Part shown: in pieces, positions 1 through 64,000 of the stretch | Position numbering within the stretch: the stretch's first letter is position 1 | How the letters are laid out: every line of letters starts with the position of its first letter | From: Patescibacteria group bacterium | Lineage (GTDB): Bacteria > Patescibacteriota > Patescibacteriia > UBA2591 > JABMQE01 | Assembly (NCBI GenBank): GCA_018896645.1 | Contig: JAHIMF010000041.1 | Location: forward strand, 1,980 to 65,979 | DNA: 64,000 bases | Direction of reading: 5' to 3' | Translations under genes and position numbers: made by a program | The notes under the pieces: model-generated | Database searches by the model: none | Seen by the model: the letters and a program-made list of their open reading frames with translations, nothing else | What the model was told of the DNA's origin: nothing

Positions 1-175
1 TTTCATTTTTTTATTATCCCGCCGTTCATAGATAAAATTTTAAATAAAATAATTGGGGCTGATAAAGTCATAATTTTTAATCAAAGGTTTGAACGGTGGA
101 GCAGAAGGGTTTCTAGCAGATTTTTAGCGGGCGGTTATTTAATCAAGGCGGTTAAAAAATAGCTCCCTTTAATTT

Positions 176-949
176 ATGGCTGACGATTTAGTAAAAAATA
201 TTACTTTTAGTTTTGATGACGGTAGCAGAGAAGATTTGAGATTGTTGGAGCTGCTAAACAGATACAACTTAAAAGGAACTTTTTATGTTCCCAAGAATTT
301 TCGTTTACGGACATTGACTGATGCCGATGTGAAACTTATCGCCAGAACCCAGGAAATTGGCGGGCACACGCTTCATCATCAGACATTGACCGAGCTGTCA
401 CCCGCACAACAAAGAAAAGAAATATTTGATTCTAAGAAATATTTGGAAGAATTGACAGGCAAAAAAGTGGGCGTGATGAGCTACCCCAATGGTCCTTACA
501 ATGCAGATATTATTGAGCTTCTCAAAGAAGCGGGTTATCTCGGCGCCCGGACTGTTAAGCGAGGGCCGTTTAGCTCTCCGAACAGTTTTGAGCTCGCTGT
601 CACTTTGCAATTTTATCCGTTTCCTTTGCGCAAGAAAGATAAAAACTCTTTTCTTTGGGGTCGGTATTTATTTGGCCCTCTTTGGTGGCATAGGGACCTA
701 ACAAAATACCTGCTGCCTATCTCATTTTTATCGTGGAAACGGTTGTCCAGAAACTCATTTGATTACATCAATAAACATGGAGGCACGCTCCATTTTTGGG
801 GTCATGGTTGGGAGATTGAGAAATATGGATTTTGGCAAGAGGTTGAGGCGTTTTTGAAGTATGTTTCCGGAAGAGACGATGTTGAATATGTTACTAACGG
901 CGAGCTTGTAAAAAAATTATTTTATGAAGATACTAATATTAATGGATAA
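176..949 (+). CDS. polysaccharide deacetylase family protein (NodB-like)
   Basis: 257 aa ORF. N-terminal 'ITFSFDDGSREDLRLLELLNRYNLKGTFYV' matches the NodB-homology deacetylase signature. Overlaps the downstream GT4 gene by 26 nt, suggesting operon coupling. Confidence 0.65.
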   Translation: MADDLVKNITFSFDDGSREDLRLLELLNRYNLKGTFYVPKNFRLRTLTDADVKLIARTQEIGGHTLHHQTLTELSPAQQRKEIFDSKKYLEELTGKKVGVMSYPNGPYNADIIELLKEAGYLGARTVKRGPFSSPNSFELAVTLQFYPFPLRKKDKNSFLWGRYLFGPLWWHRDLTKYLLPISFLSWKRLSRNSFDYINKHGGTLHFWGHGWEIEKYGFWQEVEAFLKYVSGRDDVEYVTNGELVKKLFYEDTNING

Positions 950-2171
950 ACTTCCCCCAGAAGACAAGGGCGGTGCGGAAATCGTTTGTTTAAATTTGGC
1001 CTGGGAATATCAAAAACAAGGTAATGAAGTGGGAGTTATCACAACTACTCGCAAGAAGGAATCACAAGGAAATTCTCTGGACCGCGGAGTGAAGGTCCAC
1101 CGGATTTATTCTAATTACCATAATCGTTGGCAGCCGTATGTCAGTTTGTATAATCCGTGGGTAGTTGCCAGGGTCAGGAAAATTTTGGCCAAAGAAAAAC
1201 CAGATATTGTCCATGCCCATGTTGTTCATAAACATTTGTCGTATTACAGCTTGAAGATAGTAAAAGAAATGGACATACCATTGGTTATTACTTTGCATGA
1301 TTGCCTATCAATTTGCTATAAAAAGTTCACTTGTTTTTATGACATTAAGGATTTGGATAATTCGCCTAATATTAATTATAAAGTCAAATCCTTAAAATGT
1401 TGGTGGTGCCAAAAATTAAGATATTTTCCTTTGCGCAATTTATTTGTCAGACGTTTTTTAAATACCTATCCTGATAAAGTCATAACAGTCAGTCAGGAGT
1501 TAAAAAAATTAGTGGAAGCCAATGGTATCAAAGTATCAGACACAATTCATAACGGTGTTGATGCGGATAATTTTAAGATTGATGATCAGGAAATTGAAAA
1601 TTTTAAAAAACTTTTTTCTTTGAGCGGGAAGAAGATAGTACTTTGCGCTGGTAGGTTGAATGAAACAAAGGGTTGTAATCAGCTTTTAGCTGCGATGAGG
1701 CGGGTTGGTCAAAATTTGACGGATGTTGTTTTACTGTTGCTTGCGAAAAAAGATGAATACAGCGAATCTTTGGTTAAGCGGGCCGCGGAGTCGGGCGTTA
1801 AAATAATTCTCACCGGCTGGCTGAACGGCAAAGATTTAATTGCGGCATATCATGCGGCCGATCTGGTAGTGACGCCCTCCATTTGTTTTGATACTTTTGG
1901 TATGGTAAACATTGAGGCAATGGCTTCTGAAAAGCCAGCCATCACCTCATGTTTTGGCGGCGGCAAGGAGATTGTAATTGATAACCAATCGGGTTATATA
2001 GTTAATCCTTTTGATGTTAATATATTCACCAAGCGGCTTAAAGCGCTGCTAACCGATGCTGACAAGGCCAAGGAGATGGGCGAATGCGGCAGAAAGATTG
2101 TGCAAGAGAAATTTCTTTTAGAATACTCGGCGCAAAAATATTTAAATTTATTTAAAGAATTAACCTCATGA
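924..2171 (+). CDS. glycosyltransferase family 4 (GT-B fold)
   Basis: 415 aa ORF. C-terminal 'NIEAMASEKPAITSCFGGGKEIVIDNQSGYIV' is the GT4 E-x7-E-like donor-binding region. Confidence 0.75.
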   Translation: MKILILMDKLPPEDKGGAEIVCLNLAWEYQKQGNEVGVITTTRKKESQGNSLDRGVKVHRIYSNYHNRWQPYVSLYNPWVVARVRKILAKEKPDIVHAHVVHKHLSYYSLKIVKEMDIPLVITLHDCLSICYKKFTCFYDIKDLDNSPNINYKVKSLKCWWCQKLRYFPLRNLFVRRFLNTYPDKVITVSQELKKLVEANGIKVSDTIHNGVDADNFKIDDQEIENFKKLFSLSGKKIVLCAGRLNETKGCNQLLAAMRRVGQNLTDVVLLLLAKKDEYSESLVKRAAESGVKIILTGWLNGKDLIAAYHAADLVVTPSICFDTFGMVNIEAMASEKPAITSCFGGGKEIVIDNQSGYIVNPFDVNIFTKRLKALLTDADKAKEMGECGRKIVQEKFLLEYSAQKYLNLFKELTS

Positions 2172-3613
2172 CGGATGCGATTTTATTTTTCCCAAAGACC
2201 GGGCCCAATTCAACGGCTCATCTCCCGATGAGCTTGCTTATGGTTGCGGCCCCTTTAGTTGAGCATGGTTATGAGGTTAAAATCATTGACCAGCGGTTAG
2301 AGGATGACTGGCAAGAAAAGTTGGCATCTGCTCTTAACGGCGGCGTTCTATTGGTTGGTTTTTCTGTGCTAACAGGCAAACAAATACTCTACGGTTTGGA
2401 AGCTTCTAAGTTCATTAAAGAAAACAGCAATGCTAAGGTGGTTTGGGGCGGGGTCCACCCCTCTTTATTGCCAAGACAAACTCTTGAGAATCATTATATT
2501 GATTTTGTAATTATTGGTGAAGGCGAGCAGGTGTTTGAGCGCTTGTTAGAGAAATTGAAAAATAGTGATGCCAATTATTCAGATGTGGATGGCCTCGGAT
2601 ATAAAAAAGATAGTGAAATATACATCAACGAGCAAAAGGATTTTATTGACCTAAATGCTCTGCCGTCGATTCCTTATAATTTAGTTGAAGTTGAGAAATA
2701 TGTTACCAAAAAATCATTCGCTTCGGGAAATCCTGGCCGAAATGTGGCTATTTATACCAGCCGCGGTTGTCCGCATCGTTGTGCGTTTTGCTACAACCTG
2801 AAATTTAACAAACGGCGCTGGCGAGGCAAGTCAGCCGAGAAGGTAATAATCGAGCTTGGACATTGGATAGACAGGTATAATATCAACGCTTTTGAAATTG
2901 AAGATGACGAATTTTTTGTTGATTTGAACCGCGTGCGTGAAATCTGCCTAAAAATCATTGAAAAAGGTTGGCAAATAGAAATATTTTCCAGCTCGCGGGT
3001 AAATTATTTAGAAAATATGGATGATGATTTTTTAAAATTGCTGTTTCGCGCTGGCTTCAAAACTTTGTCCTTCGGAGTAGAATCTGGCTCGCCAGAGATC
3101 CAAAAAGAAATTCATAAGGATATAACGAACGAACAGGTGTTCTCCGCAGTGAGGCGGTTGGGCAAAGCCGGCATCAATTCAAAATATTATTTTATGTGTG
3201 GTTTTCCCGGCGAGTCCATTGGGCAGTTGTACGAGACGATTGATTTGATTTACAAAATGAAGCAGGAGGACCGGCGCGTGCGCATTCCGCCTTGGCGCAT
3301 TTATACGCCATATCATGGCACCGAGTTGTATGAGAAGAGTATTCTGTCTGGTTGGCACCCGCCCAAGAACCTCAAGGCCTGGGCAAATTATGATTTTGAA
3401 ACAGCGAATATGCCCTGGCTGAACCGAAAAAAGAAAGTTATTATAAAAAACGCCGCTTGGATGTCAAAATATGTTGTTCTTGACAATAATGCCGGCGGCG
3501 GTATAAAATATAAACTGGGCCGGTTGTTTGGCAAGTGGATTGATTTCAGGTGGCGGCATCATTGGTTTTTCTTCGCGCCGGAAAGATCAATTCTATTGCT
3601 GGTAAAAGATTAG
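2168..3613 (+). CDS. B12-binding domain radical SAM protein (paralog 1 of 5)
   Basis: 481 aa ORF. N-terminal Rossmann-like B12-binding domain ('VVWGGVHPSLLP'), then 'SRGCPHRCAFCYN' carrying the CX3CX2C radical SAM cluster motif. Start overlaps the upstream stop (ATGA). Confidence 0.8.
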   Translation: MTDAILFFPKTGPNSTAHLPMSLLMVAAPLVEHGYEVKIIDQRLEDDWQEKLASALNGGVLLVGFSVLTGKQILYGLEASKFIKENSNAKVVWGGVHPSLLPRQTLENHYIDFVIIGEGEQVFERLLEKLKNSDANYSDVDGLGYKKDSEIYINEQKDFIDLNALPSIPYNLVEVEKYVTKKSFASGNPGRNVAIYTSRGCPHRCAFCYNLKFNKRRWRGKSAEKVIIELGHWIDRYNINAFEIEDDEFFVDLNRVREICLKIIEKGWQIEIFSSSRVNYLENMDDDFLKLLFRAGFKTLSFGVESGSPEIQKEIHKDITNEQVFSAVRRLGKAGINSKYYFMCGFPGESIGQLYETIDLIYKMKQEDRRVRIPPWRIYTPYHGTELYEKSILSGWHPPKNLKAWANYDFETANMPWLNRKKKVIIKNAAWMSKYVVLDNNAGGGIKYKLGRLFGKWIDFRWRHHWFFFAPERSILLLVKD

Positions 3614-3716
3614 GTTAGTATAATGTTTGATTTTAAGCTAACCGCAGATTAAGGCGCTTGTTCCTCAATTAGGCTTTGTCTAAGTTTAACACGCCTCACA
3701 TTTAATTTATAGCATT

Positions 3717-5231
3717 ATGAAAGTTTTGCTGGTTAATCCGGCTCGCACCTATTATAAAGGTTCAAAGGGAGTGAGGTTAGGATTGCCTTTGGGTTTGATG
3801 TATATTGCCAGTGTTTTAGAGAAAAATTCCATTCCGGTAAAAATATTTGACACTCTTATTTCTGCTTCCACTAAAATTACAGAGCATTCAGACCATATTT
3901 ATCACGGGGTGGGTGATGATTTTTTTAAAGAGGTTATTGTCAGGGAAAAACCGGATGTGGTAGGGATTACTAGTCCGTTTACGGCTCAGGTTGGGAATTC
4001 TTGCGAGGCGGCTAGACTAATTAAAGAAGTTGATCCCAATATTTTTGTGGTTATCGGCGGACCTCATTTTGCAGTTTTGGGCCAAGAATTTTTAAAAGAA
4101 AACAAAAATATTGACGCCGCTATGATTGGCGAGGGCGAATTGGTAATGCCGACACTGCTAGAAACAATAGAAAATAACCAACCTTTTAATGCGATTGATG
4201 GATTGATTTATCGCTCTATTAATGACAGCGGAGAATCAGTGGTGATTGCGAATAATCCGAAGCTTATAAATGATTTGGATAGTTTGCCATTCCCAGCTTA
4301 TCATTTGATTGATATGGAAAGATACTTTGACTTTTTGAGAGAAGGTCTTTACGCTCGGCCGGGCCAACAAAAAAGGTCAATCTCAATGATTACGAGTCGG
4401 GGCTGTCCGTTTAATTGTGTTTTTTGTTCAATTCATTTGCATATGGGAAAAATTTGGCGCGCTCATTCGGCTGATTATGTAATTTCTCATATTGAGCGGG
4501 TGGTTAATAAATACGGGGTGGAGCACATATCGTTTGAAGATGATAATTTTACATCAAACTTCAAGAGATGCGAGAAGATCTTTGATTATTTATTAGAAAA
4601 AAAGATTAATATTACCTGGGATACTCCAAACGGAGTTCGGGCAGATACTCTAAATAAGGATTTGCTTAAAAAAATGAAAAAATCGGGCTGTACGGAGTTA
4701 GTAATCGGGACCGAGTCCGGAGATCAGGATACCTTGGATAATATTATTAAAAAAAATTTAAGATTAGAGAAAGTTGTTCAAGTTGCCCGATGGTGCAAGG
4801 AATTAAAGATTGAACTTAATTCTTTTTTCGTGATTGGTTTTCCCGGAGAAACTAAAGAGAAAATTCAGAAAACAATTGATTTTGCTTTTTTGCTTTATAA
4901 AAAATTTAACGTAAGACCGAATTTGATGACAGCTACTCCGTTAATCGGAACCGAACTACATAAGATAGTTGTCAGTAATGGATATCTAATAGAAGAGGTG
5001 ACGGCTGAAAATTTAGCTTTGGCAACTCAACCAAGAGGTAAGCCCTTAATCAAGACCCCCGAGTTTTCTCCTGAAGATTTAAAGGAGTCTGACAGAGAAT
5101 TGAAGACACGGTTAGCGAGATTAAATTTAGTCCGAAGATTAATAAACCCCAGGGAGTGGCTTAGGTTGTTGAGATTATTTTTAAGTAGGCCTTCAAGATT
5201 AATTTTGTATCTAAAAAAGCTTTGCGGTTGA
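3717..5231 (+). CDS. B12-binding domain radical SAM protein (paralog 2)
   Basis: 504 aa ORF. 'VVIGGPHFAVL' B12-domain motif, then 'SRGCPFNCVFCS' (CX3CX2C). Confidence 0.8.
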   Translation: MKVLLVNPARTYYKGSKGVRLGLPLGLMYIASVLEKNSIPVKIFDTLISASTKITEHSDHIYHGVGDDFFKEVIVREKPDVVGITSPFTAQVGNSCEAARLIKEVDPNIFVVIGGPHFAVLGQEFLKENKNIDAAMIGEGELVMPTLLETIENNQPFNAIDGLIYRSINDSGESVVIANNPKLINDLDSLPFPAYHLIDMERYFDFLREGLYARPGQQKRSISMITSRGCPFNCVFCSIHLHMGKIWRAHSADYVISHIERVVNKYGVEHISFEDDNFTSNFKRCEKIFDYLLEKKINITWDTPNGVRADTLNKDLLKKMKKSGCTELVIGTESGDQDTLDNIIKKNLRLEKVVQVARWCKELKIELNSFFVIGFPGETKEKIQKTIDFAFLLYKKFNVRPNLMTATPLIGTELHKIVVSNGYLIEEVTAENLALATQPRGKPLIKTPEFSPEDLKESDRELKTRLARLNLVRRLINPREWLRLLRLFLSRPSRLILYLKKLCG

Positions 5232-5287
5232 AATTTGACTTTTAGCGGATAATTAGCTAAAATTATACAAAAGATTACTTAAAAAGA

Positions 5288-8146
5288 ATGCCTAAACTGT
5301 TTAGAATATTTAAATATATTCCCGGAACCCAAAACAGGTTTTTTAAAAAACTTATTTTGGTTTTTTTCATTTTAGGTTTGATAGCTGTTATCTTTCTGAC
5401 AATTTTTGTGGCCGAGTATAAGGATTTTAATGACGTAATAAAGGCCAAGGTTCCGAAGTTGTCTTGGCTGGCTGAGTCTTACAATCTTCTGGATGTTCTT
5501 TATTTTTATTCTTATTTTCAGGAAACAAAATTACCTAAATACGAGATAATTATAGAAGAAGAAAATTTAAAAGTCCTTAATGAAAATTTGCCCGATATTA
5601 GTGAAATAACTTTGAGCGAGGAGTATAAAAAGAATTCAGTACCAGCGATCTTAAAATATAATGGAGAGGATTTTGAAGTAAAGGTAAGATATCGGGGAGA
5701 TTCGCAGGTTCATTGGGCATATCCTAAAAAGTCTTGGCGCGTGGAGTTAACAAATAAAACAATGGAAGACAAGGGTTTGATTAACGGTATGGAAAGTTTT
5801 AACTTGATTATAGGCGGGGACCGGTCTTTGGTCACAGAACAGCTAAGCTATTACCGATCCAAAAAATTAGGCTTAGCAGTGCCGCACAGCGAATTTGTTG
5901 ATTTAGAAATTAATGGAAAATATCAAGGAGCATATTGGCTTCTGGAGACCTGGGATAAAACATTCCTAGAGAAAAATAAAGTGGCATCAGATATAAACCT
6001 TTATGGCGAGAATGTTGAACGTTATGAACAAAAAAATATCTTTGCCAGTACTGACAGATGGACAAAATATACTTCAGACGAGATGGCGCTTTTTGATAAT
6101 TTTGCGGAAGTTGAGCAGTTATTGTACTTGTTAGAAATTCCAGACGAAGAATTTTATGAAAAAATTTCCGAACTGGTTGATTTGGACAGTTTCTATAAAT
6201 GGAACACGATTACTTTATTAGTCGGTGGCGATGGTCAGAAATATTCTAATAACATTCGAATGTATTTTGACAATACGCAGGGCAAGTTCAATTTTATTCC
6301 TTGGGATATCAGCCAGGTAGAAAGGCCAGAGCTTTATGATGCTTATGTAAGCCCGATTATAGACCGGATTTTAAGCAATCCAAGGTTTTTACAAGAGAGA
6401 AATAATTATTTATGGGATTATGTAAAAAATGAAGAAAATTTAGAGGATGACTTGAAATATTACGATGAGCTTTTTGGTAAAGTTAAAATTTCCTTTCATA
6501 AAGATCATTTAAAACTTTATAGTAATTTATTTTTTGACAGACAAGTTAGCAACCGAAGAAAATTGTTGATTGAACAGGTTGAGAACATAAAAAATAAACT
6601 TTCCGAAGCCAAGGTTTCGGTGGAAGCGAGGATTGACACTGATTTTAACAGTAGTCGAAGAGTAGTGGCGGACTTAAATTTTTTAACTCAAAATTTTAAT
6701 AGTTTAAACATAAAAAAAATTTCTTTTAGATGGGATGAGCCGGGAAGTTTTAAATTATATGATGATACCAATAATAATGGGATTTGGGACGATAAGGATC
6801 AGTTAGTCGGGAATTTTAAAAGAGATAATAAATGGCACGAAATTGATTTGAATAAAGAAATTTTTGCCAGGCGGGATTATGATGATTATAAGAAATTTAA
6901 ACAGGATAAGTTTTATCAAGAGAACTTTTTTAATCCCGTTAACATCATTATTACGCCATACCGTCTTTTCATAGTTTCGCAAGTACCTAAATTTGTGCCA
7001 GAAAATTTTAAATTTAAAATAGAGAATTCTTTAACCGGCAAAGAGGCCGATTTGACTAAGCGCTTTATTGACCTGGCCACTTTTGCTAATTTTGAAGATA
7101 TTTTTAAAAATAGAGAGCAATTTATTTTGGATAATCCGATTTTTAAGTTGAACGAAGAGGGGATAGTTTTACAAACTGGAATTTATCAAATTAACAAAGA
7201 CATAATAATACCCAAGAATACAAGCTTGACAATTCAAGTCGGGACGATTTTGAACTTTGCTTCTTCTACCTCCATGGTCTCTTATAGTCCGGTTAATATT
7301 TCCGGTACTAAGAATAATCCTATTATTTTTACGGCTCAAGATAAAAACAGGCCTTGGGGCGTCCTTGGTTTGACATCCGGAGCGGACGGCAGTATTATTA
7401 ATTATGCTATATTTGAACACGGAAGCGATGATTATATTAACGGAATCTATTTTTCCGGCATGGTTTCTAGTTATTTTGCCAAAACTGCGATTGACAACTC
7501 TACTTTCCAGTATGCCCAAGCTGATGACGGTTTAAACATCAAAAATTCTAGTTCTACTATATCCAATAGTTTTTTTCACCGCAATAGCGCTGATGGTCTA
7601 GATTTGGACTTTAGTAATTCTCGCGTGGAAAATAATCGTTTTATTGGCAATGGCAATGATGGTTTGGATCTCTCAAGTCATCAGCCATTTATTTTGAATA
7701 ATTATATTGAGGGATCGGGCGATAAAGGAATTAGCATTGGCGAAGATTCAAAAGCGATTATTATTAATAATTTGATGAAAGACAATAAAATTGGCATTGA
7801 GATAAAAGACCTTTCCGAACCGCAAGTGATTAATTGTACTATTATTGGCAATGAGATTGGCATAAATTCATACCAAAAGAAGGCAATCTTTGGAGGCGGA
7901 CATGGAAAAGTTTACAACTCTGTAATCTGGGCAAACGATGAGCAAATTACGTTTGACAATAAGTCCACAATCAGCATTAACCAAACTGACGTTGAGGGCG
8001 GTTACGAGGGTAATGGCAACCTGAATTTAGATCCAAAATTTGCTGATGATTTTAAAACTCAAAATAGCCAGATGAGGATTAATTTGGATTATTTAAAACA
8101 ATATTTAGAGATTTTGCCCAAAGAATTATTTATGGGAATATATTAG
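5288..8146 (+). CDS. CotH kinase-family protein with C-terminal right-handed parallel beta-helix (PbH1) repeats; N-terminal membrane anchor
   Basis: 952 aa ORF. 'VKVRYRGDSQVHWAYPKKSWRVEL' is the CotH signature (RGxS...PKKS[YW]). C-terminal third shows repeated 'NxxxxNxxDGLDL / IGxExxxI' beta-helix repeats. Hydrophobic N-terminal helix. Confidence 0.7.
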   Translation: MPKLFRIFKYIPGTQNRFFKKLILVFFILGLIAVIFLTIFVAEYKDFNDVIKAKVPKLSWLAESYNLLDVLYFYSYFQETKLPKYEIIIEEENLKVLNENLPDISEITLSEEYKKNSVPAILKYNGEDFEVKVRYRGDSQVHWAYPKKSWRVELTNKTMEDKGLINGMESFNLIIGGDRSLVTEQLSYYRSKKLGLAVPHSEFVDLEINGKYQGAYWLLETWDKTFLEKNKVASDINLYGENVERYEQKNIFASTDRWTKYTSDEMALFDNFAEVEQLLYLLEIPDEEFYEKISELVDLDSFYKWNTITLLVGGDGQKYSNNIRMYFDNTQGKFNFIPWDISQVERPELYDAYVSPIIDRILSNPRFLQERNNYLWDYVKNEENLEDDLKYYDELFGKVKISFHKDHLKLYSNLFFDRQVSNRRKLLIEQVENIKNKLSEAKVSVEARIDTDFNSSRRVVADLNFLTQNFNSLNIKKISFRWDEPGSFKLYDDTNNNGIWDDKDQLVGNFKRDNKWHEIDLNKEIFARRDYDDYKKFKQDKFYQENFFNPVNIIITPYRLFIVSQVPKFVPENFKFKIENSLTGKEADLTKRFIDLATFANFEDIFKNREQFILDNPIFKLNEEGIVLQTGIYQINKDIIIPKNTSLTIQVGTILNFASSTSMVSYSPVNISGTKNNPIIFTAQDKNRPWGVLGLTSGADGSIINYAIFEHGSDDYINGIYFSGMVSSYFAKTAIDNSTFQYAQADDGLNIKNSSSTISNSFFHRNSADGLDLDFSNSRVENNRFIGNGNDGLDLSSHQPFILNNYIEGSGDKGISIGEDSKAIIINNLMKDNKIGIEIKDLSEPQVINCTIIGNEIGINSYQKKAIFGGGHGKVYNSVIWANDEQITFDNKSTISINQTDVEGGYEGNGNLNLDPKFADDFKTQNSQMRINLDYLKQYLEILPKELFMGIY

Positions 8147-8147
8147 T

Positions 8148-9842
8148 ATGCGTTTGCGATTTAGATATTTTTTCAGATTAACAAAATTTATATTAGCGCC
8201 GCTCGTGGTGTTGTTTATGATTGCGGCGGCGGTTTTTGTTATAGAGGCCAAGGATTTGCGGAGCCAGCCCGTTTTTGCCCGACTGATTGCGTTTATAGAT
8301 GCCAGAGGCATAAATAAGGTTTTAGATATTTTTTATCTTCATCATTCTTTTGAAAAGCGGAAATTGCCTACCTTCAAGCTTACTGTTGAGAAAGATTCCG
8401 AAAAAAAATTAGATGAGATGGCCCGGGCCGCGATTGCGGCGGATTTTCTCTTTGATGAAAATAAAGAATTTGTGCCGGCGACTCTTGTTTATAACGGTCA
8501 AAAATATCAAGTTGATATCCGTTATCGCGGGGACGGAGATATCCACTGGAAGTTCCCCAAAAAGTCCTGGAGGATTCGACTGAAAGGTGGCGAGCACATA
8601 ATGGGTTTTAACAATTTTGATTTGATTGTGCCCCGGGACCGGGGATTTGTTCTGGAAAATTTGAATAACTACCGAGCCGGAAAGCTGGGATTGCCGTCTT
8701 TGCGGGACCAGTTCGTTGACCTTGAAGTTAATGGCAGTTTTCATGGCCCATATTGGCTGGTAGATCATGACTACAGTGAATCATTAGAGGTTAGCAAGCG
8801 GCCGGCTGATGTCAATACTTACGGCGGTTATGTGCGGGGAAGGCCTCAATGGGAAGATACAAATGATACGGGCCGGTGGCAGAAGTACAGCGAGGACAAG
8901 GTTTCGCAGTTTGATAATTATGCGGAAATGGATAAACTTCTCGACTTTCTCAAAAATACAGAAACAGAAGAATTCTATTTGAGGATTGGGGAGCTCGTGG
9001 ACCTTAGAAGTATGTATGCTTGGCAAGTCCTGACGGAACTTTCTGGCAGTGATCATAATGGGTTTGGAAATAGCAGGTTATATTTTGATAACACTTTGGG
9101 TAAATTTAGTATTATCCCTTGGGACATAGAAGGCGGCGGGGCTCCACCTGACTATGCCTCCAATCTTTTGCTTGCCCGCATTTTTAAAAATCCTCAATTT
9201 TTACACGAGAAGAACGAATTACTGTGGAGCTATGTATCGGACGCGGCTAATTTGAAGGATGATTTGGCCCATTATGACGAATTATACAACGAAGTTAAGA
9301 CATCCTTTTATAAAGACCGCAAGAAGCAGGTAAGCAGTTACCAGTTTGATAAAGAGGTTAGATACTGGAGAGATACCTTAGAAGCACAATTTGAGGTTGC
9401 TAAAGAACGGTTTGCTCGAGCCGAGGTGCTTATTGGGACGGGTGCTATAGAAGGGACGACACGTTTTGATGTCATAACAACGAATTATGCCGGTTTAGAT
9501 TTTAGGGGAGTGTCATTTAAAAGTGATGCAAGCCGGGATTTTCAAGATTTAGCCTTATATTTTGACAGTAATTACAATGGTAATCTGGATTCTGCTGACG
9601 AATATATTGATAAATTTGAATTTGAGGATAATAGTTATCGCGTTCAATTTTCAAAAATTCTTTTTGCCGAAAGGAACTACCCGGATGATTATCGTGATTT
9701 TACAGCTTCCAAAGCAGAAATTTTACCGACCAGATACACTTTTTTTGTTGTTGGCGCGCCACTCGCGGCCTCTTTGACTTTTGATATCACTAATGTTTTT
9801 ACCGGTGAACAAGCAACGAAGTTGACAAACCAGTTAAAATAA
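8148..9842 (+). CDS. CotH kinase-family protein (second, shorter paralog); N-terminal membrane anchor
   Basis: 564 aa ORF. 'VDIRYRGDGDIHWKFPKKSWRIRL' is collinear with the CotH motif of the upstream protein, and downstream blocks (FDN..AE.., GKF..IPWD) are shared. Confidence 0.7.
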   Translation: MRLRFRYFFRLTKFILAPLVVLFMIAAAVFVIEAKDLRSQPVFARLIAFIDARGINKVLDIFYLHHSFEKRKLPTFKLTVEKDSEKKLDEMARAAIAADFLFDENKEFVPATLVYNGQKYQVDIRYRGDGDIHWKFPKKSWRIRLKGGEHIMGFNNFDLIVPRDRGFVLENLNNYRAGKLGLPSLRDQFVDLEVNGSFHGPYWLVDHDYSESLEVSKRPADVNTYGGYVRGRPQWEDTNDTGRWQKYSEDKVSQFDNYAEMDKLLDFLKNTETEEFYLRIGELVDLRSMYAWQVLTELSGSDHNGFGNSRLYFDNTLGKFSIIPWDIEGGGAPPDYASNLLLARIFKNPQFLHEKNELLWSYVSDAANLKDDLAHYDELYNEVKTSFYKDRKKQVSSYQFDKEVRYWRDTLEAQFEVAKERFARAEVLIGTGAIEGTTRFDVITTNYAGLDFRGVSFKSDASRDFQDLALYFDSNYNGNLDSADEYIDKFEFEDNSYRVQFSKILFAERNYPDDYRDFTASKAEILPTRYTFFVVGAPLAASLTFDITNVFTGEQATKLTNQLK

Positions 9843-9854
9843 GCTAATGTGTGA

Positions 9855-9979
9855 CATTAAAGCAATTATGAAAATACAAGAATAACGACGAATAGTTATT
9901 TTTATATTCTTGTATTCTTGTTATTTTCATAGCAGGTATCCCTCTATTTTTATAATTTCATAACTTCAATGCTTTAATG
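9855..9979. repeat. MITE-like intergenic element, family A (copy 1): 10-bp terminal inverted repeats CATTAAAGCA/TGCTTTAATG with an internal hairpin
   Basis: TIRs seen at 9855-9864 and 9970-9979. Internal inverted repeat GAAAATACAAGAATA...TATTCTTGTATT. Related copies at 29784-29906 and 25383-25426. Confidence 0.5.
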
Positions 9980-9993
9980 TTTTTTAATGAAAC

Positions 9994-10767
9994 ATGAAAC
10001 CCACTCTTCATTTCCAAAGATTTGAATTTAAATATCCAATGCATAAGCCAACGGCCGAGAAGATAATTCCAGCCCTATTAAAATATATGAGCTGGGATCC
10101 TTTTGTTTCGGGAAGGGGAGATAAATCTTACTTGGTAAATAGTCTTTATTTTGACAATAGCGGTTATGGCTGTTATTTTGAGAAGGAGTCGGGCGAGAAG
10201 TTTAGGAAAAAATTTCGTTTACGAGTTTATGAGAGCGAAGTTAAAGATGATACGAACATTTTTGTAGAAATAAAGAGAAAAAATAACGCTTTGATAATAA
10301 AGGACAGAGTGCATTTGCCAGCTAAAGATGCGAGGAGGATTTTAGTGAATAATAAATTGAATAGCTATGTTGGGCAAATCAGCGACGATGACATGATGGT
10401 TTTAAAAGAATTTTTATGGACTAAGAATTATAATTGCATGATGCCCAGAATTATGGTAGCATATAGGAGGAAACCGTTAGTAGCCAAGACAGACAGGAAT
10501 GTTCGGGTGACATTTGATTATGACATCCGCGCAAAATTAACAAACTGGTTTAATTGTAATAATTTTGCCTGGAAAGAGGTTTTGCCAGGCAGTTTAATTT
10601 TAGAGATAAAATATAATAATATCCTGCCTTTTTGGCTGCACGAGATTATCCAAAAATATCAACTGGAGCGGGTCGCTTTTTCAAAATATTGTAATGCGGT
10701 AAGGGCTTGTATGCCGCAGATTGACGATGGAAGCGGAAGGGACAGCGGAAACTATTTGGGTGTATAA
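9994..10767 (+). CDS. VTC-domain (polyphosphate-polymerase/CYTH-like) protein
   Basis: 257 aa ORF. N-terminal 'QRFEFKY' is typical of bacterial VTC-domain proteins. Sits in the usual genomic context with CotH and DUF4956. Confidence 0.6.
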   Translation: MKPTLHFQRFEFKYPMHKPTAEKIIPALLKYMSWDPFVSGRGDKSYLVNSLYFDNSGYGCYFEKESGEKFRKKFRLRVYESEVKDDTNIFVEIKRKNNALIIKDRVHLPAKDARRILVNNKLNSYVGQISDDDMMVLKEFLWTKNYNCMMPRIMVAYRRKPLVAKTDRNVRVTFDYDIRAKLTNWFNCNNFAWKEVLPGSLILEIKYNNILPFWLHEIIQKYQLERVAFSKYCNAVRACMPQIDDGSGRDSGNYLGV

Positions 10768-10786
10768 CTTTTAATAATAAAAAATT

Positions 10787-11470
10787 ATGCTAGACAACTT
10801 GTTTGGATCGGGAGGAGCAACAACTTTATCCGTTGGAACAATTATTGTTAACATCACACTCACTTTTTTATTGACGTTTATTATCGCCCTGGTTTATAGA
10901 AAGACCCACAAAGGATTATCATATTCCCAATCATTTGTGTTTACTTTGGTGCTTTTGGGGGTATTAATTTGTGTAGTGATGATGGTAATTGGCAGCAGTG
11001 TAGCTCGGGCCTTTGGAGCCCTGGGCGCATTTTCTTTAATTCGTTTTAGAACGGCAGTTAAAGACACCAAGGATACGGCTTTTGTGTTTTTTGCGGTAGC
11101 TATCGGAATGGCGATTGGAACTAATAATTATCATATTGCCATAATTGGCGTGATAATTATTTCTTTTATCATATTAATTTTGTCCCGTATAAATTTTGGC
11201 TCAATCAGGAAATATGATTACATTCTAACTTTTATGAGCGATAGCGATAAGGTCGCTGATGGGGCCACAAAACCAATTTTTAGCAAGTATCTGAAAACAA
11301 GCAATCTTTTGAATGTCTCGGCAAAGGAACATGGCAAGATTTTGGAAATGACTTTTAATGTTAAATTTTTTAGCGAAGACGACAGGGACAACCTTCTTAA
11401 AGAACTCAATGCGATTGAAGGCGTGAGCGAGGTAAATTTAATTAGCGCTAAGAATGACATTGAGTATTGA
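10787..11470 (+). CDS. DUF4956-like membrane protein
   Basis: 227 aa ORF. Three or four N-terminal TM helices plus a C-terminal soluble domain. Position immediately after the VTC gene matches the conserved CotH/VTC/DUF4956 arrangement. Confidence 0.45.
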   Translation: MLDNLFGSGGATTLSVGTIIVNITLTFLLTFIIALVYRKTHKGLSYSQSFVFTLVLLGVLICVVMMVIGSSVARAFGALGAFSLIRFRTAVKDTKDTAFVFFAVAIGMAIGTNNYHIAIIGVIIISFIILILSRINFGSIRKYDYILTFMSDSDKVADGATKPIFSKYLKTSNLLNVSAKEHGKILEMTFNVKFFSEDDRDNLLKELNAIEGVSEVNLISAKNDIEY

Positions 11471-11521
11471 TAGATTAGGATTGTATTTTTGTAGGTTGGG
11501 ATTAAATTATAATTTACTTTC

Positions 11522-13132
11522 ATGAATATCTCATACAAAAGAAAAATAATCATCACTGCCCTGATTATTTTTTTATTGGCAGTGGCAGTGCGGTCAGCGC
11601 CGGTGGTTTATAAGAGGTACTCACATAAATTAAGTTATTATCATTTAGTTGCCGCGCGCAATCTGGCGGAAAGTGGAAAGTTTGCGGTTGAAAGCGAGAA
11701 GAATGTAGTTTTATCCAGCCACCGCATTGGGCAAGAAGGAGCAACGCCAAAAAATATCGCTCACGAGTACACGCCGGTTATCTACGGCTGGATTTTTAAA
11801 CTCTTTGGTTTTGGCCAAACCTATCCGCTGTATATTAGCATGGCTCTTTACGCGCTTGGCAATGTTTTGCTTTTTTTCTTGATTCTAAAAATTTTCAATT
11901 ATCGAGCGGCAATAATTTTTAGCATTATTGACATTTTATGCCCAATTATTATTGTCTGGTCAAACGTTGCCGGTTCTTATGATCTGGCAATGTTTTTTTT
12001 CATTTTGGCGCTATTTGCATATTTTTATCAAGAGAAAGCAAAGCCACATTTATTGGTAATTTCCGGTTTGCTTTTAGGGGTGGCGGCATTATGCAGAACT
12101 CCGTTTTTGTTTTCCGTTATTCCCCTCGCGTCATACGAGTTAATCCAAAATCGTTCGCTCCGCCGTTTTTTTATTTTTACCATCCCGTTTAGCCTGGTAT
12201 TTTTAGGGCTTTTTGGTTTTAATTTTTTATTTAGCAGCCATAGCGGTGCGCCGGTTGGAGCCGTAAATTTTGACGGGCATTTATTTAGAGACCCTTATAC
12301 TTTTCATTTTGAGAAAGAAAAGTATTTTCAACAAGTCGGGGCGTCCAATAATGCCGATATGATCGGCTACCTTAGAGCTTATGGCCAACATTTAAGCTTA
12401 AAACAGCAGTTATGGTTTAGAATTAGCTCTGCTCGTTACTATTTAATATATACTTTTAGATTGATTACTTTTGGCGGCGTTGTAATGGTTTTTTTAGCCG
12501 GACTGGGTTTTTATTACCTATTTAAAATTAAAAAAAATCTTTTTTGGTTGGCTTTAATTTGGTTGATATCATGTTTCGGCATTCACATATTAATTGGAAC
12601 CTCAAACCACGATCATTTTTTGGAAGTTCGTTTTCCGGTAATTCTTTTAATGACTGGCGGTTTTCTGTTATTTTTTCAGTTCATTGAAAAACAAAAAATT
12701 CCAACCAAGACCGTAAATATTCTTTTTGTGCTGATTATGACCGTGGTCGTTTTACACTTGACAGAAGCAAACAAATGGTCGTTTCACGAGATGTATAGTA
12801 ATTCAGAAAGTAGCCAGCTTAAAGAGGTTATTGACATTTTGAAAGAACATCGGGATGAAATGAGCGATAGCGATGTTGTTGCCGTTAGTTTTTCTGAAGT
12901 CGCGCCAATTATTTTTAATTATTATACTAATAAAAGTTTTGTTTATTTCGCGCCGGAGACAATCCAAGAATTAATCAAACAGAATAAATTGCAAGATGGT
13001 TTTGATTATTTTGGGGTAACTAAGATTGTTGGCTATAGTCCAGCTTTTTCAGATGAGATTATGAAAAATGCTCGAGTTGGAAATATTACTTCATATGTAC
13101 CCGAAGAATGTACATTGTATTCGACGTATTAA
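11522..13132 (+). CDS. polytopic membrane protein, GT-C fold glycosyltransferase-like (PMT/ArnT-like)
   Basis: 536 aa ORF with more than 10 predicted TM helices. The first extracytoplasmic loop 'YHLVAARNLAESGKFAVE' resembles the DEx-Y..A.N...G loop of GT39/GT83 enzymes. Confidence 0.45.
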   Translation: MNISYKRKIIITALIIFLLAVAVRSAPVVYKRYSHKLSYYHLVAARNLAESGKFAVESEKNVVLSSHRIGQEGATPKNIAHEYTPVIYGWIFKLFGFGQTYPLYISMALYALGNVLLFFLILKIFNYRAAIIFSIIDILCPIIIVWSNVAGSYDLAMFFFILALFAYFYQEKAKPHLLVISGLLLGVAALCRTPFLFSVIPLASYELIQNRSLRRFFIFTIPFSLVFLGLFGFNFLFSSHSGAPVGAVNFDGHLFRDPYTFHFEKEKYFQQVGASNNADMIGYLRAYGQHLSLKQQLWFRISSARYYLIYTFRLITFGGVVMVFLAGLGFYYLFKIKKNLFWLALIWLISCFGIHILIGTSNHDHFLEVRFPVILLMTGGFLLFFQFIEKQKIPTKTVNILFVLIMTVVVLHLTEANKWSFHEMYSNSESSQLKEVIDILKEHRDEMSDSDVVAVSFSEVAPIIFNYYTNKSFVYFAPETIQELIKQNKLQDGFDYFGVTKIVGYSPAFSDEIMKNARVGNITSYVPEECTLYSTY

Positions 13133-13251
13133 ATAAAAGAGGTTACGCACTTTGATTATTTTTGGCTAAAATTAGTCAATAATAAAATTATTCGAGGTGT
13201 TAATATTAGCAAAATTTTTAATACTGCGTAACTTCGGTAGATAAAAAAGCC

Positions 13252-14712
13252 ATGGCTCGTATTGTACTAATAAACCCACAATTTAATTTACCAAGAAATA
13301 CCTATGATGAATCTTTGAACATGGGTATTATGTCAATTGCAAGCTATCTTGACGCTCATGGTTTGGATACAAAAATTCTTGATCAGGCGCGGCAGCGGAC
13401 ATTTTGGGATAGCTTGGGTAGGGAGTTAGCAGATGCTGAATATGTTGGTTTATCGGTCATGACGACTCAAATTCCAAATGCTTTAAAAGTAACCAGAGAA
13501 ATAAAAAAAAATAACCCAAATGTCAAAATTATTTGGGGTGGTATTCATCCAACGTTATTCCCCCGAGAAACAGTTGCCGAACCATTGATTGATTTTGTTG
13601 TTTATGGAGAAGGTGAAGTGCCATTACTTAAGCTCATACGCGGCGTTTCCATGGCAGAAATTAAAGGTTTGGGATATAAACATGATACTAAATGTATTAC
13701 TAACCCCCCAGGCGAGCTGTTTGATCTTAACGAGCTGCCGGTGTATAATTGGAATTTATTGCCTCAAGAGATACTTGAAAAAATGTCGCTTGTTCCGTTG
13801 GCAATGAGTCGTGGTTGCCCCCACCGATGCGCCTTTTGCATAAACACCATTACCAAAAACAAATGGCGAAGCATGTCGTTGCCCAAAATTATTGAGAATT
13901 TGCGATTGGTTAAAAAATCCCCCTATCTTAGAGGTAAATATGCTTCGTTTTCATTTGAAGAAAATTTTTTTGTCAATAAAGAACGTGTCAAAGAGATATG
14001 TAAGGCGATTATTTCAGAGTCGCTTTTAGTAGAATGGGAGGCTCCTTGTCGGGCTGATTATATTCGTGAAGGGTTTGTTGATGATGAACTTTTAACCTTA
14101 TTAAAAAGAGCCGGTTTACGGCGGATGGGCATTGGCGCCGAGTCGGGTTCAAATAGAGTACTTGCTCTTATTAAAAAAGATTTAACAGCCGAACAGACAA
14201 TTTATGCCAATCAAAAATTAGCTGAACATGGAATCAGTCCTTATTATGGTTTTATGGTGGGTTTACCTGGTGAGACTTGGGATGATGTGATTGCTACGTT
14301 AAATCTTATCGATCGAATCAAAAAAGATAATCCCCAGGCAGAAATTATGGGACCCCAGCCATTTCGGTTATATCCGGGCTCAGAATTATATAATGAGTGT
14401 ATTAATTTGGGCTGGAAGTCGCCGAAAAGCCTTAACGAATGGAAAAAAGTAATTAATGAGGAGCTTAATTATTTAAATATGAAAAATTATCCTTGGGTTA
14501 AAAATCCTGCAGTTATTGAAGCAATTGATGCATATGCCCGCTTTGGTTCAAATTCTTTCCGACAAGCCATGGCATTAGGTGTTAGCGCTCCCCGCATTTT
14601 TAAATTTTTGTTTGCTGTTATATGTAAAATTCGTTGGAAACTAAGGTTTTTTCGTTTCCCTTATGAATACCTTTTAGCGAAAAAATTAGTGACACTTTTT
14701 TCGCGAAATTAG
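13252..14712 (+). CDS. B12-binding domain radical SAM protein (paralog 3)
   Basis: 486 aa ORF. 'IIWGGIHPTLFP' plus 'SRGCPHRCAFCIN'. Collinear with the 2168 and 3717 proteins. Confidence 0.8.
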   Translation: MARIVLINPQFNLPRNTYDESLNMGIMSIASYLDAHGLDTKILDQARQRTFWDSLGRELADAEYVGLSVMTTQIPNALKVTREIKKNNPNVKIIWGGIHPTLFPRETVAEPLIDFVVYGEGEVPLLKLIRGVSMAEIKGLGYKHDTKCITNPPGELFDLNELPVYNWNLLPQEILEKMSLVPLAMSRGCPHRCAFCINTITKNKWRSMSLPKIIENLRLVKKSPYLRGKYASFSFEENFFVNKERVKEICKAIISESLLVEWEAPCRADYIREGFVDDELLTLLKRAGLRRMGIGAESGSNRVLALIKKDLTAEQTIYANQKLAEHGISPYYGFMVGLPGETWDDVIATLNLIDRIKKDNPQAEIMGPQPFRLYPGSELYNECINLGWKSPKSLNEWKKVINEELNYLNMKNYPWVKNPAVIEAIDAYARFGSNSFRQAMALGVSAPRIFKFLFAVICKIRWKLRFFRFPYEYLLAKKLVTLFSRN

Positions 14713-14732
14713 TAGATAATATCAAAAAATCG

Positions 14733-15575
14733 TTATTTCTTTCTAAACACTATTTCTATCTTAGCAGCATTCAAATCGCGAGGATTTATATTTTCTAAAC
14801 CCATTAAAATATCATCATGAATTTTAACCTTAATTTGAGCTGCCTGGCTTTTGATGCTTTTTATTTCAAAATCGTATTTTTGGGCTAACTTCCTGTAATG
14901 TGGCAGGAGCTTTCGATTCATAAAGCAAGTTTTTTGATCGTTCACTCTTTTCCATGTTTTTGGGGAGTATTGCAGATGACGAAATTTATTATTGAATAAG
15001 AATTTTAGAAGTGGCAGAGAGCTGAATGGGTAATACAGATGGTCAACAAAATCTACGACATGGTACATAGTACCACTATTTTTTAGCCATTGATTAAAAT
15101 TTTTAAAAATTTGGTTTAAGTCTGGTATATGTTCAAGTGTTGTATGTGAGAATATGGTATCAATTTTCCCATTGTAGTCAGATAACAAATTTTTTTCATC
15201 AGCACCTTTTTTATAGATTTTTATTTTTCCAAAAAGTTCTTCCTTAACAATTTTATCAGGGAATAATTTTTCAATCTCAACTGCATACTGCGTGAGTTGC
15301 TTGGTTGCATTTTTGTCAATGCAGGGTTCTATGACAATAACTTTTTTGGCACCAGAATAGATGAGGTACAAAGCCGTATAGAGTTGATTACCAGCCCCAA
15401 CTTCAATAACAGTTTTGTTCGGGACGGACAAGGCATTAACATATTGTTCAGCAATAGCTACAAAAGACTTGGCACTTTTTGGTTTAGCTATTTTTTTTTT
15501 CAAGAAATAAAATAATTTTGGATTAAATTTTTTTCTAATTAAACGATATATAAGGTCAGGTATCATTTTAGCCAA
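14733..15575 (-). CDS. class I SAM-dependent methyltransferase (putative)
   Basis: 280 aa ORF. 'VIEVGAGNQLYTALYL' glycine-rich motif I and a downstream acidic motif. Confidence 0.45.
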   Translation of the reverse strand: MAKMIPDLIYRLIRKKFNPKLFYFLKKKIAKPKSAKSFVAIAEQYVNALSVPNKTVIEVGAGNQLYTALYLIYSGAKKVIVIEPCIDKNATKQLTQYAVEIEKLFPDKIVKEELFGKIKIYKKGADEKNLLSDYNGKIDTIFSHTTLEHIPDLNQIFKNFNQWLKNSGTMYHVVDFVDHLYYPFSSLPLLKFLFNNKFRHLQYSPKTWKRVNDQKTCFMNRKLLPHYRKLAQKYDFEIKSIKSQAAQIKVKIHDDILMGLENINPRDLNAAKIEIVFRKK

Positions 15576-15654
15576 ATATAAGATTAAATTTTTAAAAAAT
15601 TGTTGGATAGAGAAGGACTGTAGAACCAGAAAGACACAAGTGAATAGTTTAGGA

Positions 15655-16659
15655 CTAGGAGTCTGGCAATGAGACCGGGGAGCATGGTTTCTTTTTTAAC
15701 ATTATAACAGCATATATTATCAATGTCATTAGTGGAATAAATAGCAACATAACGACTCTTTGGCCGACGAGGAATGTACTAATATCTTCAGGAGCAATAG
15801 CAATTACTTTAAGAATAACAAACCAGCCAGCCTCAAAAATACCAATTCCACCAGGAGTAAAAGATATAAATAAGGCGAGCTGGGTGATAGGAATACTCAT
15901 GATGACAACACCGAGAGGAATGTTGATATTAAAAGTTTTAAAAAGAAGATAAAAGAGTAAACCTCGAGAAAGAAATTTCACAAATGAAATAAGAACCAGT
16001 TTAATAGAGAAGGGCTTAGTAAAAACAATACTTTGGGTTTCATCAAGTAGTTTTGCAGTATCAATCCTTTTTTGCAAGAAAGGGATTTTTTTTATAACCC
16101 TTATAGCTAGTTTGTAAAGAATAAAAAGGAGATGACTGACATCTTTGTTAATAAAAATGATAAAAACGATAAGTAACGCAATAGCCAAACAAGAAAGCGC
16201 CAGTGCTAAGCCCAGGCTGATAATGTTAAGAAAAAAGAGAAGAGATGGTACGACTACCAGTAAAAGGTTTATAAGATCAAAAATTCGTTCAATTAGGGTA
16301 GCGCTAGTTGCTTTAAAGAGAGATATTTTTTTAGAAGCTTTCAGAGCGGCGACCCTGGCGGTAAAACTGACTGGTTCATGAATAGTAAAGGAGCCGATCA
16401 AAAAGCTAAGTGTGTAGTAAAAGAAATATTCGATAAAAGACATGACTTTTGCTTTTTGGACATAGTTAACAATCAGCCCCCAGCGGTAGGAGAACAGGCC
16501 ACACATAATAAGAGAAGTAAAAAAAGAAAGAGTAAGATACGTAATATTTACTCCCAGCAATGAGCGCCAGGAGAAGTCTTTGTTAATATAAAGTATGAAG
16601 CCAAAAATTATAAGACCAAGGAGCAATAAAAGAATTTTTTTAGTAGTTATCTTTTTCAT
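15655..16659 (-). CDS. flippase-like / lysylphosphatidylglycerol-synthase-TM-domain family membrane protein
   Basis: 334 aa ORF, polytopic. Resembles UPF0104/LPG_synthase_TM proteins that commonly accompany GT2 enzymes in glycan loci. Confidence 0.5.
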   Translation of the reverse strand: MKKITTKKILLLLLGLIIFGFILYINKDFSWRSLLGVNITYLTLSFFTSLIMCGLFSYRWGLIVNYVQKAKVMSFIEYFFYYTLSFLIGSFTIHEPVSFTARVAALKASKKISLFKATSATLIERIFDLINLLLVVVPSLLFFLNIISLGLALALSCLAIALLIVFIIFINKDVSHLLFILYKLAIRVIKKIPFLQKRIDTAKLLDETQSIVFTKPFSIKLVLISFVKFLSRGLLFYLLFKTFNINIPLGVVIMSIPITQLALFISFTPGGIGIFEAGWFVILKVIAIAPEDISTFLVGQRVVMLLFIPLMTLIIYAVIMLKKKPCSPVSLPDS

Positions 16660-16751
16660 ATTCTAGGAGGTTTGCTATAAAAGAAGCATTGGGTTATAAT
16701 TCGAGAAAGAAGAAGAGATGTCATGAGATTTTTTATAAGTTCTAATAAACA

Positions 16752-17618
16752 ATGATAATAGATCAAGAATTGACAAAAAAAATTGAAGCTTACTGCGATT
16801 CTTATATTGAAGGATCTGGTAGTATCGCCGCAGTATGCGGAGCAGGAGGAAAAGATCGTCATGTCCAAGCAATAATAGATAACTATGTGGGTAAGATTTT
16901 GATTAGATTATTAAAAAGGATAGATAAAATCAGCAATAAAAAGATTTTAGATTATGGTTGCGGTCTTGGGGGTTCAATTGTGGCATTTGAAGAAGAAGGG
17001 TTTAATGCGATTGGGGCCGAAGTTGATGCAAAGGCAGTGGAAATTTGCAAAATGAGGGTAAAAAATATTCAGAATATAATTCAAATTTCAGAAAACGGCC
17101 TGCCTTTCAAAGATGCCAGTTTTGATATAGTAACTAGCCAATTAGTGATAGAACACACGAAGGATCCCAATAAGTATCTCTTTGAAGCACTAAGAGTTTT
17201 AAAGCCGGGGGGCAAATTTTTACTAATCGCGCCTAATTATCTTTTTCCCTGGGAGGGTCATTATCGGGTGTTTTGGTTGCCGTATTTATTTCCTGTTTCT
17301 AAGAGATTATTTAAAGTTTACTTAAAGTTACGAGGAAGGGATTCTCGGTTAATAGATTACGTCAATCTTAAGATAACCCCAGGTTATATAAAAAAAACAC
17401 TAAGGGGGATAGGCTCTTTTACTATTGAAGACATGAGTGTTGATATTTTCAAAGAGAAACTGACAAGCCCTAAGGAAATTCCACTACCAATGGTTGCCAA
17501 TTTTTTTAGTAAGACCAGAACCAATCCTTTAGTAAAACTTTTCATCAGTTTTTTTATTGCTACCATCAAAATTAGCAAACTCTATTATCCAATGATATTG
17601 GTGATAAACAAGACTTAG
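16752..17618 (+). CDS. SAM-dependent methyltransferase (type 11)
   Basis: 288 aa ORF. 'ILDYGCGLGGSIVAFEEEGFNAIGAEVD' and 'LKPGGKFLL' motifs. Confidence 0.7.
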   Translation: MIIDQELTKKIEAYCDSYIEGSGSIAAVCGAGGKDRHVQAIIDNYVGKILIRLLKRIDKISNKKILDYGCGLGGSIVAFEEEGFNAIGAEVDAKAVEICKMRVKNIQNIIQISENGLPFKDASFDIVTSQLVIEHTKDPNKYLFEALRVLKPGGKFLLIAPNYLFPWEGHYRVFWLPYLFPVSKRLFKVYLKLRGRDSRLIDYVNLKITPGYIKKTLRGIGSFTIEDMSVDIFKEKLTSPKEIPLPMVANFFSKTRTNPLVKLFISFFIATIKISKLYYPMILVINKT

Positions 17619-17620
17619 AC

Positions 17621-18784
17621 TTATTTTAAGCACGATTGAAGGACTTTTTCTGTTGTTCGAGCTACGTATTGAGCATCCGAACCAGACATTTTAGGAGTGA
17701 GTGGCAAAGATATAGTAGCCTTTGAGACTTTCTCACTTACAGGAAAATCACCAATGTGATAGCTCAAATCTTTTTTATAGAATGGATGGAGATGAATAGC
17801 TTTATAATGAATTGCGGCACCGATGCCTTGCGTGTTAAGCTTTTCAATAATCTTATTTCTTGCAAATTTAAATTTTGATAGATCTAGAATGAGCACATAA
17901 AGATGCAAGGCGTGGCGGTTTTTTTGAATATCAGAAGGTCGGTATTGGAGCCTAAGATAGTCTAGTTTTGAAAATACATTGTCATAGATTTTGGCATAGG
18001 CCTCTCTTGTTTTGAGGAATTTATTGATTTTATTAAGTTGATGGAGGCCCAAAGAAGCTTGGATATCCGTCATGTTATATTTATAGCCGGGATAGATAAT
18101 TTCACTTAAGATTAATTTTTTACTCTCATATCTTTTCCAAGCATCAGTGCTTAAGCCATGCAATCTTAGTATTTTAATCTTTTCCGCTATTTTTTCATCA
18201 TTAGTAGTAATCATACCACCTTCACCCGTGGTTATATTTTTGTTTGCATAAAAGCTAAAGCATGTCAGGTTACCAAAACTACCAATTTTTTTTCCTTTAT
18301 ATTTGGCACCTACTGCATGAGCCGCATCTTCAATAATTATTAAATTGTATTTTTTAGCGATTTTTTTTATTTTATCCATATCGCAAGGCAGTCCTCCGAA
18401 ATGGACCGGAATAATCGCTTTAGTTTTTGGAGTAATTTTAGCCTCAATTAAATTCGGATTGATATTTAATGTCTTAAGTTCAATATCCGCGAGGATTGGT
18501 CTGGCGCCCACATGTTTAATGACATTTACTGTGGCGGCAAATGTTAGAGGAGTGGTGATTACCTCATCTCCCGGACCAATATTTGAAACTAACAGCCCAA
18601 GGTGAAGAGCGGCAGTGCAGGAGTTTACTGCCAATGCATATTTAGCTCCCACATATTTCGCAAAGTTTTTTTCAAACCTAAAACACTTCGGGCCGGTCCC
18701 TATCCAACCTGATTTTAAAGTGTCAACCACCTCATTAATTTCCTCGTCACCAATAAAAGGTGCGCCAAAAATTATTTTTTTCAT
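17621..18784 (-). CDS. DegT/DnrJ/EryC1/StrS-family PLP-dependent sugar aminotransferase (WecE-like)
   Basis: 387 aa ORF. 'IIEDAAHAVGAKYKGKKIGS' and the 'FSFYANKNITTGEGG' PLP-lysine region. Confidence 0.85.
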   Translation of the reverse strand: MKKIIFGAPFIGDEEINEVVDTLKSGWIGTGPKCFRFEKNFAKYVGAKYALAVNSCTAALHLGLLVSNIGPGDEVITTPLTFAATVNVIKHVGARPILADIELKTLNINPNLIEAKITPKTKAIIPVHFGGLPCDMDKIKKIAKKYNLIIIEDAAHAVGAKYKGKKIGSFGNLTCFSFYANKNITTGEGGMITTNDEKIAEKIKILRLHGLSTDAWKRYESKKLILSEIIYPGYKYNMTDIQASLGLHQLNKINKFLKTREAYAKIYDNVFSKLDYLRLQYRPSDIQKNRHALHLYVLILDLSKFKFARNKIIEKLNTQGIGAAIHYKAIHLHPFYKKDLSYHIGDFPVSEKVSKATISLPLTPKMSGSDAQYVARTTEKVLQSCLK

Positions 18785-18824
18785 AATAATCCTTTTATAA
18801 AAGTAAATAAAAAAGACTAAAATC

Positions 18825-19595
18825 CTAAAGCCAGAAATGATAAAAATTTTCTTTTTTTTCTAATCGGTATCCACATTTTTCATATAATCTGCAAGCTGCA
18901 GTGTTTGCTTCTTGAGTAATGACCTGTCCAAACTTATATTTATGAGAGATGAACCAGGATTGAGCAGACTTAACTAAAGATGTACCTAAACCCATTCCTC
19001 TCGCATTGGGGCTAACAGCAATTAAACCAATGTCTCCTCTATTATTTTTTTTGCCTAAGGTAATCATTCCAACAATTTTGCCTTTTTTTTTGGTAACTAG
19101 TACAGCATCTGCTATGGTTTTGTTCAGTGAATTGGTTATCCAAATTTTATACAGAGCCTCAAATTTTTTTTTGCTGATTTTCTGATCAACATTATATCTT
19201 GAGTAGAGACCGGCTTGGATTGCAAGATTTTTTAGTTCCGTATTTGGTAAGTTTTTATTGTGTTCCTCGACTTTGATATTTAATTGTAAATGTTTAACGG
19301 GTATTTTTTTTAGATTGATGATGTAGATTACTTTACGATCTGCAAGAAATCCGTTTAGGGTTTCTGCCGCTTTTTGAGAAGCCTCATCAGTACTATCAGA
19401 TGCCCAGTAGACTAAAGAAACCCTACTCTTCCTTAAACTTGTAAGGATTTTTTTCAGTGAATTTAAGTTTAGTTTATTAGGTATGATTTTTGCCACAGTA
19501 AACCCGAAAAAATCAGTGTCCCATTTAAGTATCTCCCATTCTGGATTTTGTTGATTTTTAATAGTAGTTTTTTTCAATTTTTTATGTGGGTTCAT
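18825..19595 (-). CDS. WecD-like dTDP-4-amino-4,6-dideoxy-sugar N-acetyltransferase (GNAT C-terminal domain)
   Basis: 256 aa ORF. N-terminal 'LKWDTDFFGF' parallels the 'LTWENAFFGV' of E. coli WecD. The C-terminal GNAT fold ends '...TAACRLYEKCGYRLEKKENFYHFWL', matching the WecD C-terminus. Confidence 0.6.
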   Translation of the reverse strand: MNPHKKLKKTTIKNQQNPEWEILKWDTDFFGFTVAKIIPNKLNLNSLKKILTSLRKSRVSLVYWASDSTDEASQKAAETLNGFLADRKVIYIINLKKIPVKHLQLNIKVEEHNKNLPNTELKNLAIQAGLYSRYNVDQKISKKKFEALYKIWITNSLNKTIADAVLVTKKKGKIVGMITLGKKNNRGDIGLIAVSPNARGMGLGTSLVKSAQSWFISHKYKFGQVITQEANTAACRLYEKCGYRLEKKENFYHFWL

Positions 19596-20778
19596 TTTTT
19601 TCTATTAAAGATTTATAATATTTTGCAATTTTAGGTATAATTTTTTTTTGTGAATGATGCAAGGTAACATAATCCAAGGCATTGCTTTCTATTCCAATTT
19701 TAAGATTTTTGTCTTGGATTAATTTAGTAATAACTTGAGCTAGGTCGGCAATATCTTTTTCTTTAACTAAAAATCCATTATAGCCATTTTTAATAATTTC
19801 TGGCAGGCCGCCAGTAGCAAAAGCAACGGCAGGCAAGCCAGAAGCCATGGCTTCCAGGGGAGTAATTCCTTGAGGTTCGCCTTTTCCTTGATAGGTTATA
19901 GACGGTATCACCAGGATATCGGCAAGATTATATATTTCAGGTAATTTTTTGTGGGCTATGCTTCCTAAAAAAAGAACTTTTTTTTCTAGATTATTCTCTT
20001 TAATCTTGTTTTCTAAAATTTCTTTTTGAGAACCGTCTCCAACATAGACAAGTTTGAGAGGAGTGCTCGGATTCCCTTTAATTATCTTTAATAATGCTAA
20101 TAGGGGGTAGATTACTCCTTTTCTTTCAGTCATTCTGGAAACGCACAGAACAACAAAATCTTCTTTATTAATAGAAAGTTTTTCCCTATTTATTTTTTTG
20201 AGCTCTAAATTGGGACGAAAGACAGAGGTATCTATAAAATTGTTTATCCTAACGATTTTTTTAGGATTGATATTTTTTGAGATAAGATCATCATCTATGT
20301 ATTTTGCGGTCGAGGTAATGAGTGTTGCTCGCCCGTAGGCCTTTATTATTTTTTTTAAAAAATATTTTTTAAGGGTTTTGTCGCGGCTTAAATATTCTGA
20401 TGATTCTATAAAGCCGTGAGCAGAAAGAATCAGCGGTTTTTTTAATAGCCGAGTTAAGGGATAGCTGACATTCGCCGCTGAAAAGTCCATAGCATGAACT
20501 ATGTCGTATCTTTTACTGATGAAAGCTTTGTAAATATTAAAAAGCAACAAAGATTTATTTAATTGATAGGCAATAATGGTTAACAGTGATGATTTTTTTA
20601 AAAAGCGGGTAATAGTTGTGACAAAATTATTTTTTGTGGTGGCCATCTTTTTTATACCGAAAGCACTGATTATATCCACATCATGCCCTAAATCTTTAAG
20701 TCCTAAAGAAAGGACGTTCATGTATACAACCAATCCTCCTTCATGGGGCCTAGTATTTGTGCAAATACAAATTTTCAT
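19582..20778 (-). CDS. glycosyltransferase family 4
   Basis: 398 aa ORF. 'GEPQGITPLEAMASGLPAVAFATGGLPEII' GT4 signature. Confidence 0.75.
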   Translation of the reverse strand: MKICICTNTRPHEGGLVVYMNVLSLGLKDLGHDVDIISAFGIKKMATTKNNFVTTITRFLKKSSLLTIIAYQLNKSLLLFNIYKAFISKRYDIVHAMDFSAANVSYPLTRLLKKPLILSAHGFIESSEYLSRDKTLKKYFLKKIIKAYGRATLITSTAKYIDDDLISKNINPKKIVRINNFIDTSVFRPNLELKKINREKLSINKEDFVVLCVSRMTERKGVIYPLLALLKIIKGNPSTPLKLVYVGDGSQKEILENKIKENNLEKKVLFLGSIAHKKLPEIYNLADILVIPSITYQGKGEPQGITPLEAMASGLPAVAFATGGLPEIIKNGYNGFLVKEKDIADLAQVITKLIQDKNLKIGIESNALDYVTLHHSQKKIIPKIAKYYKSLIEKNEPT

Positions 20779-20895
20779 AATATTATGCTATGATTTAAAA
20801 TGAAACATAAACGCATTAGTGGTGAGTAGCACTTAATCGGCAAATAAATTGTAAATCTCTTATAGTATACGATTTATTCGGCGCTACGTCAACAC

Positions 20896-20925
20896 ATTGA
20901 CAATGGAATTAGAGCATTATATAGT
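20896..20925 (+). promoter_or_regulatory. candidate sigma70-like promoter (TTGACA, 16-18 nt spacer, TATATA/TATAGT) directly abutting the ATG of the radical SAM gene; possibly a leaderless transcript
   Basis: TTGACA at 20896-20901 and TATATAGT at 20918-20925; the ATG is at 20932. Confidence 0.25.
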
Positions 20926-20931
20926 TAAGCT

Positions 20932-22347
20932 ATGAAAATATTATTAATAAATGAACCCTTGCGCGACAGTATCGCTGATAATGACCAAGTTAACCTAGCC
21001 GAAGAAAGCCACATGATTCCTCCTTTGGGTTTGCTTTATATTGCTTCAGTTATTAAAAAAAAATCAACTCATAATGTTAGGCTTTTTGATTGCCAAGTTG
21101 ATAAGTTATCATATGATGGTATTCGAGAAGCAGTAAAGAAAATTAAACCCGATGTCGTGGGCATGAATACGCTCACCTTTACCCTTATTGAGGTTTTGGA
21201 AGTGGCGCGACTGGTGAAAGAAGTTGATCCTAAAATAAAAGTTATTTTAGGCGGGGTTCATGTAAACATTTACCCCGAAGAAACCATTTCATTTCCTGAA
21301 GTGGATTTTTTAATACTTGGCGAGGGAGAGAATGTTATTGTTGAACTGTTAGATGCGATTAGCGATGAGGACAAGCTACGGCAAGTGACTGGCGTTGTTT
21401 TTAAGAATTCTCAAGGTGAAATTATAAATACTGGAAAGCGCCCGCTTATAACTAATCTGGATGAAATACCCTTTCCAGCGCGCGAGTTAACGGCTTATCA
21501 GAAATATACAGGCTTGCTCTCAAGCGAGTCGCCAATTACCAGTATGTTAACCTCCCGCGGTTGTCCATATAATTGTTTATTTTGTCACCGTCCCCATTTT
21601 GGCAGAATTTTTAGGGCTAGGAGCGCTGGCAATGTAGTAAAAGAGATGATACTTTGTAGGGATATGGGTATTAAAGAAATTATTATTTATGATGATACAT
21701 TTACGATTGATAGACAGCGTGTGGTTGATATTTGTAAGCAGTTAATAGATAATAAGGTGAAGATTAAATGGGACGTGCGAGCTCGCGTAGATACAGTTGA
21801 TAAAGAATTACTTAATTTAATGAAAGAAGCTGGCTGTGTGCGGATTCACTATGGTGTGGAAGCAGGGACTCAAAAAATATTAGATGTTTTGCGTAAAGGA
21901 ATAACACTTGATATGGCTTATGATGTTTTTAAAATGACAAAGCGGGCCGGTATCGGAACTTTGGGTTATTTTATGATTGGCTCACCTCGGGAAACCAGGG
22001 AAGATATTATGGCTACGATAAAATTTGCTACTAGTTTGAAGGCGGATTATATTTTTGCTGGCATCACTACTTTATTTCCAGCAACTGATTTATATCAGAT
22101 GGCGCTTAAGGAAGGTGTGATTAAAACAGATGTATGGAAAGAGTTTGCGCGTAGCCCACAAGAGAATTTTGTTCCGCCAATCTGGGATAAAGAGCTTTCG
22201 CAAGAAGAACTTGGCGAATTGATTAAAATGTTTTATAGAAAATTTTATAAACGGCCTAGCTATATTATTAAGAACCTATTAAGCATCCGGTCTCTCGAGG
22301 AGTTTAGGCGAAAATTTTCAGCCGGGTTTAATATTTTAAGAATTTGA
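20932..22347 (+). CDS. B12-binding domain radical SAM protein (paralog 4)
   Basis: 471 aa ORF. 'VILGGVHVNIYP' plus 'SRGCPYNCLFCH'. Confidence 0.8.
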   Translation: MKILLINEPLRDSIADNDQVNLAEESHMIPPLGLLYIASVIKKKSTHNVRLFDCQVDKLSYDGIREAVKKIKPDVVGMNTLTFTLIEVLEVARLVKEVDPKIKVILGGVHVNIYPEETISFPEVDFLILGEGENVIVELLDAISDEDKLRQVTGVVFKNSQGEIINTGKRPLITNLDEIPFPARELTAYQKYTGLLSSESPITSMLTSRGCPYNCLFCHRPHFGRIFRARSAGNVVKEMILCRDMGIKEIIIYDDTFTIDRQRVVDICKQLIDNKVKIKWDVRARVDTVDKELLNLMKEAGCVRIHYGVEAGTQKILDVLRKGITLDMAYDVFKMTKRAGIGTLGYFMIGSPRETREDIMATIKFATSLKADYIFAGITTLFPATDLYQMALKEGVIKTDVWKEFARSPQENFVPPIWDKELSQEELGELIKMFYRKFYKRPSYIIKNLLSIRSLEEFRRKFSAGFNILRI

Positions 22348-22351
22348 TGAT

Positions 22352-23764
22352 ATGTCTACACTACTCGTAAATCCTCCCTACAGCGAAAAGATATACCAAT
22401 CTAAGAAAGCGCCTTCGGTTCAGCCGCCGATTGGCTTGGCCTACTTGGCGGCTTTTTTAGAACAGGAAGGCGAGAAGGTAGGAATTTTGGATGCCAATGC
22501 CGAACAGTTGAGTGTTGAAGAAACCGCCAGGCGTATTTGTGATTCTGGCGCTAAATTTATTGGATTTGGCGCGGTGACTCCGATTATTCCTATTGTTTAT
22601 AGAATTGCCGGGTTGGTGAGAAAGGATTCTGATGCAGTAATTTTTGTTGGCGGTCCCCATGTCACTTTTATGGACGATGTCACCCTAAATGACTGCCAGG
22701 CAATTGATTATATTGTTCGTGGTGAAGGTGAGCTTGTGATAAACAATTTAATAAGGACGGTTAAAGTTAATGGTGATATTTCTAGAGTTCGGGGGATTAC
22801 TTACAGAAAGGGTGATAGTATTGTAAAGAATGAGCCGGAAAAACTTATTACTGATATTAATACACTCCCGTTTCCGGCCCGGCATTTACTGCCATTGGAT
22901 TTATATCGGCCATCGCCGTTATTTGATCGTGGTTATAAAGGCAAGAGCTATGCCCGGATTATGACGACCCGGGGTTGTCCGACTCGCTGTATCTTTTGTG
23001 TTTCTCCTCATTTCTGGGGTCGAGTTCGGATACGCAGCGCCGAGAATGTTTTTGCTGAAATAAAACATTTGTATGATATTTATGATGTTAGACACATAGA
23101 TTTCTTGGATGACACTTTAACTTTGGCGCCATCACGGATGGAGAAAATCTGCGACCTAATGATTGAACATAGTTATAAGATTAATTGGACTTGCTATTCC
23201 CGTGTTGATACTCTTAGCGAGGCGCTGGTCAAAAAAATGAAAATGGCTGGGTGCTCTGTTATTCAGCTCGGGGTAGAAAGCGGGAATCAGAAAATTATTA
23301 AAAGAATCAAAAAAAATATCCGTCTTGAGGATGTGGAGCGGGTGGCGCGGATTGTTAGAAAAAATAATATTAAACTGATGGCAGACTTTATGATTGGCCT
23401 GCCCGGCGAGACCGAGGAAACAGTGATCCAAACGATTGACTTTGCTAAAAAAATAAAGCCCAACATTGCGGCTTTTTGTATTACTACACCCCTGCCAGGT
23501 ACTGAATTATACTGGGAGCTTCGTCGTGAAGGCAAGATTAAACCAGGTTATATCTGGGGCAATATGGGTTTGCACTATGGTTCAAACTATAGCACTGAAT
23601 ATTTATCAAGCGGTCGGTTAAGTGAATTATATCACTTAGCTCATAAGAAATTTTATTTGCGTTTTAAGTTTTTTGGACAGTCGTTTGTCTGGCTTTTAAA
23701 AAACCCGTATGATATAAAGAATTATTTTTACTTGGCAAAAGATTTGCTTTTAAAGAGGGTTTAG
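22352..23764 (+). CDS. B12-binding domain radical SAM protein (paralog 5)
   Basis: 470 aa ORF. 'IFVGGPHVTFM' plus 'TRGCPTRCIFCVS'. Lies 4 nt after paralog 4, forming a tandem pair. Confidence 0.8.
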   Translation: MSTLLVNPPYSEKIYQSKKAPSVQPPIGLAYLAAFLEQEGEKVGILDANAEQLSVEETARRICDSGAKFIGFGAVTPIIPIVYRIAGLVRKDSDAVIFVGGPHVTFMDDVTLNDCQAIDYIVRGEGELVINNLIRTVKVNGDISRVRGITYRKGDSIVKNEPEKLITDINTLPFPARHLLPLDLYRPSPLFDRGYKGKSYARIMTTRGCPTRCIFCVSPHFWGRVRIRSAENVFAEIKHLYDIYDVRHIDFLDDTLTLAPSRMEKICDLMIEHSYKINWTCYSRVDTLSEALVKKMKMAGCSVIQLGVESGNQKIIKRIKKNIRLEDVERVARIVRKNNIKLMADFMIGLPGETEETVIQTIDFAKKIKPNIAAFCITTPLPGTELYWELRREGKIKPGYIWGNMGLHYGSNYSTEYLSSGRLSELYHLAHKKFYLRFKFFGQSFVWLLKNPYDIKNYFYLAKDLLLKRV

Positions 23765-24411
23765 TTTTTTTTAAATCCCATTACAGTAATTGGCGATAAA
23801 AAACCAAAGAGAAAAATATTATTCTTTTTTACTAATGAAAAATTATTTTTCGAGAGAATATTAACTATTTCCTTTGATGCAGTAAAAGTCGTCAGAGCGC
23901 CTTTGGTATGCAGGCGCTCTTTTATTTTCTTGAAAAAAGTATAGAGATTATTTTTATTTTTAATCTCAACAAGCAACAGGTGATTTGTCACTCGAGCCAG
24001 TTCAGTCAAAGCTTTCAGAAGAGCATTTTGGGGCAATAAATGCAAAGTGTTAAGGCAGACACAGAGATCAAACTGATTATCAGAGAATGGAAGCTGGGTG
24101 AGGTCAGCCTTTAGAAATGAGACATTGGGTTGCCCTTTCGTTTCTTTTTTGGCAATGGTTATCATATCTTCGGCAAAATCAATGCCAATAATTTTGCTTT
24201 CAGAGAATTTTTGTGCCAGTTTTGTTGTTAAATCCCCCCGGCCGGAACCCGCGTCTAAGATCGTCTGTGGTTTGGATCCAATCATCAGGAGTAGTTTTCT
24301 GCGCGCCCATTTTTGAGCTTTAAAGGCAAGGGATTTTGGGGAATCATAGTATCCTTTTTCTTCTTGGGCCGCTTTATTGAAAAATTTTTTTACATCATTT
24401 TCTTGATTCAT
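23761..24411 (-). CDS. class I SAM-dependent methyltransferase
   Basis: 216 aa ORF. 'ILDAGSGRGDLTTKLAQKF...IIGIDFAEDMI' motifs I and II. Confidence 0.7.
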   Translation of the reverse strand: MNQENDVKKFFNKAAQEEKGYYDSPKSLAFKAQKWARRKLLLMIGSKPQTILDAGSGRGDLTTKLAQKFSESKIIGIDFAEDMITIAKKETKGQPNVSFLKADLTQLPFSDNQFDLCVCLNTLHLLPQNALLKALTELARVTNHLLLVEIKNKNNLYTFFKKIKERLHTKGALTTFTASKEIVNILSKNNFSLVKKNNIFLFGFLSPITVMGFKKN

Positions 24412-25366
24412 CTTTGTGTCTGAAAAGCTTAAGCATTTTTTTTATTATAAAATAAAATTTATCATAAACCAGCCAATGAATAATTTTTTTGCTTACCAGC
24501 CAATTGAAAATTTGATAGTTGTACATGTCGGCGGCCAGACCATGGCTTGGTTTTTTAAAAGAGTGAATTTTTAGTTCGCCAATTATGTTATTTGGTTTAA
24601 TCGGGCCGATACCTAATGATTCGCCAATTTTAAGGTGGCTGATTTCTTGGGGAAAAAAACCCATCATTTGGGTAGCAACACTATCAGTGGTGACGGGGTT
24701 AAATCCGGCGATAAGAGTGTCTAGTTTAACACATGTACCCAGAACTGGGCCAGTGCCTTCCATAGCTTGGGTGGCGTCAATTAGGGAGAGATGGGGACTG
24801 ATAGCTTTGGCGAGCTGGGCGATGGATTTATGCAAGCCTTTGAGATGAATTTTATGGATTGAAGTTTCGCTAGCCAAGCCCATCAAATTTTTCATTGACA
24901 AAGAAGCCAGGGTTGCAGTGTGGGTTTTCATCACCGGCAGGGAGATTATGTAGTCAGCTTCGAATACTACTTTATAGATTTCTAAAAATTTAAGGGGGCT
25001 GGCTGGGATTTCCACTCGCCTTGTTAATTGAGTATTCAGATTGACCACCTTAATTTTATCGTTTTCCAGTTTTCTAAAACCGCTGCGTTCAATCGCCTTT
25101 TTGGTCATTATTTTTGAAGAAGTGCCTTCGGCGATAATAATATTTTTGCCTAAAGCAAGAAGCGCGGTAGTCAACTCTCGGGCGACTTCAAAACTGGTGA
25201 TAGCGCACGATGTGTAGTCGTCCACGGCCGCAGCGCGGAGATTGACTTTGATAAGAATATTTTTTTTATCTTTTAAAATTTCAGGTAAATTAAGAGCGTC
25301 AAAGACTGATTTGACGGCTCCTGGTTGTTTGGCGATAACGACAGTTGAATTCTGGTATTGACTCAT
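24395..25366 (-). CDS. DUF362-like protein
   Basis: 323 aa ORF. N-terminal 'VVIAK...ILIKVNLR...' pattern resembles the DUF362 K-P-N-L block. Confidence 0.4.
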   Translation of the reverse strand: MSQYQNSTVVIAKQPGAVKSVFDALNLPEILKDKKNILIKVNLRAAAVDDYTSCAITSFEVARELTTALLALGKNIIIAEGTSSKIMTKKAIERSGFRKLENDKIKVVNLNTQLTRRVEIPASPLKFLEIYKVVFEADYIISLPVMKTHTATLASLSMKNLMGLASETSIHKIHLKGLHKSIAQLAKAISPHLSLIDATQAMEGTGPVLGTCVKLDTLIAGFNPVTTDSVATQMMGFFPQEISHLKIGESLGIGPIKPNNIIGELKIHSFKKPSHGLAADMYNYQIFNWLVSKKIIHWLVYDKFYFIIKKMLKLFRHKDESRK

Positions 25367-25382
25367 AGACTATTTAAAAATA

Positions 25383-25426
25383 TAAAAATACAAGATTACA
25401 AGAATATAAAAATAACGAGAATTTAT
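25383..25426. repeat. partial, inverted copy of MITE-like family A core
   Basis: The reverse complement 'ATTCTCGTTATTTTTATATTCTTGTAATCTTGTATTTTTAT' matches the core of copies A and C (CGTTATTTTTATATTCTTGTATT). Confidence 0.4.
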
Positions 25427-25436
25427 TCCTGTATTT

Positions 25437-26513
25437 TTATCTAGCGAGTCGTTTTCTAATTATGGGTCCTAGATGTTGAGCTAGGGAGATTGGTATAAAA
25501 TATTTCCAGATAAATGAGATAAATTTGAAACCGAGGTTGTGAGTTGTTAGATTTTGTTTCGAAGGTTTTGCCTGCCCGCCGTAGCCTTGGCGAAGGCGGG
25601 AGTTTTCTGGATATAAATAGAAAATATAATTATTTTGAATTTTTGCGCCCCATTTTTCTTTATACCTTTTTTGATTTTCGTAACGAACTGGTCCAAAATC
25701 AAAGCTTGTGTAGCCGTGTTCACAGCCCCACTTGATAAATTCCCAATGAGCCAAATCGTTAGGGCGGCAGTTCCAGAATTTTTTTAAAGAAGGATTTTTG
25801 GTAATGTGGATATTTTTTCCGCAAGTAAAACCCATTAGTGCGGCCACTACCAGCCCGTCTTTAGTGACTAGATATAATTTTAAGTCATTACTAAAACATT
25901 TTAGTTTGTTTAAAAAGTAATCAAGAGAATGCGGCGGCGTACCAAATCGTTTCATTGATTTGAGGTACAGAGGGTAAAAATGATTTTTGATCGCTTCGGG
26001 TGAATTGTTTTGAGAACACTTTAGGTTTGCGGACTCTGATTTCTTGATTGCTTTGCGGACGCTATAGTCAAATTTTTTGAAAAGCGAGTCGGGGTCTTTA
26101 TCTAAGATAAGAACAGCCCTGGAGTCATTTGGTTGCTTTTGGAAATGTTTCTGTAAAGAAGAGGATTGGATGTTTAATCCAGAGATAATTTTTAAATAAT
26201 TAATATTTTTTTCTTGCAAAAAGTTTTTTAATGCCTGGACGATTTCAGCTGGACTGACGATTGGATTTATTATAATTAAATCTCCATAGTCGGCAAAGGG
26301 CATGGAGATTAATTTTTTGTTTTTGCGAACGGCTGGAAGCAAGGCGATGATTTGTCCTTGATTTTTGATGAGGAGATAATTTGGCTTGTAATAGTAAGTT
26401 TCTTTTAGAACATTTTTGAAATTTGTGGTTTCACTAAAACGACAGAAGGGAGATTGTTGAATCAATTTGTCCCATATTTTTTCAGTATCGTTGGATAAGA
26501 GTTTGATTTCCAT
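25437..26513 (-). CDS. FemAB-like / GNAT-fold acyltransferase family protein (putative)
   Basis: 358 aa ORF. Overall architecture resembles the FemAB/Acetyltransf_6 family; no catalytic motif could be verified by eye. Confidence 0.35.
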   Translation of the reverse strand: MEIKLLSNDTEKIWDKLIQQSPFCRFSETTNFKNVLKETYYYKPNYLLIKNQGQIIALLPAVRKNKKLISMPFADYGDLIIINPIVSPAEIVQALKNFLQEKNINYLKIISGLNIQSSSLQKHFQKQPNDSRAVLILDKDPDSLFKKFDYSVRKAIKKSESANLKCSQNNSPEAIKNHFYPLYLKSMKRFGTPPHSLDYFLNKLKCFSNDLKLYLVTKDGLVVAALMGFTCGKNIHITKNPSLKKFWNCRPNDLAHWEFIKWGCEHGYTSFDFGPVRYENQKRYKEKWGAKIQNNYIFYLYPENSRLRQGYGGQAKPSKQNLTTHNLGFKFISFIWKYFIPISLAQHLGPIIRKRLAR

Positions 26514-26518
26514 AAGGT

Positions 26519-27373
26519 CTATTTTAACTCTCTTCTGATAGCAGCAATTTGGTCAACCATAATCCCAAAGAAGAATATTAAGATGGTTGAAACGAAAAGA
26601 AGTATTGTTGAGTCGGAAATATTACGGCTTAAGATATCGTTTACAAGAAGAAAAATTGTTAGCAGAAAGAGGACAAAAGTAAGGGGCAGGAAGATTCGCA
26701 GGGGCGAGAATAAAGTGATTAGTCTGACGATGAGCATAAAAGTGTTTACAGCATCAGCTGGCTTGACACTGCTTTTCCCTTGGCGTTTGTTTATGGTAAT
26801 TGGAACGTATTTAACGTTTAGGCCGGTCTTAAAGAAGGTGAGAGTAATAGTTGTTGTTAAAGAGAAGCCATCGGGAAAGAGGTGGGCAAAACGCAAAAAA
26901 TGTTTTCTTTTTATTAATCTAAAGCCAGAGTTTAAGTCTGGTATTTTGTGTCCCGAAAGATAGTTTGCCGCCAGGTGCAAAATTTTTTTCCCCGGCTGTC
27001 TAAGCCACGGCCCTTGGTAGCCTTGCCGGGCGCCAATTATCATATCATACTCGTTTGTGTGTTTTAATAATTCAGAGATGTATTTTGGATTGTGCTGGCC
27101 GTCAGCATCATAAAACATAACCCAATCGTATTTGGCATTTTTTACGCCGGTTTTTAAGGAAGCGCCATAACCTTTATTATAGGGGTGGTTGATTGGTTTA
27201 ATGCAGCTGATTTTTTTTAAGAGCTCTTTTGTTTGGTCGTTTGACCCGTCGTTAACAACAATAATTTCGTGTTCAATATTAAAATCAGCCAGCTGACATT
27301 TGAGTTGGTTTAGAACTTCGTTTATTGATTTTTCTTCGTTATAAGCCGGGACAATTATTGATAGCTGTTTCAT
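26519..27373 (-). CDS. glycosyltransferase family 2 (DPM1-like polyprenyl-phosphate glycosyltransferase) with C-terminal TM helices
   Basis: 284 aa ORF. 'LSIIVPAYNEEKSI', 'VVNDGSNDQT' and 'DADGQH' GT2 motifs. Confidence 0.8.
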   Translation of the reverse strand: MKQLSIIVPAYNEEKSINEVLNQLKCQLADFNIEHEIIVVNDGSNDQTKELLKKISCIKPINHPYNKGYGASLKTGVKNAKYDWVMFYDADGQHNPKYISELLKHTNEYDMIIGARQGYQGPWLRQPGKKILHLAANYLSGHKIPDLNSGFRLIKRKHFLRFAHLFPDGFSLTTTITLTFFKTGLNVKYVPITINKRQGKSSVKPADAVNTFMLIVRLITLFSPLRIFLPLTFVLFLLTIFLLVNDILSRNISDSTILLFVSTILIFFFGIMVDQIAAIRRELK

Positions 27374-28239
27374 GGTGATGTTTTCTCTTGGCTTAGATAT
27401 TGGCCCAAAGATATAAAATTAAATTTATCTAATAATTTTTCAAATTTTTTAAACGCATTTTTTTTGTTCCAATAGAGCAATTTTTTTTTGTGCCAGGGCG
27501 CCGAAACATTTGGAATATGAGGGTCAAGCTCATGTTGGTGAATATAGATAACCGGAATAGTTTTTTTAGCGATGGATTTCAGTAAGAGTGAAAAGAAAAA
27601 GAGCGGGAACAAACGAAAATAGATGCCGCCAGCAACCGGGATATTTAAGCCAGCTATGTTTTTAGCGGCAATAGGAAATTCAAGAATTGAAGATTCACTA
27701 TCAGATTTTTTGACATCATTAAAACTAATTTTGTATGGTTGGCAAGAGATCATGGCGTTTTTTTTCATAACCTGAAATGCGGGGAATATGCTTGAATCAC
27801 AAATGTAGTGATATTTTTGAAGGATTGGCAGGAGCCATTTAGTGCTATTGTTCAAAGAACATCGCGGGGCGCGGAATATTTTAGGGGATGTGCCGGTTAT
27901 GGCCGTTAATACAGCCGTGGATTTTTTTATTTCTTGTTCGCAGGAATCTGGGTTCATGTCCCACAGGGCGAGATGAGAATATCCGTGATTTGCGATTTCA
28001 TGACCCGATATTATTATTTTTTTTATCAGTCCCGGGTATTTTTCCGCTAACTGCCCCAATACAAAAAAGGTGGCAGTACATTTTTTTTGCTGTAATAGTT
28101 TGAGAAGTTTTTCAGTTGCCGGGACAACCGTATCAGACAAATTATTTTTGTTTTTGGGGAGATAGTTTTTTAAAAATTCTGAATTATGCCAGAATTCCAA
28201 ATCAATCGTAAGGATAATTTTTGGTTTTTTTGGGTTCAT
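27370..28239 (-). CDS. polysaccharide deacetylase-like protein
   Basis: 289 aa ORF. The N-terminal 'ILTIDLEFW' is reminiscent of the 'LTFDVEDW' block of DUF3473/polysaccharide-deacetylase proteins. Confidence 0.45.
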   Translation of the reverse strand: MNPKKPKIILTIDLEFWHNSEFLKNYLPKNKNNLSDTVVPATEKLLKLLQQKKCTATFFVLGQLAEKYPGLIKKIIISGHEIANHGYSHLALWDMNPDSCEQEIKKSTAVLTAITGTSPKIFRAPRCSLNNSTKWLLPILQKYHYICDSSIFPAFQVMKKNAMISCQPYKISFNDVKKSDSESSILEFPIAAKNIAGLNIPVAGGIYFRLFPLFFFSLLLKSIAKKTIPVIYIHQHELDPHIPNVSAPWHKKKLLYWNKKNAFKKFEKLLDKFNFISLGQYLSQEKTSP

Positions 28240-28300
28240 TATTTTTAAAGAAAAGTTTTTTTTAATTCTTGTCTCGCGGTATATTAGAGTAGCGTTGGAC

Positions 28301-29701
28301 CTATTGTCCCCTAAATTTTAAAACAATATTTATAGTTTTTAAAATAATGCTTAAATCCAGAAACAAAGAATAGTTTTTAATGTAATATAAATCATATTGA
28401 AGTTTTTCCAAAGTTTCTTTTTTGGAGCCGCCGTAAGCTGGACCTTCAATTTGAGCCCAACCGGTGAGACCCGGCTTAACCAGTAATCGTTGGCGATAAA
28501 ACGGTATTTCTTTCTCTAATTCTTGGACAAATTCCGGTCTTTCCGGTCTTGGCCCCACAAAGCTCATCTCGCCGCGGATTATATTAATAAGCTGAGGAAT
28601 TTCATCAAGGCGGCTTTTGCGCAGGAATTTTCCAACAGGGGTGACGCGCGGATCATCTTTTTGGGCCCATTTGGGGCCGTGTTTTTCGGCATTAATGTAC
28701 ATAGAGCGGAATTTCATGGCGAGAAAGGCTTTTCTGTTTTTGCCGGTTCTTTTTTGTTTGAATATAATCGGGCCCTTGCTGCCTATTTTAATGGCTATTG
28801 CAATAAGAGGAGCGATTATGATTGAGGGGACAAGGACAACGCATCCCAGAGTAAAGTCGAAAATTTTTTTAAAGAATTCATAGTAAACTTTTTTATGGGT
28901 GGTGATATTTTCTAAAAGCCATATTTGGTTTATGGTCGTAAGGGGAATTTTTCCGATAACGACTTCATAAAAAGTTGGCAAGTCAACAAAAGCCACTTTA
29001 AGGGGGATACAGTCTAAAAGGGTTTTTTGTAAGTCATCGGCTTTATGAATATCCGAAGTGATAATAAGCTGCTCAATTTTTTCTTGTTCAATAATGCTTT
29101 TTAGGCTTGACAGGTTATTAATAATTTTTATTGATTGCGGCAGATTAATTTCATTTGATTCACAATTATCTTTATCAATAAATGCAACTAACTTGTAGCC
29201 CAACTGCGGATGGCTAATAATTTGTTCAGCAAGATTCAAAGATTCCTTATTGATGCCGATTATGGCGACATTGCTTAGCAGGCGGCTTGATTTTAAGGTT
29301 TTATTAAATAAATTACGCCAAAGATAAATCAAACCAAAAGAAATGATAATATTTAGAAATAAATTGGTTTTTGGAGTAATAAGCAGCTGGGGGATAAAGT
29401 AAAAAATCAGAACAGTTAAACCAGCGCTAAAAAGGTAAGCCCTAATCAAAGTTTGATAAAAGTTTGATTTATTAACCGCGGTTTTAAGTTCGTAAAGATT
29501 ATGGATGTAAAAGATAATAATCCAAAAAAGATACACAAAGATAAAAGGCAAAAAGTGCAGCTGCCAAATCTCTGAATTAAAATCAAAATTAAACTCGTTG
29601 CGGTACCTTATAAGCAAAGTTAAAATCAAAGAAATTTCCAGGATTAGAAAATCACCAATAAGGAGAACAAGTTTTTTAATCAGGGTTGTAGAATTATTCA
29701 T
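28301..29701 (-). CDS. polyprenyl-phosphate sugar-1-phosphate transferase (bacterial sugar transferase, WcaJ/EpsL-like) - initiating transferase
   Basis: 466 aa ORF with N-terminal TM helices. The C-terminal 'MSFVGPRPERPEFV...KPGLTGWAQI' is the PF02397 signature. Confidence 0.85.
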   Translation of the reverse strand: MNNSTTLIKKLVLLIGDFLILEISLILTLLIRYRNEFNFDFNSEIWQLHFLPFIFVYLFWIIIFYIHNLYELKTAVNKSNFYQTLIRAYLFSAGLTVLIFYFIPQLLITPKTNLFLNIIISFGLIYLWRNLFNKTLKSSRLLSNVAIIGINKESLNLAEQIISHPQLGYKLVAFIDKDNCESNEINLPQSIKIINNLSSLKSIIEQEKIEQLIITSDIHKADDLQKTLLDCIPLKVAFVDLPTFYEVVIGKIPLTTINQIWLLENITTHKKVYYEFFKKIFDFTLGCVVLVPSIIIAPLIAIAIKIGSKGPIIFKQKRTGKNRKAFLAMKFRSMYINAEKHGPKWAQKDDPRVTPVGKFLRKSRLDEIPQLINIIRGEMSFVGPRPERPEFVQELEKEIPFYRQRLLVKPGLTGWAQIEGPAYGGSKKETLEKLQYDLYYIKNYSLFLDLSIILKTINIVLKFRGQ

Positions 29702-29783
29702 AAGCCCATTATAGCTAATTTTTACAGGTTTGTCAATTTTGTTTTCCTTGTATAATTTTGTGGGGGATGATATAATTAGAATG

Positions 29784-29906
29784 CATTAAAGCATTAAAAA
29801 TATAAAAATAAAATAATATAAAAATAAATGAAGAGGTGATTTTATATTATTTTATTATTTTATTTTTATATTCTTGTATTTTTATAATCGTTCTCGTGCT
29901 TTAATG
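29784..29906. repeat. MITE-like element, family A (copy 2), with the same 10-bp TIRs CATTAAAGCA/TGCTTTAATG and a long internal imperfect palindrome
   Basis: TIRs at 29784-29793 and 29897-29906. The interior 'TAAAGCATTAAAAATATAAAAATAAAATAATATAAAA' has its reverse complement downstream. Shares TTTTTATATTCTTGTATTTTT with copy 1. Confidence 0.5.
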
Positions 29907-29946
29907 TTTTAGTATTTTTATATTTTTAAGTTTTTATATTTTTATT

Positions 29947-32151
29947 ATGTCCCGTCTTGAAAGTATTTATGTCAATATCATAAAATTTGGAACCTATGTT
30001 ATTCTTTTTGTTCCATTGCTTATCACTAAGCAATTTTATTTTCCTTATATTTTTGGCAAGGCAATTACTATCCGGTCTATCGTTGAGATAATGGCAGTTG
30101 TTTATATTCTTTTGGTTTTGCATAATCCTCGCTTCAAGCCGCGATGTTCGTTATTATTCTGGGGGGTTGTTGTTTTTATGGGCGTAAAAGTCTTAAGCAC
30201 CCTTATGGGCGTCAATGTCTATCATAGTTTTTGGAGTAATTACGAGCGGATGGAAGGGCTTCTGACCTTGCTGCATTTTGGAATATTATTTGTGATTGTC
30301 AGTGGTGTTTTTAAAGAAAAAAAGGAATGGCTGACATTATTTAGAATAGCCGTTAGCGCCAGTTTTTGCGTGGCTTTATATGGATTGGGACAAAAATTAG
30401 GCCTTTCTTCATTGCTTCATTCTGACATTGAAAAAATTGACAGTACTATTGGCAACTCGTCTTACGTAGCAATCTATCTAGTAATGAATTTTTTTATTAC
30501 TGTCTACCTGTTTATTAAAGACCGGAATCTTTTTTGGCGGATATTTTATGGAATAATATTGCTTCTGGATGTAATAATTATTTTTTTCACAGCCAGCCGG
30601 GGTGGTATGCTGGGACTATTGGGCGGAATTTTTCTTTTGTTGATTTTTGTAGTGTTTTTTACTCCTATCGGGTTGGTCAAAAAAGGCTATAAATATTCAG
30701 CAATAGGAACAGTTATTTTTTTAATTTTGACTGTAGGCACAATTTATTTAAATAAAGGCAAAGAGTTCATAAATAATATTCATGTTTTAAGAAAACTGAC
30801 CACCATCTCTTTTGCTGACAGAACCATCCAGGATCGTTTTATTAATTGGAATATTGGCTGGCAGGGCTGGAAGGAGCGGCCAATATTAGGTTATGGTCCG
30901 GAAAATTATTATGTGTCGTTTAATAAGTATTATAATTCACGGACAAGTGAACCTTGGTTTGATCGGGCCCATAATATCATTTTTGATCAGCTCAATTCCA
31001 GTGGGATTTTAGGCCTTGCCAGTTACTTGTTTATTCTTTGTGTTAGTTTATATTATCTTTGGAAAAAGAGAAATAGGGATTTTTGGCTTTCAGTTAGTTT
31101 TATTGGGCTGATTTTCGGTTATTTTTTTGCTAACCTTTTTGTTTTTGATAATTCCAGCACCTATGCGATATTCTTTTTAGTTTTGGCTTTTATAAACTTT
31201 ATAGTTTCGGGTCAGGAAGATGCCGAAGACGAACAAGCAGAACCTTCTAGAAAATCAGTTAGTGTTTTTATACCCTTGGGTCTATTAGCTGTTCTAACGT
31301 TTAGTTTATATTTTTTTAATATCCGCCCGGCGATTGCCAACAATATCGGCATTGAGGCCTACAAATATTCGCGGGTTAATTATTCTAAATCAGTAGATTT
31401 ATTTAAGAAAGCCTTGGCTTACAATACTTTTGGGAATCCGGAAATGAGTTTGCGCATAGGCGATTATGCGCTTCACCTTTTTAATGAGCTTGATGAGGAA
31501 AAAAGGGAAGTAAAAGAAATTCTAGATTTTGCAATCCAGGAGCTGGAGGCAAGTATTAATGAGGAGCCTTTAAATGCTCGATATTATTTGTATGTTGCCA
31601 GTCTATACAATGTGCGTTCCCGGGTTGAAAACCGGGAAGAGAATCTAAATATGGTTCTTAAACATCTTAACAAAGCTAAAGAATTAAGCCCAGAGCGCAT
31701 TGAAGTTTATTTTCAACTGGGACAGATTGCTCTTTCTGCTGGTGACAGAGGACAAGCAGTGAGAGATTTTGAAAAAGCGTTTAAGATTAGACCCGATAGC
31801 AATGACACTCAACTGAATCTTATGTTGGCCTACCTTTATGTTGGAGATAAAGAGAAAATTGATAAACAATTTGAAATTTTAAGAGATTTTGGTTTTGTTG
31901 TTTTGGGCGGTAATCAGGTTGAGAAATTAGTTGCCGCATTATATGCCATAAAAGAACTTGATAAAATTATTCAACTTTTAGAAGCCTACCTGGCAAGTTA
32001 TCCATCGTCAGAGTTTTACGCTAAATTAGCTACGGTTTGTTTGGAAGCGGGGAATAAAGAGAAGGCAAGAGAATATACATTGAAAGCGATGGAGTTAAAT
32101 CCGGACTTGAAAGAAGAAGGAGAAGTTTTTTTAGAACAGTTGGAAGAATAA
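29947..32151 (+). CDS. O-antigen ligase/Wzy-like polytopic membrane domain fused to C-terminal TPR repeats
   Basis: 734 aa ORF. About 12 TM helices including a 'RAHNIIFDQLNSSGILGL' Wzy_C-like loop. Residues ~470-734 form TPR repeats. Confidence 0.65.
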   Translation: MSRLESIYVNIIKFGTYVILFVPLLITKQFYFPYIFGKAITIRSIVEIMAVVYILLVLHNPRFKPRCSLLFWGVVVFMGVKVLSTLMGVNVYHSFWSNYERMEGLLTLLHFGILFVIVSGVFKEKKEWLTLFRIAVSASFCVALYGLGQKLGLSSLLHSDIEKIDSTIGNSSYVAIYLVMNFFITVYLFIKDRNLFWRIFYGIILLLDVIIIFFTASRGGMLGLLGGIFLLLIFVVFFTPIGLVKKGYKYSAIGTVIFLILTVGTIYLNKGKEFINNIHVLRKLTTISFADRTIQDRFINWNIGWQGWKERPILGYGPENYYVSFNKYYNSRTSEPWFDRAHNIIFDQLNSSGILGLASYLFILCVSLYYLWKKRNRDFWLSVSFIGLIFGYFFANLFVFDNSSTYAIFFLVLAFINFIVSGQEDAEDEQAEPSRKSVSVFIPLGLLAVLTFSLYFFNIRPAIANNIGIEAYKYSRVNYSKSVDLFKKALAYNTFGNPEMSLRIGDYALHLFNELDEEKREVKEILDFAIQELEASINEEPLNARYYLYVASLYNVRSRVENREENLNMVLKHLNKAKELSPERIEVYFQLGQIALSAGDRGQAVRDFEKAFKIRPDSNDTQLNLMLAYLYVGDKEKIDKQFEILRDFGFVVLGGNQVEKLVAALYAIKELDKIIQLLEAYLASYPSSEFYAKLATVCLEAGNKEKAREYTLKAMELNPDLKEEGEVFLEQLEE

Positions 32152-32316
32152 TTAATAGAGTTAATATGGTAGTTAATAAAGTAGTTAATAATGGCGACGG
32201 CAGGTCTATTAACCTTATTAACAATTTTATTAACTCTATTAACAACCGTATTAACAATTTGAATAATCAAAATAAGGACTTCAATTCCTTAATTGATAAA
32301 TGAATGAATAGTAACT

Positions 32317-34353
32317 ATGTCTAAAAGATTTTTTTTATTCATATTTTTTTTGATAGCATCATTCTTCACCAGCAATGCAGTTTTTGCTTATCTGCCAACT
32401 GATCCGGGTTTTAGAACCGAACAGTGGTATTTACAGAAAATTAAAGCTTCTCAAGCCTGGGATTTTACTAAGGGTTCGGAAGATATTGTGATAGCAATTT
32501 TAGATTCTGGCGTAGATATTGACCATCCCGATCTTAAAGATAATATTTGGGTTAATGCCGGAGAGATATCAGGGGATGGGATTGACAATGATAATAATGG
32601 TTATATTGACGATATCCATGGCTGGGATTTTGTTGGTAATGACAATAATCCTCAACCTGATATTTTGGGCGTTCCTTATAACGAAGCCGGAGCTAACCAC
32701 GGTACGATTATAGCCGGAGTCTTGGGTGCCCGGGGAGACAATGCTAAAGGTATTGCCGGTATCACCTGGTATTCAAAAATTATGCCTCTGCGGGTGCTTA
32801 ACAGTGTTGGACTTGGTGATTCTGGTGCCGCGGTCCAAGCCATTGATTATGCAATAGTCCAGGGGGCGGATATTATTAACATGAGTTTTGTGGGGCCAGA
32901 CTATAGTTCGGCGATGTACCAAGCGGTTCGACGGGCCTGGGAAAAGGGTATAATTATTGTCGCAGCCGCGGGCAATGATTCAGTTGAGCAAGGTGATGAC
33001 TTGGATACCTATCATAGTTTTCCTGTGTGTTATGATGGGGCGGACAATATGGTCATCGGGGTGGCGGCAGTGGATGACAAGGACCGTAAGTCGGTTTTTT
33101 CAAACTTTGGCAATACCTATGTAGATGTTGCGGCACCGGGTGTTTCTTTTTATAGCACTCTTTTTCAGGACTTTTCTTCTCCTGATTTTCAGAATGAATA
33201 TGGCGGCTATTGGTCTGGGACTTCGGTGGCTACGCCCTTAGTTTCCGGGGCGGCTGCCTTGATTAAATCCTTAAGTCCAAATTTTTCCAATAAAAAAGTG
33301 AGAGATATTATTATTGCAAGCGCAGAGAATATAGATCCTGCTAATCCAGATATCGCTGGCAAGTTGGGTGGGGGTCGGCTTAATCTTTACAAAGCCTTAG
33401 ATTTGGCCTATAGCCAGCTTTTTAATATAGATTTGACTAAAAATATTATCACTGGCGCCGGCATTGGCGGCGGACCACATGTTAGAGTTTTTCAATCATC
33501 AGGCATAGCAATAACTAGCTTTTTTGCCTATGATGAAGGATTCCGGGGGGGTGTAACAGCAGTTGGTTGTGATTTGGATGGCGATGGGACGAGTGAAATT
33601 ATCGCTGGCGCCGGCATTGGCGGCGGACCCCATGTTAGAATTTTTGACCGTAAAGGAAAGCTTATCAATCTTTTTTTTGCTTATGATGAGCGATTTCGCG
33701 GCGGGGTTAATGTTGCTTGTGGTGATTTAGATGGTGACGGCAGGGACGAAATTGTCACTGGCGCCGGCATTGGCGGCGGACCCCATGTGCGTATTTTTAA
33801 TGGGGATGGACAGTTGGTTAATCACTTTTTTGCTTACAGTGAAAATTTTCGCGGCGGGGTGAATGTAGAAGTGGGGGATTTAGATAACAACGGCCGAGCC
33901 GAGATTTTCACTGGGCCCGCTTCCGCCGGCGGTCCCCAGGTTAGAATTTTTGATTGGCATGGGGCAGTGGTTGGCCAATTTTTTGCTTATAAAAAGGATT
34001 TTCGCGGGGGAATAGATATTGGCCTGGGTGATTTAGATGATAATGGCAGCCAAGAGATTATTGTCGGTGTTTCTCGCGGGGGCAGTTCTTATATCCGGGT
34101 TTTTGATCAATCATTTATTTTACGTTATCAATTTTTAGCTTACTTAGATGAATTCCAAGGAGGCGTCAATTTGGCTGTGGCTGACTTAGAGAGTGATGGC
34201 CGGGCCGAGATTATTACTGGTGCTGGCCAAGGCGGCGGTCCCCAAGTGCGGATATTTAATATAGAGGGCAAACCCTTGTCGCAGTTTTTCGCTTATTCTA
34301 AGTATTTTCGTGGGGGAGTGAACGTGGGGACGATGAAGAGTAATGGGGAATAA
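32317..34353 (+). CDS. secreted subtilisin-like serine peptidase (S8) fused to six FG-GAP/beta-propeller-like repeats
   Basis: 678 aa ORF with a signal peptide 'MSKRFFLFIFFLIASFFTSNAVFA'. Catalytic triad motifs 'AILDSGVD', 'HGTIIAGV' and 'GTSVATPLVSGAAAL'. Six ~57-aa repeats of the form 'TGAGIGGGPHVRIF...FFAY...FRGGV...GDLDGDG..EI'. Confidence 0.8.
   Translation: MSKRFFLFIFFLIASFFTSNAVFAYLPTDPGFRTEQWYLQKIKASQAWDFTKGSEDIVIAILDSGVDIDHPDLKDNIWVNAGEISGDGIDNDNNGYIDDIHGWDFVGNDNNPQPDILGVPYNEAGANHGTIIAGVLGARGDNAKGIAGITWYSKIMPLRVLNSVGLGDSGAAVQAIDYAIVQGADIINMSFVGPDYSSAMYQAVRRAWEKGIIIVAAAGNDSVEQGDDLDTYHSFPVCYDGADNMVIGVAAVDDKDRKSVFSNFGNTYVDVAAPGVSFYSTLFQDFSSPDFQNEYGGYWSGTSVATPLVSGAAALIKSLSPNFSNKKVRDIIIASAENIDPANPDIAGKLGGGRLNLYKALDLAYSQLFNIDLTKNIITGAGIGGGPHVRVFQSSGIAITSFFAYDEGFRGGVTAVGCDLDGDGTSEIIAGAGIGGGPHVRIFDRKGKLINLFFAYDERFRGGVNVACGDLDGDGRDEIVTGAGIGGGPHVRIFNGDGQLVNHFFAYSENFRGGVNVEVGDLDNNGRAEIFTGPASAGGPQVRIFDWHGAVVGQFFAYKKDFRGGIDIGLGDLDDNGSQEIIVGVSRGGSSYIRVFDQSFILRYQFLAYLDEFQGGVNLAVADLESDGRAEIITGAGQGGGPQVRIFNIEGKPLSQFFAYSKYFRGGVNVGTMKSNGE
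33448..34353 (+). repeat. tandem ~171-bp intragenic DNA repeats (six units) encoding the FG-GAP-like blades
   Basis: Near-identical DNA stretches such as 'ACTGGCGCCGGCATTGGCGGCGGACCMCATGT' recur at ~33460, 33601, 33761 and 34210. Confidence 0.6.
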
Positions 34354-34406
34354 AGTTATAAGTTATTGGTTAGATATTTATTAATGTTAGAAGGATTGTT
34401 TTCAAC

Positions 34407-34865
34407 ATGGAAATCTTTAGAAAAATCATCAACTTAATTAGAGCCCATCCTTATATTCAAACTCACCACAAGTTAAAGCAATTTATAAAATTTGCTATTG
34501 TGGGGGCTTGTTGCGCTGTGATTGATTTTGGTATTTATTTAATTTTAACCCGCTTTGCCAATTTTAATTATTTAATAGCCAATCTTATATCTTTTTCATT
34601 GGCCGCAACTGCCAATTTTATTTTTAACAAGTTTTGGACTTTTCGGGATTATGCAAAGAAGAGGTTGCATGTGCAGTATATTAAATTCATTATCATTGCA
34701 GTTTGCGGTTTATTTTTAAACGAGTTGATTTTATATTTGCTTACTGACAAACTGGATTTGCACGATATACTTTCTAAAACAGCGGCAACAGTTATTATTC
34801 TTTCTTGGAACTTTACCATGCAGCGGGCCTGGACATTTAAAAATGCAGGTGAACTTTTAGAATGA
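34407..34865 (+). CDS. GtrA-family membrane protein
   Basis: 152 aa ORF with four TM helices. 'FIKFAIVGACCAVIDFGIYLIL' GtrA signature. Confidence 0.7.
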   Translation: MEIFRKIINLIRAHPYIQTHHKLKQFIKFAIVGACCAVIDFGIYLILTRFANFNYLIANLISFSLAATANFIFNKFWTFRDYAKKRLHVQYIKFIIIAVCGLFLNELILYLLTDKLDLHDILSKTAATVIILSWNFTMQRAWTFKNAGELLE

Positions 34866-34900
34866 CTTGTTTTTTAGAATATTTGAGGCTATAATGATAG

Positions 34901-35110
34901 TAACTTATAGTAATAAGCTCGGCTCGCTTCGCCCATTCGGCCCCGAGCTCTCCTCGAGTCTGAGCGACCTCGGAGTCGAAGACATGGCCGAGGGGTCGCC
35001 TTCGCGTAACACAATAGTAATACGATGGTAACTCATTGTTTCCTACAATGTATTACTATTGTATTACGCGAGTCCTGACGAAGTCAGGACGAGCTTATTA
35101 CTATAAGTTA
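34901..35110. repeat. MITE-like element, family D (full copy): 21-bp terminal inverted repeats TAACTTATAGTAATAAGCTCG with a GC-rich nested-hairpin interior
   Basis: TIR at 34901-34921 and its exact reverse complement at 35090-35110. Nested IRs include CGCGTAACACAATAGTAATA/TATTACTATTGTATTACGCG and GTCCTGACGAAGTCAGGAC. Interior is ~60% GC in a ~33% GC genome. Confidence 0.55.
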
Positions 35111-35173
35111 CCACCCTCTGTTCACTGCAATTATTTTTTAAATTTTGAAATTCTAATTTTTAATTCCAATCAT

Positions 35174-36235
35174 ATGCCTGAAAATTTTGTTTCTGGAAAA
35201 AAAAATGTTTTAGTAACAGGCGGAGCTGGCTTTATTGGCTCCCACCTTTGTGAAAAACTAGTTAAAAATAATCATGTACTTTGCCTTGATAATTTTAGCA
35301 CGGGGCAAGAAAGTAATATTGATCATTTGATTCAAAATCCTGATTTTAAGTTCATTAAACATGACATTACCGAACCAATAGATTTAGAAAAATCCCGCGA
35401 GGCCCAGATGTTTAAAATTGAATTTCAGGGTATCCAGGAAATTTATCATCTGGCTTGTCCAACCTCTCCCAAGGAGTACAATAAATACCCAATTGAAACC
35501 TTACTGGCTAATTCTTACGGCGTAAAAAATACTCTTGATTTGGCAATTAAATATAAAGCCAAATTTTTATTTAGCTCGACTGATGCTGTCTACGGCGAAC
35601 CCCAACCGAACCAGGAGCCTTTTAAAGAAGATTATTGGGGCTATGTTAATCATTTGGGTCCCCGGGGTTGCTATGATGAGGGTAAACGATTTGCCGAAAC
35701 TTTAATTGTTAACCATCGAAAAAAATTTAATATTGATACTAAAATTGCAAGAATTGCCAATACTTTTGGTCCTTTGATGAGACTTGATGATGGCCGAGTG
35801 ATTCCGGATTATATTAATTCGGCATTAAAGGGCAAGCCAATACTTATCCATGGTGATCAAAACACGGTCAGCACCTTTCTGTATATCAGCGATTTAATTG
35901 ATGCCCTAACCAAGATGATGGCCTCCAGCGAACCGGGACCTATTAATATTGGGAGTGCCGAAGAATATAGATTAGAGGATATAGCTAAACAAATTATAGA
36001 TCTGGCGGGTTCAAAATCAAAAACAGCATTTGAGGCTCCGCCGCCATATACCACAGTTCAGAATGTGCCAGATTTAACTTTAGTCAAAGAAAAGCTTGGT
36101 TGGTTTCCACTTGTGAAATTAGAAGAGGGTTTAAAGGAAACTATTGAAAAGATGCGAGGCGCAAAAGTGATCAAACCTCTGACTCCCTTTGATATAGTTG
36201 GCGCCCCCCAGCCTAAAGAGGAAGAGGATGAATAG
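35174..36235 (+). CDS. UDP-glucuronate decarboxylase (UDP-xylose synthase)-like short-chain dehydrogenase
   Basis: 353 aa from the ATG at 35174; the ORF-track start at 35036 lies inside the upstream repeat. 'VTGGAGFIGSHLCEKL', 'YHLACPTSP' and 'YDEGKRFAETL' match UXS-type enzymes. Confidence 0.75.
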   Translation: MPENFVSGKKNVLVTGGAGFIGSHLCEKLVKNNHVLCLDNFSTGQESNIDHLIQNPDFKFIKHDITEPIDLEKSREAQMFKIEFQGIQEIYHLACPTSPKEYNKYPIETLLANSYGVKNTLDLAIKYKAKFLFSSTDAVYGEPQPNQEPFKEDYWGYVNHLGPRGCYDEGKRFAETLIVNHRKKFNIDTKIARIANTFGPLMRLDDGRVIPDYINSALKGKPILIHGDQNTVSTFLYISDLIDALTKMMASSEPGPINIGSAEEYRLEDIAKQIIDLAGSKSKTAFEAPPPYTTVQNVPDLTLVKEKLGWFPLVKLEEGLKETIEKMRGAKVIKPLTPFDIVGAPQPKEEEDE

Positions 36236-36237
36236 AT

Positions 36238-36969
36238 ATGAAAATATTTATCATAATTCCAGCTTATAATGAAAGAGAGGCTGTTAATAGGGTAATAGAG
36301 AGAGCTCAATGTTATGGGCAGGTGGTGTTAGTTGACGATGGATCAACAGATGATACACTAAAAAGAGTTCAGAGTTGCGGGGTGCTCACACTGCGGCATT
36401 GCGTTAATTGTGGCCAGGGCGCAGCTTTAAAAACCGGCATTGATTACGCTTTAGCTAGTGGAGCCGAGATTATTGTAACCATGGATTCTGACGGTCAGCA
36501 CCGGCCAGAAGAGATTCCTCAGATAGTGAAGCCGATTGAGAGGGGTGAAGTAGATATTGTTTTGGGTTCTAGATTTTTGGAAGTTAGCACAAATGGCACC
36601 CCGCACAACTCACTTCGTTCGTATGCAGGGCGGGCAAAAGACCACAAAGACTGCATGAAATTTAAAATACCTTTTTCAAAAGAGTGGTTGGTCTTAAAAC
36701 CAGCGATTTTTTTTGAAAGGCTCTTTACGGGGTTAAAACTGACTGATGTTCATCAGGGGTTCCGGGCAATGTCCCGTGAAGCCGCCAAAAAAATTCAAAT
36801 AACCCAAGATAAAATGGCGCATGCCACTGAAATTATTTCAGAAATTAAAAGAAATAAATTACGTTGCAAAGAAGTGCCGGTAACTGTGGTTTATAATGAA
36901 TATGGGCAGGGGATGGGAGGTGCCTGGAAGATTTTGAAAGATTTGTTTTTCAAGAAAATAGTATATTGA
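36238..36969 (+). CDS. glycosyltransferase family 2 (DPM1-like)
   Basis: 243 aa ORF. 'IIIPAYNEREAV', 'LVDDGSTDDT' and 'DSDGQH'. Confidence 0.75.
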   Translation: MKIFIIIPAYNEREAVNRVIERAQCYGQVVLVDDGSTDDTLKRVQSCGVLTLRHCVNCGQGAALKTGIDYALASGAEIIVTMDSDGQHRPEEIPQIVKPIERGEVDIVLGSRFLEVSTNGTPHNSLRSYAGRAKDHKDCMKFKIPFSKEWLVLKPAIFFERLFTGLKLTDVHQGFRAMSREAAKKIQITQDKMAHATEIISEIKRNKLRCKEVPVTVVYNEYGQGMGGAWKILKDLFFKKIVY

Positions 36970-37083
36970 TTAATTGTTACATTGCTAAATTATTGCATTG
37001 CTGATGTGGATGATTGCTAACAATTTAGCAATTTGACAATGTAACAATTGGAACTAATTAATAATGGGCTAACAATTCTAACC

Positions 37084-37419
37084 ATGTTACCTCAACAAAT
37101 CATTGCTATTATTTTAATCCTAATCATTTTTTCGCGCATCGTTGTCCGTTTCCGTCGCAAGGAGATTTCTAAAAAAGAATTTGGCATTTGGACGGTTTTT
37201 TGGTTGTTGGCTTTGGGGGTAGTTTTATTTCTGCGCCAGGTCGATGCCTTTGTCCGGAGTATTGGTATTGTCGGCCGGGGGATTGATGTTATTGTTTATG
37301 TTTCCATTGCATTGATTTTTTATTTAATTTTTAGAATTATTGTGCGTTTGGATAAAATTGAACGGGAGATTACCAGGGTGGTGCGGAAAGTGGCGCTGGA
37401 TGAGGCGGACAAAAAGTAG
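37084..37419 (+). CDS. small membrane protein (DUF2304-like, GT2-associated)
   Basis: Two TM helices. The ORF track starts at a TTG at 37048; the first ATG (MLPQQ...) is at 37084. Confidence 0.4.
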   Translation: MLPQQIIAIILILIIFSRIVVRFRRKEISKKEFGIWTVFWLLALGVVLFLRQVDAFVRSIGIVGRGIDVIVYVSIALIFYLIFRIIVRLDKIEREITRVVRKVALDEADKK

Positions 37420-37467
37420 GGGTTTATTGCATAAACCCCTATGGATTTACATTTGGAATATGAATAT

Positions 37468-37516
37468 AAAAAAAGACCGAGGTCATCGCTTCTGCTGATG
37501 AACCTCGGTTTTTTGG
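37468..37516. terminator. bidirectional rho-independent terminator between convergent genes
   Basis: AAAAAAA-GACCGAGGTCATC-gcttctgct-GATGAACCTCGGTT-TTTTTGG: a GC stem flanked by an A-run and a T-run. Confidence 0.5.
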
Positions 37517-37549
37517 ACTTTTTGGTGGAAAGGAAGATATAGAAACAAT

Positions 37550-38314
37550 CTATTTCCTTGTCAAAAACGTTGTTCCGGGGTAAGAATCTCTGGGCCCATT
37601 TATCCTTTTTAATAAAATACTAGGTTCCTTGCCGTTAATTAGGGCTACTTCCACCTCTTTTGCGGTAGCGAGTTTTGCGGCTTCTATTTTGCTTAGCATC
37701 CCACCGCGGCTAATCGTAGAATCTGTTTTTTTAGCCAGTTGGATAATCCCTTTATCAATCAGAGGGACTTCTTTGATTAGTTCTGCCTCTGGTAACCCAT
37801 AATCACAGAATAGACCATCTACATCAGTCATAATAACCAGTATATCAGCTTTAATTAGCACTGCTATTTTAGCAGACAGTTTGTCATTATCAGCCAGATC
37901 TTTTAAAGCTTTAAGCTCCTCATCCATAACGGCGTCATTGGCATTGACTATGGTCACTTCCCCCCACTTAAATCCTTGCAAAAGTCTTTCTTGAGTGCAA
38001 AACTTATGATCATCTTCAAGATCGTAATAGGTGTAAAGGGCTTGGCCAATGCGAATTGACAGTTGGTCAAAAAAACGGGAATAGACATTCATTAATCTAT
38101 TTTGACCCACCATAGCGGCTCGCGCCGGGGGGTATCCCTTGTCTTTAATCATCCCGGTAGCTACGGCTCCAGAGGTGACCAAGATAATTTCATGACCTTG
38201 TTGATGTAATGTCCCAATTTGCTGAACAAGATGGCCAATAAAAGTTTCATCCAAGCCACTGGTCGTTTGAGCACTGCTTAACAATGAGCTTCCCACTTTG
38301 ATTACTATCCTCAT
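37550..38314 (-). CDS. amino-acid-kinase family protein (glutamate 5-kinase-like, no PUA domain)
   Basis: 254 aa ORF. 'IVIKVGSSLL' and 'GHEIILVTSGAVATG...NDKLSAKIAVLIKADILVIMTDVDGLF' are collinear with ProB-type kinases. Isopentenyl-phosphate kinase cannot be excluded. Confidence 0.45.
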   Translation of the reverse strand: MRIVIKVGSSLLSSAQTTSGLDETFIGHLVQQIGTLHQQGHEIILVTSGAVATGMIKDKGYPPARAAMVGQNRLMNVYSRFFDQLSIRIGQALYTYYDLEDDHKFCTQERLLQGFKWGEVTIVNANDAVMDEELKALKDLADNDKLSAKIAVLIKADILVIMTDVDGLFCDYGLPEAELIKEVPLIDKGIIQLAKKTDSTISRGGMLSKIEAAKLATAKEVEVALINGKEPSILLKRINGPRDSYPGTTFLTRK

Positions 38315-38420
38315 TGATTTCCTCCCGTTTAGTTATTTTTGTGTAGGAAAAACTTGTTTAAAGACCTTATCACACCTCACAAATCTTGTCAAGACCCTTC
38401 TAAAATGCTACAATTATCCT

Positions 38421-39524
38421 ATGAAAAAGGCAGCCGTGATAATTGTTACATACAATGCGGAAAAGTATATTGAGCCACTTTTTGAGAGCTTAGCTAAGCA
38501 AGATTATCCTAAAGATGATTTTAGGCTTTTTTTGGTTGAGAATAAATCCGAGGATAAAACAATAGCAGAGATTAAAAAATGGGTTGATGCAGAGATAAAT
38601 AGGAATGGCTCTAATATTTCTAATAAATCTAATATCTTGAATAAGGATTTTTTGGATGTGGAGATTATTGAGAATAAGAAGAATCTGGGTTTTGCTGGGG
38701 GATATAATGTCGGAATGAATAAATCGTTGGATAGGGGATTTGATTATATTGTTTTATTAAATCAGGACATGGAAGTGGATGAGCACTGGCTAAGCGAGAT
38801 GGTGAAAAAAGTAGAATCAGACAAAAGTATCGGTGCAGTGCAATCCCTGATGTTGCTCACTAAAAAACGAGACAAAATAAATTCAACAGGTGAGCGTTTA
38901 AATTATTTAGGCATTGGATATAGTGGTAATTATCAATTATTAATTATCAATTATCAACCCAAGGATAACATAATCAGCTATGCTAGCGGTGCAGCCGTAT
39001 TATTCAAGTCAGACGTGCTCAAACGCGTTGGCTTATTCGACGAGTCATTTTTTATGTATCACGAGGATTCAGATTTGAGCTGGCGAGTTCGTCTGGCTGG
39101 TTATGACATTGTTTTAGCAGATAAGGCGATTGTTTATCATGATTATAAATTTAATCGTAATCCCAAGACATTTTATTGGACCGAGAAAAATCGTTTAACG
39201 TTTCTTTTGAAGAATTTTGAATTTAAGACATTAGTATTAATTTTTCCAATATTTGCGGTTATGGAATGCGGGATGTTGTTGCACGCGTTAGTAACCGGCT
39301 GGTTTTGGCAGAAGATCAAAAGTTATGGCTGGGTTTTGCGAAATTTAGGCAATATTTTAAAGTCAAGAAAAGAGGTGCAGGAATTGCGCAAGGTGCGTGA
39401 TCGTGATTTAAAAAAGTATTTGGTGGCAGGAATAGAGTTTGGAGGGCTGGAGAATGTATTGCTTAAATATGTGGCTAATCCAGTGTTAAAATTATACTGG
39501 TGGGTTGTGAAGAGGCTTATCTAA
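38421..39524 (+). CDS. glycosyltransferase family 2
   Basis: 368 aa from the ATG at 38421 (MKKAAVIIVTYNAEKYI). 'LVENKSEDKT' and 'LLNQDMEVDEHW' GT2 DXD region. Confidence 0.7.
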   Translation: MKKAAVIIVTYNAEKYIEPLFESLAKQDYPKDDFRLFLVENKSEDKTIAEIKKWVDAEINRNGSNISNKSNILNKDFLDVEIIENKKNLGFAGGYNVGMNKSLDRGFDYIVLLNQDMEVDEHWLSEMVKKVESDKSIGAVQSLMLLTKKRDKINSTGERLNYLGIGYSGNYQLLIINYQPKDNIISYASGAAVLFKSDVLKRVGLFDESFFMYHEDSDLSWRVRLAGYDIVLADKAIVYHDYKFNRNPKTFYWTEKNRLTFLLKNFEFKTLVLIFPIFAVMECGMLLHALVTGWFWQKIKSYGWVLRNLGNILKSRKEVQELRKVRDRDLKKYLVAGIEFGGLENVLLKYVANPVLKLYWWVVKRLI

Positions 39525-39554
39525 ATCACGAATATTAAGGCTGTTTGAAAATTG

Positions 39555-39705
39555 TTATTCCGAGCGTAGCGAGCTTTTTTTTCATTCCGAACGGAGTCCC
39601 GCACGCATGCGGGGCGCAGTGAGGAATCCCTTAACTCTAGAAAATGGAAGGATGGGGTGGAAAGCCTGCGGTGAAGGGATTCCTCGCTGCGGCTCGGAAT
39701 GAAAA
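39555..39705. repeat. GC-rich composite hairpin repeat, family E: three related modules (TTCATTCCGA...GAGGAATCCCTT) in direct and inverted orientation
   Basis: Module at 39581-39632. Its shortened inverted counterpart is at 39674-39703. A partial copy sits at 39555-39574. Confidence 0.45.
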
Positions 39706-39789
39706 AAAACTTCGTTCGAAATAGTAGAACAGTGTTTTCGGACAGTCTCATATATTCGTTTTAATTCGTGAATAATTCGAGTAATATTA

Positions 39790-40968
39790 GTGCTTATGAA
39801 GATAGCTATTATCACCTCTACTTTCCCGCCCTACCGCGGCGGCATCGGCAATGTGGCCTATCAGGAAGCCCGGGAATTAGCGCGGCTTGGCAATCAGGTG
39901 ACAATTTTTACACCCAGGTATGATACGACCCAAGATAAAGTCCAAAAGGTTGATGGCCTTATTGTCAAGCGGCTTTTTTCATTGCTCAAATTTGGCAATG
40001 CGGCTTTTTTGCCGCAGCTTTTGTGGTCGTTGGGGGATTTTAATGTTTGGTATTTGCATTACCCGTTTTTTGGCGGTGCGGAGATTGTATGGCTTTTAAA
40101 GAAATTCAAGAAGTCAAAAAAAATAATTATTCGTTATCATATGGATGTGGTGGGCAGAGGATCGTTAGAATTTTTTTTTAACGCTCACTCCCGCTATATC
40201 ATGCCCAAAATTATCAAATCAGCGGACAGGGTAATTGTCTCGTCCTATGATTATGCTCATCATTCCAATATTAAAGAATTAATTTCAGGCAATCAAAAAA
40301 AATTTACAGAGATTCCTTTTGGGGTGGATTTGAAAAGTTTTATTCCCAGCTCAAAAGACGATTTATTTTTAGATGAATTAGGCGTGGCAGCAGAAGATAA
40401 GATAGCCATGTTTATAGGGACCTTGGATAAAGCCCATTATTTTAAAGGAGTGGAAATTTTGCTTCAGGCGTTTAGTTTGCTCGAAGACCGGCCTTACAAA
40501 TTAGTAATTGTTGGCGAAGGAGATTTGCGTTCACATTACGAAAAGATGGCTGAAAAATTAGGTATTACTAAAAAAGTAATTTTTGCCGGCGCGCCCAGCG
40601 ATAGAGATTTACCGGCATTTTATAACATTGCTGATGTTGTGGTTTTGCCTTCAATTGATAAAAGCGAGGCTTTTGGTTTGGTTTTAATAGAAGCCATGGC
40701 TTGCGCCAAACCCGTGATAGCTTCTGATTTGGCTGGGGTGAGGAGCGTGGTTGAAGATGGCGTTAATGGGTTTTTAGTTAAGCCCAAGAATACTGGTGAA
40801 TTGGCTAATCGGATTGATTATGTTTTGAGCAACATTGAGACTGCTAAGCAAATGGGGGGGAGAGGTCGGGAGAAAGTTGAGCGGGTTTATAATTGGGAAC
40901 GGGTTGGGCAAGATTTATCACGAATATTACACGAATTATTCACGAATTGCAATCGAATTTATATATGA
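39790..40968 (+). CDS. glycosyltransferase family 4
   Basis: 392 aa ORF. 'SEAFGLVLIEAMACAKPVIASDLAGVRSVVEDGVNGFLV' GT4 signature. Confidence 0.8.
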   Translation: MLMKIAIITSTFPPYRGGIGNVAYQEARELARLGNQVTIFTPRYDTTQDKVQKVDGLIVKRLFSLLKFGNAAFLPQLLWSLGDFNVWYLHYPFFGGAEIVWLLKKFKKSKKIIIRYHMDVVGRGSLEFFFNAHSRYIMPKIIKSADRVIVSSYDYAHHSNIKELISGNQKKFTEIPFGVDLKSFIPSSKDDLFLDELGVAAEDKIAMFIGTLDKAHYFKGVEILLQAFSLLEDRPYKLVIVGEGDLRSHYEKMAEKLGITKKVIFAGAPSDRDLPAFYNIADVVVLPSIDKSEAFGLVLIEAMACAKPVIASDLAGVRSVVEDGVNGFLVKPKNTGELANRIDYVLSNIETAKQMGGRGREKVERVYNWERVGQDLSRILHELFTNCNRIYI

Positions 40969-41023
40969 ATAATTAACTTAAATTATCTCTAATGAGCTCT
41001 GATAACTTGGATAATATTTACGC

Positions 41024-43537
41024 ATGCTAAATAAACTCATTTCTCAAATCCAACGCGACAAAAACTATACTTTCACCACTTTAGCGATTTTGTGCGTGGT
41101 TTTTTTGTGGTTTGTAATACAGGTGGTGTATCCGTCAACTTCTGGGGTTATTGGTTTTGGCGGGCGATTGGTTGCTTTTAGCGCCTTTTTATTTTATTGG
41201 TTTATTGGGGCTTCTTGGTTAGCAGGCATTTTTAAAAAGATTGTCAAATTTAGTAATGTTTGGTCATTTGTTTTTGGAATTTTCTTAATGCTTTATTTAA
41301 TTAGTTTTGTAATGGCATTTTGGATTGTGTTTTATAAGATAACGGTAGTGCTCATGGCGATGAGTTTGATGATTTTGATTTTGGGCATTTCTTTTTTATA
41401 TAGGAGAGTAACTAGTCACTCGTCATTCGACCCTGAGCTCATGACCGAAGGGTCACTAGTCACTGGGGATTCTTTTTCTCCAGAAGAATCTAAACAAGAA
41501 TTAGTGGTTACTAATAATACTTCTTTTGGGGATTCCTTAATCCTTGGCCACTGGGTTTGGCCGTCATTAGCAGTAGCCGCTATCATTGCCATCGGACTTC
41601 TATTCCTCGCTCGTACTGGCGACTATATGATTACCCCTTGGTCTGATGTGAGTCCTTTATATTTATACTTTTATGCCTTCATCTCTTTTATTATTTTTCT
41701 CTTGATTTTTTCTCGGACGCGGTTAAGAACCCTATTGATTATTATCATTCTTCATTCGTTTTTACTGCACTCTTATTTACCAATTGTTTATAAAACAGGT
41801 TTTGGCGGCGATAAGTGGCGGCATATTGCGGCCGAGAGATCGCTCCAAGCTGGAGAGGTTTATTCGCCGAGTTTGTTTGGCGAAGAAAAGCTGACGATGA
41901 GAAAGATTGGTCCGTTTTCAGTGCCCGAGGTTTTTATTGTTGGCAATAAAACCTCTTATGCTAATCAATGGGGTTTAACTATTGCTTTATCTTGGATATT
42001 AAATATTGATGTCTTTTGGATTGACCTTTTGCTTGTATTCGCCTTGTGGTCAATTTTTATTCCCTTATTTTTGATTAAAATCGGTTCTTTTTTTATCAAA
42101 GATAAAATATTTCTCGGACTGTTAACGTTTGTGCCTTCGCTTTTTTATCCTTTGCAGGTTTATGGCTCTATTACCATTCCCGTGGCGTTTGGTTTTTTGT
42201 ATTTTGTTTTTATGCTTGCTTTGTGGCTTTTATATTTGCATAAAAATGAATGGGATAAGCGATTTTTTGGGTTTTTATTGATATTAACGGCTTTGATGTA
42301 TTTTAATTATTTTATTTATTTTGTTCTAATACTGGAGATTGGGGCTATAATTTTTGTATTTAAAAAATATATATTACCGCGCCTCTTGCAGGGTCGCTCG
42401 CCTTCAAAAAAGTTTATATTTTACTTGTTGTTTTTGCTGGGATTTTGTGTTGTCTTTATTCCTGTTCTTGATAAACTAATTGGCCTATCTAATTTTGATG
42501 TGGGGGGCTTGATTCATTTTTGGAAAATCCCAAGACAGTTGGAAGAATTTTTTCTGGGTAAACTTTTGGGGTTGGGTGAATTTGTTCCTTTTCCAACATT
42601 TATTTCTCAAGGCAATTTTATATTTATGCAACTTTCCCGATATTCTTTATCCAGCACCACTTTTTTGAATTTTGTTTATTGGCAAAAATATATCAGCATT
42701 TTTTTATGGCTTTTGATTGTTTATGGAATGACCCGTATTGGCAAAGTCAAGGCTATGCGTGTAGCGACTCTTTGGCTTATTTTTATTTTTATCCTTTTAA
42801 CCAATCATTTTTTATCAATGTATTACATGGATGGGGTGCGGTTATTGACGAAACGTCTGGATTTAGTCATTGCGTTTTTTCTATTGCCCATGCTCGCGCT
42901 CGGAATTTACCGGATAGTTTTTCGAAACTCAAAAATTGTCAGTCATAATGCCAAAATTATTGCCCTGGGCTTGCTTTTGGTGGTTTCTTCAAGTGTTGCT
43001 TACGCTTCCGGGCCAAAATTGGAAGTAGTGACCGAGGATGAACTGGAAGCCGCGGAATATGTGTTTAAAGAAATTAAGAAATTAAGAAACAAGAAACAAG
43101 AAACTAGTGAACTAGAAATTGGGGACGATCCCAGCGACCAATTACTAATTAATAGTGACGAGGTTAATAATGTTAATAGAGTTAATAATAAATGGTATTA
43201 TTGTGTGTTGGCTAATACTTGGCCGCTTTTAGGATTAGAGGCAGTGTCTAATAGGCGTGTTGTAACCGGGGGCTTTCCGGTTTATACTGAATACGCGCAA
43301 CCGGAACGGGTGCAGCTTTGGAAAAAAATGATTAGCGAGCCCTCAATTCGGTACTTAGAAAAAAGCCTGGAGATTACCGGAGCTGATCATTGTTATTTTA
43401 TGATAGAGAAAAAATGGTTTGATGTTGAGGAAAAAAAGCAAGAGGAAAAATTGGAGCGGACTATAGAGATGCTGGGGAAGTATGAGAGGTTTGGGGAAGT
43501 GTATGTATTTTATTATGAGGGTGAGGACCACGAATAG
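41024..43537 (+). CDS. large polytopic membrane protein (about 20 TM helices; GT-C or polymerase-like) with an in-frame repeat insertion
   Basis: 837 aa ORF. Very hydrophobic up to ~aa 650, with an acidic C-terminal domain. No catalytic motif recognised. Confidence 0.45.
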   Translation: MLNKLISQIQRDKNYTFTTLAILCVVFLWFVIQVVYPSTSGVIGFGGRLVAFSAFLFYWFIGASWLAGIFKKIVKFSNVWSFVFGIFLMLYLISFVMAFWIVFYKITVVLMAMSLMILILGISFLYRRVTSHSSFDPELMTEGSLVTGDSFSPEESKQELVVTNNTSFGDSLILGHWVWPSLAVAAIIAIGLLFLARTGDYMITPWSDVSPLYLYFYAFISFIIFLLIFSRTRLRTLLIIIILHSFLLHSYLPIVYKTGFGGDKWRHIAAERSLQAGEVYSPSLFGEEKLTMRKIGPFSVPEVFIVGNKTSYANQWGLTIALSWILNIDVFWIDLLLVFALWSIFIPLFLIKIGSFFIKDKIFLGLLTFVPSLFYPLQVYGSITIPVAFGFLYFVFMLALWLLYLHKNEWDKRFFGFLLILTALMYFNYFIYFVLILEIGAIIFVFKKYILPRLLQGRSPSKKFIFYLLFLLGFCVVFIPVLDKLIGLSNFDVGGLIHFWKIPRQLEEFFLGKLLGLGEFVPFPTFISQGNFIFMQLSRYSLSSTTFLNFVYWQKYISIFLWLLIVYGMTRIGKVKAMRVATLWLIFIFILLTNHFLSMYYMDGVRLLTKRLDLVIAFFLLPMLALGIYRIVFRNSKIVSHNAKIIALGLLLVVSSSVAYASGPKLEVVTEDELEAAEYVFKEIKKLRNKKQETSELEIGDDPSDQLLINSDEVNNVNRVNNKWYYCVLANTWPLLGLEAVSNRRVVTGGFPVYTEYAQPERVQLWKKMISEPSIRYLEKSLEITGADHCYFMIEKKWFDVEEKKQEEKLERTIEMLGKYERFGEVYVFYYEGEDHE

Positions 43538-43747
43538 CACAAAAGACCACAAATTTTGCCATTATAGTTTGGTTTGTGTATAATGCAATTAGTGATATTT
43601 ATCCATTTAGCATCTTTTCATTTATCATCTTTTTATTAATTTATTTGTTTATTAATTTATTGAATTTATTAATAAACTAATAAAAGCGAGCGAGCGCAAT
43701 AAATCAGTAAAAAATATGATAAATGGATATATGGAAAATGAAAATGT

Positions 43748-44263
43748 ATGAAACTCGGCGTTATCTCCGATACCCACGGGGAAATAGAAAAAATTAAAAA
43801 AGTCCTTGAAATTTTCAAAAAAAGAAGCGTAGAAATGATTATTCATGCCGGGGACATGGACAGGGTTAGAAATTTAGAAGTGTTTCAAGGCATTGGGGTG
43901 CCTTTAAAAATGGCAATTGGCAATATAGATGAAGAGCCTGTTTTGTATCCGCCGAAAGCCAAAGAATTAGGCCTTGATTTTGAAATGAACAGTTTTTTGA
44001 ATGTAGAAGCCGGGGAAAGGCGATTGTTTTTATTTCACGGTAATGTGTTGGGCGGGCTTGAGCAGGTATTTGATACCTTGATTACTTCTCGCAAATATGA
44101 TGTTATAATATACGGACATACGCACAAGCCGCGGAATGAATATAAAGATAATGTATTGATTTTAAACCCCGGTAGTTTACAATCAATTCAGTTGGGGATT
44201 AAAGATTCAGCGGCAGTGTATGATACAGAGACTAACAAGGCAAAGATTATAGAGGTTAATTAA
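43748..44263 (+). CDS. metallophosphoesterase (YfcE/MJ0936-like)
   Basis: 171 aa ORF. 'ISDTHG', 'HAGD', 'GNID' and 'GHTH' metal-binding motifs. Confidence 0.7.
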   Translation: MKLGVISDTHGEIEKIKKVLEIFKKRSVEMIIHAGDMDRVRNLEVFQGIGVPLKMAIGNIDEEPVLYPPKAKELGLDFEMNSFLNVEAGERRLFLFHGNVLGGLEQVFDTLITSRKYDVIIYGHTHKPRNEYKDNVLILNPGSLQSIQLGIKDSAAVYDTETNKAKIIEVN

Positions 44264-44298
44264 ACAAGCAATCGAATAAATAAGTAAAGTAGATTATT

Positions 44299-46344
44299 AT
44301 GAAACTTTTAATTACCGGCGGGGCCGGGTTTATCGGCTCCAATTTTATCCGTTATATTTTAAAAAAATATCCAGGTTATAAAATTATTAATCTGGATAAA
44401 TTAACTTATGCCGGGAACTTGGAGAATTTGCGTGACTTATCCGCCCCTGGCGGAGAGAATGATCCCAGATATAAATTTGTTAAAGGTGATATTTGTGATG
44501 AGAAAATTGTCAGTGAAGCGGCCAAGGATGTTGATGCAATAGTGAACTTTGCGGCAGAAAGCATTTCAGAAGAAACCTACTTACCGATTTGGAACAGAGG
44601 AAATATAGAAGTTACTACCCTGAAAGAACTGTTTGAGAAAGTTGTTCATCAAAATAAGACAAAGGTGGTGGTCCGAAAAGACAGAGAAATAATTAATTTT
44701 GCTCATAAAAATTATAAAGTTCTATCATATAAAGGTGGTATTGGCTATTGGATGCCAATTAAGCAAATGAGTAGACATAAGTATAAAGGCAAATTAATAA
44801 GACTGAGTCAAAAATGGGGAGAGATTACTGCCACACCCAATCATTCAATTTATGACTGTGATTTTAATTTGACCACCCCCCTTAAAAATCCAGAACTTTT
44901 AGGTTTAAGAAACATAAACCACATTTCCAAAAAAAAGAAATATCTGAATTTTTCAGGTAAAAAGTTAAAGGTCCTATTAAGAGTTTTGGGAGCCTACATT
45001 TCTGAAGGTTGGACAACATATAATAAAAGGAATGGGAGCTATCATTTTGGTATATCTAATACTGATGAAGAACAGATAGTATTGCTAAAAGATGATTTAT
45101 TATCGCTGGGTTATAGACCGAATATTACCAAAACAAAGGGTGGATTATTTCAGCTAATAATTAGTAATAAAGGTTTTTTTAATTTTGTTAGAAAAGAGGC
45201 GGGATTTAGATCAGCAGGTAAATTTATTCCCTCTTTTATTTTTCAGCTAGAGACTTCTCTACAACAAGAATTTTTGCGGCTGTTAGTGTGGGGAGATGGG
45301 CAAGAGATAGTAAATAAAAATTATAAAACCACAAGATATGTTACTAAATCTAAAAAATTAGCTACAGGGCTATCTTTATTGCTTTCTCTATTTCATTATA
45401 ATTATTCTGTAGGTTATGATAAAAGATTCAATGCTTACATCATTGTTTGGGGTAATGATTATACGATTTCATTAATAAATAAAGAATATACAGAAATACC
45501 TTACGACGGTTATGTTTATGATATTTCAGTAGATAATTTAAAAAACTTTGTTTGCGGAGTAGGGAATATAGTTGTTCATAATACGCATGTGGACCGCTCG
45601 CTTTACGAACCTGGTAGTTTTATTAAAACCGATGTTTATGGCACTTGGGTTTTGCTTGAGGTAGTGAAAAGGTTTAAGATTAAAAAATATTTGCAGGTCT
45701 CAACTGATGAAGTTTATGGTGATGTTTCTAGCCCCAATTTTTCAAAAGAGACGGACTTGTTGCACCCCTCGTCTCCTTATTCTGCTTCTAAGGCTGGCGG
45801 TGATATGCAGGTATTGGCAAGTCACCGAACTTTTGACTTACCGATTTTAATTACCAGAAGTTCTAATAATTATGGACCTTTCCAATATCCAGAAAAAATT
45901 GTACCTTTGTTTATAACGAATTGTCTGGAAAATAAGGAAGTGCCGGTTTATGACGGGGGAACGCAGATCAGGGATTGGTTGTATGTTGAGGATAATTGTA
46001 CGGGCATTGATACGGTATTACACAAAGGCGAGTTTGGCGAGATTTATAATATCGGCGCTAATCAAGAGCCGGAAATTACTAATTTGGAGTTGACCAAAAC
46101 AATATTAAAATTAACCGAGAAAGATGAATCTTTAATCAAACACGTTACTGGTCTTAGGCCTGGTCATGACCAACGTTATGCAGTGGACACTACAAAGATT
46201 CGTAAATTAGGATGGGAACCCAAAATGAGTTTTAAGGAGGGCATGAGTCAAACGGTTTATTGGTATGTTAAGAATCAGGATTGGTGGAAGAAGATAAAGA
46301 GCGGAGAATATCTTGAGTATTATAAGAAGCATTATCGCGAGTGA
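44299..46344 (+). CDS. rfbB: dTDP-glucose 4,6-dehydratase interrupted by an in-frame intein; 340 aa of extein plus a 341 aa intein
   Basis: N-extein 'MKLLITGGAGFIGSNFIRYILKKYPGYKIINLDKLTYAGNLENL...VNFAAE' and C-extein 'THVDRSLYEPGS...YVSTDEVYGD...YSASKAGGD' are collinear with RmlB throughout. Confidence 0.85.
   Translation: MKLLITGGAGFIGSNFIRYILKKYPGYKIINLDKLTYAGNLENLRDLSAPGGENDPRYKFVKGDICDEKIVSEAAKDVDAIVNFAAESISEETYLPIWNRGNIEVTTLKELFEKVVHQNKTKVVVRKDREIINFAHKNYKVLSYKGGIGYWMPIKQMSRHKYKGKLIRLSQKWGEITATPNHSIYDCDFNLTTPLKNPELLGLRNINHISKKKKYLNFSGKKLKVLLRVLGAYISEGWTTYNKRNGSYHFGISNTDEEQIVLLKDDLLSLGYRPNITKTKGGLFQLIISNKGFFNFVRKEAGFRSAGKFIPSFIFQLETSLQQEFLRLLVWGDGQEIVNKNYKTTRYVTKSKKLATGLSLLLSLFHYNYSVGYDKRFNAYIIVWGNDYTISLINKEYTEIPYDGYVYDISVDNLKNFVCGVGNIVVHNTHVDRSLYEPGSFIKTDVYGTWVLLEVVKRFKIKKYLQVSTDEVYGDVSSPNFSKETDLLHPSSPYSASKAGGDMQVLASHRTFDLPILITRSSNNYGPFQYPEKIVPLFITNCLENKEVPVYDGGTQIRDWLYVEDNCTGIDTVLHKGEFGEIYNIGANQEPEITNLELTKTILKLTEKDESLIKHVTGLRPGHDQRYAVDTTKIRKLGWEPKMSFKEGMSQTVYWYVKNQDWWKKIKSGEYLEYYKKHYRE
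44560..45582 (+). mobile_element. intein with LAGLIDADG homing-endonuclease domain inside rfbB
   Basis: Starts with Ser (S88, 'SISEETYL', block A). Block B 'TATPNHSIY' (TxxH). Two LAGLIDADG-like motifs 'LLRVLGAYISEGW' and 'FLRLLVWGDGQE'. Ends 'NIVVHN' followed by a +1 Thr. The insertion splits the conserved extein motif FAAES|HVDRS. Confidence 0.75.
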
Positions 46345-46390
46345 TTGAATAATTAAGTAACTAACTAATCGAGTAATTAGGTAATTATTT

Positions 46391-47098
46391 ATGTCAAAAC
46401 CAAAGATATACCCATCGGTTGTTACTTGGGGAGCGGATTGGAGACAGCAATTAAGAGATGTTAAAAAATTGAAATTAAGGGAGGCGACTGTTTTTTTGAC
46501 TGGAATTGACAAAGATGCACATCAAGAATTCTATAGATTTTTAAAAAATAGCGGGATTAAAAAAATACCTCATATTCATTTGCGGCATGATTTTGATGAG
46601 GACGAAATTAAAGACTTGACTAAAGAATATGGCGTAGATTATTTTACGATTCATTTTAAAACAGTTGAGCATTATTTGAATTGGAATAAAAGCTTGAAGG
46701 ATAAAATGTGTGTTGAATATAATGCTGATGAATGGGAAGGAGTAAAAATTAACGATTTTGAATTTATAAAAGAGATTGCCGGGGTTTGTGTTGATATTGG
46801 GCACTATGCCGCTGAAAATTTGTTGAATCGGTTTAATACCATCGAATTGTTTAAAAAAGTGATTGACACTTATCCCGTTGTAATAAATCATCTAAATGGC
46901 AAATATTTTGTTAAAAACAAAGATGGATGCGATGAAATAAAGCGAGGACATTTAGTGGTTGACATAAAAAAAGATTTTGAATATTTGGATGATGTGCCTA
47001 GAAAATTATTTACTAAAAATGTTTATCTTGAATTAAGGAATACGATACCGGAACAGATTGAGATAAGGGATTATTTGTATGGGAAATATTTTAAATAA
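46391..47098 (+). CDS. hypothetical protein between rfbB and the epimerase/reductase
   Basis: 235 aa ORF with no recognisable motif. Sits within the rhamnose gene set. Confidence 0.3.
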   Translation: MSKPKIYPSVVTWGADWRQQLRDVKKLKLREATVFLTGIDKDAHQEFYRFLKNSGIKKIPHIHLRHDFDEDEIKDLTKEYGVDYFTIHFKTVEHYLNWNKSLKDKMCVEYNADEWEGVKINDFEFIKEIAGVCVDIGHYAAENLLNRFNTIELFKKVIDTYPVVINHLNGKYFVKNKDGCDEIKRGHLVVDIKKDFEYLDDVPRKLFTKNVYLELRNTIPEQIEIRDYLYGKYFK

Positions 47099-47204
47099 AA
47101 ATTTCTACCCGACTTTAGTCGAGGGTTCGCGAAGCATTAGCTTCAGACGAAGGCAACTAAAGTTGTCCGACCCTGACCTAAAGGTCGGTAGAAAGTGAAA
47201 AACC

Positions 47205-48023
47205 ATGAAATACCTAATTTTCGGCAATGGCTATCTTGGCCAACAATTTCATAAATATTTTAAAGGCTCGGTGATGAGTGAGGTTTTTGTTAAGAAAGAG
47301 GAAGATGCTTTGCGTGAGATTGAGAAACATGAGCCGGAATGGGTGCTAAATTGCGCTGGGATAACTGGCCGGCCTAATATTGATTGGTGCGAAGATAATA
47401 AACAGGAGACATTTGAGGGCAATGTTTTATTACCCTTGATGATTGCTAAAGCTTGCAAAAAAGTTGGGGTTAAGATGTTGCATTTGGGCTCGGGCTGCGT
47501 ATATTCCGGCGATAATAATAGGAAGGGCTGGAGCGAAAAAGACGCGCCAAATTTTAGCGGCAGTTTTTATTCTAAAACCAAGGCCTTAAGCGAGGATATG
47601 TTAAAAGATTATAATGTTTTGCAATTGCGTTTGCGGATGCCAATTGATAATGATATTTCCAGTGAAAGAAACTTCATTAAAAAAATTACTGGTTATAAAA
47701 AAGTGATTGATATAAAAAATTCCATGACTATTGTTGATGATTTACTGCATGTTGCTGACACTTTGATGTCAAGAAATAAAACCGGAATTTATAATATGGT
47801 TAATCCCGGACCGATGAGCCATAGAGAAATTCTTGATTTGTATAAAGAGATGGTTGACTCAAAGTTTAATTACGATATTATTTCAGTTGATGAGTTGCAT
47901 AAAACGACTAAGGCGGAGAGGAGTAATTGTGTTTTAAATATGGAGAAATTAACGAAAGAAGTGGAGTTAAAGCCGTTGAAAGAGCGTTTGACTGAAATCT
48001 TTCAGAGAACACAGGAAAAGTAA
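47205..48023 (+). CDS. NRS/ER-type bifunctional NDP-4-keto-6-deoxyglucose 3,5-epimerase/4-reductase (eukaryote/giant-virus-like rhamnose synthase C-terminal-domain homolog)
   Basis: 272 aa ORF. 'NCAGITGRPNIDWCEDNKQETFEGNV', 'GSGCVYSGD', 'PNFSGSFYSKTKALSEDML...LQLRLRMPI', 'RNFIKKITGYKKVIDIKNSMTIVDDLL' and 'NPGPMSHREILDLYK' are collinear with Arabidopsis NRS/ER blocks (GRPNVDWCE, GSFYSKTKAMVEELL, LRVRMPI, RNFITKI..Y.KVVDIPNSMT, NPGVVSHNEILEMYK). Confidence 0.65.
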   Translation: MKYLIFGNGYLGQQFHKYFKGSVMSEVFVKKEEDALREIEKHEPEWVLNCAGITGRPNIDWCEDNKQETFEGNVLLPLMIAKACKKVGVKMLHLGSGCVYSGDNNRKGWSEKDAPNFSGSFYSKTKALSEDMLKDYNVLQLRLRMPIDNDISSERNFIKKITGYKKVIDIKNSMTIVDDLLHVADTLMSRNKTGIYNMVNPGPMSHREILDLYKEMVDSKFNYDIISVDELHKTTKAERSNCVLNMEKLTKEVELKPLKERLTEIFQRTQEK

Positions 48024-48108
48024 CTTATAGTAATAAGCTCGCTCACTGCGGTTCGCTTCGCGTAATACAGTTGTAACTCAATAGTCACTCATTGTAATAT
48101 TTTAAATT
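48021..48108. repeat. truncated copy of MITE family D (left TIR plus internal segment; right TIR absent)
   Basis: TAACTTATAGTAATAAGCTCG at 48021-48041 is identical to the TIR at 34901. Its first TAA is the stop codon of the upstream CDS. The following 'GCTCGC..TTCGCGTAATACAGTTGTAACTCA' parallels the interior and ends of the 34901 copy. Confidence 0.45.
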
Positions 48109-48157
48109 TAATCTGCCTTACAGCTTATAGCTTTAAGGCTTTACAGCTCAAAAATTT

Positions 48158-48880
<723 letters not shown>

Positions 48881-48957
48881 TTTAAGCATTGAACCATTCG
48901 CACGCCTGCCCGCCTCTGGAGGGAATGGTTCCAAGATTGCAACTGTTTAAAAAGAAA

Positions 48958-48986
48958 AAACCACTCCGGTAAACCGTGAGTGGTTG
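48958..48986 (-). terminator. candidate rho-independent terminator for the minus-strand gene ending at 49142
   Basis: Hairpin CCACTCCGGTAAACCGTGAGTGG preceded on the plus strand by AAAAAGAAAAAA, which is a U-tract on the minus-strand transcript. Confidence 0.35.
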
Positions 48987-49141
48987 TAGATTTTATGATT
49001 GGTATCCTACGATTGATTTTGGAATCTCGATTATGCCGCTTTGATGGCCTTGGTTAGTTTTTCAACTTCTCACGTAATCAAAATTACCAGAATAGTTAGG
49101 ATGATAAGCTATTTAAGCAGCGGTTCCTCCCATCTTTGTTT

Positions 49142-49861
49142 TTATTCTTCCATTCTGCGCAGACACTCCCAATATAACAGTTCGCAATTACGGCAATCTA
49201 CACAAACTGAGCTCCAGGGCGTGCTGCACATGCGGACACCTCTACCCTTATAGCGTTTCAGTATTTCCAGTAAGACTTCGGTTTTGATGCAGTAATAATC
49301 ATTAAGAATACTTTTCCGCCATTCGTAGTCTTCTGACATAACCACATTTGCCTGATTATAATAACGCATAAATGTCATAACAACCGGTACTCCTTGAGCC
49401 AGGTAATACTCAACTAGTGAATCCTGAACTCCCAGGCCCCAGCTATTTGTTCTGATGCGCACAAACATTACATTCTTTGGGCACTCAACGAACAGGGACT
49501 CTCTGCCATTACAAGTAAAGACTACTGGTGCCGGAAAGTCAAAACGAGGATGCGAGGTGTTGAAGAAACGGTGTTCATACTGGTTAGTGGATTCAATAAC
49601 ATATTCTCGTTGAATATTGCTATCATGACCACTATTAATACGAACAATTTTCCCTGCCGCTTCTTGGGGAGTAGGAAACAATGGCTTGTCTAGTGTCCGA
49701 TAGAATCTCCCACCATTATAGAAGCACTCGGCACATCCCATGGGACATTCTCCGGTCTGGGGGATACAGTCAATCAAATTAGTGTTAGCCAGCTTGGGGT
49801 TTCTGTCCATAATCTTCTCCTTTGAGCACAATTGTTTCAGGATATTTCGGAAGAGGTTCAT
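49142..49861 (-). CDS. Cys-rich hypothetical protein with N-terminal CX3CX2C motif, in a GC-rich islet
   Basis: 239 aa ORF. 'GECPMGCAECFYNGG' near the N-terminus and 'CSTPWSSVCVDCRNCELLYWEC' at the C-terminus. Local GC is ~48% against a ~33% background. Confidence 0.4.
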   Translation of the reverse strand: MNLFRNILKQLCSKEKIMDRNPKLANTNLIDCIPQTGECPMGCAECFYNGGRFYRTLDKPLFPTPQEAAGKIVRINSGHDSNIQREYVIESTNQYEHRFFNTSHPRFDFPAPVVFTCNGRESLFVECPKNVMFVRIRTNSWGLGVQDSLVEYYLAQGVPVVMTFMRYYNQANVVMSEDYEWRKSILNDYYCIKTEVLLEILKRYKGRGVRMCSTPWSSVCVDCRNCELLYWECLRRMEE

Positions 49862-50065
49862 TAGGAATAAAGCCCCGCTTCAAAAGTGCTTCCCCAACAG
49901 CCCAGAGCCGAACATTTAGGAACCGTTCTCCCATTGAGGGGTCATTATTCTGCTCGGTGCGCCCCTTCCTTTTTGAACGAGCCATAGTTTCTCCTCCTTT
50001 TTTGAGTGGTTTTTGTAGGTTTATTTCGTTGGCTTTATATTATTCTTTTATAATCTTTTTGTCAA

Positions 50066-50920
50066 ATGGATATTCTTCATCTCAAAAAAATTCTCAAATT
50101 AACTAAAGCTGGGTTGATTTTGTTTTTTGTTTTTCTCTTTTGCTATTTATTTTATAAAGATTTTGTACCTTCTGGAAAATTAGTTATCATTAATAATTTT
50201 CAAAATAAATCGCAATTGATTTCTGATTTATATCCTGATGTGCGGGTGGAAAAAATTAAGCAAGACGAGCAGGGAAATTTTTATCAAACAATGTTTATTG
50301 ATCCAGTATATTTTAAGATAAACCCGCCGCGGGCGTTTAGGAAAGCGACGATAAAAATTGTTTATAAAAATAAAGAGCAATCATTGTTTCAAATTGGTTT
50401 AAAGCTTGGGGAAGAAGGTTGGGTATTTGATTTTAAGACTTTGGAATTTCAAAAGATCGATGATTTATCGTGGTATAAATTGCAAAAAGATAATCTTATC
50501 CTTTTACAAAAATCCAGGCGATACCGAGAGATCGACGATTTTTTACTGGAGCCGCCCACCCAGGGCCGGATTGCTCAATTTGGCTATACTTTAGAGCTTG
50601 CCAACCCGGCTGATTATTTATTAACAGCCCTTAACACAAAAACTGATCTTAATCATATCAGTTATATCATTGCTCGATACATCCAACCAGAGGTTGACGA
50701 CAGTGATATCAAAACAGCCCAGGCTGAGTTTTTTATTGATCGTTCTTTTCTTGTTGATGGGAAATTAGTATTTATTTTTTCTGCTCCGGAAATGGATGTT
50801 AATAAGCGCGAAATAGACATTTACGAAATTCAAGTTGCTCTAGAACGGGAACCCCTTAAATTGGGCAACACTATCAGACAAGCTGGGGGATATTTGAAGG
50901 ATATCATAGTAAATTTTTAA
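50066..50920 (+). CDS. hypothetical membrane-anchored protein
   Basis: 284 aa ORF with an N-terminal TM helix and no recognisable motif. Confidence 0.3.
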   Translation: MDILHLKKILKLTKAGLILFFVFLFCYLFYKDFVPSGKLVIINNFQNKSQLISDLYPDVRVEKIKQDEQGNFYQTMFIDPVYFKINPPRAFRKATIKIVYKNKEQSLFQIGLKLGEEGWVFDFKTLEFQKIDDLSWYKLQKDNLILLQKSRRYREIDDFLLEPPTQGRIAQFGYTLELANPADYLLTALNTKTDLNHISYIIARYIQPEVDDSDIKTAQAEFFIDRSFLVDGKLVFIFSAPEMDVNKREIDIYEIQVALEREPLKLGNTIRQAGGYLKDIIVNF

Positions 50921-51256
50921 TAGGTTTTCATTGTTACATTGTTTTATTGCTTATTTTTCTTGTTAACAATGTAGCAATGAAGCAATGTAACAATGGGCGC
51001 CATTGACTAGCCATTAACTGAGTAACCTGAAAAGCCATAATTATTCAACAATCAAAACTAAACATCTTTCTTTGGTTTTCGGCTAAATTGTTTAAGCAGT
51101 GTTTTGTGATTTGTTTGGCTGCGCTTTTAATATTTCTTATTATTGAAGACGCCAAATGCGGCTTTGTATTGAATTATTTTGATCTGGGCAAGCTTTTTGT
51201 TTTATGTATTTTTTTGGGTATTGGCGCCTTGTTGACGAGTAAAAAGGGCGAATTTC

Positions 51257-52843
51257 TTAGTGAATTGTGATTTTGTAGATTCCGTTTTTGTCGCCTATTT
51301 CAGCGTGAAGATAGATAAAATTTTTGTCCTTGTTGGGAAACAAATTGTAAATTTTTTTCACCTCAAGTAAATTAACAATGTTGCGTCGATTTCGGCTATC
51401 AAGCTCCAATGCATAGATTATATCTTTGCCGGCATTTTTCAGGGAGAGCAGTAAATAGTTTTGTTCTTTTGTGGATATAATTTTTTTGATTTCCGAGCTA
51501 AACCGGCTAAGAATGTATCTGGTGTCTTGCAAGGGTTTGCCATTGGAGTCGTAATTTTTTAAATCAGTTTGCCAAATTTCAAAATCATTATAATAAATCA
51601 AAGTTTGTGAAGCGGGTAAATAAAGGACATCTTTAGCTTTTGTTTCATTAAGAATAACTTCTTTAGTTTTGGTATTGATAAGCCAGATTTTTTGTTCGTG
51701 CCCTCTTTGGAAAAAGTCACCAGCAAGGGCTGATGATCCCCGCCCGGGAAAATCATCAGCCCTTGCTGGTGATTGAACTAATAATAATTCATCATCAATT
51801 TTAGAAAGAGAATACAGCGTACCTTGGTTTTGGGAGGAACCAAGCGGTAGCTCCAAGAGACAAGTCTTGGAAATCGCTTCAATTCTTAGGCTGCTGCCGT
51901 CTGTAGTCAAACCTACATAATTTAGGCACCAGTTCTCTTGCCATTTTTTAAGATAGAAAATATTCCAATCCTTGGCTATTAAAAAATCATCAAGACTTTG
52001 AGTTTTTATTTGCAGAAAAGGTTTTATTTTTTTTGTGAAAAGATTTATTTGATAGGTAGTGTTTTTTCTGGCGCCGTAAATAAGATTAGGATTTTGATGG
52101 TCCCACTTTAGATTGTCTAGCGGCGTATAGTTTTGGAAAGAATTTACTGATGTATTTTCTCCGGTTTCTGCATTGATGATTATATAATTTTTATATTCTG
52201 GTTTTTGTTCAGTAATTAATATTTTTTGGCTGGTATTATTCCATTTGATGTCAATAATTGAATCATGAGTTTCAAACAGGGTAGTCGTTTGTTCGGTTTT
52301 GATATCCAGTAGTTTTAAGGTGTTATTTAATAAGAGAGCCGTTTTTTGCTGATCCGGGGCAATCTGCACCTGGCTGATGTTTCCTTGAGTGAGCGCTTGA
52401 ATTTCCGGCTGCAAACGGAAGAGCAGCACTTGGTCAGCAAAAGTTGCTTCATTGCTGGTGATAGTTAATCTCTTGACCCAGGGGTGATAATCAGGTTTTG
52501 TCAGTTTAATAAGATATTCATTAGGAATAAGATTATTAATAATCAAAGGTGTTTTTTGAATATTTTTTTGCTCTTGGCTTTGGGTGGCAGCGATGATTCT
52601 AAATAAAGTCCTCCAGGCGCTGCCTGAAAATAGATTTTGACGAGGTTGGTTGTCAATATAGACAGAAGCAGCTTTTGGGTAAGTTTCAAGAATTAAACTG
52701 CCGGTTTTAACAATTTCGTGTTTTTTAAAATCATAACGAAAACCACTGCTAGCGAGAATTAGCAAAGGCGCAGTGATTAGGAAAAGTATGATGATTGAGA
52801 GGTAAATTAAGCGGCGGAGAGTGATGTTCATATTGATTGACAA
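51257..52843 (-). CDS. membrane-anchored PEGA-domain protein with C-terminal beta-rich domain
   Basis: 528 aa ORF. N-terminal TM helix, then 'LILETYPKAASVYIDNQP', a PEGA-like motif. Confidence 0.4.
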   Translation of the reverse strand: MSINMNITLRRLIYLSIIILFLITAPLLILASSGFRYDFKKHEIVKTGSLILETYPKAASVYIDNQPRQNLFSGSAWRTLFRIIAATQSQEQKNIQKTPLIINNLIPNEYLIKLTKPDYHPWVKRLTITSNEATFADQVLLFRLQPEIQALTQGNISQVQIAPDQQKTALLLNNTLKLLDIKTEQTTTLFETHDSIIDIKWNNTSQKILITEQKPEYKNYIIINAETGENTSVNSFQNYTPLDNLKWDHQNPNLIYGARKNTTYQINLFTKKIKPFLQIKTQSLDDFLIAKDWNIFYLKKWQENWCLNYVGLTTDGSSLRIEAISKTCLLELPLGSSQNQGTLYSLSKIDDELLLVQSPARADDFPGRGSSALAGDFFQRGHEQKIWLINTKTKEVILNETKAKDVLYLPASQTLIYYNDFEIWQTDLKNYDSNGKPLQDTRYILSRFSSEIKKIISTKEQNYLLLSLKNAGKDIIYALELDSRNRRNIVNLLEVKKIYNLFPNKDKNFIYLHAEIGDKNGIYKITIH

Positions 52844-53052
52844 AAGGAGGTTTTGGGGGTAGAGTAAAGATGATGGATGTGAAGTAAGATTTTTCGTACA
52901 TTGTATATAATGTTCAATTGTCCGATTGCTCGATTGATAAATTGTTTAGAATGATTTTGTAACAATCGAACAATTGAACAATGAAACAATGAGCAAGGGG
53001 CATATTTAAACAACAGAAATCAAAATAATAGAAAGTTTTACGCAACCCCACC

Positions 53053-54306
53053 ATGTCTAAATTTATCATCACCGGCGGTAAAAAGCTTTCCGGTGAAATC
53101 CCAGTTAATGGCGCAAAAAATGCAGCTTTGAAAATTATTCCAGCTGCCTTGCTTTTTGATGAAAAGATTACTATTAGCAATGTGCCTAAAATTGAAGATG
53201 TGACTCGGCTGTTAGAAATTGTAAAAGATTTGGGGGTGGAAGTCAAGCAAAAAGGCAACACGGTTAAAATTCAAGCGGGTGATATTAAATCAGGTGAACT
53301 TTCCCGCGATTTGGTGCCAAAATTGCGAGCTTCTAATATGCTGATTGGTCCCCTGCTTTTGCGGGTAGGCGAGGTCGTGATTCCTCATGCCGGGGGTTGC
53401 GCTATTAGCCGGCGCCCGATTGATGTTTGGGTAAATCTTTTTAAACAACTTGGCGCAGAGGTGGAACAAGGCCCCAAATTATATACTTTCAAAGCTCGAA
53501 AAATGCGCGGCGCCAAATTGGTGTTTCCTTTTATTTCGGTAACTGCTACTGAAGCCTTGATGATGACAGCCGTATTGTTGTCTGGAAAAACAACTATTGT
53601 TAATGCAGCCATGGAGCCAGAAATCCCGGCCTTGGCTGATTATCTTAACGAATGCGGCGCAAAGATAAAAGGCGCCGGTACTAGCGAGATTGTGATCGAG
53701 GGCGTTAAACAGCTTAAAGCCCGACCTTTCACCGTGATACCTGACAGAATTGAAGCTGGCAGTTTTGCGTGTCTTGGAGCGGCTACTCGAAGTAGAATAA
53801 AGATCACTCATTGTAATCCGAATCACCTTGAGGTGCCTTTGGCGATTTTAGAGCAGATGGGCGTTAATTTTGTTGTTGGCAAGGACTACATTCAAATTAA
53901 AGAAGTTAGCGACCTAAAAGCAACAAAAATTAAAACCCATGAATATCCAGGTTTTCCTACTGATTTGCAATCTCCGTTTACTACTTTATTGACCCAAGCC
54001 AAGGGGGACAGCTTAGTTCATGAAACGATTTTTGAAGGTCGGCTTTTTTATACTGATATTTTAAATCAGATGGGAGCCGAGATTATTATGTGTGATCCTC
54101 ATCGGGTAATTGTCCAGGGGCCAACAAAACTCTATGGCACTAAAGTTGCCAGCCCGGATATCCGGGCCGGTATTGCTTTAATCATTGCTGGCTTGATTGC
54201 CGAAGGCGAAACCGAGATAGATAATATTTATCAGATTGATCGGGGATATGAAGATATTGAAGGGCGGCTGAAAAAGCTGGGGGCGGGGATAAAGCGATTG
54301 GAGTGA
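53053..54306 (+). CDS. murA: UDP-N-acetylglucosamine 1-carboxyvinyltransferase
   Basis: 417 aa ORF. 'MSKFIITGGKKLSGEIPVNGAKNAALKIIPAALL' with the catalytic Cys in 'HAGGCAISRRPID'. Confidence 0.9.
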   Translation: MSKFIITGGKKLSGEIPVNGAKNAALKIIPAALLFDEKITISNVPKIEDVTRLLEIVKDLGVEVKQKGNTVKIQAGDIKSGELSRDLVPKLRASNMLIGPLLLRVGEVVIPHAGGCAISRRPIDVWVNLFKQLGAEVEQGPKLYTFKARKMRGAKLVFPFISVTATEALMMTAVLLSGKTTIVNAAMEPEIPALADYLNECGAKIKGAGTSEIVIEGVKQLKARPFTVIPDRIEAGSFACLGAATRSRIKITHCNPNHLEVPLAILEQMGVNFVVGKDYIQIKEVSDLKATKIKTHEYPGFPTDLQSPFTTLLTQAKGDSLVHETIFEGRLFYTDILNQMGAEIIMCDPHRVIVQGPTKLYGTKVASPDIRAGIALIIAGLIAEGETEIDNIYQIDRGYEDIEGRLKKLGAGIKRLE

Positions 54307-54413
54307 GATTTCTATTATTAGAAAACTGATATAGCGCGAGCGGTAGAAGTTGGTGATTAAGATTCGCGGCAAGAAAGTGATTATTGACGATTGGAAAAAA
54401 TAAATTTAAAAAG

Positions 54414-54447
54414 AAAAGCCGGGAGCTTGTAAGCCCTCGGCTTTTTG
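54414..54447. terminator. bidirectional rho-independent terminator between murA (+) and the convergent GC-rich islet genes (-)
   Basis: AAAAGCCGGGAGCTTGTAAGCCCTCGGCTTTTTG: a GC-rich hairpin flanked by an A-run and a T-run. Confidence 0.5.
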
Positions 54448-54476
54448 ATTATCCGTCATCCGGCGGAGAATCTATT

Positions 54477-55340
54477 TTATTTCACCAGCACCATTCTCCT
54501 CGTCTCTTGATAATTTCCTACGCAGAGGCGATAGAGATAGGCGCCAGTTCCAAATCCGCTTCCATCCCAAGCCACTTCGTACTGGCCGGCTCCCTGACGA
54601 CCCGCCACCAACGTTGCCACTCGCTGACCAATGGCGTCATAAATGGTCAACATGACATCACTGGCTTCTGGCAGATTGTAGGTGATGGTCGTAGCCAGGT
54701 TGAAGGGGTTGGGAAAGTTTTGTTGCAGAGCAATCTTGAAAGCAGTTGTTGCTTTCGCTTTTTTTACCACCTCCTTGCTTGCTTTTCCACCATTAATATA
54801 TATTACGGTATAAACAATGCCAATATTGTTTTTATATAGAACCGATGCTAAAACCGGGGTCCCGCTCTGTATATTAAAAAACAGAAACGAGTGAATGTAG
54901 CTTTCCCCATTGGGCGCGAAAACCCTGGCGTTTAACTCTCTTGAGATAAACTGGGCGATATTATTGTCACCACTGCCCGTTGAACAGGCAATAAGAACAA
55001 TATCAGGACTTGGGTTGAGATAAGGACTGATTTTTTCCCAAACATCAGCATCTCCAATCTCTATCCTCCAGGGATTATCCTGACCCGCAACTATTTTGTA
55101 ACTAATACCTTTAGTGTTGCCATGGCCACCGATGACCAATAAATCTATCATACCAGCGGGTTTATAGCCATAATTCTCTCCCATGCTTATGATATTAGCT
55201 ACAAATTTATTCCTACAATCTGCTTCAACGATTCGCAGGTCAAATCGCACATCCAGGAATCTCTGGATTATTTCAGGGTTTTGGTAAAACGCCCGGCTGT
55301 AATCCGTTTTAGGCAAAGCAATCACCGCCAGGGGCCGCAT
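54477..55340 (-). CDS. clan-CD (gingipain/caspase-like) cysteine-peptidase-like domain fused to a type IX secretion system C-terminal sorting domain; no signal peptide, possibly a fragment or pseudogene
   Basis: 287 aa ORF. 'DLLVIGGHGN' and 'IVLIACSTGSG' give a His/Cys dyad arrangement. The C-terminal 'LQQNFPNPFNLATTITYNLPEASDVMLTIYDAIGQRVATLV...GQYEVAWDGSG...GAYLYRLCVGNYQETRRMVLVK' is a canonical T9SS CTD. Local GC is ~50%. Confidence 0.6.
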   Translation of the reverse strand: MRPLAVIALPKTDYSRAFYQNPEIIQRFLDVRFDLRIVEADCRNKFVANIISMGENYGYKPAGMIDLLVIGGHGNTKGISYKIVAGQDNPWRIEIGDADVWEKISPYLNPSPDIVLIACSTGSGDNNIAQFISRELNARVFAPNGESYIHSFLFFNIQSGTPVLASVLYKNNIGIVYTVIYINGGKASKEVVKKAKATTAFKIALQQNFPNPFNLATTITYNLPEASDVMLTIYDAIGQRVATLVAGRQGAGQYEVAWDGSGFGTGAYLYRLCVGNYQETRRMVLVK

Positions 55341-55388
55341 GTGTGAGCCAGGCTCATCAGTAAAGGCTTGCCTCTGATTCCTATGCTC

Positions 55389-56453
55389 CTATAGATGAGA
55401 AAGAACCTTTACGGTGTACCTGCCAAAAAAAGAGATATTATATTGTTTGAATATATATCGGGCTGGCTCTGATGTCCCATACTTTTCATGCAATTGTTTT
55501 AGCCGATATAAATCCTCACCAATATTATTATCTCCCAACCCTTTTAAAGGATTGCTTTTCTTTAATTCCTTGAAAAAATCACCGTCCAAGCCAGTATAAT
55601 ACTTCACTGGCTTTTCAAATTCTTGCTCATCTAAAACCACATCAAAGCCTATACTGCGTAGACCGTCGCCCGCTCTTTCTCGCCCAGATTCGGGCGCCAT
55701 GGCTCTGGGGAAAAAGATTGCTTGAGTCAAGACCTTAATTATACGAGAGAGTAAGGCCTTGTTTCCTTCGCCAAGTCCATTGCCTATTTTACCCAAACTC
55801 GCAGCTGCTGTATCTTGGGCACGCCATTCCTTATCATTTAAAAAGATTCTGATTAACAGCTCTGCGTGTTGGGAATTACCTATTTCGCCCGATGCCCAGA
55901 CAGCCGCCCATCGAAGATAGTCATTATCGCTTTTTAGGGCCAGGGTTAAAAGATTTTCAGCTTCTGGACTAACTTCACCTATTTTGCCCAAAGCATACAT
56001 TGACTGAATGAGCAGGTCTACCAGCCAATAATCTTTATCCCAACCATTTTGAAAGCCCAAATCTATAATTTCTATCAGGAACGGCGCAATTCTTGAAACA
56101 CCAATTTCACCCAACCAATATATGGCTTCCTTTTTAATGAGTTTTGATTGGTCAAGATCATTTTTTACTACAAAAATCAACGCATCTATTATTTTGTCTA
56201 ATGCCTTTGTTTCGATGATAGTCAGGTCGTCTTTGTTCACCAAAACAACAGCTATCCCACCTAAAATTTTTACTGCGTTTCTTCGGACAAAGGGGTCTCT
56301 ATGGTTTTTTAATCCTTTTATCAACGGGTCCACGGTTCTGGGATCTTTTATCTTAATTAAATTATCAGTTGCATCGTTTATGATGGATAGCTTGGCGCCA
56401 TAAAAAAGAGCAATCAAGTTTCTCGCCGTCTCCATATCTTGTCTAACAGCCAC
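55389..56453 (-). CDS. HEAT-repeat (PBS-lyase-like) protein in GC-rich islet
   Basis: 354 aa ORF. Repeated 'D..VR..A..ALG.IG' units: 'DPFVRRNAVKILGGI', 'NDYLRWAAVWASGEIG' and 'EWRAQDTAAASLGKIG'. Confidence 0.6.
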   Translation of the reverse strand: MAVRQDMETARNLIALFYGAKLSIINDATDNLIKIKDPRTVDPLIKGLKNHRDPFVRRNAVKILGGIAVVLVNKDDLTIIETKALDKIIDALIFVVKNDLDQSKLIKKEAIYWLGEIGVSRIAPFLIEIIDLGFQNGWDKDYWLVDLLIQSMYALGKIGEVSPEAENLLTLALKSDNDYLRWAAVWASGEIGNSQHAELLIRIFLNDKEWRAQDTAAASLGKIGNGLGEGNKALLSRIIKVLTQAIFFPRAMAPESGRERAGDGLRSIGFDVVLDEQEFEKPVKYYTGLDGDFFKELKKSNPLKGLGDNNIGEDLYRLKQLHEKYGTSEPARYIFKQYNISFFGRYTVKVLSHL

Positions 56454-56488
56454 GCCTCTTTGTTCCAGCTCTCTTAGGGCGCCAATTA

Positions 56489-57037
56489 TTAGAACCTGGT
56501 AATTACGCTATTCTCTTCTACAATGTGGACAAGGAGGACATTTATTGACCACTCAGTTCCAAATTTACCCAATGCCAGTATAGCTTTTATTCTTTCTTGA
56601 ATACCAGTATGAGGCTGAGGATTAAGCAGTATGGTCCCTATCGGCTTCTCAACATCCCAACCAAAACGAGCTTGAAGAGCCAGGTAGAAGTCAACACAAT
56701 TAAGCATAGTGTCAAACCTTTCTTTGGTTGATTCACCGGCTACTCCTTTCACTAAATGCGGATTATTATCGCCTTCTTCCAAAAACCTATAATATGCTGC
56801 TTTCAATCTATCCTGCTGTGGACCGGGGGCCAGTTGACAAATGCTATTATCGTAGGTCCCCGTGATAATTGCAATGACTACGACTATTACTACTAATAAA
56901 TGCTTTTTCATTGTTCTCTCCTTTCCAAGAGAAAAAGTGACAGAAAAATATTTAACTCCAGCCAAAAAGTTCATTAAAGTGTCCAAATAAGGCCTTTCAT
57001 GCCTTTTGGAAGCAGGTTTAGAGGAATGAATTTTCAA
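56489..57037 (-). CDS. hypothetical secreted/membrane-anchored protein in GC-rich islet
   Basis: 182 aa ORF. The likely true start is the internal 'MKKHLLVVIVVVIAIITG' signal/anchor. Confidence 0.3.
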   Translation of the reverse strand: MKIHSSKPASKRHERPYLDTLMNFLAGVKYFSVTFSLGKERTMKKHLLVVIVVVIAIITGTYDNSICQLAPGPQQDRLKAAYYRFLEEGDNNPHLVKGVAGESTKERFDTMLNCVDFYLALQARFGWDVEKPIGTILLNPQPHTGIQERIKAILALGKFGTEWSINVLLVHIVEENSVITRF

Positions 57038-57360
57038 GGAGCGAATTTATTAAATAAGGATAGTATGGTTTAGAATTTTTGTCAAAGCTTTGCTATAAAA
57101 ATGTTATTGTGGAAATTATGGGATTAGCGACAAGGCAAAGCTTTGTCGCTATATTAAGATTATCCACATTTTGCTAATAAAAAATTTATATGATACAATA
57201 AAACAAGTTAGATTGGTTATGAGTTATCAGCCAGAGGTTGACCTCCCCCAAAGGCGGATGAGCATCTGGTCCAAACCTTTGGCTGGGAAAAGTTAGAAAT
57301 TATCAAGTTAACCTATAACCAGTCTAACTTTTCTAATCAGTTTAACTCGCATCATTTTTT

Positions 57361-58722
57361 ATGAAAAATCTAAAGCCTCAAGAACCTAATTTAGGTAGCT
57401 CTAAAAATCCAACCGTCCCGGCCAATTTTAGAAAAAATATTTTTATTATTTTGATTTTGTTTTTATTGACTGCTTCATTCGGATTTGGCATTTATACCGG
57501 CCAACATTGGGGAGATTTAAACTCTAATGTTAATCAAAACGATAAAGAAGAAACAGCTCTTCAGGAAACTGAAGAAAACCAGCAATACGGCGAGCTTAAA
57601 GATAAAAATGAGATACCAAAATATCTAACCAAGGATGTCAACGCCCAACTTTTTTTAGAGGTTTGGGATATTATTCATAATAAATATGTTGATCCGGTTG
57701 AGGACATCAAATTATTTTATGGCGCTTTGGCCGGAAGCGTGGCGGCGCTTGGCGATCCTTATAGCATGTTTTTAGAGCCTAAAATCACCAGCGATTTTAC
57801 TGAAGAACTACAAGGCAAGTTTGAAGGTATTGGCGCCGAGATTGCCATTAAAGCCGACCGCCTAACAATTGTGGCGCCCCTGCCAGATACCCCGGCCGAA
57901 CAAGCAGGGATTAAAGCTGGCGATAAAGTATATTTGATTGATGACTATGATACTACCGGCATTACTCTGGAAGAGGCGGTAAAAAGAATCCGCGGGCCGC
58001 AGGGAACCCCGGTGGTTTTAACGGTCATGCGCGAAGACAATGGCGATGAGCCTTTAAAAATCGAAATTATCCGGGACGAGATTCATTTTAAAAGTGTTCG
58101 AGGTGAAATGAAGGAAGAGGATATTGGCTATATTAAAATTTCTCATTTTAATGAAGATACCACAGCCAGCTTTGAAGAAGTTCTTGATGAACTTTTAGAC
58201 CAAGGAGCTCAAACGATTATTTTGGATTTACGGAATAATCCCGGGGGCTATTTAAAACGCGCGATTGATATTGCCAGCTTTTGGGTAGATGATGATGTGA
58301 TTGTTATTGAAAAATTTGGTGAAAATTATCCAGATCCATTGCCGATTGATAAAAAACGGGTCCACAAATCAACTTTGCCGGCGATTTTGAAAGGAGTCAA
58401 AACCGTGGTTTTGGTAAACCTGGGTTCGGCCTCGGGCTCGGAGATTGTGGCCGGCGCTTTGCAGGATTACGGTCTGGCTACAATTATTGGTAAAAAGACT
58501 TTTGGTAAAGGCTCGGTTCAAGAGCTAGAAGAGCTCTCTGACGGTTCTTCGGTCAAAATTACCATTGCTAAGTGGCTGACGCCCAAGGGTCGTTGCATAG
58601 CTGATGAGGGGATTGAGCCGGATATTGAGGTAGAGATGACTGGCGAGGATTATAGCAATGATTTAGATCCCCAGTTGGATAAAGCAATTGAGATAATTAA
58701 AGGAGAGGACTTGACGGAATAA
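57361..58722 (+). CDS. carboxyl-terminal processing protease (S41) with PDZ domain
   Basis: 453 aa ORF. N-terminal TM helix; 'GIGAEIAIKADRLTIVAPLPDTPAEQAGIKAGDKV' PDZ domain; 'LVNLGSASGSEIVAGALQD...GKKTFGKGSVQ' S41 Ser/Lys dyad region. Confidence 0.8.
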   Translation: MKNLKPQEPNLGSSKNPTVPANFRKNIFIILILFLLTASFGFGIYTGQHWGDLNSNVNQNDKEETALQETEENQQYGELKDKNEIPKYLTKDVNAQLFLEVWDIIHNKYVDPVEDIKLFYGALAGSVAALGDPYSMFLEPKITSDFTEELQGKFEGIGAEIAIKADRLTIVAPLPDTPAEQAGIKAGDKVYLIDDYDTTGITLEEAVKRIRGPQGTPVVLTVMREDNGDEPLKIEIIRDEIHFKSVRGEMKEEDIGYIKISHFNEDTTASFEEVLDELLDQGAQTIILDLRNNPGGYLKRAIDIASFWVDDDVIVIEKFGENYPDPLPIDKKRVHKSTLPAILKGVKTVVLVNLGSASGSEIVAGALQDYGLATIIGKKTFGKGSVQELEELSDGSSVKITIAKWLTPKGRCIADEGIEPDIEVEMTGEDYSNDLDPQLDKAIEIIKGEDLTE

Positions 58723-58745
58723 TTTTTTAAATAAACAATATAGAT

Positions 58746-59066
58746 ATGGATGAAGACCAGGAAAAATTAAATAAACCCATGACCTTAAAGACACTTGGTG
58801 AATTTTCCGAGCAGGTTTTGTTGCCAGCTGTTGATAGGATGATTGACAAAAAGTTGGACAAAACCAAAGATGAGCTGGAAGAAAAAATGGATCGAGTTAA
58901 GGGTGAAACGTTTGAGAATATGGAGTATAACAAAAAGGAAATCCTTCAGGAGCTAAAGAAAGAAAAAGAAAAAAACGCGCAACATCGAACCATTGCAACT
59001 GATATTTTTGAAAAGCATAATTTGGCTAATCCAGAAGAATTAGAAATTTTGAAAGAATCAGTTTGA
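58746..59066 (+). CDS. hypothetical coiled-coil protein
   Basis: 106 aa ORF, charged and helical, with no recognisable motif. Confidence 0.3.
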   Translation: MDEDQEKLNKPMTLKTLGEFSEQVLLPAVDRMIDKKLDKTKDELEEKMDRVKGETFENMEYNKKEILQELKKEKEKNAQHRTIATDIFEKHNLANPEELEILKESV

Positions 59067-59166
59067 TGGGAAAGAATATGAAAAAAAATCACAACGTTGA
59101 TAAGGTTTCGGTCAAAGACCGGCCAGTCTCTGGCTGGAATAATGTTAATAAGATTAATAAATTGAC

Positions 59167-59610
59167 ATGAAAGTAATACTTTTGAAAAATATTGACAATC
59201 TGGGTAAGAAAGGCGAAGTCAAGGAGGTAGCGAACGGCTTTGCTCGTAATTTTTTATTGCCAAAAAAGATGGCTGTTGCGGCATCTCCTGGAAACTTAAA
59301 AATGGCGCGGGAGATGAAGCAAGGTGAAGAGGAAAAAAGAAAAAAAGGAAAAATTAATTTGCGGGAATTAAAGAAAAAGCTGGCTGGCAAAGAAGTCAGA
59401 ATTAGGGCTAAAGCCAGTAAAGAAGGGCATTTATTTGCCGGTATCGGGGCCGACAAGATAAACGAAGTTTTAGCGGATGCGATGGGCGTCAAAATAAAAC
59501 CTTCAATGATAAAATTAAATAAAAAGATTAAGACATTGGGTGAGCATAGGGTAGAGGTTAAGGTGGGGGATGGAAGAGTAGAGGTGAAAGTGAGAGTAGA
59601 GAAGGAGTAA
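59167..59610 (+). CDS. rplI: 50S ribosomal protein L9
   Basis: 147 aa ORF. 'MKVILLKNIDNLGKKGEVKEVANGFARNFLLPKKMAV' is the classic bL9 N-terminus. Confidence 0.85.
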   Translation: MKVILLKNIDNLGKKGEVKEVANGFARNFLLPKKMAVAASPGNLKMAREMKQGEEEKRKKGKINLRELKKKLAGKEVRIRAKASKEGHLFAGIGADKINEVLADAMGVKIKPSMIKLNKKIKTLGEHRVEVKVGDGRVEVKVRVEKE

Positions 59611-59723
59611 ATTTTTATTTATAACCAATAACAAATCCCAGCCAAGGGCAAAGTTGAGCTTAGCTTAGCTCTGCTGGCCACCTTCTGGGTGATAATTTTA
59701 TAACTCATGACTCTTTTTGACCC

Positions 59724-61442
59724 ATGAAATCTAAATTTACCCTGAACCATTCTTCTAGTTCTTCAAATGTACAGATTAAGAGCGATAGGAATAAAAATTT
59801 TTCAAGAAAATTTAAGTTATCTACAAAAGGTACAGGGTTTATTTTTGTAGTTGGAGGAGTGATGTCAGGCATTGGTAAAGGTACCACCACGGCTTCCATT
59901 GGCAAGATTTTGCAAAGCCGCGGTTTTAAAGTTACGGCGGTAAAAATCGATCCCTATATCAATGTTGACGCCGGCACTATGAATCCAATTGAGCATGGTG
60001 AGGTTTTTGTAACTGATGACGGCGATGAGACGGATCAGGATATTGGTAATTATGAACGATTTTTAGACCAAGATATTACCACTGATAATTATATGACCAC
60101 GGGCCGGGTTTATGAAACCGTGATTCATAAAGAAAGAAATTTGGACTATGGCGGTAAGTGCGTAGAAGTAGTGCCCCATATTCCCGAGGAAGTAATCAGG
60201 CGGATTGAAAAAGTAGCTCGTAGGGGCTACGATTTTGTTTTGATAGAGGTTGGCGGGACAGTAGGGGAATATCAGAATATTTTATTTCTTGAGGCGGCTC
60301 GAATGATGAAAATAAAACACCCTGGAGATGTTTTATTTGTTTTAGTCAGTTATTTACCCATCCCCGCTAAAATAGGCGAGATGAAAACCAAACCAACGCA
60401 GTATGCCGCGCGCACTTTAAATTCAGCCGGGATTCAGCCGGATTTTATTATTTGTCGTTCAGAGAAACCTTTGGACAAGCCACGGAAGCAGAAGATATCT
60501 ATTTTTTGTAATATTCAGCCAGAAGATGTTATTAGCGCTCCAGATGCGGATTCTATTTACGAAATTCCGGTTAATTTTGAGAAAGATAAAATTGGCGAGA
60601 GGATTTTGAACAAATTTGGGCTTAAATGCGGTAAAAAGGATTTAAAGGATTATAAAAAATTAAATCAAACAGTAAAAAGAGTCAAACGCCAGGTAACCAT
60701 TGGAATAATTGGCAAGTATTTTGCCACTGGCAAGTTTGTGCTTTCTGATGCATATATTTCGGTGATTGAAGCCGTTAAGCATGCTTGCTGGGGGCACAAA
60801 CGAAAACCAGAAATTTTATGGTTGAACAGCGAGGAGTATGAGCAAGATAAAAAGAAATTAAATGAACTTAAAAAATTAGACGGAATTATTATTCCTGGTG
60901 GTTTTGGCTCCAGGGGGGTGAAAGGTAAAATTTTGGTTATTCAATATGCGCGAAAGAATAACGTTCCTTATTTAGGACTATGCTATGGCATGCAGTTAGC
61001 CACGGTGGAATTTGCGCGCAATGTTTGCGGTATGCGAGGTGCGCATACTACGGAGATTGAGTCAGATACCAAATATCCGGTGATTCACGTGATGCCAGAC
61101 CAGGAAAAGAAACTTTTGGCTCGTGATTATGGCGGGACCATGAGATTGGGCGCCTGGCCATGCGTTTTAAAAAAAGGCACTAAGAGCTCCAAAGCCTACG
61201 GCCAGCGAAAGATAGAAGAACGGCACCGGCATCGGTATGAGTTAAATAATAAATACAGAGAAAGATTAGAGAAAAAAGGTTTGAATATTGCCGGCACTTC
61301 ACCGGATGGCAAGCTGGTAGAAATCATTGAACTGCCTAAACATAAGTTTTTTGTGGGGGTGCAGTTTCATCCGGAGTTTAAAAGCCGGCCATTGCGTCCG
61401 CACCCGTTGTTTCGGGAATTTGTGAAAGCGGCGATTAGCTGA
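59724..61442 (+). CDS. pyrG: CTP synthase with ~35 aa low-complexity N-terminal extension
   Basis: 572 aa ORF. 'FIFVVGGVMSGIGKG' synthetase P-loop-like motif and 'GLCYGMQ' glutamine-amidotransferase catalytic Cys. No in-frame ATG lies between 59724 and the conserved core. Confidence 0.9.
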   Translation: MKSKFTLNHSSSSSNVQIKSDRNKNFSRKFKLSTKGTGFIFVVGGVMSGIGKGTTTASIGKILQSRGFKVTAVKIDPYINVDAGTMNPIEHGEVFVTDDGDETDQDIGNYERFLDQDITTDNYMTTGRVYETVIHKERNLDYGGKCVEVVPHIPEEVIRRIEKVARRGYDFVLIEVGGTVGEYQNILFLEAARMMKIKHPGDVLFVLVSYLPIPAKIGEMKTKPTQYAARTLNSAGIQPDFIICRSEKPLDKPRKQKISIFCNIQPEDVISAPDADSIYEIPVNFEKDKIGERILNKFGLKCGKKDLKDYKKLNQTVKRVKRQVTIGIIGKYFATGKFVLSDAYISVIEAVKHACWGHKRKPEILWLNSEEYEQDKKKLNELKKLDGIIIPGGFGSRGVKGKILVIQYARKNNVPYLGLCYGMQLATVEFARNVCGMRGAHTTEIESDTKYPVIHVMPDQEKKLLARDYGGTMRLGAWPCVLKKGTKSSKAYGQRKIEERHRHRYELNNKYRERLEKKGLNIAGTSPDGKLVEIIELPKHKFFVGVQFHPEFKSRPLRPHPLFREFVKAAIS

Positions 61443-61482
61443 TTAATTTGCTTTTTCTAATTTTATGTGTTATACTTGAACA

Positions 61483-61779
61483 ATGAGCACTAAAGAAATT
61501 CAGGAAAAAATTATTTCAGAACTCCCCGTTTTAAAGGAAAAATACCAGGTTAAAAAGCTGGGTATTTTTGGTTCAAGGGTTCGGGGAGATGATGAGCCGG
61601 GGTGTGACGGCGATACAGACATTATGGTAGAATTTTATTCTCCACCCGGTTTTTTTGATTTTATTAGGTTAGAAAATTTTTTAGCTAAGACCTTAAACAA
61701 GAAAGTTGATTTGGTGACGAAGAAGGCCTTGAAGCCAGCGATTAAAAAAGGGGTTTTAAAAGAAATGGTTTATGTCTAA
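61483..61779 (+). CDS. MNT-type nucleotidyltransferase (antitoxin of HepT/MNT pair)
   Basis: 98 aa ORF. 'LGIFGSRVRGDDEPGCDGDTDIMVEF' is the GS..RG...D.D minimal nucleotidyltransferase motif. Confidence 0.7.
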   Translation: MSTKEIQEKIISELPVLKEKYQVKKLGIFGSRVRGDDEPGCDGDTDIMVEFYSPPGFFDFIRLENFLAKTLNKKVDLVTKKALKPAIKKGVLKEMVYV

Positions 61780-62094
61780 AAGAGAGGCAAAACTTTATTT
61801 TGACGACATAAAAGATTCTATTAGGAAAATAGAAAGATATACAAGTGGTTTATCCCACAATGAGTTTGTAAATGATGCGATGAGGGTTGATGCGGTGGTG
61901 AGGAATTTGTCTGTTATTGGCGACCAGTGGAAATAAAATCTCAACATCCTCTTATTCCTTGGGAGGAAGTTATTGGAATGAGAAACAAAGTTATTCATGA
62001 GTATTTTGGGGTTGATGAAGATATTCTGTGGAAAACGGTCAAAGAGGATTTGCCAGTTTTCAAAGAACAGATTGATGAACTTTTGGATTTTTAA
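61772..62094 (+). pseudogene. HepT-like (DUF86) toxin gene disrupted by a frameshift
   Basis: Frame 1 from the ATG at 61772 gives 'MSKREAKLYFDDIKDSIRKIERYTSGLSHNEFVNDAMRVDAVVRNLSVIGDQWK*', stopping at 61934-61936. A different frame from ~61924 continues 'PVEIKSQHPLIPWEEVIGMRNKVIHEYFGVDEDILWKTVKEDLPVFKEQIDELLDF*', which is the conserved HepT C-terminal half. The start overlaps the MNT gene by 8 nt. Confidence 0.55.
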
Positions 62095-62152
62095 ATTATT
62101 GCGGCGATTAAATAGTCATAATTCACAAGGCATGTAACAGGAGGGATGAGGG

Positions 62153-62296
62153 ATGGATAATCAGGGGTTTTGGTTTGCGCTGTTTGTTTTTGTGGTTGTA
62201 ATTGCTGGTTTATGGTATTCTGCTACGTTTAGCAGGAAGGTACTTAGTGATTTATGGCATGCTTTAATTGGGATGCCGGAGGAGGATGAGGATTAA
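62153..62296 (+). CDS. candidate small membrane protein (47 aa)
   Basis: ATG preceded by AGGAGGGATGAGGG. Encodes 'MDNQGFWFALFVFVVVIAGLWYSATFSRKVLSDLWHALIGMPEEDED' with one TM helix. Followed by a hairpin plus T7 at ~62313-62350. Confidence 0.25.
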   Translation: MDNQGFWFALFVFVVVIAGLWYSATFSRKVLSDLWHALIGMPEEDED

Positions 62297-62312
62297 TATC
62301 AGGAAATAAAAC

Positions 62313-62350
62313 AAATCCGCCGCTCAAGAGTAGAGAGTGACGGATTTTTT
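62313..62350 (+). terminator. candidate rho-independent terminator after the small ORF
   Basis: AAATCCGCCGCTCAAGAGTAGAGAGTGACGGATTTTTTT: an imperfect stem followed by T7. Confidence 0.35.
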
Positions 62351-62357
62351 TATGTAA

Positions 62358-62393
62358 CACTCCTACATTCCGATATATCGGAATGTAGGAGTG
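62358..62393. repeat. perfect 36-bp palindrome CACTCCTACATTCCGATAT|ATCGGAATGTAGGAGTG
   Basis: Checked base by base. It is not followed by a U-tract on either strand, so a protein-binding site or recombination site is more likely than a terminator. Confidence 0.6.
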
Positions 62394-62416
62394 AACTAAA
62401 TTGGGTAATGATATAA

Positions 62417-62457
62417 GAAAAAAAAACCACAAGCGGGTGCTCGTGGCTTTATTATTT
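62417..62457 (-). terminator. rho-independent terminator of the minus-strand Cys-rich gene
   Basis: Minus-strand RNA reads CCACGAGCACCCGCUUGUGG (8-bp stem with one G-U pair) followed by U9. Confidence 0.55.
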
Positions 62458-62471
62458 GTGCAGGAACGGCG

Positions 62472-62834
62472 CTATTCAGGGATCGCTTCCAGGCACCTTT
62501 GGGCATCAGCTTGTTGTTCTGTCGCTTTTTTCCTCCAGGAATAAATGGCGCCTCTCAAGTAGAAACTCCTCCACCTCCTATCTAAAGGGTCTTGTTGGAA
62601 ACGATAAAGCAGGTATTCCAGAAGACCAGCGTCATGAGCGTCAGCCCATTCCATCAGCCCTCCAAAAAGAGGCCCAAAACAGCATTCAGCTATTTGTCTT
62701 TTATTGTCATCATGCGTGAAGCTTACATCAGCTCCTTCTGGATGAGTTATGCCGCAATTCTCACAACTTATTCCTATGTCAGAACCAGCAGTTCCGTATA
62801 CACAGTGGACAAAGTGTTCAAGTTCACTCATCAT
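62472..62834 (-). CDS. Cys/His-rich hypothetical protein (possible zinc-binding) in a GC-rich islet
   Basis: Start chosen at MMSELEH, with an AAGGAG RBS 7 nt upstream. 'HCVYGTAGSDIGISCENCGITHPEG' and 'AECCFGPLFGG'. Local GC is ~48-50%. Confidence 0.4.
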   Translation of the reverse strand: MMSELEHFVHCVYGTAGSDIGISCENCGITHPEGADVSFTHDDNKRQIAECCFGPLFGGLMEWADAHDAGLLEYLLYRFQQDPLDRRWRSFYLRGAIYSWRKKATEQQADAQRCLEAIPE

Positions 62835-62865
62835 GACTTTCTCCTTTTTATTTTTGTAGTTGAAT

Positions 62866-63147
62866 TTATTTCTCCGGCACAATATTGACAAAATTTGTCA
62901 ACCTTAATTCGCCAGTAAATTTTTTTACCTTCTTTTTTACAAATTTAACAATACCAGGAGCTGTGGCGAAAAGAGTGTCGTCATTGCCGCGTTTGACATT
63001 TTCGCCGGCGTGATATTTAGTTCCCCGTTGGCGGATTATAATAGCGCCGGCTTTGGCAAGTTGTCCGCCGTATAATTTTACGCCCAATCTTTGTGATTGT
63101 GAGTCGCGGCCAAGGGCTGTTGAGCCGCCCGCTTTTTTATGCGCCAT
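62866..63147 (-). CDS. rpmA: 50S ribosomal protein L27
   Basis: 93 aa ORF. '[29 protein letters not shown]...[16 protein letters not shown]' is the classic bL27. Confidence 0.9.
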
Positions 63148-63385
63148 ACTTTGTTATTTATTATTTATTATTTATCTATTTATTATTCAATAATGTCATT
63201 GCGAGCGACTGTAGGACTTGATAAATAAGAGTAATCTTTGTGATAGTCAAATTTAGGTAGACAGCAAGTCCAAAAAAGAGCGAAGCAATCCCGATGCTAT
63301 CCTGTAGACATAATTCCTGCTTGTTTTTAGAATATCATGCGAAGTGCAGCTTGTCAAGAGAGGGTTTTGAGGGTAAGATTGAAGT

Positions 63386-64000
63386 ATGCGATATTTACTT
63401 ATATTATTTATAATTTTAAGTTTTGCTGGTTGTAAAAAACAGGTGGCTGATTTTAATGATTCGTTTAATGTGATAGAGAAAAATTTGGCTTTGGTGAATA
63501 AATATAACAAAGTTAAGGAAGAGATTGGGGCTATTCGTGAAAAAATAGAAGACTATAATAAAGAACTGCTTGAGGAAGGGGATATGGAAATTGAGGAATC
63601 TATACCTCAAGCGACTTCAACTCCGGCTCCAGCGGAAGAACTTATCATTCCTGATACTTTTGATTTGCCAGTTAAATTTGCGCCCCAATCGCCGTTTGCG
63701 GTTTGGGACGATTTGCATAATGAAGCTTGTGAAGAAGCGGCCATGATTATCGCGGAAAAATATTTAAAAAATGAGAATTTAGATAAGCAGATTATGGAAG
63801 ATGAGATTCAAGAGTTGATAAAATGGGAGGAGGAGCAGGGTTATACGATTGATGTAACAGCGGCTGAAACCGTTGAGATTCTAGAAGATTATTTTGGGCT
63901 TAAAGCCGAGGTTACAAACGAGGTTACGGTTGAGCGGATTAAGCAAGAATTAGTTTTGGGTAAGATAGTTATTACACCCCACGCGGGTCGCCAATTAGGC
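63386..64000 (+). CDS. putative lipoprotein (partial; runs off the window end)
   Basis: Begins ATG at 63386, 'MRYLLILFIILSFAGCKKQ', with a lipobox SFAG-C. Open to the end of the window. Confidence 0.45.
   Translation, partial: MRYLLILFIILSFAGCKKQVADFNDSFNVIEKNLALVNKYNKVKEEIGAIREKIEDYNKELLEEGDMEIEESIPQATSTPAPAEELIIPDTFDLPVKFAPQSPFAVWDDLHNEACEEAAMIIAEKYLKNENLDKQIMEDEIQELIKWEEEQGYTIDVTAAETVEILEDYFGLKAEVTNEVTVERIKQELVLGKIVITPHAGRQLG

Follow-up and report, generated by a model that had tools for sequence, protein, structure and literature searches.

A predicted NRS/ER-type epimerase-reductase within a probable activated-L-rhamnose operon of a Patescibacteria bacterium

Within the 64-kb stretch of Patescibacteria DNA that was analyzed as a whole (hereafter, the window), four genes follow one another on the plus strand. 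The first, rmlB (44299..46344), encodes a dTDP-glucose 4,6-dehydratase of 681 amino acids (TIGR01181). It is followed directly on its 3' side, in an arrangement that is conserved, by an open reading frame for an uncharacterized 235-aa protein (ORF235, 46391..47098), predicted to be a metal-binding TIM barrel. Next come the gene for a 272-aa NRS/ER-type NDP-4-keto-6-deoxyglucose 3,5-epimerase/4-reductase (47205..48023; PDB 4QQR, 7JID), and rmlA (48158..48880), which encodes a short-form glucose-1-phosphate thymidylyltransferase of 240 aa (Pfam NTP_transferase, E 2.2e-61). The two middle frames, both on the plus strand, are found at the positions that an earlier note on this DNA had given for them. 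On its 5' side rmlB adjoins, on the same strand, a gene for a YfcE-like metallophosphoesterase of 171 aa (43748..44263; Pfam Metallophos_2, E 6.8e-32), with which the operon possibly begins, and genes for surface glycans (Wzy_C, two GT2 and one GT4) lie beside the rhamnose genes. A scan for promoters and terminators between 43.5 and 49.2 kb returned sites no more numerous than in shuffled sequence; the best promoter-like site of the region, at 43556-43584, has 11 of 12 matches, and such sites are likewise no commoner than in shuffled sequence. Two antisense frames (46207-46512 and 46541-46891) were treated as spurious, as they lie inside or overlap the conserved ORF235 and rmlB frames. We consider it probable that rmlB-ORF235-NRS/ER-rmlA constitutes a four-gene operon for activated L-rhamnose, in which ORF235 is most likely co-expressed with rmlB.

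The RmlB reading frame is interrupted by an intein with a LAGLIDADG homing-endonuclease domain (aa 88-428 of the protein, 44560..45582, plus strand; Pfam Intein_splicing and LAGLIDADG_3, TIGR01445 and TIGR01443), leaving an extein of 340 aa. The insert sits between NFAAE and THVDRS; Ser is its first residue, HN are its last two, and Thr occupies position +1. Moreover, it presents the features by which an intein is recognized, namely N- and C-terminal splicing blocks, the endonuclease domain and a conserved extein site that is empty in an ortholog: aligned with the intein-less RmlB of another locus (L002, 83% identical), the extein shows no gap across the junction.

We then focused on the 272-aa protein, which the earlier note had matched block for block with the plant NRS/ER. 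All five motifs quoted there were recovered (GRPNIDWCE, GSFYSKTKA, LRLRMPI, RNFIKKITGYKKVIDIKNSMT and NPGPMSHREIL), aligning column for column with the Arabidopsis NRS/ER (PDB 4QQR), an agreement that, at the level of sequence, is far beyond chance. In a search of PDB sequences, 4QQR was retrieved at E 8e-65 (222 bits, 45% identity) and the mimivirus L780 protein (PDB 7JID) at E 6.8e-41 (37% identity), while the best bacterial RmlD structure reached only E 2.8e-6, and identity to RmlDs amounts to 22-25%. The protein matches PF04321 (RmlD_sub_bind), reflecting a fold common to RmlD, but it scored 63.2 bits against TIGR01214 (rmlD), for which the equivalog cut-off is 224 bits. A phylogeny, which the earlier note had proposed as a check, was obtained as a neighbor-joining tree, and it places the 272-aa protein within the NRS/ER clade and not in that of RmlD. 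By these sequence comparisons, and in line with the earlier assignment to the NRS/ER rather than the RmlD type, the protein is a member of the NRS/ER (UGER) family and falls outside the RmlD clade.

ORF235 was harder to place. It has no match in Pfam, NCBIfam, PHROG or PDB sequences, and to that extent the earlier remark that it contains no recognizable motif holds for family libraries. The remark does not extend to structure, as the confident predicted model is a xylose-isomerase-like alpha/beta TIM barrel of eight strands, with acidic and His residues as putative metal ligands at the C-terminal ends of the strands, resembling the ligand set of endonuclease IV (Nfo). For this comparison, the Nfo site was taken to be a trinuclear zinc site with nine ligands. 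Eight of the nine have counterparts in ORF235, in the same order and on the same strands, the equivalent of Nfo D229 being Arg185 in ORF235 and Asp in most homologs. Local motifs are also alike (GVCVDIGH in ORF235 vs. GVCIDTCH in Nfo, NHLNG vs. MHLND, and LE in both), and the metal-type residues are invariant in the ORF235 family. Judging from the model, ORF235 probably binds two or three metal ions. Its family comprises 444 clusters, mainly from CPR and DPANN lineages, without a Pfam model. Matches to PF01261 (AP_endonuc_2) were weak and confined to 5 of 57 family members (best E 1.7e-4), with none at E ≤ 0.01 for ORF235 itself. A profile of the family run against PDB sequences, and hhalign comparisons with single Nfo and YcjR sequences, gave no more than a GxCxDxxH match to Nfo, over 18 columns and at a probability of 8%, and the nfo-family HMM did not match ORF235. 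The sequences retrieved by a protein search with E. coli Nfo were all enterobacterial, at ≥85% identity, and yielded no useful endonuclease IV profile. Literature searches found nothing on the reaction of Art22, the top Foldseek match of ORF235, and nothing useful on TTHB071. Compared with the xylose-isomerase-like superfamily (the PF01261 clan, with endonuclease IV, the MbnB/DUF692 multinuclear iron enzymes, and keto-sugar epimerases and isomerases), the ORF235 family is much shorter, at 225-240 aa, and an operon link to rmlB is known for no characterized member of these TIM barrels.

The genomic context of ORF235 was examined in related loci, found with an 8-sequence alignment. One subclade lies directly 3' of rmlB in 14 of the 19 loci with enough upstream sequence, whether an RmlD or an NRS/ER gene comes next, with spacing that ranges from a 2-nt overlap to a gap of about 80 nt; where members of this subclade lie away from rmlB, UppS, a DegT aminotransferase, or a PBP together with a GT4 is found nearby. 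The greater part of the family, some 55 loci from Saccharibacteria and DPANN, is unlinked to rml genes and has heterogeneous neighbors, which favors a general role over one specific to rhamnose. As a best guess, held at somewhat less than even confidence, ORF235 may carry out a metal-dependent reaction on a 4-keto sugar nucleotide or on another envelope-glycan precursor. A doubtful but serious alternative is that ORF235 is a miniaturized endonuclease-IV-like phosphodiesterase with a housekeeping task in CPR and DPANN organisms (e.g., AP-site repair), its place after rmlB being inherited synteny without a role in the pathway. The ordered Nfo-like ligands and local motifs would fit such an enzyme, as would the spread of the family across small-genome lineages in unrelated contexts, and no canonical nfo was found in the window.

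Regarding the nucleotide carried by the sugar, the RmlB of this operon scored 418 bits against TIGR01181, the dTDP-glucose 4,6-dehydratase equivalog, above its cut-off of 365 bits. It also keeps, in VPVYDGG, the Tyr used by prokaryotic enzymes for stacking on thymine; UDP-specific enzymes of eukaryotes and viruses have His, Gln or Met there (PMC9741107). The RmlA has TIGR01207 (rmlA) as its nearest family. Because RmlB is of the thymidine type, dTDP-L-rhamnose appears from sequence to be a likelier product than UDP-L-rhamnose. The earlier note had raised the possibility of UDP-L-rhamnose, which we regard as unlikely. Characterized NRS/ER and L780 enzymes do prefer UDP substrates (PMC6556577, PMC9614988); the RmlA is a short form whose best NCBIfam match, TIGR01207 (rmlA), reaches 279 bits and remains under the 360-bit equivalog cut-off; and RmlA-type and NRS/ER-type enzymes can both be promiscuous for UDP and dTDP. 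However, L780 and the Arabidopsis NRS/ER also accept dTDP substrates, and L780 uses both nucleotides (PMC9614988), so that an enzyme of NRS/ER type does not imply UDP. Moreover, the same types of RmlA and RmlB are present in sister operons of the RmlD type. Unlike the genes for plant NRS/ER and L780, the gene for the 272-aa protein lies in a bacterial operon together with RmlA and a thymidine-type RmlB, which makes a dTDP rather than a UDP sugar its likely substrate.

The earlier note had also reported that the locus lacks a cupin-type RmlC, and this holds for the entire window: tblastn with E. coli RfbC gave a best E of 1.5, tblastn with six Patescibacteria RmlC sequences a best E of 0.69, and an HMM built from seven RmlCs, run against all six-frame ORFs, a best E of 1.9 (2.6 bits). 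In the sister loci, E. coli RfbC proved too distant a query, and RmlC was detected with the divergent cupin of locus L082. In this way, a PF00908 cupin was found in each of the five RmlD-type loci whose flanks are long enough (L006, L010, L018, L071 and L082), as well as in L028, where rmlB-ORF235 occurs without a nearby rmlD. No RmlC was found in the NRS/ER-type loci L002, L003, L037 and L104, the last of which is an independent operon with the order rmlB-rmlA-NRS/ER-GT4. The 272-aa gene occupies the slot held by rmlD in the sister operons, and in a tree of ORF235 the NRS/ER-type operons form one clade adjoining the RmlD-type operons, which suggests that the displacement happened once. Since no RmlC is found in the window, whereas RmlD-type sister operons with enough flank always have one, it is most likely, on gene content and sequence, that rmlC and rmlD were displaced by one bifunctional gene. 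Against this stands the fact that only 64 kb of the genome are visible, and an RmlC could lie elsewhere.

For the prokaryotic NRS/ER clade, bifunctionality is a prediction from residues and gene content. In L780, epimerase activity comes from a Cys/Lys pair, both residues having mutagenesis support (PMC9614988). In the alignment, the 272-aa protein keeps equivalents of L780 Cys108 (in GSGCVY) and Lys175 (in NFIKKI), as do 21 of 21 prokaryotic homologs. In seven RmlDs, the Cys column holds Tyr or Phe, and the Lys column holds Thr, Arg or Ala, or Lys in two of the seven. In addition, the reductase residues of short-chain dehydrogenases (Ser, Tyr and Lys, in S-x-C and YxxxK) fill the aligned columns, and a dinucleotide-binding motif, GNGYLG, is found N-terminally at residues 7-12.

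It is improbable that the 272-aa protein is a 4-reductase only, i.e., a functional RmlD served by a 3,5-epimerase from an rmlC outside the window. Such a reading draws on the extent of the window, which shows just 64 kb out of a genome of roughly 1 Mb, on the RmlD_sub_bind fold of the protein, and on Rhizaria, in which RmlC is fused to NRS/ER (PMC6556577), so that an NRS/ER-like protein is not always self-sufficient. Nevertheless, the epimerization Cys and Lys, with roles established in L780 (PMC9614988), are conserved here and as a pair absent from RmlDs, and the RmlD-type sister operons with enough flank all have RmlC in the cluster, the NRS/ER-type operons none. Slightly less probable still is that the enzyme yields another 6-deoxyhexose, such as 6-deoxy-L-talose or a mono-epimerized product. 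The relative Mg535 from Megavirus performs only C3 epimerization and reduction (PMC9614988), and the stereochemistry of reduction is not readable from sequence; however, the 272-aa protein shares 45% identity with an enzyme proven to make rhamnose and has every one of the named catalytic residues, and it stands in for rmlC and rmlD in an otherwise unchanged operon. Lastly, the view of ORF235 as a non-cupin RmlC analogue, a TIM-barrel keto-sugar epimerase supplying the 3,5-epimerase, which was suggested by its place after rmlB and ahead of the reductase gene, the point at which a pathway intermediate would be handled, by keto-sugar 3-/4-epimerases among xylose-isomerase-like barrels (MJ1311, UlaE, YcjR and D-allulose 3-epimerase), and by RmlB-ORF235-RmlD-RmlA loci without an E. 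coli RfbC match, was dropped once the L082 query revealed their PF00908 cupins: it is largely refuted by this co-occurrence with genuine RmlC and is very improbable, as ORF235 itself is not a cupin and has no PF00908 match, also accompanies an NRS/ER with its own epimerase residues, and carries an invariant His-rich ligand set like that of three-metal enzymes, unlike the single-metal E-D-H-E epimerase site.

With a bifunctional NRS/ER-type enzyme as the preferred reading, RmlA would form dTDP-glucose, and RmlB, after splicing of its intein, would convert it into dTDP-4-keto-6-deoxy-D-glucose. A single NRS/ER-type short-chain dehydrogenase would then perform both last steps in one active site, epimerizing C3 and C5 by means of the Cys/Lys acid-base pair and reducing C4 with NAD(P)H via the Ser/Tyr/Lys triad, to give dTDP-L-rhamnose or, less likely, UDP-L-rhamnose. 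As to its history, the operon probably derives from an ancestral rmlC...rmlB-ORF235-rmlD-rmlA arrangement, in which the bifunctional gene took the rmlD slot and rmlC was lost, while ORF235 would be a separate, conserved accessory gene encoding a compact xylose-isomerase-like TIM barrel. The 272-aa protein resembles known systems on two sides. [quoted passage not shown] With the RmlD and RmlC pair (TIGR01214 and PF00908) it would share the overall pathway and product, along with the RmlD fold and the operon position of rmlD, differing in its catalytic Cys, where RmlDs have Tyr or Phe, in the lack of an RmlC partner in the window, and in its low identity to RmlDs.

Earlier surveys held the NRS/ER-type epimerase-reductase to be nearly absent from prokaryotes (PMC3220709; bioRxiv 10.1101/854612); Yin et al. 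(2011), who detected no more than four homologs in bacteria, supposed that most prokaryotic carriers had died out. Our search retrieved 894 clusters of prokaryotic homologs at E ≤ 1e-5, on contigs of up to 646 kb, and the named carriers include Patescibacteria, Falkowbacteria, Komeilibacteria, Gracilibacteria, Altiarchaeota, Diapherotrites and Woesearchaeota. The earlier note was correct about the family, but its description of a eukaryote- or giant-virus-type enzyme that is unexpected here was overstated, as by sequence the 272-aa protein is an ordinary member of a large prokaryotic NRS/ER clade. In a rough neighbor-joining tree, the CPR/DPANN branch is sister to the pair formed by eukaryotes and viruses. 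A broader proposal, which we put forward only tentatively, is that the rmlB-linked ORF235 subclade represents a fifth kind of 6-deoxyhexose-nucleotide enzyme, a compact multi-metal TIM barrel acting on the reactive NDP-4-keto-6-deoxyhexose that RmlB produces, or else on a phosphorylated precursor that feeds the same envelope glycan, and selected for co-translation with RmlB in Patescibacteria, and that, separately, the CPR/DPANN NRS/ER clade is the progenitor of eukaryotic RHM and NRS/ER.

The rhamnose pathway is a textbook case of a split between kingdoms, with RmlB, RmlC and RmlD in bacteria and a bifunctional NRS/ER in eukaryotes and giant viruses, and RmlC and RmlD are antibacterial drug targets. 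This locus and about 900 related clusters suggest that the bifunctional solution is in wide use among ultra-small bacteria and archaea, and that one such gene can replace rmlC and rmlD within an otherwise unchanged bacterial operon; genome surveys requiring RmlC would score such genomes as rhamnose-negative. The ORF235 family, with its 444 clusters lacking annotation, offers a cheap target in the search for new activity, with a high-confidence model and a pool of candidate substrates at hand. Finally, the prokaryotic clade bears on the origin of the eukaryotic enzyme.

The NRS/ER-type gene (47205-48023) lies in a row of five co-directional genes on the + strand, spanning 43.7 to 48.9 kb of the window, where it follows a YfcE-like metallophosphoesterase gene (43748-44263), rmlB (44299-46344) and ORF235 (46391-47098; 235 aa), and precedes a short form of rmlA (48158-48880), with intergenic spacers of 46 to 134 nt. 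The window belongs to a Patescibacteria (CPR) genome: the 272-aa protein and ORF235 are each 100% identical to an NCBI protein of 'Patescibacteria group bacterium', encoded on a 90-kb contig. RmlB is split within the conserved motif NFAAETHVDRS, between NFAAE and THVDRS, by an intein of 341 aa that includes a LAGLIDADG homing-endonuclease domain (44560-45582, +); the ortholog from a related locus, L002, is 83% identical and has no intein. MurA is encoded downstream of the operon, and upstream lies a surface-glycan gene block (29947-43537) encoding a Wzy_C/O-antigen-ligase protein with TPR repeats, an SDR epimerase/dehydratase (35036-36235), two GT2 (36238-36969 and 38298-39524), one GT4 (39790-40968) and an 837-aa polytopic membrane protein (41024-43537) that matched no family in Pfam. 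Just past rmlA, on the opposite strand, a Cys-rich 239-aa ORF (49142-49861, -; CPMGCAECFYN...CVDCRNCELLYWEC) had no match in Pfam, NCBIfam or PHROG. A small NUDIX hydrolase gene was also observed between ORF235 and the NRS/ER gene in L003 (1139-1639), and upstream of rmlB in L006 (4420-4962), there in the position equivalent to that of the metallophosphoesterase; hydrolases of nucleotides or sugar nucleotides seem to accompany these rhamnose operons.

The earlier note had recognized plant NRS/ER motifs in the 272-aa protein, and did so correctly: its top match among PDB sequences, far above chance, was Arabidopsis NRS/ER (4QQR, E 8e-65), followed by the mimivirus UDP-L-rhamnose synthase L780 (7JID, E 6.8e-41), while bacterial RmlDs reached 2.8e-6 at best and otherwise about 1e-3. 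The NCBIfam rmlD equivalog gave 63 bits, below its cut-off of 224. In a joint alignment the identity of the protein is 45% with NRS/ER and 37% with L780, but only 22-25% with E. coli RfbD and six Patescibacteria RmlDs, and a neighbour-joining tree places it inside the NRS/ER clade. Moreover, the acid/base pair of L780 epimerization, Cys108 and Lys175, confirmed by mutagenesis (PMC9614988), has its equivalents kept in the window protein and in 21 of 21 prokaryotic homologs; in the seven RmlDs the Cys position holds Tyr or Phe, and the Lys position Thr, Arg, Ala or, in two of them, Lys. The reductase triad Ser/Tyr/Lys is found in every aligned sequence. Because of the PDB ranking, identities, tree and conserved residues, the protein falls outside the RmlD clade; the locus adds a new bacterial member to a family of enzymes already known.

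Within the 64-kb window, no cupin RmlC was detected with E. coli RfbC or with six Patescibacteria RmlC queries, nor with a seven-sequence RmlC HMM searched against all six-frame ORFs (best E 1.9), which bears out its reported absence. The related operons say more: 99 loci from genomes and metagenomes were collected for comparison through ORF235 homologs. Five of them (L006, L010, L018, L071 and L082) have the order rmlB-ORF235-classical rmlD-rmlA, and all five carry a cupin passing Pfam PF00908 within a few kb; L028 has rmlB-ORF235 and no rmlD nearby, and likewise carries a PF00908 cupin. No cupin was found in the loci where an NRS/ER-type gene fills the rmlD slot (the window, L002, L003, L005 and L037), nor was RmlC found in an independent operon, L104 (rmlB-rmlA-NRS/ER-GT4), whose NRS/ER shares 62% identity with the window protein. 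Sequence and operon comparison thus favor the main point of the earlier note, that a putative bifunctional NRS/ER-type enzyme replaces RmlC and RmlD. In the ORF235 tree, NRS/ER-type operons form one clade adjoining the RmlD-type operons, and the simplest reading would be that the bifunctional gene took over the rmlD slot in place, once, and that rmlC was lost afterwards. The RmlC cupins of Patescibacteria are short, none exceeding about 163 aa (L082, 3458-3949; also L006, L010, L018, L028 and L071), most being known here only as 112-151-aa tblastn segments, and strongly divergent, as the E. coli RfbC query detects one of the six at E<1e-6; close-homology pipelines may therefore under-call rmlC in CPR genomes.

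It had also been proposed that the locus makes UDP-L-rhamnose, which is probably wrong. The NRS/ER type is not decisive for UDP, since L780 uses both nucleotides (PMC9614988), and features of the operon speak against it: RmlB passes the dTDP-glucose 4,6-dehydratase equivalog (418 bits, cut-off 365), RmlA has TIGR01207 as its nearest model, and the RmlB motif VPVYDGG carries a Tyr at what, in our own mapping, would be the thymine-stacking position of prokaryotic enzymes, a position taken by His, Gln or Met in the UDP-using enzymes of eukaryotes and viruses (PMC9741107). The predicted nucleotide leans towards dTDP, and a UDP-L-rhamnose product is unlikely.

The enzyme had been described as of eukaryote/giant-virus type and unexpected here; the type stands, but its foreignness was overstated. 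An indexed search with the 272-aa protein gave 894 clusters (E<=1e-5), and the best 120 of these are 49-100% identical to it and include bacteria (Patescibacteria, Falkowbacteria, Komeilibacteria and Gracilibacteria) and archaea (Altiarchaeota, Diapherotrites and Woesearchaeota). Some homologs lie on contigs of up to 646 kb, and some are already labelled '3,5-epimerase/4-reductase' by JGI. The bacterial homologs found by Yin et al. (2011) numbered just four (Verrucomicrobia); archaea yielded none, and the authors suggested that the prokaryotic carriers had for the most part died out (PMC3220709); a 2019 survey of complete genomes recorded the 'udp pathway' in eukaryotes and mimivirus only (bioRxiv 10.1101/854612), and CPR genome papers describe classical rmlABCD. 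No paper describing a CPR/DPANN NRS/ER clade was found in the literature library searched. Prokaryotic NRS/ER is less unusual than the earlier note had it, but appears poorly documented. One homolog, 54% identical, lies outside any rml operon on a Diapherotrites-type archaeal contig from TARA (L103, 6001-6861), after pyrD, pyrC, pyrE-like and pyrF genes and before a thymidine/AMP-phosphorylase-like gene.

ORF235 was said to have no recognizable motif, which holds for family libraries (no match in Pfam, NCBIfam, PHROGs or PDB sequences) but not for its predicted fold and residue order. Eight close homologs were found in the indexed search, and an exhaustive profile search extended the family to 444 clusters at 50% identity (364 below 1e-10), nearly all members being 215-245 aa long; judged from sequence, this is a real conserved gene. 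An AlphaFold model from the eight-sequence alignment (pLDDT 91.9, pTM 0.88) is a (beta/alpha)8 barrel, and PF01261 was matched weakly by 5 of 57 members. H63, H88, E109, H138, E214 and Q222 are invariant, and each of D135, H167, H187, D67 and some others is kept by at least 90% of the family; in the model, these residues sit at the C-terminal ends of strands 3-8. They run in the same order as the nine residues that bind metal in E. coli endonuclease IV (Nfo; H69, H109, E145, D179, H182, H216, D229, H231 and E261), the residue types having been checked in the Nfo sequence. Local motifs also correspond (GVCVDIGH versus GVCIDTCH, NHLNG versus MHLND, LE versus LE), and at the position corresponding to D229 the window protein has Arg, most homologs Asp. 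Because of this order and these motifs, ORF235 probably coordinates two or three metal ions. It is at most a possible member of endonuclease IV; hhalign aligns the GxCxDxxH block alone. The only informative fusion seen is P0158 (407 aa), in which the ORF235-family domain (residues 2-223) precedes a C-terminal GrpB domain (PF04229, E 6e-46); P0152 and P0188 bear N-terminal extensions of ~65 aa matching no family.

A rough neighbour-joining tree of 79 distinct homologs splits into two groups. All rmlB-linked members belong to the upper, Parcubacteria/Paceibacteria-type group, where rmlB is immediately upstream in 14 of the 19 members with enough upstream sequence, at spacings between a 2-nt overlap and about 80 nt; the linkage holds down to 28% ORF235 identity, with either RmlD or NRS/ER following. 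Upper-group members without it adjoin undecaprenyl-diphosphate synthase (L095), a DegT-type sugar aminotransferase (L011), GT4 and D-Ala-D-Ala carboxypeptidase (L094) or sortase (L043), and their common theme is envelope glycan. In the lower group, some 55 loci of Saccharibacteria and DPANN archaea, neighbours are heterogeneous and rml linkage is essentially never seen, L083 having rmlB 0.7 kb downstream. One contig labelled Gammaproteobacteria, possibly mis-binned, carries two paralogs on opposite strands, separated by about 1.6 kb (L024, 6001-6594, +, and 8214-8873, -). From tree and gene context, the chemistry is probably common to the whole family, and the rmlB-linked subclade has retained ORF235 beside rmlB for a long time.

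To our knowledge, all characterized sugar-acting members of this fold handle carbonyl sugars through metal-stabilized enolates; we tentatively favor, at somewhat less than even chances, action on the 4-keto sugar nucleotide or a related envelope precursor. An endonuclease-IV-like housekeeping phosphodiesterase, which the Nfo-like residue order would suit, is somewhat less likely still; other functions take up the rest. ORF235 as the missing epimerase is rejected because of the family's gene context across loci. This unannotated TIM-barrel family deserves an assay, and an operon that occurs in an RmlC/D-type and an NRS/ER-type version makes an informative natural experiment.

Follow-up and report, generated by a model that had tools for sequence, protein, structure and literature searches.

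A probable minimal radical SAM enzyme of phage-like descent in a Patescibacteria chromosome

The analysis of a short segment of raised GC content in the window, that is, in the whole 64,000-nucleotide stretch of Patescibacteria DNA under study, points to a gene for a compact protein which is probably a minimal radical SAM enzyme. The explanation that best accounts for the data has four components: the segment forms a single transcription unit, its main product is a minimal radical SAM enzyme, the gene for this enzyme is an old acquisition from a phage-like source, and the 66-aa open reading frame (ORF) that overlaps its start is a separate ORF. Taken as a whole, with all four components required to hold together, this explanation is judged to be fairly probable.

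The two overlapping reading frames described in the initial annotation are both present as claimed (Table 1), and the longer of them, of 239 codons, does contain the sequence GECPMGCAEC and does end in a cluster of six Cys within its last 52 residues, four of the six being invariant in the family. The first 17 of these codons have a counterpart in none of the homologs in the family alignment, because every aligned relative starts 1-10 residues ahead of an invariant N-P-K motif, which corresponds to the ATG at 49810 (MDRNPKL) with GGAG ahead of it; the same ATG is the start called by NCBI, giving a protein of 222 aa. Since the start supported by the homologs is the one at 49810, the gene overlaps the 66-aa ORF by 26 nt, and the overlap of 77 nt given previously holds for the 239-aa ORF and not for the gene. 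The 222-aa protein is identical in three NCBI accessions. Synonymous sites (pS) are saturated with changes but non-synonymous sites have diverged little (pN about 0.19), which indicates that the gene is under purifying selection; it is intact and selectively maintained. On the downstream side the unit is closed by a hairpin followed by a run of T, which the automatic terminator scan passes over because the stem is bulged. On the upstream side there is a sigma-70-like promoter candidate, which is a match to the consensus only, as shuffled sequence yields about as many such sites as the region contains.

Table 1. Positions in the window of the features of the transcription unit and its surroundings.
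Feature	Position	Strand	Remarks
Sigma-70-like promoter candidate, TTGACA-17-TAATAT	50037..50065	-	10/12 matches; 5' of the 66-aa ORF
Strong Shine-Dalgarno, AGGAGGAG	49991..49998	-	5-6 nt ahead of the start codon of the 66-aa ORF; strongest in the segment
66-aa orphan ORF, basic N-terminus	49785..49985	-	NCBI KKD19_04410; 26-nt overlap with the enzyme gene, in another frame
239-aa ORF	49142..49861	-	Same frame as the 222-aa gene, with 17 extra N-terminal codons
Shine-Dalgarno-like site, AAAGGAGAAG	49814..49823	-	6 nt ahead of ATG 49810; read from the sequence
Radical-SAM-fold gene for the putative two-Cys-cluster enzyme, 222 aa	49142..49810	-	NCBI hypothetical protein KKD19_04405
Codons C22-x3-C26-x2-C29, putative radical-SAM [4Fe-4S] ligands	49724..49747	-	Loop after strand beta-1
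Codons N59-S-G-H-D63-S-N65, proposed counterpart of 'GGE'	49616..49636	-	End of strand beta-2
Codons C195-x7-C203-x2-C206-x2-C209, proposed auxiliary Fe-S site	49184..49228	-	Four invariant Cys
Intrinsic-terminator-like hairpin, CCACTCaCGG-TTTA-CCGGAGTGG, then TTTTTTCTTTTT	48951..48983	-	About 160 nt past the stop codon; inverted repeat I11

A search of 5.8 billion protein clusters yielded 247 relatives of the 222-aa protein, and among the 120 matches listed the identities lie between 50 and 71%, most lengths lie between 220 and 250 aa, and no relative has a Pfam domain. The profile search of all 1.84 billion 50%-identity representatives gave 228 matches at E ≤ 0.001; a link to the wider radical SAM superfamily at the level of sequence would be expected to produce many more matches than this, so that the family must be regarded as small and isolated. 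In a diverse alignment of 83 representatives, which are 29-53% identical to the window protein, the invariant columns consist of exactly seven Cys (C22, C26, C29, C195, C203, C206 and C209) together with D63, and the near-invariant positions include N4, P5, K6, R57, N59, S64, N84, T85, T99, N101, R118 and T146. The CX3CX2C motif is therefore not a product of chance, being invariant in 83 diverse members; two members of a closer 34-member set have CX3CX7C in its place.

Profile libraries do not recognise the family. Pfam, NCBIfam and PHROGs assign neither of the two ORFs, and the window protein is unmatched by Pfam PF04055 and the NCBIfam models at E up to 1, which bears out the earlier statement that no known family could be named. 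When all 83 representatives are compared with Pfam at E ≤ 10, the most recurrent of the weak matches are Radical_SAM and Fer4_6, with 3 members each, and the best E-value for Radical_SAM is 0.096 (3/83 members); weak Fer4 matches are found in a few members. An identity as an anti-phage defence component was considered and rejected: PADLOC returned a single weak and probably spurious match (RTasTM, 16.5 bits, E 0.0014) in one of five family members and none in the others. Eight of the extra N- or C-terminal domains of the longer relatives were likewise tried as hints to function and set aside, the only one known to Pfam being WDGH, and the divergent fusion protein P0172, when used as a query, matched nothing other than by its unrelated N-terminal WDGH domain. 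The whole-protein scan of the longer relatives also found an intein. This HNH intein, in relative P0149, interrupts precisely the N-x-G-[HN]-D-S-N motif, which includes SGHD in the window protein. In phage genes for replication and nucleotide metabolism, inteins and homing endonucleases prefer conserved regions of the active site, and the insertion is consistent with SGHD being an active-site motif.

The AlphaFold2 model of the 222-aa protein, built on a 34-sequence alignment, has a pLDDT of 91.3 and a pTM of 0.89. Its strands comprise residues 12-16 (beta-1), 55-58, 81-85, 96-99, 114-121 and 143-147, with few helices, a hairpin at residues 162-175 and a C-terminal helical region which bears the four-Cys site, and low confidence is confined to the cluster loop, around residues 30-40. 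The core of the model is a partial (beta/alpha)6 TIM barrel, in which the Cys triad lies in the loop after beta-1. The best structural matches are radical SAM enzymes by two methods. In the first comparison the five leading matches, in rank order, are spore photoproduct lyase (SPL; PDB 4FHC; score 9.5, 175 residues aligned), NifB (8.8), Viperin (8.6), QueE (8.5) and Mmp10 (8.2); in the second, Foldseek, five SPL entries stand on top (E 0.01-0.05, probability 0.85-0.97, 204 columns), and all matches other than SPL have a probability of at most 0.54. The BFVD viral structure library contains nothing below E 0.01, and the only match in a sequence-profile search of the PDB is a spurious ribosomal protein. 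The description of the protein as radical-SAM-like thus holds, on the position of the Cys triad, the partial barrel and the ranking of radical SAM enzymes in both comparisons.

The assignment of individual residues to cofactor sites is more tentative, because it depends on the predicted structure and on a weak alignment. When the family profile was compared by hhalign with a Radical_SAM protein recognised by Pfam, encoded at phage locus L037, the E-value was 0.0035 at a probability of only 9%, and TGECPxxCxxCFYN...IVRVN-SGHD was paired with TQFCPCQCVYCSTN...IDRINISGGE. This weak pairing places the Cys triad of the family on CX3CX2C and D63 on the Glu of GGE, a motif which binds SAM. On these grounds all of the invariant residues appear to map to cofactor sites, namely the radical-SAM cluster, the SAM site and a second, four-Cys cluster. 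The residue ahead of the third Cys of radical SAM enzymes is usually aromatic; here it is a conserved Glu, which, like the failure of the sequence profiles to recognise the protein, speaks against a radical SAM enzyme. Since the Cys motif and the fold agree with those of the superfamily, while PF04055 and the profiles of every named family fail to recognise the protein, we file it, subject to the modelled structure, as a compact variant within the radical SAM superfamily with an additional C-terminal CX7CX2CX2C site.

The comparison with known systems supports a placement outside the named families. SPL (SplB; PDB 4FHC) has the nearest fold, with an identity of just 7-10%; it is 340 aa long as against 222 aa here, its Cys triad lies at about residue 90 and not at residues 22-29, and to our knowledge it has no C-terminal four-Cys site. 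Membership in the SPL family was accordingly rejected: there is no NCBIfam or Pfam match, and the identity and length are those just given, so that the fold is SPL-like and the protein is not an SPL. QueE is similar in size and has a trimmed barrel to which that of the 222-aa protein can be likened. It has no sequence match to the window protein, queC, queD and folE are absent from the annotated neighbours of the family loci, and we know of no C-terminal four-Cys site in QueE. The activases PflA and NrdG are also of similar size, and their cluster likewise lies close to the N-terminus. An hhalign comparison with PflA, for which an approximate sequence was used, aligned only a 14-residue Cys loop at a probability below 1%, and neither an anaerobic ribonucleotide reductase nor another glycyl-radical enzyme recurs beside the family gene.

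The nearest functional precedent for a phage radical SAM enzyme directed at DNA is gp53 of phage M6, an SPL-like radical SAM isomerase which remodels glycinyl-thymidine in DNA (PMC8989533). This enzyme also has SPL as its closest structural template and acts on DNA bases; its Cys motif starts at residue 125, and it works together with a kinase, an amino-acid transferase (aGPT-Pplase) and a PLP enzyme, with which it forms a fixed cluster (PMC8989533). The family described here differs from it in having no fixed partners of this type in 100 non-redundant loci, and the window protein has no similarity detectable by tblastn to the 50,697 GenBank phage records.

Copies of the gene were sought in several collections of genomes and metagenomes. 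There are 7 loci in 185,579 species genomes (one genome per species), 21 loci on IMG/VR viral contigs, several of which are 100-548 kb long, and 190 stretches in JGI metagenomes; one of the species-genome loci (L008) lies on the same contig as a viral one (L026). No family member was found by tblastn in the 50,697 GenBank phage records or in 72,556 plasmids (PLSDB). The family is mainly phage-borne and lies in modules of DNA replication and nucleotide metabolism, with a few relatives standing alone in Patescibacteria chromosomes. The annotated neighbours include DNA polymerases A (PolA) and B (PolB), class II ribonucleotide reductase (RNR), dCMP deaminase, dCTP deaminase/dUTPase (DCD), nucleoside deoxyribosyltransferase, UDG, RNase HII, ATP-dependent DNA ligase, RecT, PD-(D/E)XK nucleases, MazG, NUDIX, DHH phosphoesterases and RtcB, as well as DNA methyltransferases of the N6/N4, D12, MT-A70 and C5 types. 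Within 5 kb of the gene in 100 non-redundant loci the commonest neighbours are DNA methyltransferase (10), DNA polymerase A (8) and dUTPase (5), and no universal partner gene was found, either in an initial set of 34 loci or in these 100. A cysteine desulfurase gene lies directly upstream of one relative and an HNH-AP2 homing endonuclease gene directly upstream of another entry in the family, and phage locus L037 carries, in addition to its family gene, a separate small Radical_SAM gene.

The copy in the window has surroundings of a different kind. The window has a GC content of 37.5% and looks like a Patescibacteria chromosome; on one side of the gene lie rmlA, rmlD, an intein-containing rmlB-like gene and a metallophosphatase gene, and on the other side genes for a 284-aa protein without a Pfam domain, a PEGA/beta-propeller protein and a member of the EPSP-synthase family. 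The second-closest homolog (68% protein identity) occupies the same locus in a related Patescibacterium (L038), which shares the three upstream genes and their order and has a 284-aa protein that is about 60% identical. The common ancestor of the two organisms must therefore already have carried the gene at this site. In a neighbour-joining tree, which is rough and was computed without bootstrap, the window copy groups with L038 and L039 in a clade whose sister is a phage clade with GC contents of 54% (L030) and 64% (L032), and two other chromosomal-looking copies, one from a Patescibacteria MAG (L040) and L034, adjoin a clade of huge phages. The chromosomal-looking copies are thus polyphyletic among phage copies in this tree, which suggests that Patescibacteria took up the gene at least twice and kept it under purifying selection. 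Neither attachment sites nor integration targets were detected: the only repeat round the segment is an 11-nt perfect inverted repeat, at about chance level, and there are no tRNA genes or Rfam families that could serve as targets in the window.

The alternative to an acquisition is that the gene is an ordinary core gene, whose GC content and Cys content reflect amino-acid composition, so that there is neither an islet nor a foreign origin. In favour of this alternative are the synteny in the related genome and the absolute composition. The GC content of about 48% which had been given for the segment proves too high, the measured value for positions 49142-49985 being 44.5%, with 47.8% reached by the 66-aa ORF alone; this places the segment in the top 3.3% of 844-nt windows (mean 37.5%, sd 3.5), and the enzyme gene itself, at 43.8%, lies within the range of the long ORFs in the window (maximum 45.1%). 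The score for synonymous codons alone is low, at z = -2.3, and is not the lowest. Several observations speak against it. Across 64 loci the GC content of the gene tracks that of its flanks (slope 0.97, r 0.98, no intrinsic excess), yet it lies above the flanks by 6.0 points for the window copy and by 6.6 points for the L038 copy. Among 72 loci (mean excess -0.6, sd 3.0) these values rank third and second, and the window copy stands 2.2 sd above the family mean. The total codon score for host usage is -0.013, as against 0.268 ± 0.069 for the other long ORFs, and lies below all 43 of them; the gene is present in only 7 of the 185,579 species genomes; and the sister clade is phage-borne. The core-gene reading is consequently improbable. 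The test that the initial annotation had proposed, GC content within the range of the genome, gives a divided answer in that the absolute value is within the range of the long ORFs whereas the excess over the flanks is unusual for the family. Its proposal that the gene was acquired is supported by the phage-borne family, by the polyphyly of the chromosomal copies and by the 6-point excess, with the qualification that the event was old and has left the absolute GC content within the range of the window's genes. GC excess, codon usage, tree and synteny together fit neither a recent insertion nor a core gene, and point to an old acquisition in which the enzyme gene entered the lineage from a phage-like donor of higher GC content, before the split from the organism that carries L038.

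The 66-aa ORF has properties of its own. Among 5.8 billion proteins it matches only itself, it has no match in 38 related loci, and it is absent from the syntenic locus L038, where the intergenic region is of similar length and unrelated. Its codon score is 0.17, or 0.28 outside the overlap with the enzyme gene, in comparison with a mean of 0.276 for chunks of real genes of the same length and a 95th percentile of 0.228 for shadow ORFs. The predicted structure consists of a single helix with disordered ends (pLDDT 70) and has no fold. A riboswitch or structured leader beneath the ORF was tried as an explanation and rejected, the folding z being +0.88 relative to shuffles with no Rfam family that fits; the only Rfam match is sub-threshold and lies elsewhere (L10_leader, E 0.36). 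The ORF is probably a separate small gene which is translationally coupled to the enzyme gene, and is read either as a small gene peculiar to the lineage or as a translated leader, not as part of the enzyme.

Two readings would nevertheless tie the 66-aa ORF to the function of its neighbour. The initial annotation had suggested that the two ORFs are one gene carrying an accidental or programmed frameshift, with the 66-aa ORF as the N-terminus of the Cys-rich protein. The ORFs do overlap, the frame of the enzyme gene is +1 relative to that of the 66-aa ORF, the overlap contains A-AAC-CCC-A, so that tRNA-Pro could slip +1 on CCCC, and some relatives have N-terminal extensions, although these are unrelated. 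Against this stand the starts of all homologs 1-10 residues ahead of NPK, which correspond to the ATG at 49810 with its own GGAG; the lack of homologs of the 66-aa ORF and of any region like it in the family members; its absence from L038; and the loss of the near-invariant N4 that a +1 fusion within these 26 nt of overlap would entail. An indel near 49800-49860, which had been raised as a possible cause, is unlikely to be an assembly error, because an independent Logan assembly (L001) is identical to positions 43660-55810 of the window over 12,151 bp. The frameshift idea has hardly any remaining probability and is refuted for practical purposes. The other such reading takes the two genes as a RiPP pair, in which the 66-aa ORF encodes a precursor peptide and the radical SAM enzyme next to it, equipped with an auxiliary cluster, is the maturase. 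In its favour, the small ORF lies directly upstream of the gene for a radical-SAM-like enzyme that carries a C-terminal Cys cluster, and is coupled to this gene; the fold matches also include the RiPP epimerase EpeE as well as the maturases SuiB and SkfB. It is countered by the absence of a conserved upstream peptide gene from all of the 100 non-redundant loci, by the absence of the ORF from the syntenic relative, by the lack of any sign of a peptide-recognition (RRE) domain (Pfam finds nothing), by annotated flanking genes without a transporter or a protease, and by a family context of phage DNA metabolism. Membership in the SPASM/twitch group was rejected for related reasons, since CX7CX2CX2C does not fit the Cys spacing of that group, there is no SPASM-type Pfam domain, and no peptide gene is conserved upstream. 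A RiPP pair is therefore very improbable, slightly less so than a frameshift. A reading which concerns the enzyme itself, and which has a larger though still minor share of the probability, is that it binds Fe-S or Zn on a TIM-barrel-like scaffold and has no SAM radical chemistry, such as a redox or structural Fe-S nuclease or glycosylase-type enzyme, or an activase of a protein partner. This is unlikely in view of the exact and invariant CX3CX2C spacing in the canonical loop and of the invariant acidic residue in a GGE-like motif where beta-2 ends, and an activase is further disfavoured by the recurrent neighbours, which include no glycyl-radical enzyme gene.

The preferred explanation, an old phage-like acquisition that encodes a minimal radical SAM enzyme, can be stated as a sequence of steps. 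The minus-strand unit would be read in the order promoter-like site, Shine-Dalgarno, 66-aa orphan ORF, overlapping 222-aa gene and terminator hairpin, and the 222-aa protein would adopt a minimal radical-SAM fold of six beta strands and few helices. C22, C26 and C29 would be the ligands of a [4Fe-4S] cluster, and S-adenosylmethionine would bind to its fourth iron, with D63 of SGHD standing in for the Glu of GGE. Reductive cleavage of SAM would then generate a 5'-deoxyadenosyl radical, which would abstract a hydrogen atom from the substrate; the C-terminal CX7CX2CX2C may bind a second, auxiliary Fe-S cluster, or possibly Zn, and the enzyme would act without a dedicated partner protein. As to the substrate, the most likely candidate is DNA or a nucleotide, which would undergo a repair-type lyase reaction or be modified at a base. 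This is a guess, to be taken as possible and not as probable, which is made because the relatives lie in phage modules of replication, nucleotide metabolism and DNA methylation and because the nearest solved fold is that of the DNA-repair enzyme SPL. The Patescibacteria copies lie among unrelated housekeeping genes, unlike the phage-module context behind this guess.

Radical SAM enzymes are usually discovered by means of sequence profiles. The present family was missed by every profile library tried and was recognised only by its fold and its invariant Cys pattern, and it thereby adds a compact, unnamed branch to the superfamily. The phage-module context, the intein in the putative SAM motif, and the uptake and retention of the gene by Patescibacteria suggest that this branch carries out an undescribed, nucleic-acid-related radical reaction. 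A more specific proposal, which is put forward tentatively and is more likely to be wrong than right by some distance, is that the family constitutes a class of minimal two-cluster radical SAM enzymes which act directly on DNA, are spread by phages in anoxic habitats and have repeatedly been captured by Patescibacteria. If this were true, the family would represent a third kind of DNA-directed radical SAM enzyme, after SPL and M6 gp53 (according to a statement of 2021; PMC8989533).

The neighbourhoods of the radical-SAM-like family gene on viral and phage contigs place it beside different sets of genes. On one 106-kb viral contig (L012), where the family gene stands at 7956, a class-V aminotransferase gene of the cysteine desulfurase type lies directly upstream and a MazG gene directly downstream, and the presence of a cysteine desulfurase-type neighbour would fit a demand for Fe-S clusters. 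On a phage contig which encodes a 67%-identical homolog (L030), the start of the family gene is overlapped by a gene for an acyl-carrier-like protein, and the family gene is followed by a 227-aa gene of unknown function and a dCMP deaminase gene; this gene order, noted for L030 and L031, was observed in a single lineage only. In the window itself, neither of the two genes that flank the family gene was matched in Pfam or PADLOC, and the 284-aa flanking gene is conserved in that it also adjoins the family gene in the syntenic relative L038, at about 60% identity.

Features in the window and in related loci
Feature	Location	Strand	Details
Subtilase (Peptidase_S8) gene with FG-GAP repeats, 678 aa	window 32317-34353	+	44.9% GC
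rmlB-like dTDP-glucose 4,6-dehydratase gene, 681 aa	window 44299-46344	+	intein-bearing (Pfam); converted from L001 (independent assembly) 9467-11512
235-aa gene	window 46391-47098	+	flanks family gene
L10_leader (Rfam) match	window 48946-49071	-	sub-threshold: 22.7 bits vs gathering score 44, E 0.36
Perfect inverted repeat, 11 nt (AAAAACCACTC / GAGTGGTTTTT)	window 48956-48966 and 50004-50014		flanks two-ORF unit on both sides
284-aa gene	window 50066-50920	+	flanks family gene
FlgD_ig/Por_Secre_tail gene	window 54477-55340	-	45.1% GC; similar to subtilase case
Class-V aminotransferase gene, cysteine desulfurase type	L012 6783-7928	+	Aminotran_5, E 7e-119
PP-binding (acyl-carrier-like) gene, 81 aa	L030 4751-4996	+	14-nt overlap with family-gene start

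The two-ORF unit formed by the family gene and the 66-aa ORF is enclosed by an inverted repeat, one arm of which falls within the terminator and the other within the 5' leader; since roughly 0.4 such 11-nt pairs are expected by chance per 1.8 kb (our own rough estimate), the repeat is probably fortuitous. The same probably holds for the L10_leader match, which falls in the 3' untranslated stretch separating the stop codon from the terminator. In L038 the intergenic counterpart of the 66-aa ORF region (1755-2033) is unrelated in sequence and holds GC-rich palindromes, CCCCTTCTTAGATAAGGAGGGG and GGTTGGAAATATTAGCTGATTTTTCCAACC among them. The subtilase gene, probably the first GC-rich islet of the initial annotation, is an ordinary secreted-protease gene.

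Inteins occur both in the window, where precomputed Pfam hits place Intein_splicing as an interruption of Epimerase/GDP_Man_Dehyd in the rmlB-like gene, and in the family. There, a 585-aa metagenome relative (P0149) is split between RLNC and GNDSN, within the family's most conserved non-Cys motif; the intein at this point measures about 350 aa and contains an HNH homing endonuclease.

A single 68,846-bp contig is listed twice, in the species-genome collection as a 'bacterium' MAG scaffold (L008) and in IMG/VR as viral (L026), so binned phage genomes may account for some of the family's seemingly cellular loci.

Follow-up and report, generated by a model that had tools for sequence, protein, structure and literature searches.

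The gingipains RgpB and Kgp of Porphyromonas gingivalis (family C25) are the archetypal T9SS cargo. Tce1 (PA0256) and Tce2 are DUF4347-type putative cysteine-protease effectors of the Pseudomonas aeruginosa H3-T6SS (PDB 9qpe; PMC13323088), and Tce1 is described with a TcdB-like dyad (PMC13323088). Here we describe a locus within a 64-kb stretch of Parcubacteria DNA (the whole stretch being referred to as the window) in which three minus-strand ORFs are probably the pieces of one old gene, encoding a HEAT-repeat and caspase-like secreted protease with a Bacteroidota-style (T9SS) export tag, which is most likely a broken pseudogene today.

Results

A preliminary description of this DNA had reported three minus-strand genes, and three ORFs are indeed present on that strand: 54477-55340 (287 aa), 55389-56453 (354 aa, hereafter the HEAT ORF) and 56489-57037 (182 aa, hereafter the third ORF). 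The features of the locus are listed below.

54477..56911, minus strand: putative ancestral gene as reconstructed, ~810 codons, with signal/anchor, HEAT repeats, clan-CD (DUF4347/C80-like) peptidase module and T9SS type-A C-terminal sorting domain (CTD); now three ORFs
about 54414..54445, no single strand: bidirectional intrinsic terminator hairpin between murA (plus strand) and the CTD end of the broken gene (minus strand), common to both, with U-tracts on both strands
54480..54725, minus strand: T9SS type-A CTD, residues 206-287 of the 287-aa ORF; compositionally anomalous
54786..55340, minus strand: clan-CD peptidase-like domain core, with putative catalytic His73 (CAT 55122-55124) and Cys119 (TGT 54984-54986)
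55341..55388, minus strand: 16 sense codons from the TAG to the ATG of the 287-aa ORF, in which the family linker is still readable (EHRNQR, against ENRNER in P0034)
55389..55391, minus strand: in-frame TAG nonsense codon splitting the peptidase module; relatives most often have Tyr at the aligned position, and one substitution turns TAY into TAG
55392..55523, minus strand: end of the HEAT ORF, forming the helical element that is conserved at the N-terminus of the peptidase module (..YNISFFGRYTVKVLSHL)
55704..56375, minus strand: HEAT/PBS-lyase-type repeats (PF13646 / PF03130) of the 354-aa ORF; HEAT_2 68 bits (cutoff 27.7), HEAT_PBS 41.6 bits (cutoff 20.9), HEAT 36.2 bits
56492..56507, minus strand: probable frameshift zone; third-ORF frame open to 56489, HEAT frame open from 56507; without homopolymer
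56489..57037, minus strand: third ORF, 182 aa as listed, likely start ATG 56911; annotated by NCBI as hypothetical protein
56858..56911, minus strand: N-terminal hydrophobic signal or membrane anchor MKKHLLVVIVVVIAIITG at the internal ATG of the third ORF, assigned by inspection
57057..57085, minus strand: candidate promoter of sigma-70 type (TTGACA-17-TATCCT) upstream of the third ORF, within the divergent spacer between that ORF and ctpA; consensus match only, at 10 of 12 positions

The 287-aa ORF continues the frame of the HEAT ORF, and only one TAG and the 16 sense codons after it lie between the two. The HEAT protein, first taken for a separate neighbour, is instead the 5' portion of this one frame, which the TAG interrupts. 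The fused translation of both ORFs aligns continuously with the full-length relatives P0034 (HEAT and domain, 575 aa) and P0036 (lipoprotein signal, dockerin, HEAT and domain), with invariant residues on both sides of the stop. Among relatives, the peptidase domain is usually the C-terminal part of proteins of ~400-600 aa, and the aligned sequences are continuous across the TAG position in 142 of 170 cases in one alignment and 131 of 149 in another. Tyr is the commonest residue of the corresponding column (56/120 non-gap residues). A premature stop thus lies inside a conserved domain, where the homologues have a sense codon; this supports the view that the 287-aa ORF is a fragment or pseudogene, as had been proposed, and the alignments suggest an ancestral continuous ORF. 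Stop-codon reassignment was rejected, as TAG, TAA and TGA all end ordinary ORFs in the window (TAG in 15/50). The best match in the searched collections was 46% identical, with no close intact orthologue among them, and a single-protein scan of the genome collection, in which CTD patterns dominated, recovered neither the source species nor intact orthologues.

The domain that is interrupted begins in the tail of the HEAT ORF (NISFFGRY..VLSHL) and runs on into the 287-aa ORF. The RY positions of this tail are Arg in 139 and Tyr in 135 of the 142 non-gap relatives, and I494, R499, Y500 and L505 are invariant in alignment A1. A single-sequence AlphaFold2 model of the 287-aa ORF (pLDDT 37.5) was discarded and replaced by a run with an alignment. 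The N-terminal part of this ORF has a predicted caspase-hemoglobinase alpha/beta fold, in which H73-G74 follows strand 65-71 and C119 follows strand 108-117, as expected of a putative His/Cys dyad; H73 and C119 are invariant in alignment A3, and H73 is nearly invariant in A2. Fold and dyad bear out the earlier assignment as clan-CD peptidase-like. The signature of the module is a conserved FxRY helix followed by GHG...SCSTG with the dyad, and the module is assigned, as a putative cysteine peptidase, to the DUF4347/C80-like kind of clan CD. With Pfam DUF4347 (PF14252) or Peptidase_C80 (PF11713), the window sequence gave no match even at E<=10, and the relatives scored 16-25.6 bits in this test against a cutoff of 24.6, only P0035 passing. 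Single-sequence and profile searches of the PDB returned nothing, and a word-indexed homologue search with the 287-aa ORF returned CTD matches only. The named relatives of the module belong to CPR or DPANN.

The 287-aa ORF has no N-terminal hydrophobic segment (maximal Kyte-Doolittle 15-mer 0.74), in agreement with the original reading that it has no signal peptide. This signal appears to be missing because a signal/anchor sits at the start of the third ORF (maximal 15-mer 3.1), where AGGAG, the Shine-Dalgarno core, lies 7 nt upstream of ATG 56911. A signal and a CTD are thus not joined on one polypeptide by the 287-aa ORF, but only by the reconstructed gene. The tail of the third ORF, IKAILALGKFG, is a weak HEAT_PBS-like motif (alone 14.6 bits, E 0.05; 28.7 bits in two stretches for the whole fused construct) and resembles the motifs IQSMYALGKIG and AIYWLGEIG within the HEAT ORF. 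Reading of both frames indicates that a 1-nt deletion or a 2-nt insertion would join the third-ORF frame to the HEAT frame, and the ~31-32-residue spacing of the repeats would be kept across the junction. From this frame geometry and the weak repeat motif, we conclude that the third ORF probably joins the HEAT ORF through a 1-nt frameshift. No Pfam match spans the junction; a homologue search with the fused third-ORF and HEAT sequence found only itself and one generic HEAT protein, and homologue searches found no relatives of the mature region of the third ORF.

Strong bidirectional terminators had been described on both sides of the region. The hairpin at about 54414-54445 is such a terminator, with fold z-scores of -3.0 on the minus strand and -4.9 on the plus strand, and a terminator site on the plus strand is also listed there; the second one, at about 57.05-57.36 kb, did not hold up, this segment being a divergent promoter region with a stem-loop that has no U-tract. 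An Rfam scan of the region gave no matches.

We asked whether the gene might be split yet functional. Its pieces could be made separately, by reinitiation at ATG 55340 or by translational coupling, or else low TAG read-through together with ribosomal frameshifting could give some full-length protein. The products could then serve as a HEAT stub with the signal, as a HEAT adaptor and as a protease-CTD in the cytoplasm. Apart from the lesions, the ORFs are still open over long stretches, the 16 codons beyond the TAG keep a coding look, and NCBI calls all three proteins rather than pseudogenes. Moreover, the same arrangement is found in three NCBI MAGs (contigs of 90, 55.9 and 48.5 kb), in which the same three ORFs stand beside the same murA and S41 peptidase genes. 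However, these MAGs are almost one strain (0-4 aa differences in a 678-aa protein) and, because they are near-clonal, the persistence of the lesions in all three is silent on selection. The TAG also takes the near-invariant FxRY element off the catalytic core, the 287-aa piece has no export signal, and neither a slippery or recoding signal at either junction nor an Rfam element is evident. No Shine-Dalgarno-like motif precedes ATG 55340 or the start of the HEAT ORF; since this core is found at the listed starts of only 4 of the 47 window ORFs, an argument on independent starts based on it was dropped. Overall, we consider it unlikely that the gene is split yet functional.

We also considered a broader proposal, which we hold to be improbable: the FxRY-GHG-SCSTG module would define a large uncharacterised protease family (444 cluster representatives with no adequate Pfam model, the named members being from CPR bacteria and DPANN archaea) that might serve episymbiont interactions with hosts or partners, and the T9SS-type CTD might have been captured for a T9SS-independent use, for example as a surface-display Ig-like domain, the split gene still being expressed.

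The C-terminus of the 287-aa ORF was described as a canonical T9SS CTD, and profile searches confirmed it: TIGR04183 scored 34.8 bits (cutoff 23) over residues 209-284 of 287 and model positions 2-70 of 72, Pfam FlgD_ig scored 37.4 (cutoff 27), and Por_Secre_tail (PF18962) scored 26.4, just under its cutoff of 27. The domain lies at the extreme C-terminus, carries the PNPF, GxY and terminal-K motifs, and conserves PNPFN...WDGSG...YLYRL...LVK against its relatives; N12, P14, N15, P16, F17, N18, G56, D63, G70 and Y72 are invariant against eight of them. Six-frame translation of the window revealed no other CTD. The best 80 of >530 genome matches to this domain come from Balneola, Ignavibacteria, Melioribacteraceae, Bacteroidota, Calditrichota, Zixibacteria, KSB1 and Marinimicrobia, with no Patescibacteria among these 80; all of these closest relatives are of the FCB group. 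The CTD codons have a GC content of 52% and a GC3 of 0.566, against 0.363 +/- 0.066 elsewhere, which places them in the top 0.5% of 82-codon windows; within the region, they alone are clearly anomalous in composition. Since GC3 varies unevenly within the 287-aa ORF (0.28-0.60 per 40 codons), composition is only suggestive of a separate origin of the CTD. A recent DNA-level transfer of the CTD was rejected, the best DNA identity to any fetched locus being 70%, on a contig of 59% GC; no donor was found among the sampled loci.

The preliminary description went further and saw in the region an islet of ~50% GC in a contig of ~33% GC, possibly from an FCB-group donor. An intact stand-alone clan-CD/CTD gene of 287 aa and a separate HEAT gene would then have been acquired jointly from such a donor. 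The FCB-like, GC-rich CTD fits this idea, as does the 287-aa ORF, which shares first place in GC (44.9%) and ranks second in GC3 among the window ORFs. However, we measured 41.7% GC for the region and 37.5% for the window; 4.7% of equal-sized windows reach or exceed the value of the region, and GC peaks around the housekeeping gene murA, which is equally high. An island of GC or tetranucleotide composition covering the whole region was rejected in the windowed analysis (z ~2). The HEAT ORF, said to be equally GC-rich, has a native-like GC3 of 0.375, the conserved domain crosses the TAG, and those relatives of the peptidase module that bear names belong to CPR or DPANN rather than FCB. The FCB-group origin therefore holds for the type of the CTD and fails for the region as a whole, and we give very little credence to the joint acquisition of two intact genes.

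MAG contigs in general can be chimeric and GC jumps locally at the CTD, so a chimeric join at this position, or wrong bases creating the TAG and the frameshift, had to be weighed. Over 17,911 bp (window 44477-62387), the Logan assembly of SRR11548473 shows no mismatch, and the three MAGs, those behind MBU4332102.1, MBU4512455.1 and MCG2692583.1, contain the 287-aa and 354-aa proteins again, under consecutive accessions, next to the same neighbours. To produce a chimera, two junctions would have to fall within about 300 bp, as native murA directly follows, and neither lesion lies in a homopolymer. These data make a chimeric assembly, as originally entertained, or any other assembly or sequencing artefact very unlikely: the split recurs unchanged in the independent Logan assembly and in the three MAGs, and at the level of assemblies the lesions are real.

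Discussion

We propose that the intact gene would have encoded a ~810-aa protein in which a Sec-type signal or anchor at the N-terminus is followed by HEAT repeats, the clan-CD peptidase module and a T9SS type-A CTD. The gene is a mosaic: the CTD was probably added by horizontal transfer, because its sequence is FCB-group-like and its synonymous sites look foreign, whereas the HEAT and peptidase parts are of near-native composition. In the Parcubacteria population, a Tyr codon within the peptidase module has become TAG, as the alignment shows, and the signal-bearing 5' end was probably detached by a 1-nt indel. The 287-aa piece has neither an export signal nor the first conserved element of its own domain. 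Because the TAG splits the peptidase module and the probable indel detaches the 5' end, we favour a pseudogene. Neither an outer membrane nor a T9SS is known from Patescibacteria; in that case the tag would have no cognate machinery, which is consistent with decay. That the protein is a native working cargo exported by a T9SS encoded elsewhere in the genome is scarcely credible: the reconstructed signal and CTD have the layout of a T9SS cargo, but the gene is interrupted, the window ORFs scanned included no outer-membrane gene and none for T9SS components such as PorK/L/M/N, Sov or PorU/V, and Patescibacteria are absent from the closest CTD matches.

Taken together, the locus itself is most likely a commonplace broken gene, reflecting ordinary decay in a Parcubacteria genome, rather than a mis-assembly or a working secretion system. 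This corrects the public annotation, as NCBI lists the ORFs of the three MAGs as three independent proteins, one of them named as a T9SS sorting-domain protein. Such a label in Patescibacteria could be misread as T9SS cargo, or as contamination, in a CPR genome; a search of the literature on T9SS CTDs in Patescibacteria found nothing relevant. The peptidase module points to a sizeable clan-CD family in CPR and DPANN that is without annotation and merits a proper family model and biochemical study.

Helical repeats are also combined with a protease in the CHAT proteases (TPR-CHAT/Csx29 of type III-E CRISPR, and SAVED-CHAT), but the defence context of these systems is absent here, with no CRISPR or CBASS genes near the locus, and the secretion signals point to an extracellular role. 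A reading as defence system was rejected, PADLOC having given generic HEAT matches only. Compared with the C80 cysteine protease domains (CPD) of MARTX RtxA and of Clostridioides difficile TcdA/TcdB, all Pfam C80 scores are below cutoff; the CPD sits inside a giant toxin, whereas the module described here is C-terminal and lies behind HEAT repeats. Tce1 and Tce2 show no significant sequence match to the window protein, which likewise has no Pfam match for DUF4347 at E<=10 and no hit in the PDB profile search. Tce1 has neither HEAT repeats nor the FxRY element, both of which are present here, and is delivered by Hcp/T6SS, in contrast to a gene with a Sec signal and a T9SS-type CTD. In its bipartite layout of signal peptide and CTD, the reconstructed gene resembles the gingipains. 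These belong to another peptidase family, have a pro-domain and an IgSF domain, and have no HEAT repeats; they are intact and found in an organism with a T9SS, whereas the gene described here is interrupted and resides in a Parcubacteria genome.

Two adjacent ORFs are almost certainly one interrupted gene

The three minus-strand ORFs listed in the preliminary description are present as given there, in the following setting:

~54414-54445: good bidirectional terminator hairpin, between convergent murA and the CTD end
54477-55340, minus strand: 287-aa ORF, clan-CD peptidase-like part and C-terminal T9SS sorting domain (CTD)
55389-56453, minus strand: HEAT ORF, 354 aa
56489-57037, minus strand: third ORF, 182 aa
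57126-57151: strong stem-loop in the intergenic region of the third ORF and ctpA (z = -5.8 relative to shuffled sequences)

The middle ORF encodes a HEAT/PBS-lyase-type repeat protein (HEAT_2, 68 bits). It had been taken for a separate neighbour; however, it is in frame with the 287-aa ORF, from which only a TAG (55389-55391) and 16 sense codons separate it. Residues 1-210 of the 287-aa ORF were used for an exhaustive HMMER search, which yielded 444 relatives (cluster representatives); in these, the domain normally forms the C-terminal portion of a protein ~400-600 aa long. Among the closest, P0034 (575 aa, 46% identity) combines HEAT repeats with the same domain, and P0036 carries a lipoprotein signal, a dockerin, HEAT repeats and this domain. 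When the read-through translation was aligned with relatives, the conserved module started within the HEAT ORF tail (..YNISFFGRYTVKVLSHL) and went on past the TAG as ..RPLAVIALPKTDYSRAFY.., with invariant residues on both sides of the stop. The stop position is spanned by a single alignment in 131 of 149 relatives and, in a second alignment, in 142 of 170; the FxRY motif has Arg in 139/142 and Tyr in 135/142 sequences. Tyr is the commonest residue at the stop column (56/120), and one substitution turns a Tyr codon into TAG. The 16 codons 3' of the stop still spell EHRNQR, compared with ENRNER in P0034. Judged from these alignments, the two ORFs are almost certainly a single gene broken by a nonsense codon. 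Stop-codon reassignment was rejected, TAG, TAA and TGA ending 15, 22 and 13 ordinary ORFs of the window.

A third ORF probably belonged to the same gene

The third ORF has no family match. Inside it, at an ATG (56911) that follows AGGAG, lies MKKHLLVVIVVVIAIITG. Its frame stays open as far as 56489 and that of the HEAT ORF can be read from 56507, so that losing 1 nt or gaining 2 nt within 56492-56507 would bring the two together. Its tail (IKAILALGKFG...) resembles internal repeats of the HEAT ORF (IQSMYALGKIG, AIYWLGEIG), with a weak HEAT_PBS match of 14.6 bits alone and 28.7 bits when the fused construct is scored as a whole. As no HMM match or homologue spanning the junction was found, we consider it only probable that the two were joined in the same ancestral gene. 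The protein would then have carried a signal or anchor at one terminus and the CTD at the other, the layout that T9SS cargo requires, and loss of the signal with the third ORF would explain why the 287-aa fragment, as noted before, has no signal peptide.

Of the terminators proposed on both sides of the segment, the murA-proximal hairpin stands, whereas at 57.04-57.36 kb the third ORF and ctpA share a divergent promoter region. The stem-loop within it has no U-tract and no match in an Rfam scan, and may be an operator or leader element.

The peptidase-like domain belongs to an unannotated clan-CD family

The assignment to clan CD was correct, as indicated by fold comparisons and a His/Cys dyad.

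Fold comparison scores of the protease-like domain
DUF4347 protein Tce1 of P. aeruginosa (9qpe_G): 13.4
SAVED-CHAT: 11.9
C11 clostripain-like: ~10
Gingipains: 9.6-9.7
Legumain: 9.5
Caspases: ~9
MARTX CPD: 8.6
TcdA CPD: 8.1

Foldseek placed caspases and MALT1 at the top. His73-Gly74 and Cys119 (287-aa ORF numbering) each come after a beta-strand and are invariant in one alignment of relatives (A3), H73 being nearly invariant in another (A2). Tce1 and Tce2 have been described as putative cysteine proteases with a His/Cys dyad that can be superposed on the one in TcdB, and the yeast toxicity of Tce2 as Cys-dependent (PMC13323088). The protease-like domain of the window protein has no Pfam match, and its relatives score near or under the thresholds for DUF4347 and C80, two families next to which this one forms a divergent branch without annotation. 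Its few named relatives come from Micrarchaeia, Nanoarchaeota and Colwellbacteria, i.e., DPANN archaea and CPR bacteria, and this CPR/DPANN family is the sole part of wider interest. An N-terminal hydrophobic signal occurs in only 7 of 163 full-length members of the FxRY-GHG-SCSTG family. One relative, P0033 (5,401 aa), matches residues 42-87 of the query 23 times over, in separate stretches.

The sorting domain is of FCB type

The C-terminal end of the 287-aa ORF is a T9SS type-A sorting domain, as had been proposed: it scores 34.8 bits with TIGR04183 (cutoff 23), 37.4 with Pfam FlgD_ig (cutoff 27) and 26.4, slightly below the cutoff of 27, with Por_Secre_tail. The PNPFN, WDGSG, YxYRL and terminal LxK motifs are kept relative to relatives that themselves carry signal peptides. 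The best 80 CTD matches in 185,579 species genomes (35-52% identity, confined to the CTD) all come from FCB-type lineages (Balneola, Ignavibacteria, Melioribacteraceae, Bacteroidota, Calditrichota, Zixibacteria, KSB1, Marinimicrobia) and none from Patescibacteria. The best metagenomic relative, on a 59% GC contig, shares 58% aa identity and only 70% identity at the DNA level; there is therefore no recent donor among those sampled. Two distant peptidase-family members, P0043 and P0105, also have a CTD-like tail.

The segment had been described as a ~50% GC islet in a ~33% GC contig. No such islet exists: segment 54380-57050 has 41.7% GC against 37.5% for the window, a value reached or exceeded by 4.7% of equal-sized windows, and the maximum (44.1%, window from 53301) lies mostly over the housekeeping gene murA. 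The tetranucleotide distance of the segment from the window average gives z = 2.1, the most deviant windows also beginning in murA. Only the final ~250 bp of the 287-aa ORF reach 50-52% GC, with a GC3 of 0.566 vs 0.363 +/- 0.066 in 82-codon windows of other ORFs (top 0.5%). A 151-aa ORF antisense to the CTD-coding part (54384-54839, plus strand) is most likely a by-product of this locally high GC and no gene.

The alternative of a chimeric assembly is very unlikely, since window positions 44477-62387 recur with zero mismatches in a Logan assembly of SRR11548473 that was made independently. The 287-aa protein is also found at NCBI as MBU4332102.1, MBU4512455.1 and MCG2692583.1 (Patescibacteria / Candidatus Parcubacteria), labelled "T9SS type A sorting domain-containing protein". 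In all three MAGs, murA, the 287-aa, HEAT and hypothetical ORFs and an S41 peptidase have consecutive accessions, with no difference in the 287-aa and 354-aa products; the MAGs are near-clonal (0-4 differences in a 678-aa protein). Acquisition from an FCB donor fits the CTD but not the rest, as the peptidase relatives are CPR/DPANN and the GC3 of the HEAT ORF (0.375) is native-like. The gene is most simply read as a mosaic, in which an FCB-type CTD was added to a HEAT-peptidase gene of CPR/DPANN type. The whole gene rather than the CTD alone may have been transferred, since GC3 is patchy inside the 287-aa ORF.

Other features of the window

The rest of the window holds a surface-glycan biosynthesis region and housekeeping genes, and no T9SS or outer-membrane genes were seen among the scanned ORFs.

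2168-3613, 3717-5231, 13252-14712, 20932-22347 and 22352-23764, plus strand: five paralogous B12-binding radical-SAM ORFs, spread over the surface-glycan cluster
5288-9842: two CotH-like ORFs of this cluster, one with a beta-helix
9994-11470: VTC and DUF4956, same cluster
32317-34353, plus strand: S8 subtilase with FG-GAP repeats; 44.9% GC, joint top ORF with the 287-aa ORF
41024-43537, plus strand: 837-aa ORF in a stretch of strongly negative AT skew; no Pfam match at E<=1e-5
44299-46344, plus strand: GDP-mannose 4,6-dehydratase/epimerase ORF, 681 aa, with a mid-enzyme Pfam Intein_splicing match
~61483-61936, plus strand: small nucleotidyltransferase (NTP_transf_2/Polbeta) and HepT-like pair directly downstream of pyrG, an MNT/HepT-type toxin-antitoxin module

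The cluster also includes GT4/GT2 transferases, DegT and Wzy_C-TPR. The dehydratase counterpart in the MCG2692... MAG is annotated with 600 aa. Among the proteins compared between the three MAGs, only the subtilase (1-4 aa) and the dehydratase (one) have internal substitutions.

A likely decaying gene

We propose that the ancestral product was exported by Sec and that, in a T9SS-bearing cell, the CTD would have taken it across the outer membrane, the HEAT repeats presumably serving as a binding or regulatory arm of the His/Cys peptidase. As the gene now stands, the peptidase module is cut ahead of its catalytic core and is probably severed from its signal. For these reasons, and because neither an outer membrane nor a T9SS is known from Patescibacteria, the gene is most likely non-functional and decaying; the main rival, a gene that is split yet expressed, seems improbable. 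The main value of the analysis is an annotation correction. The ancestral product may be likened to the gingipains, clan-CD proteins that pass the outer membrane by means of a CTD.
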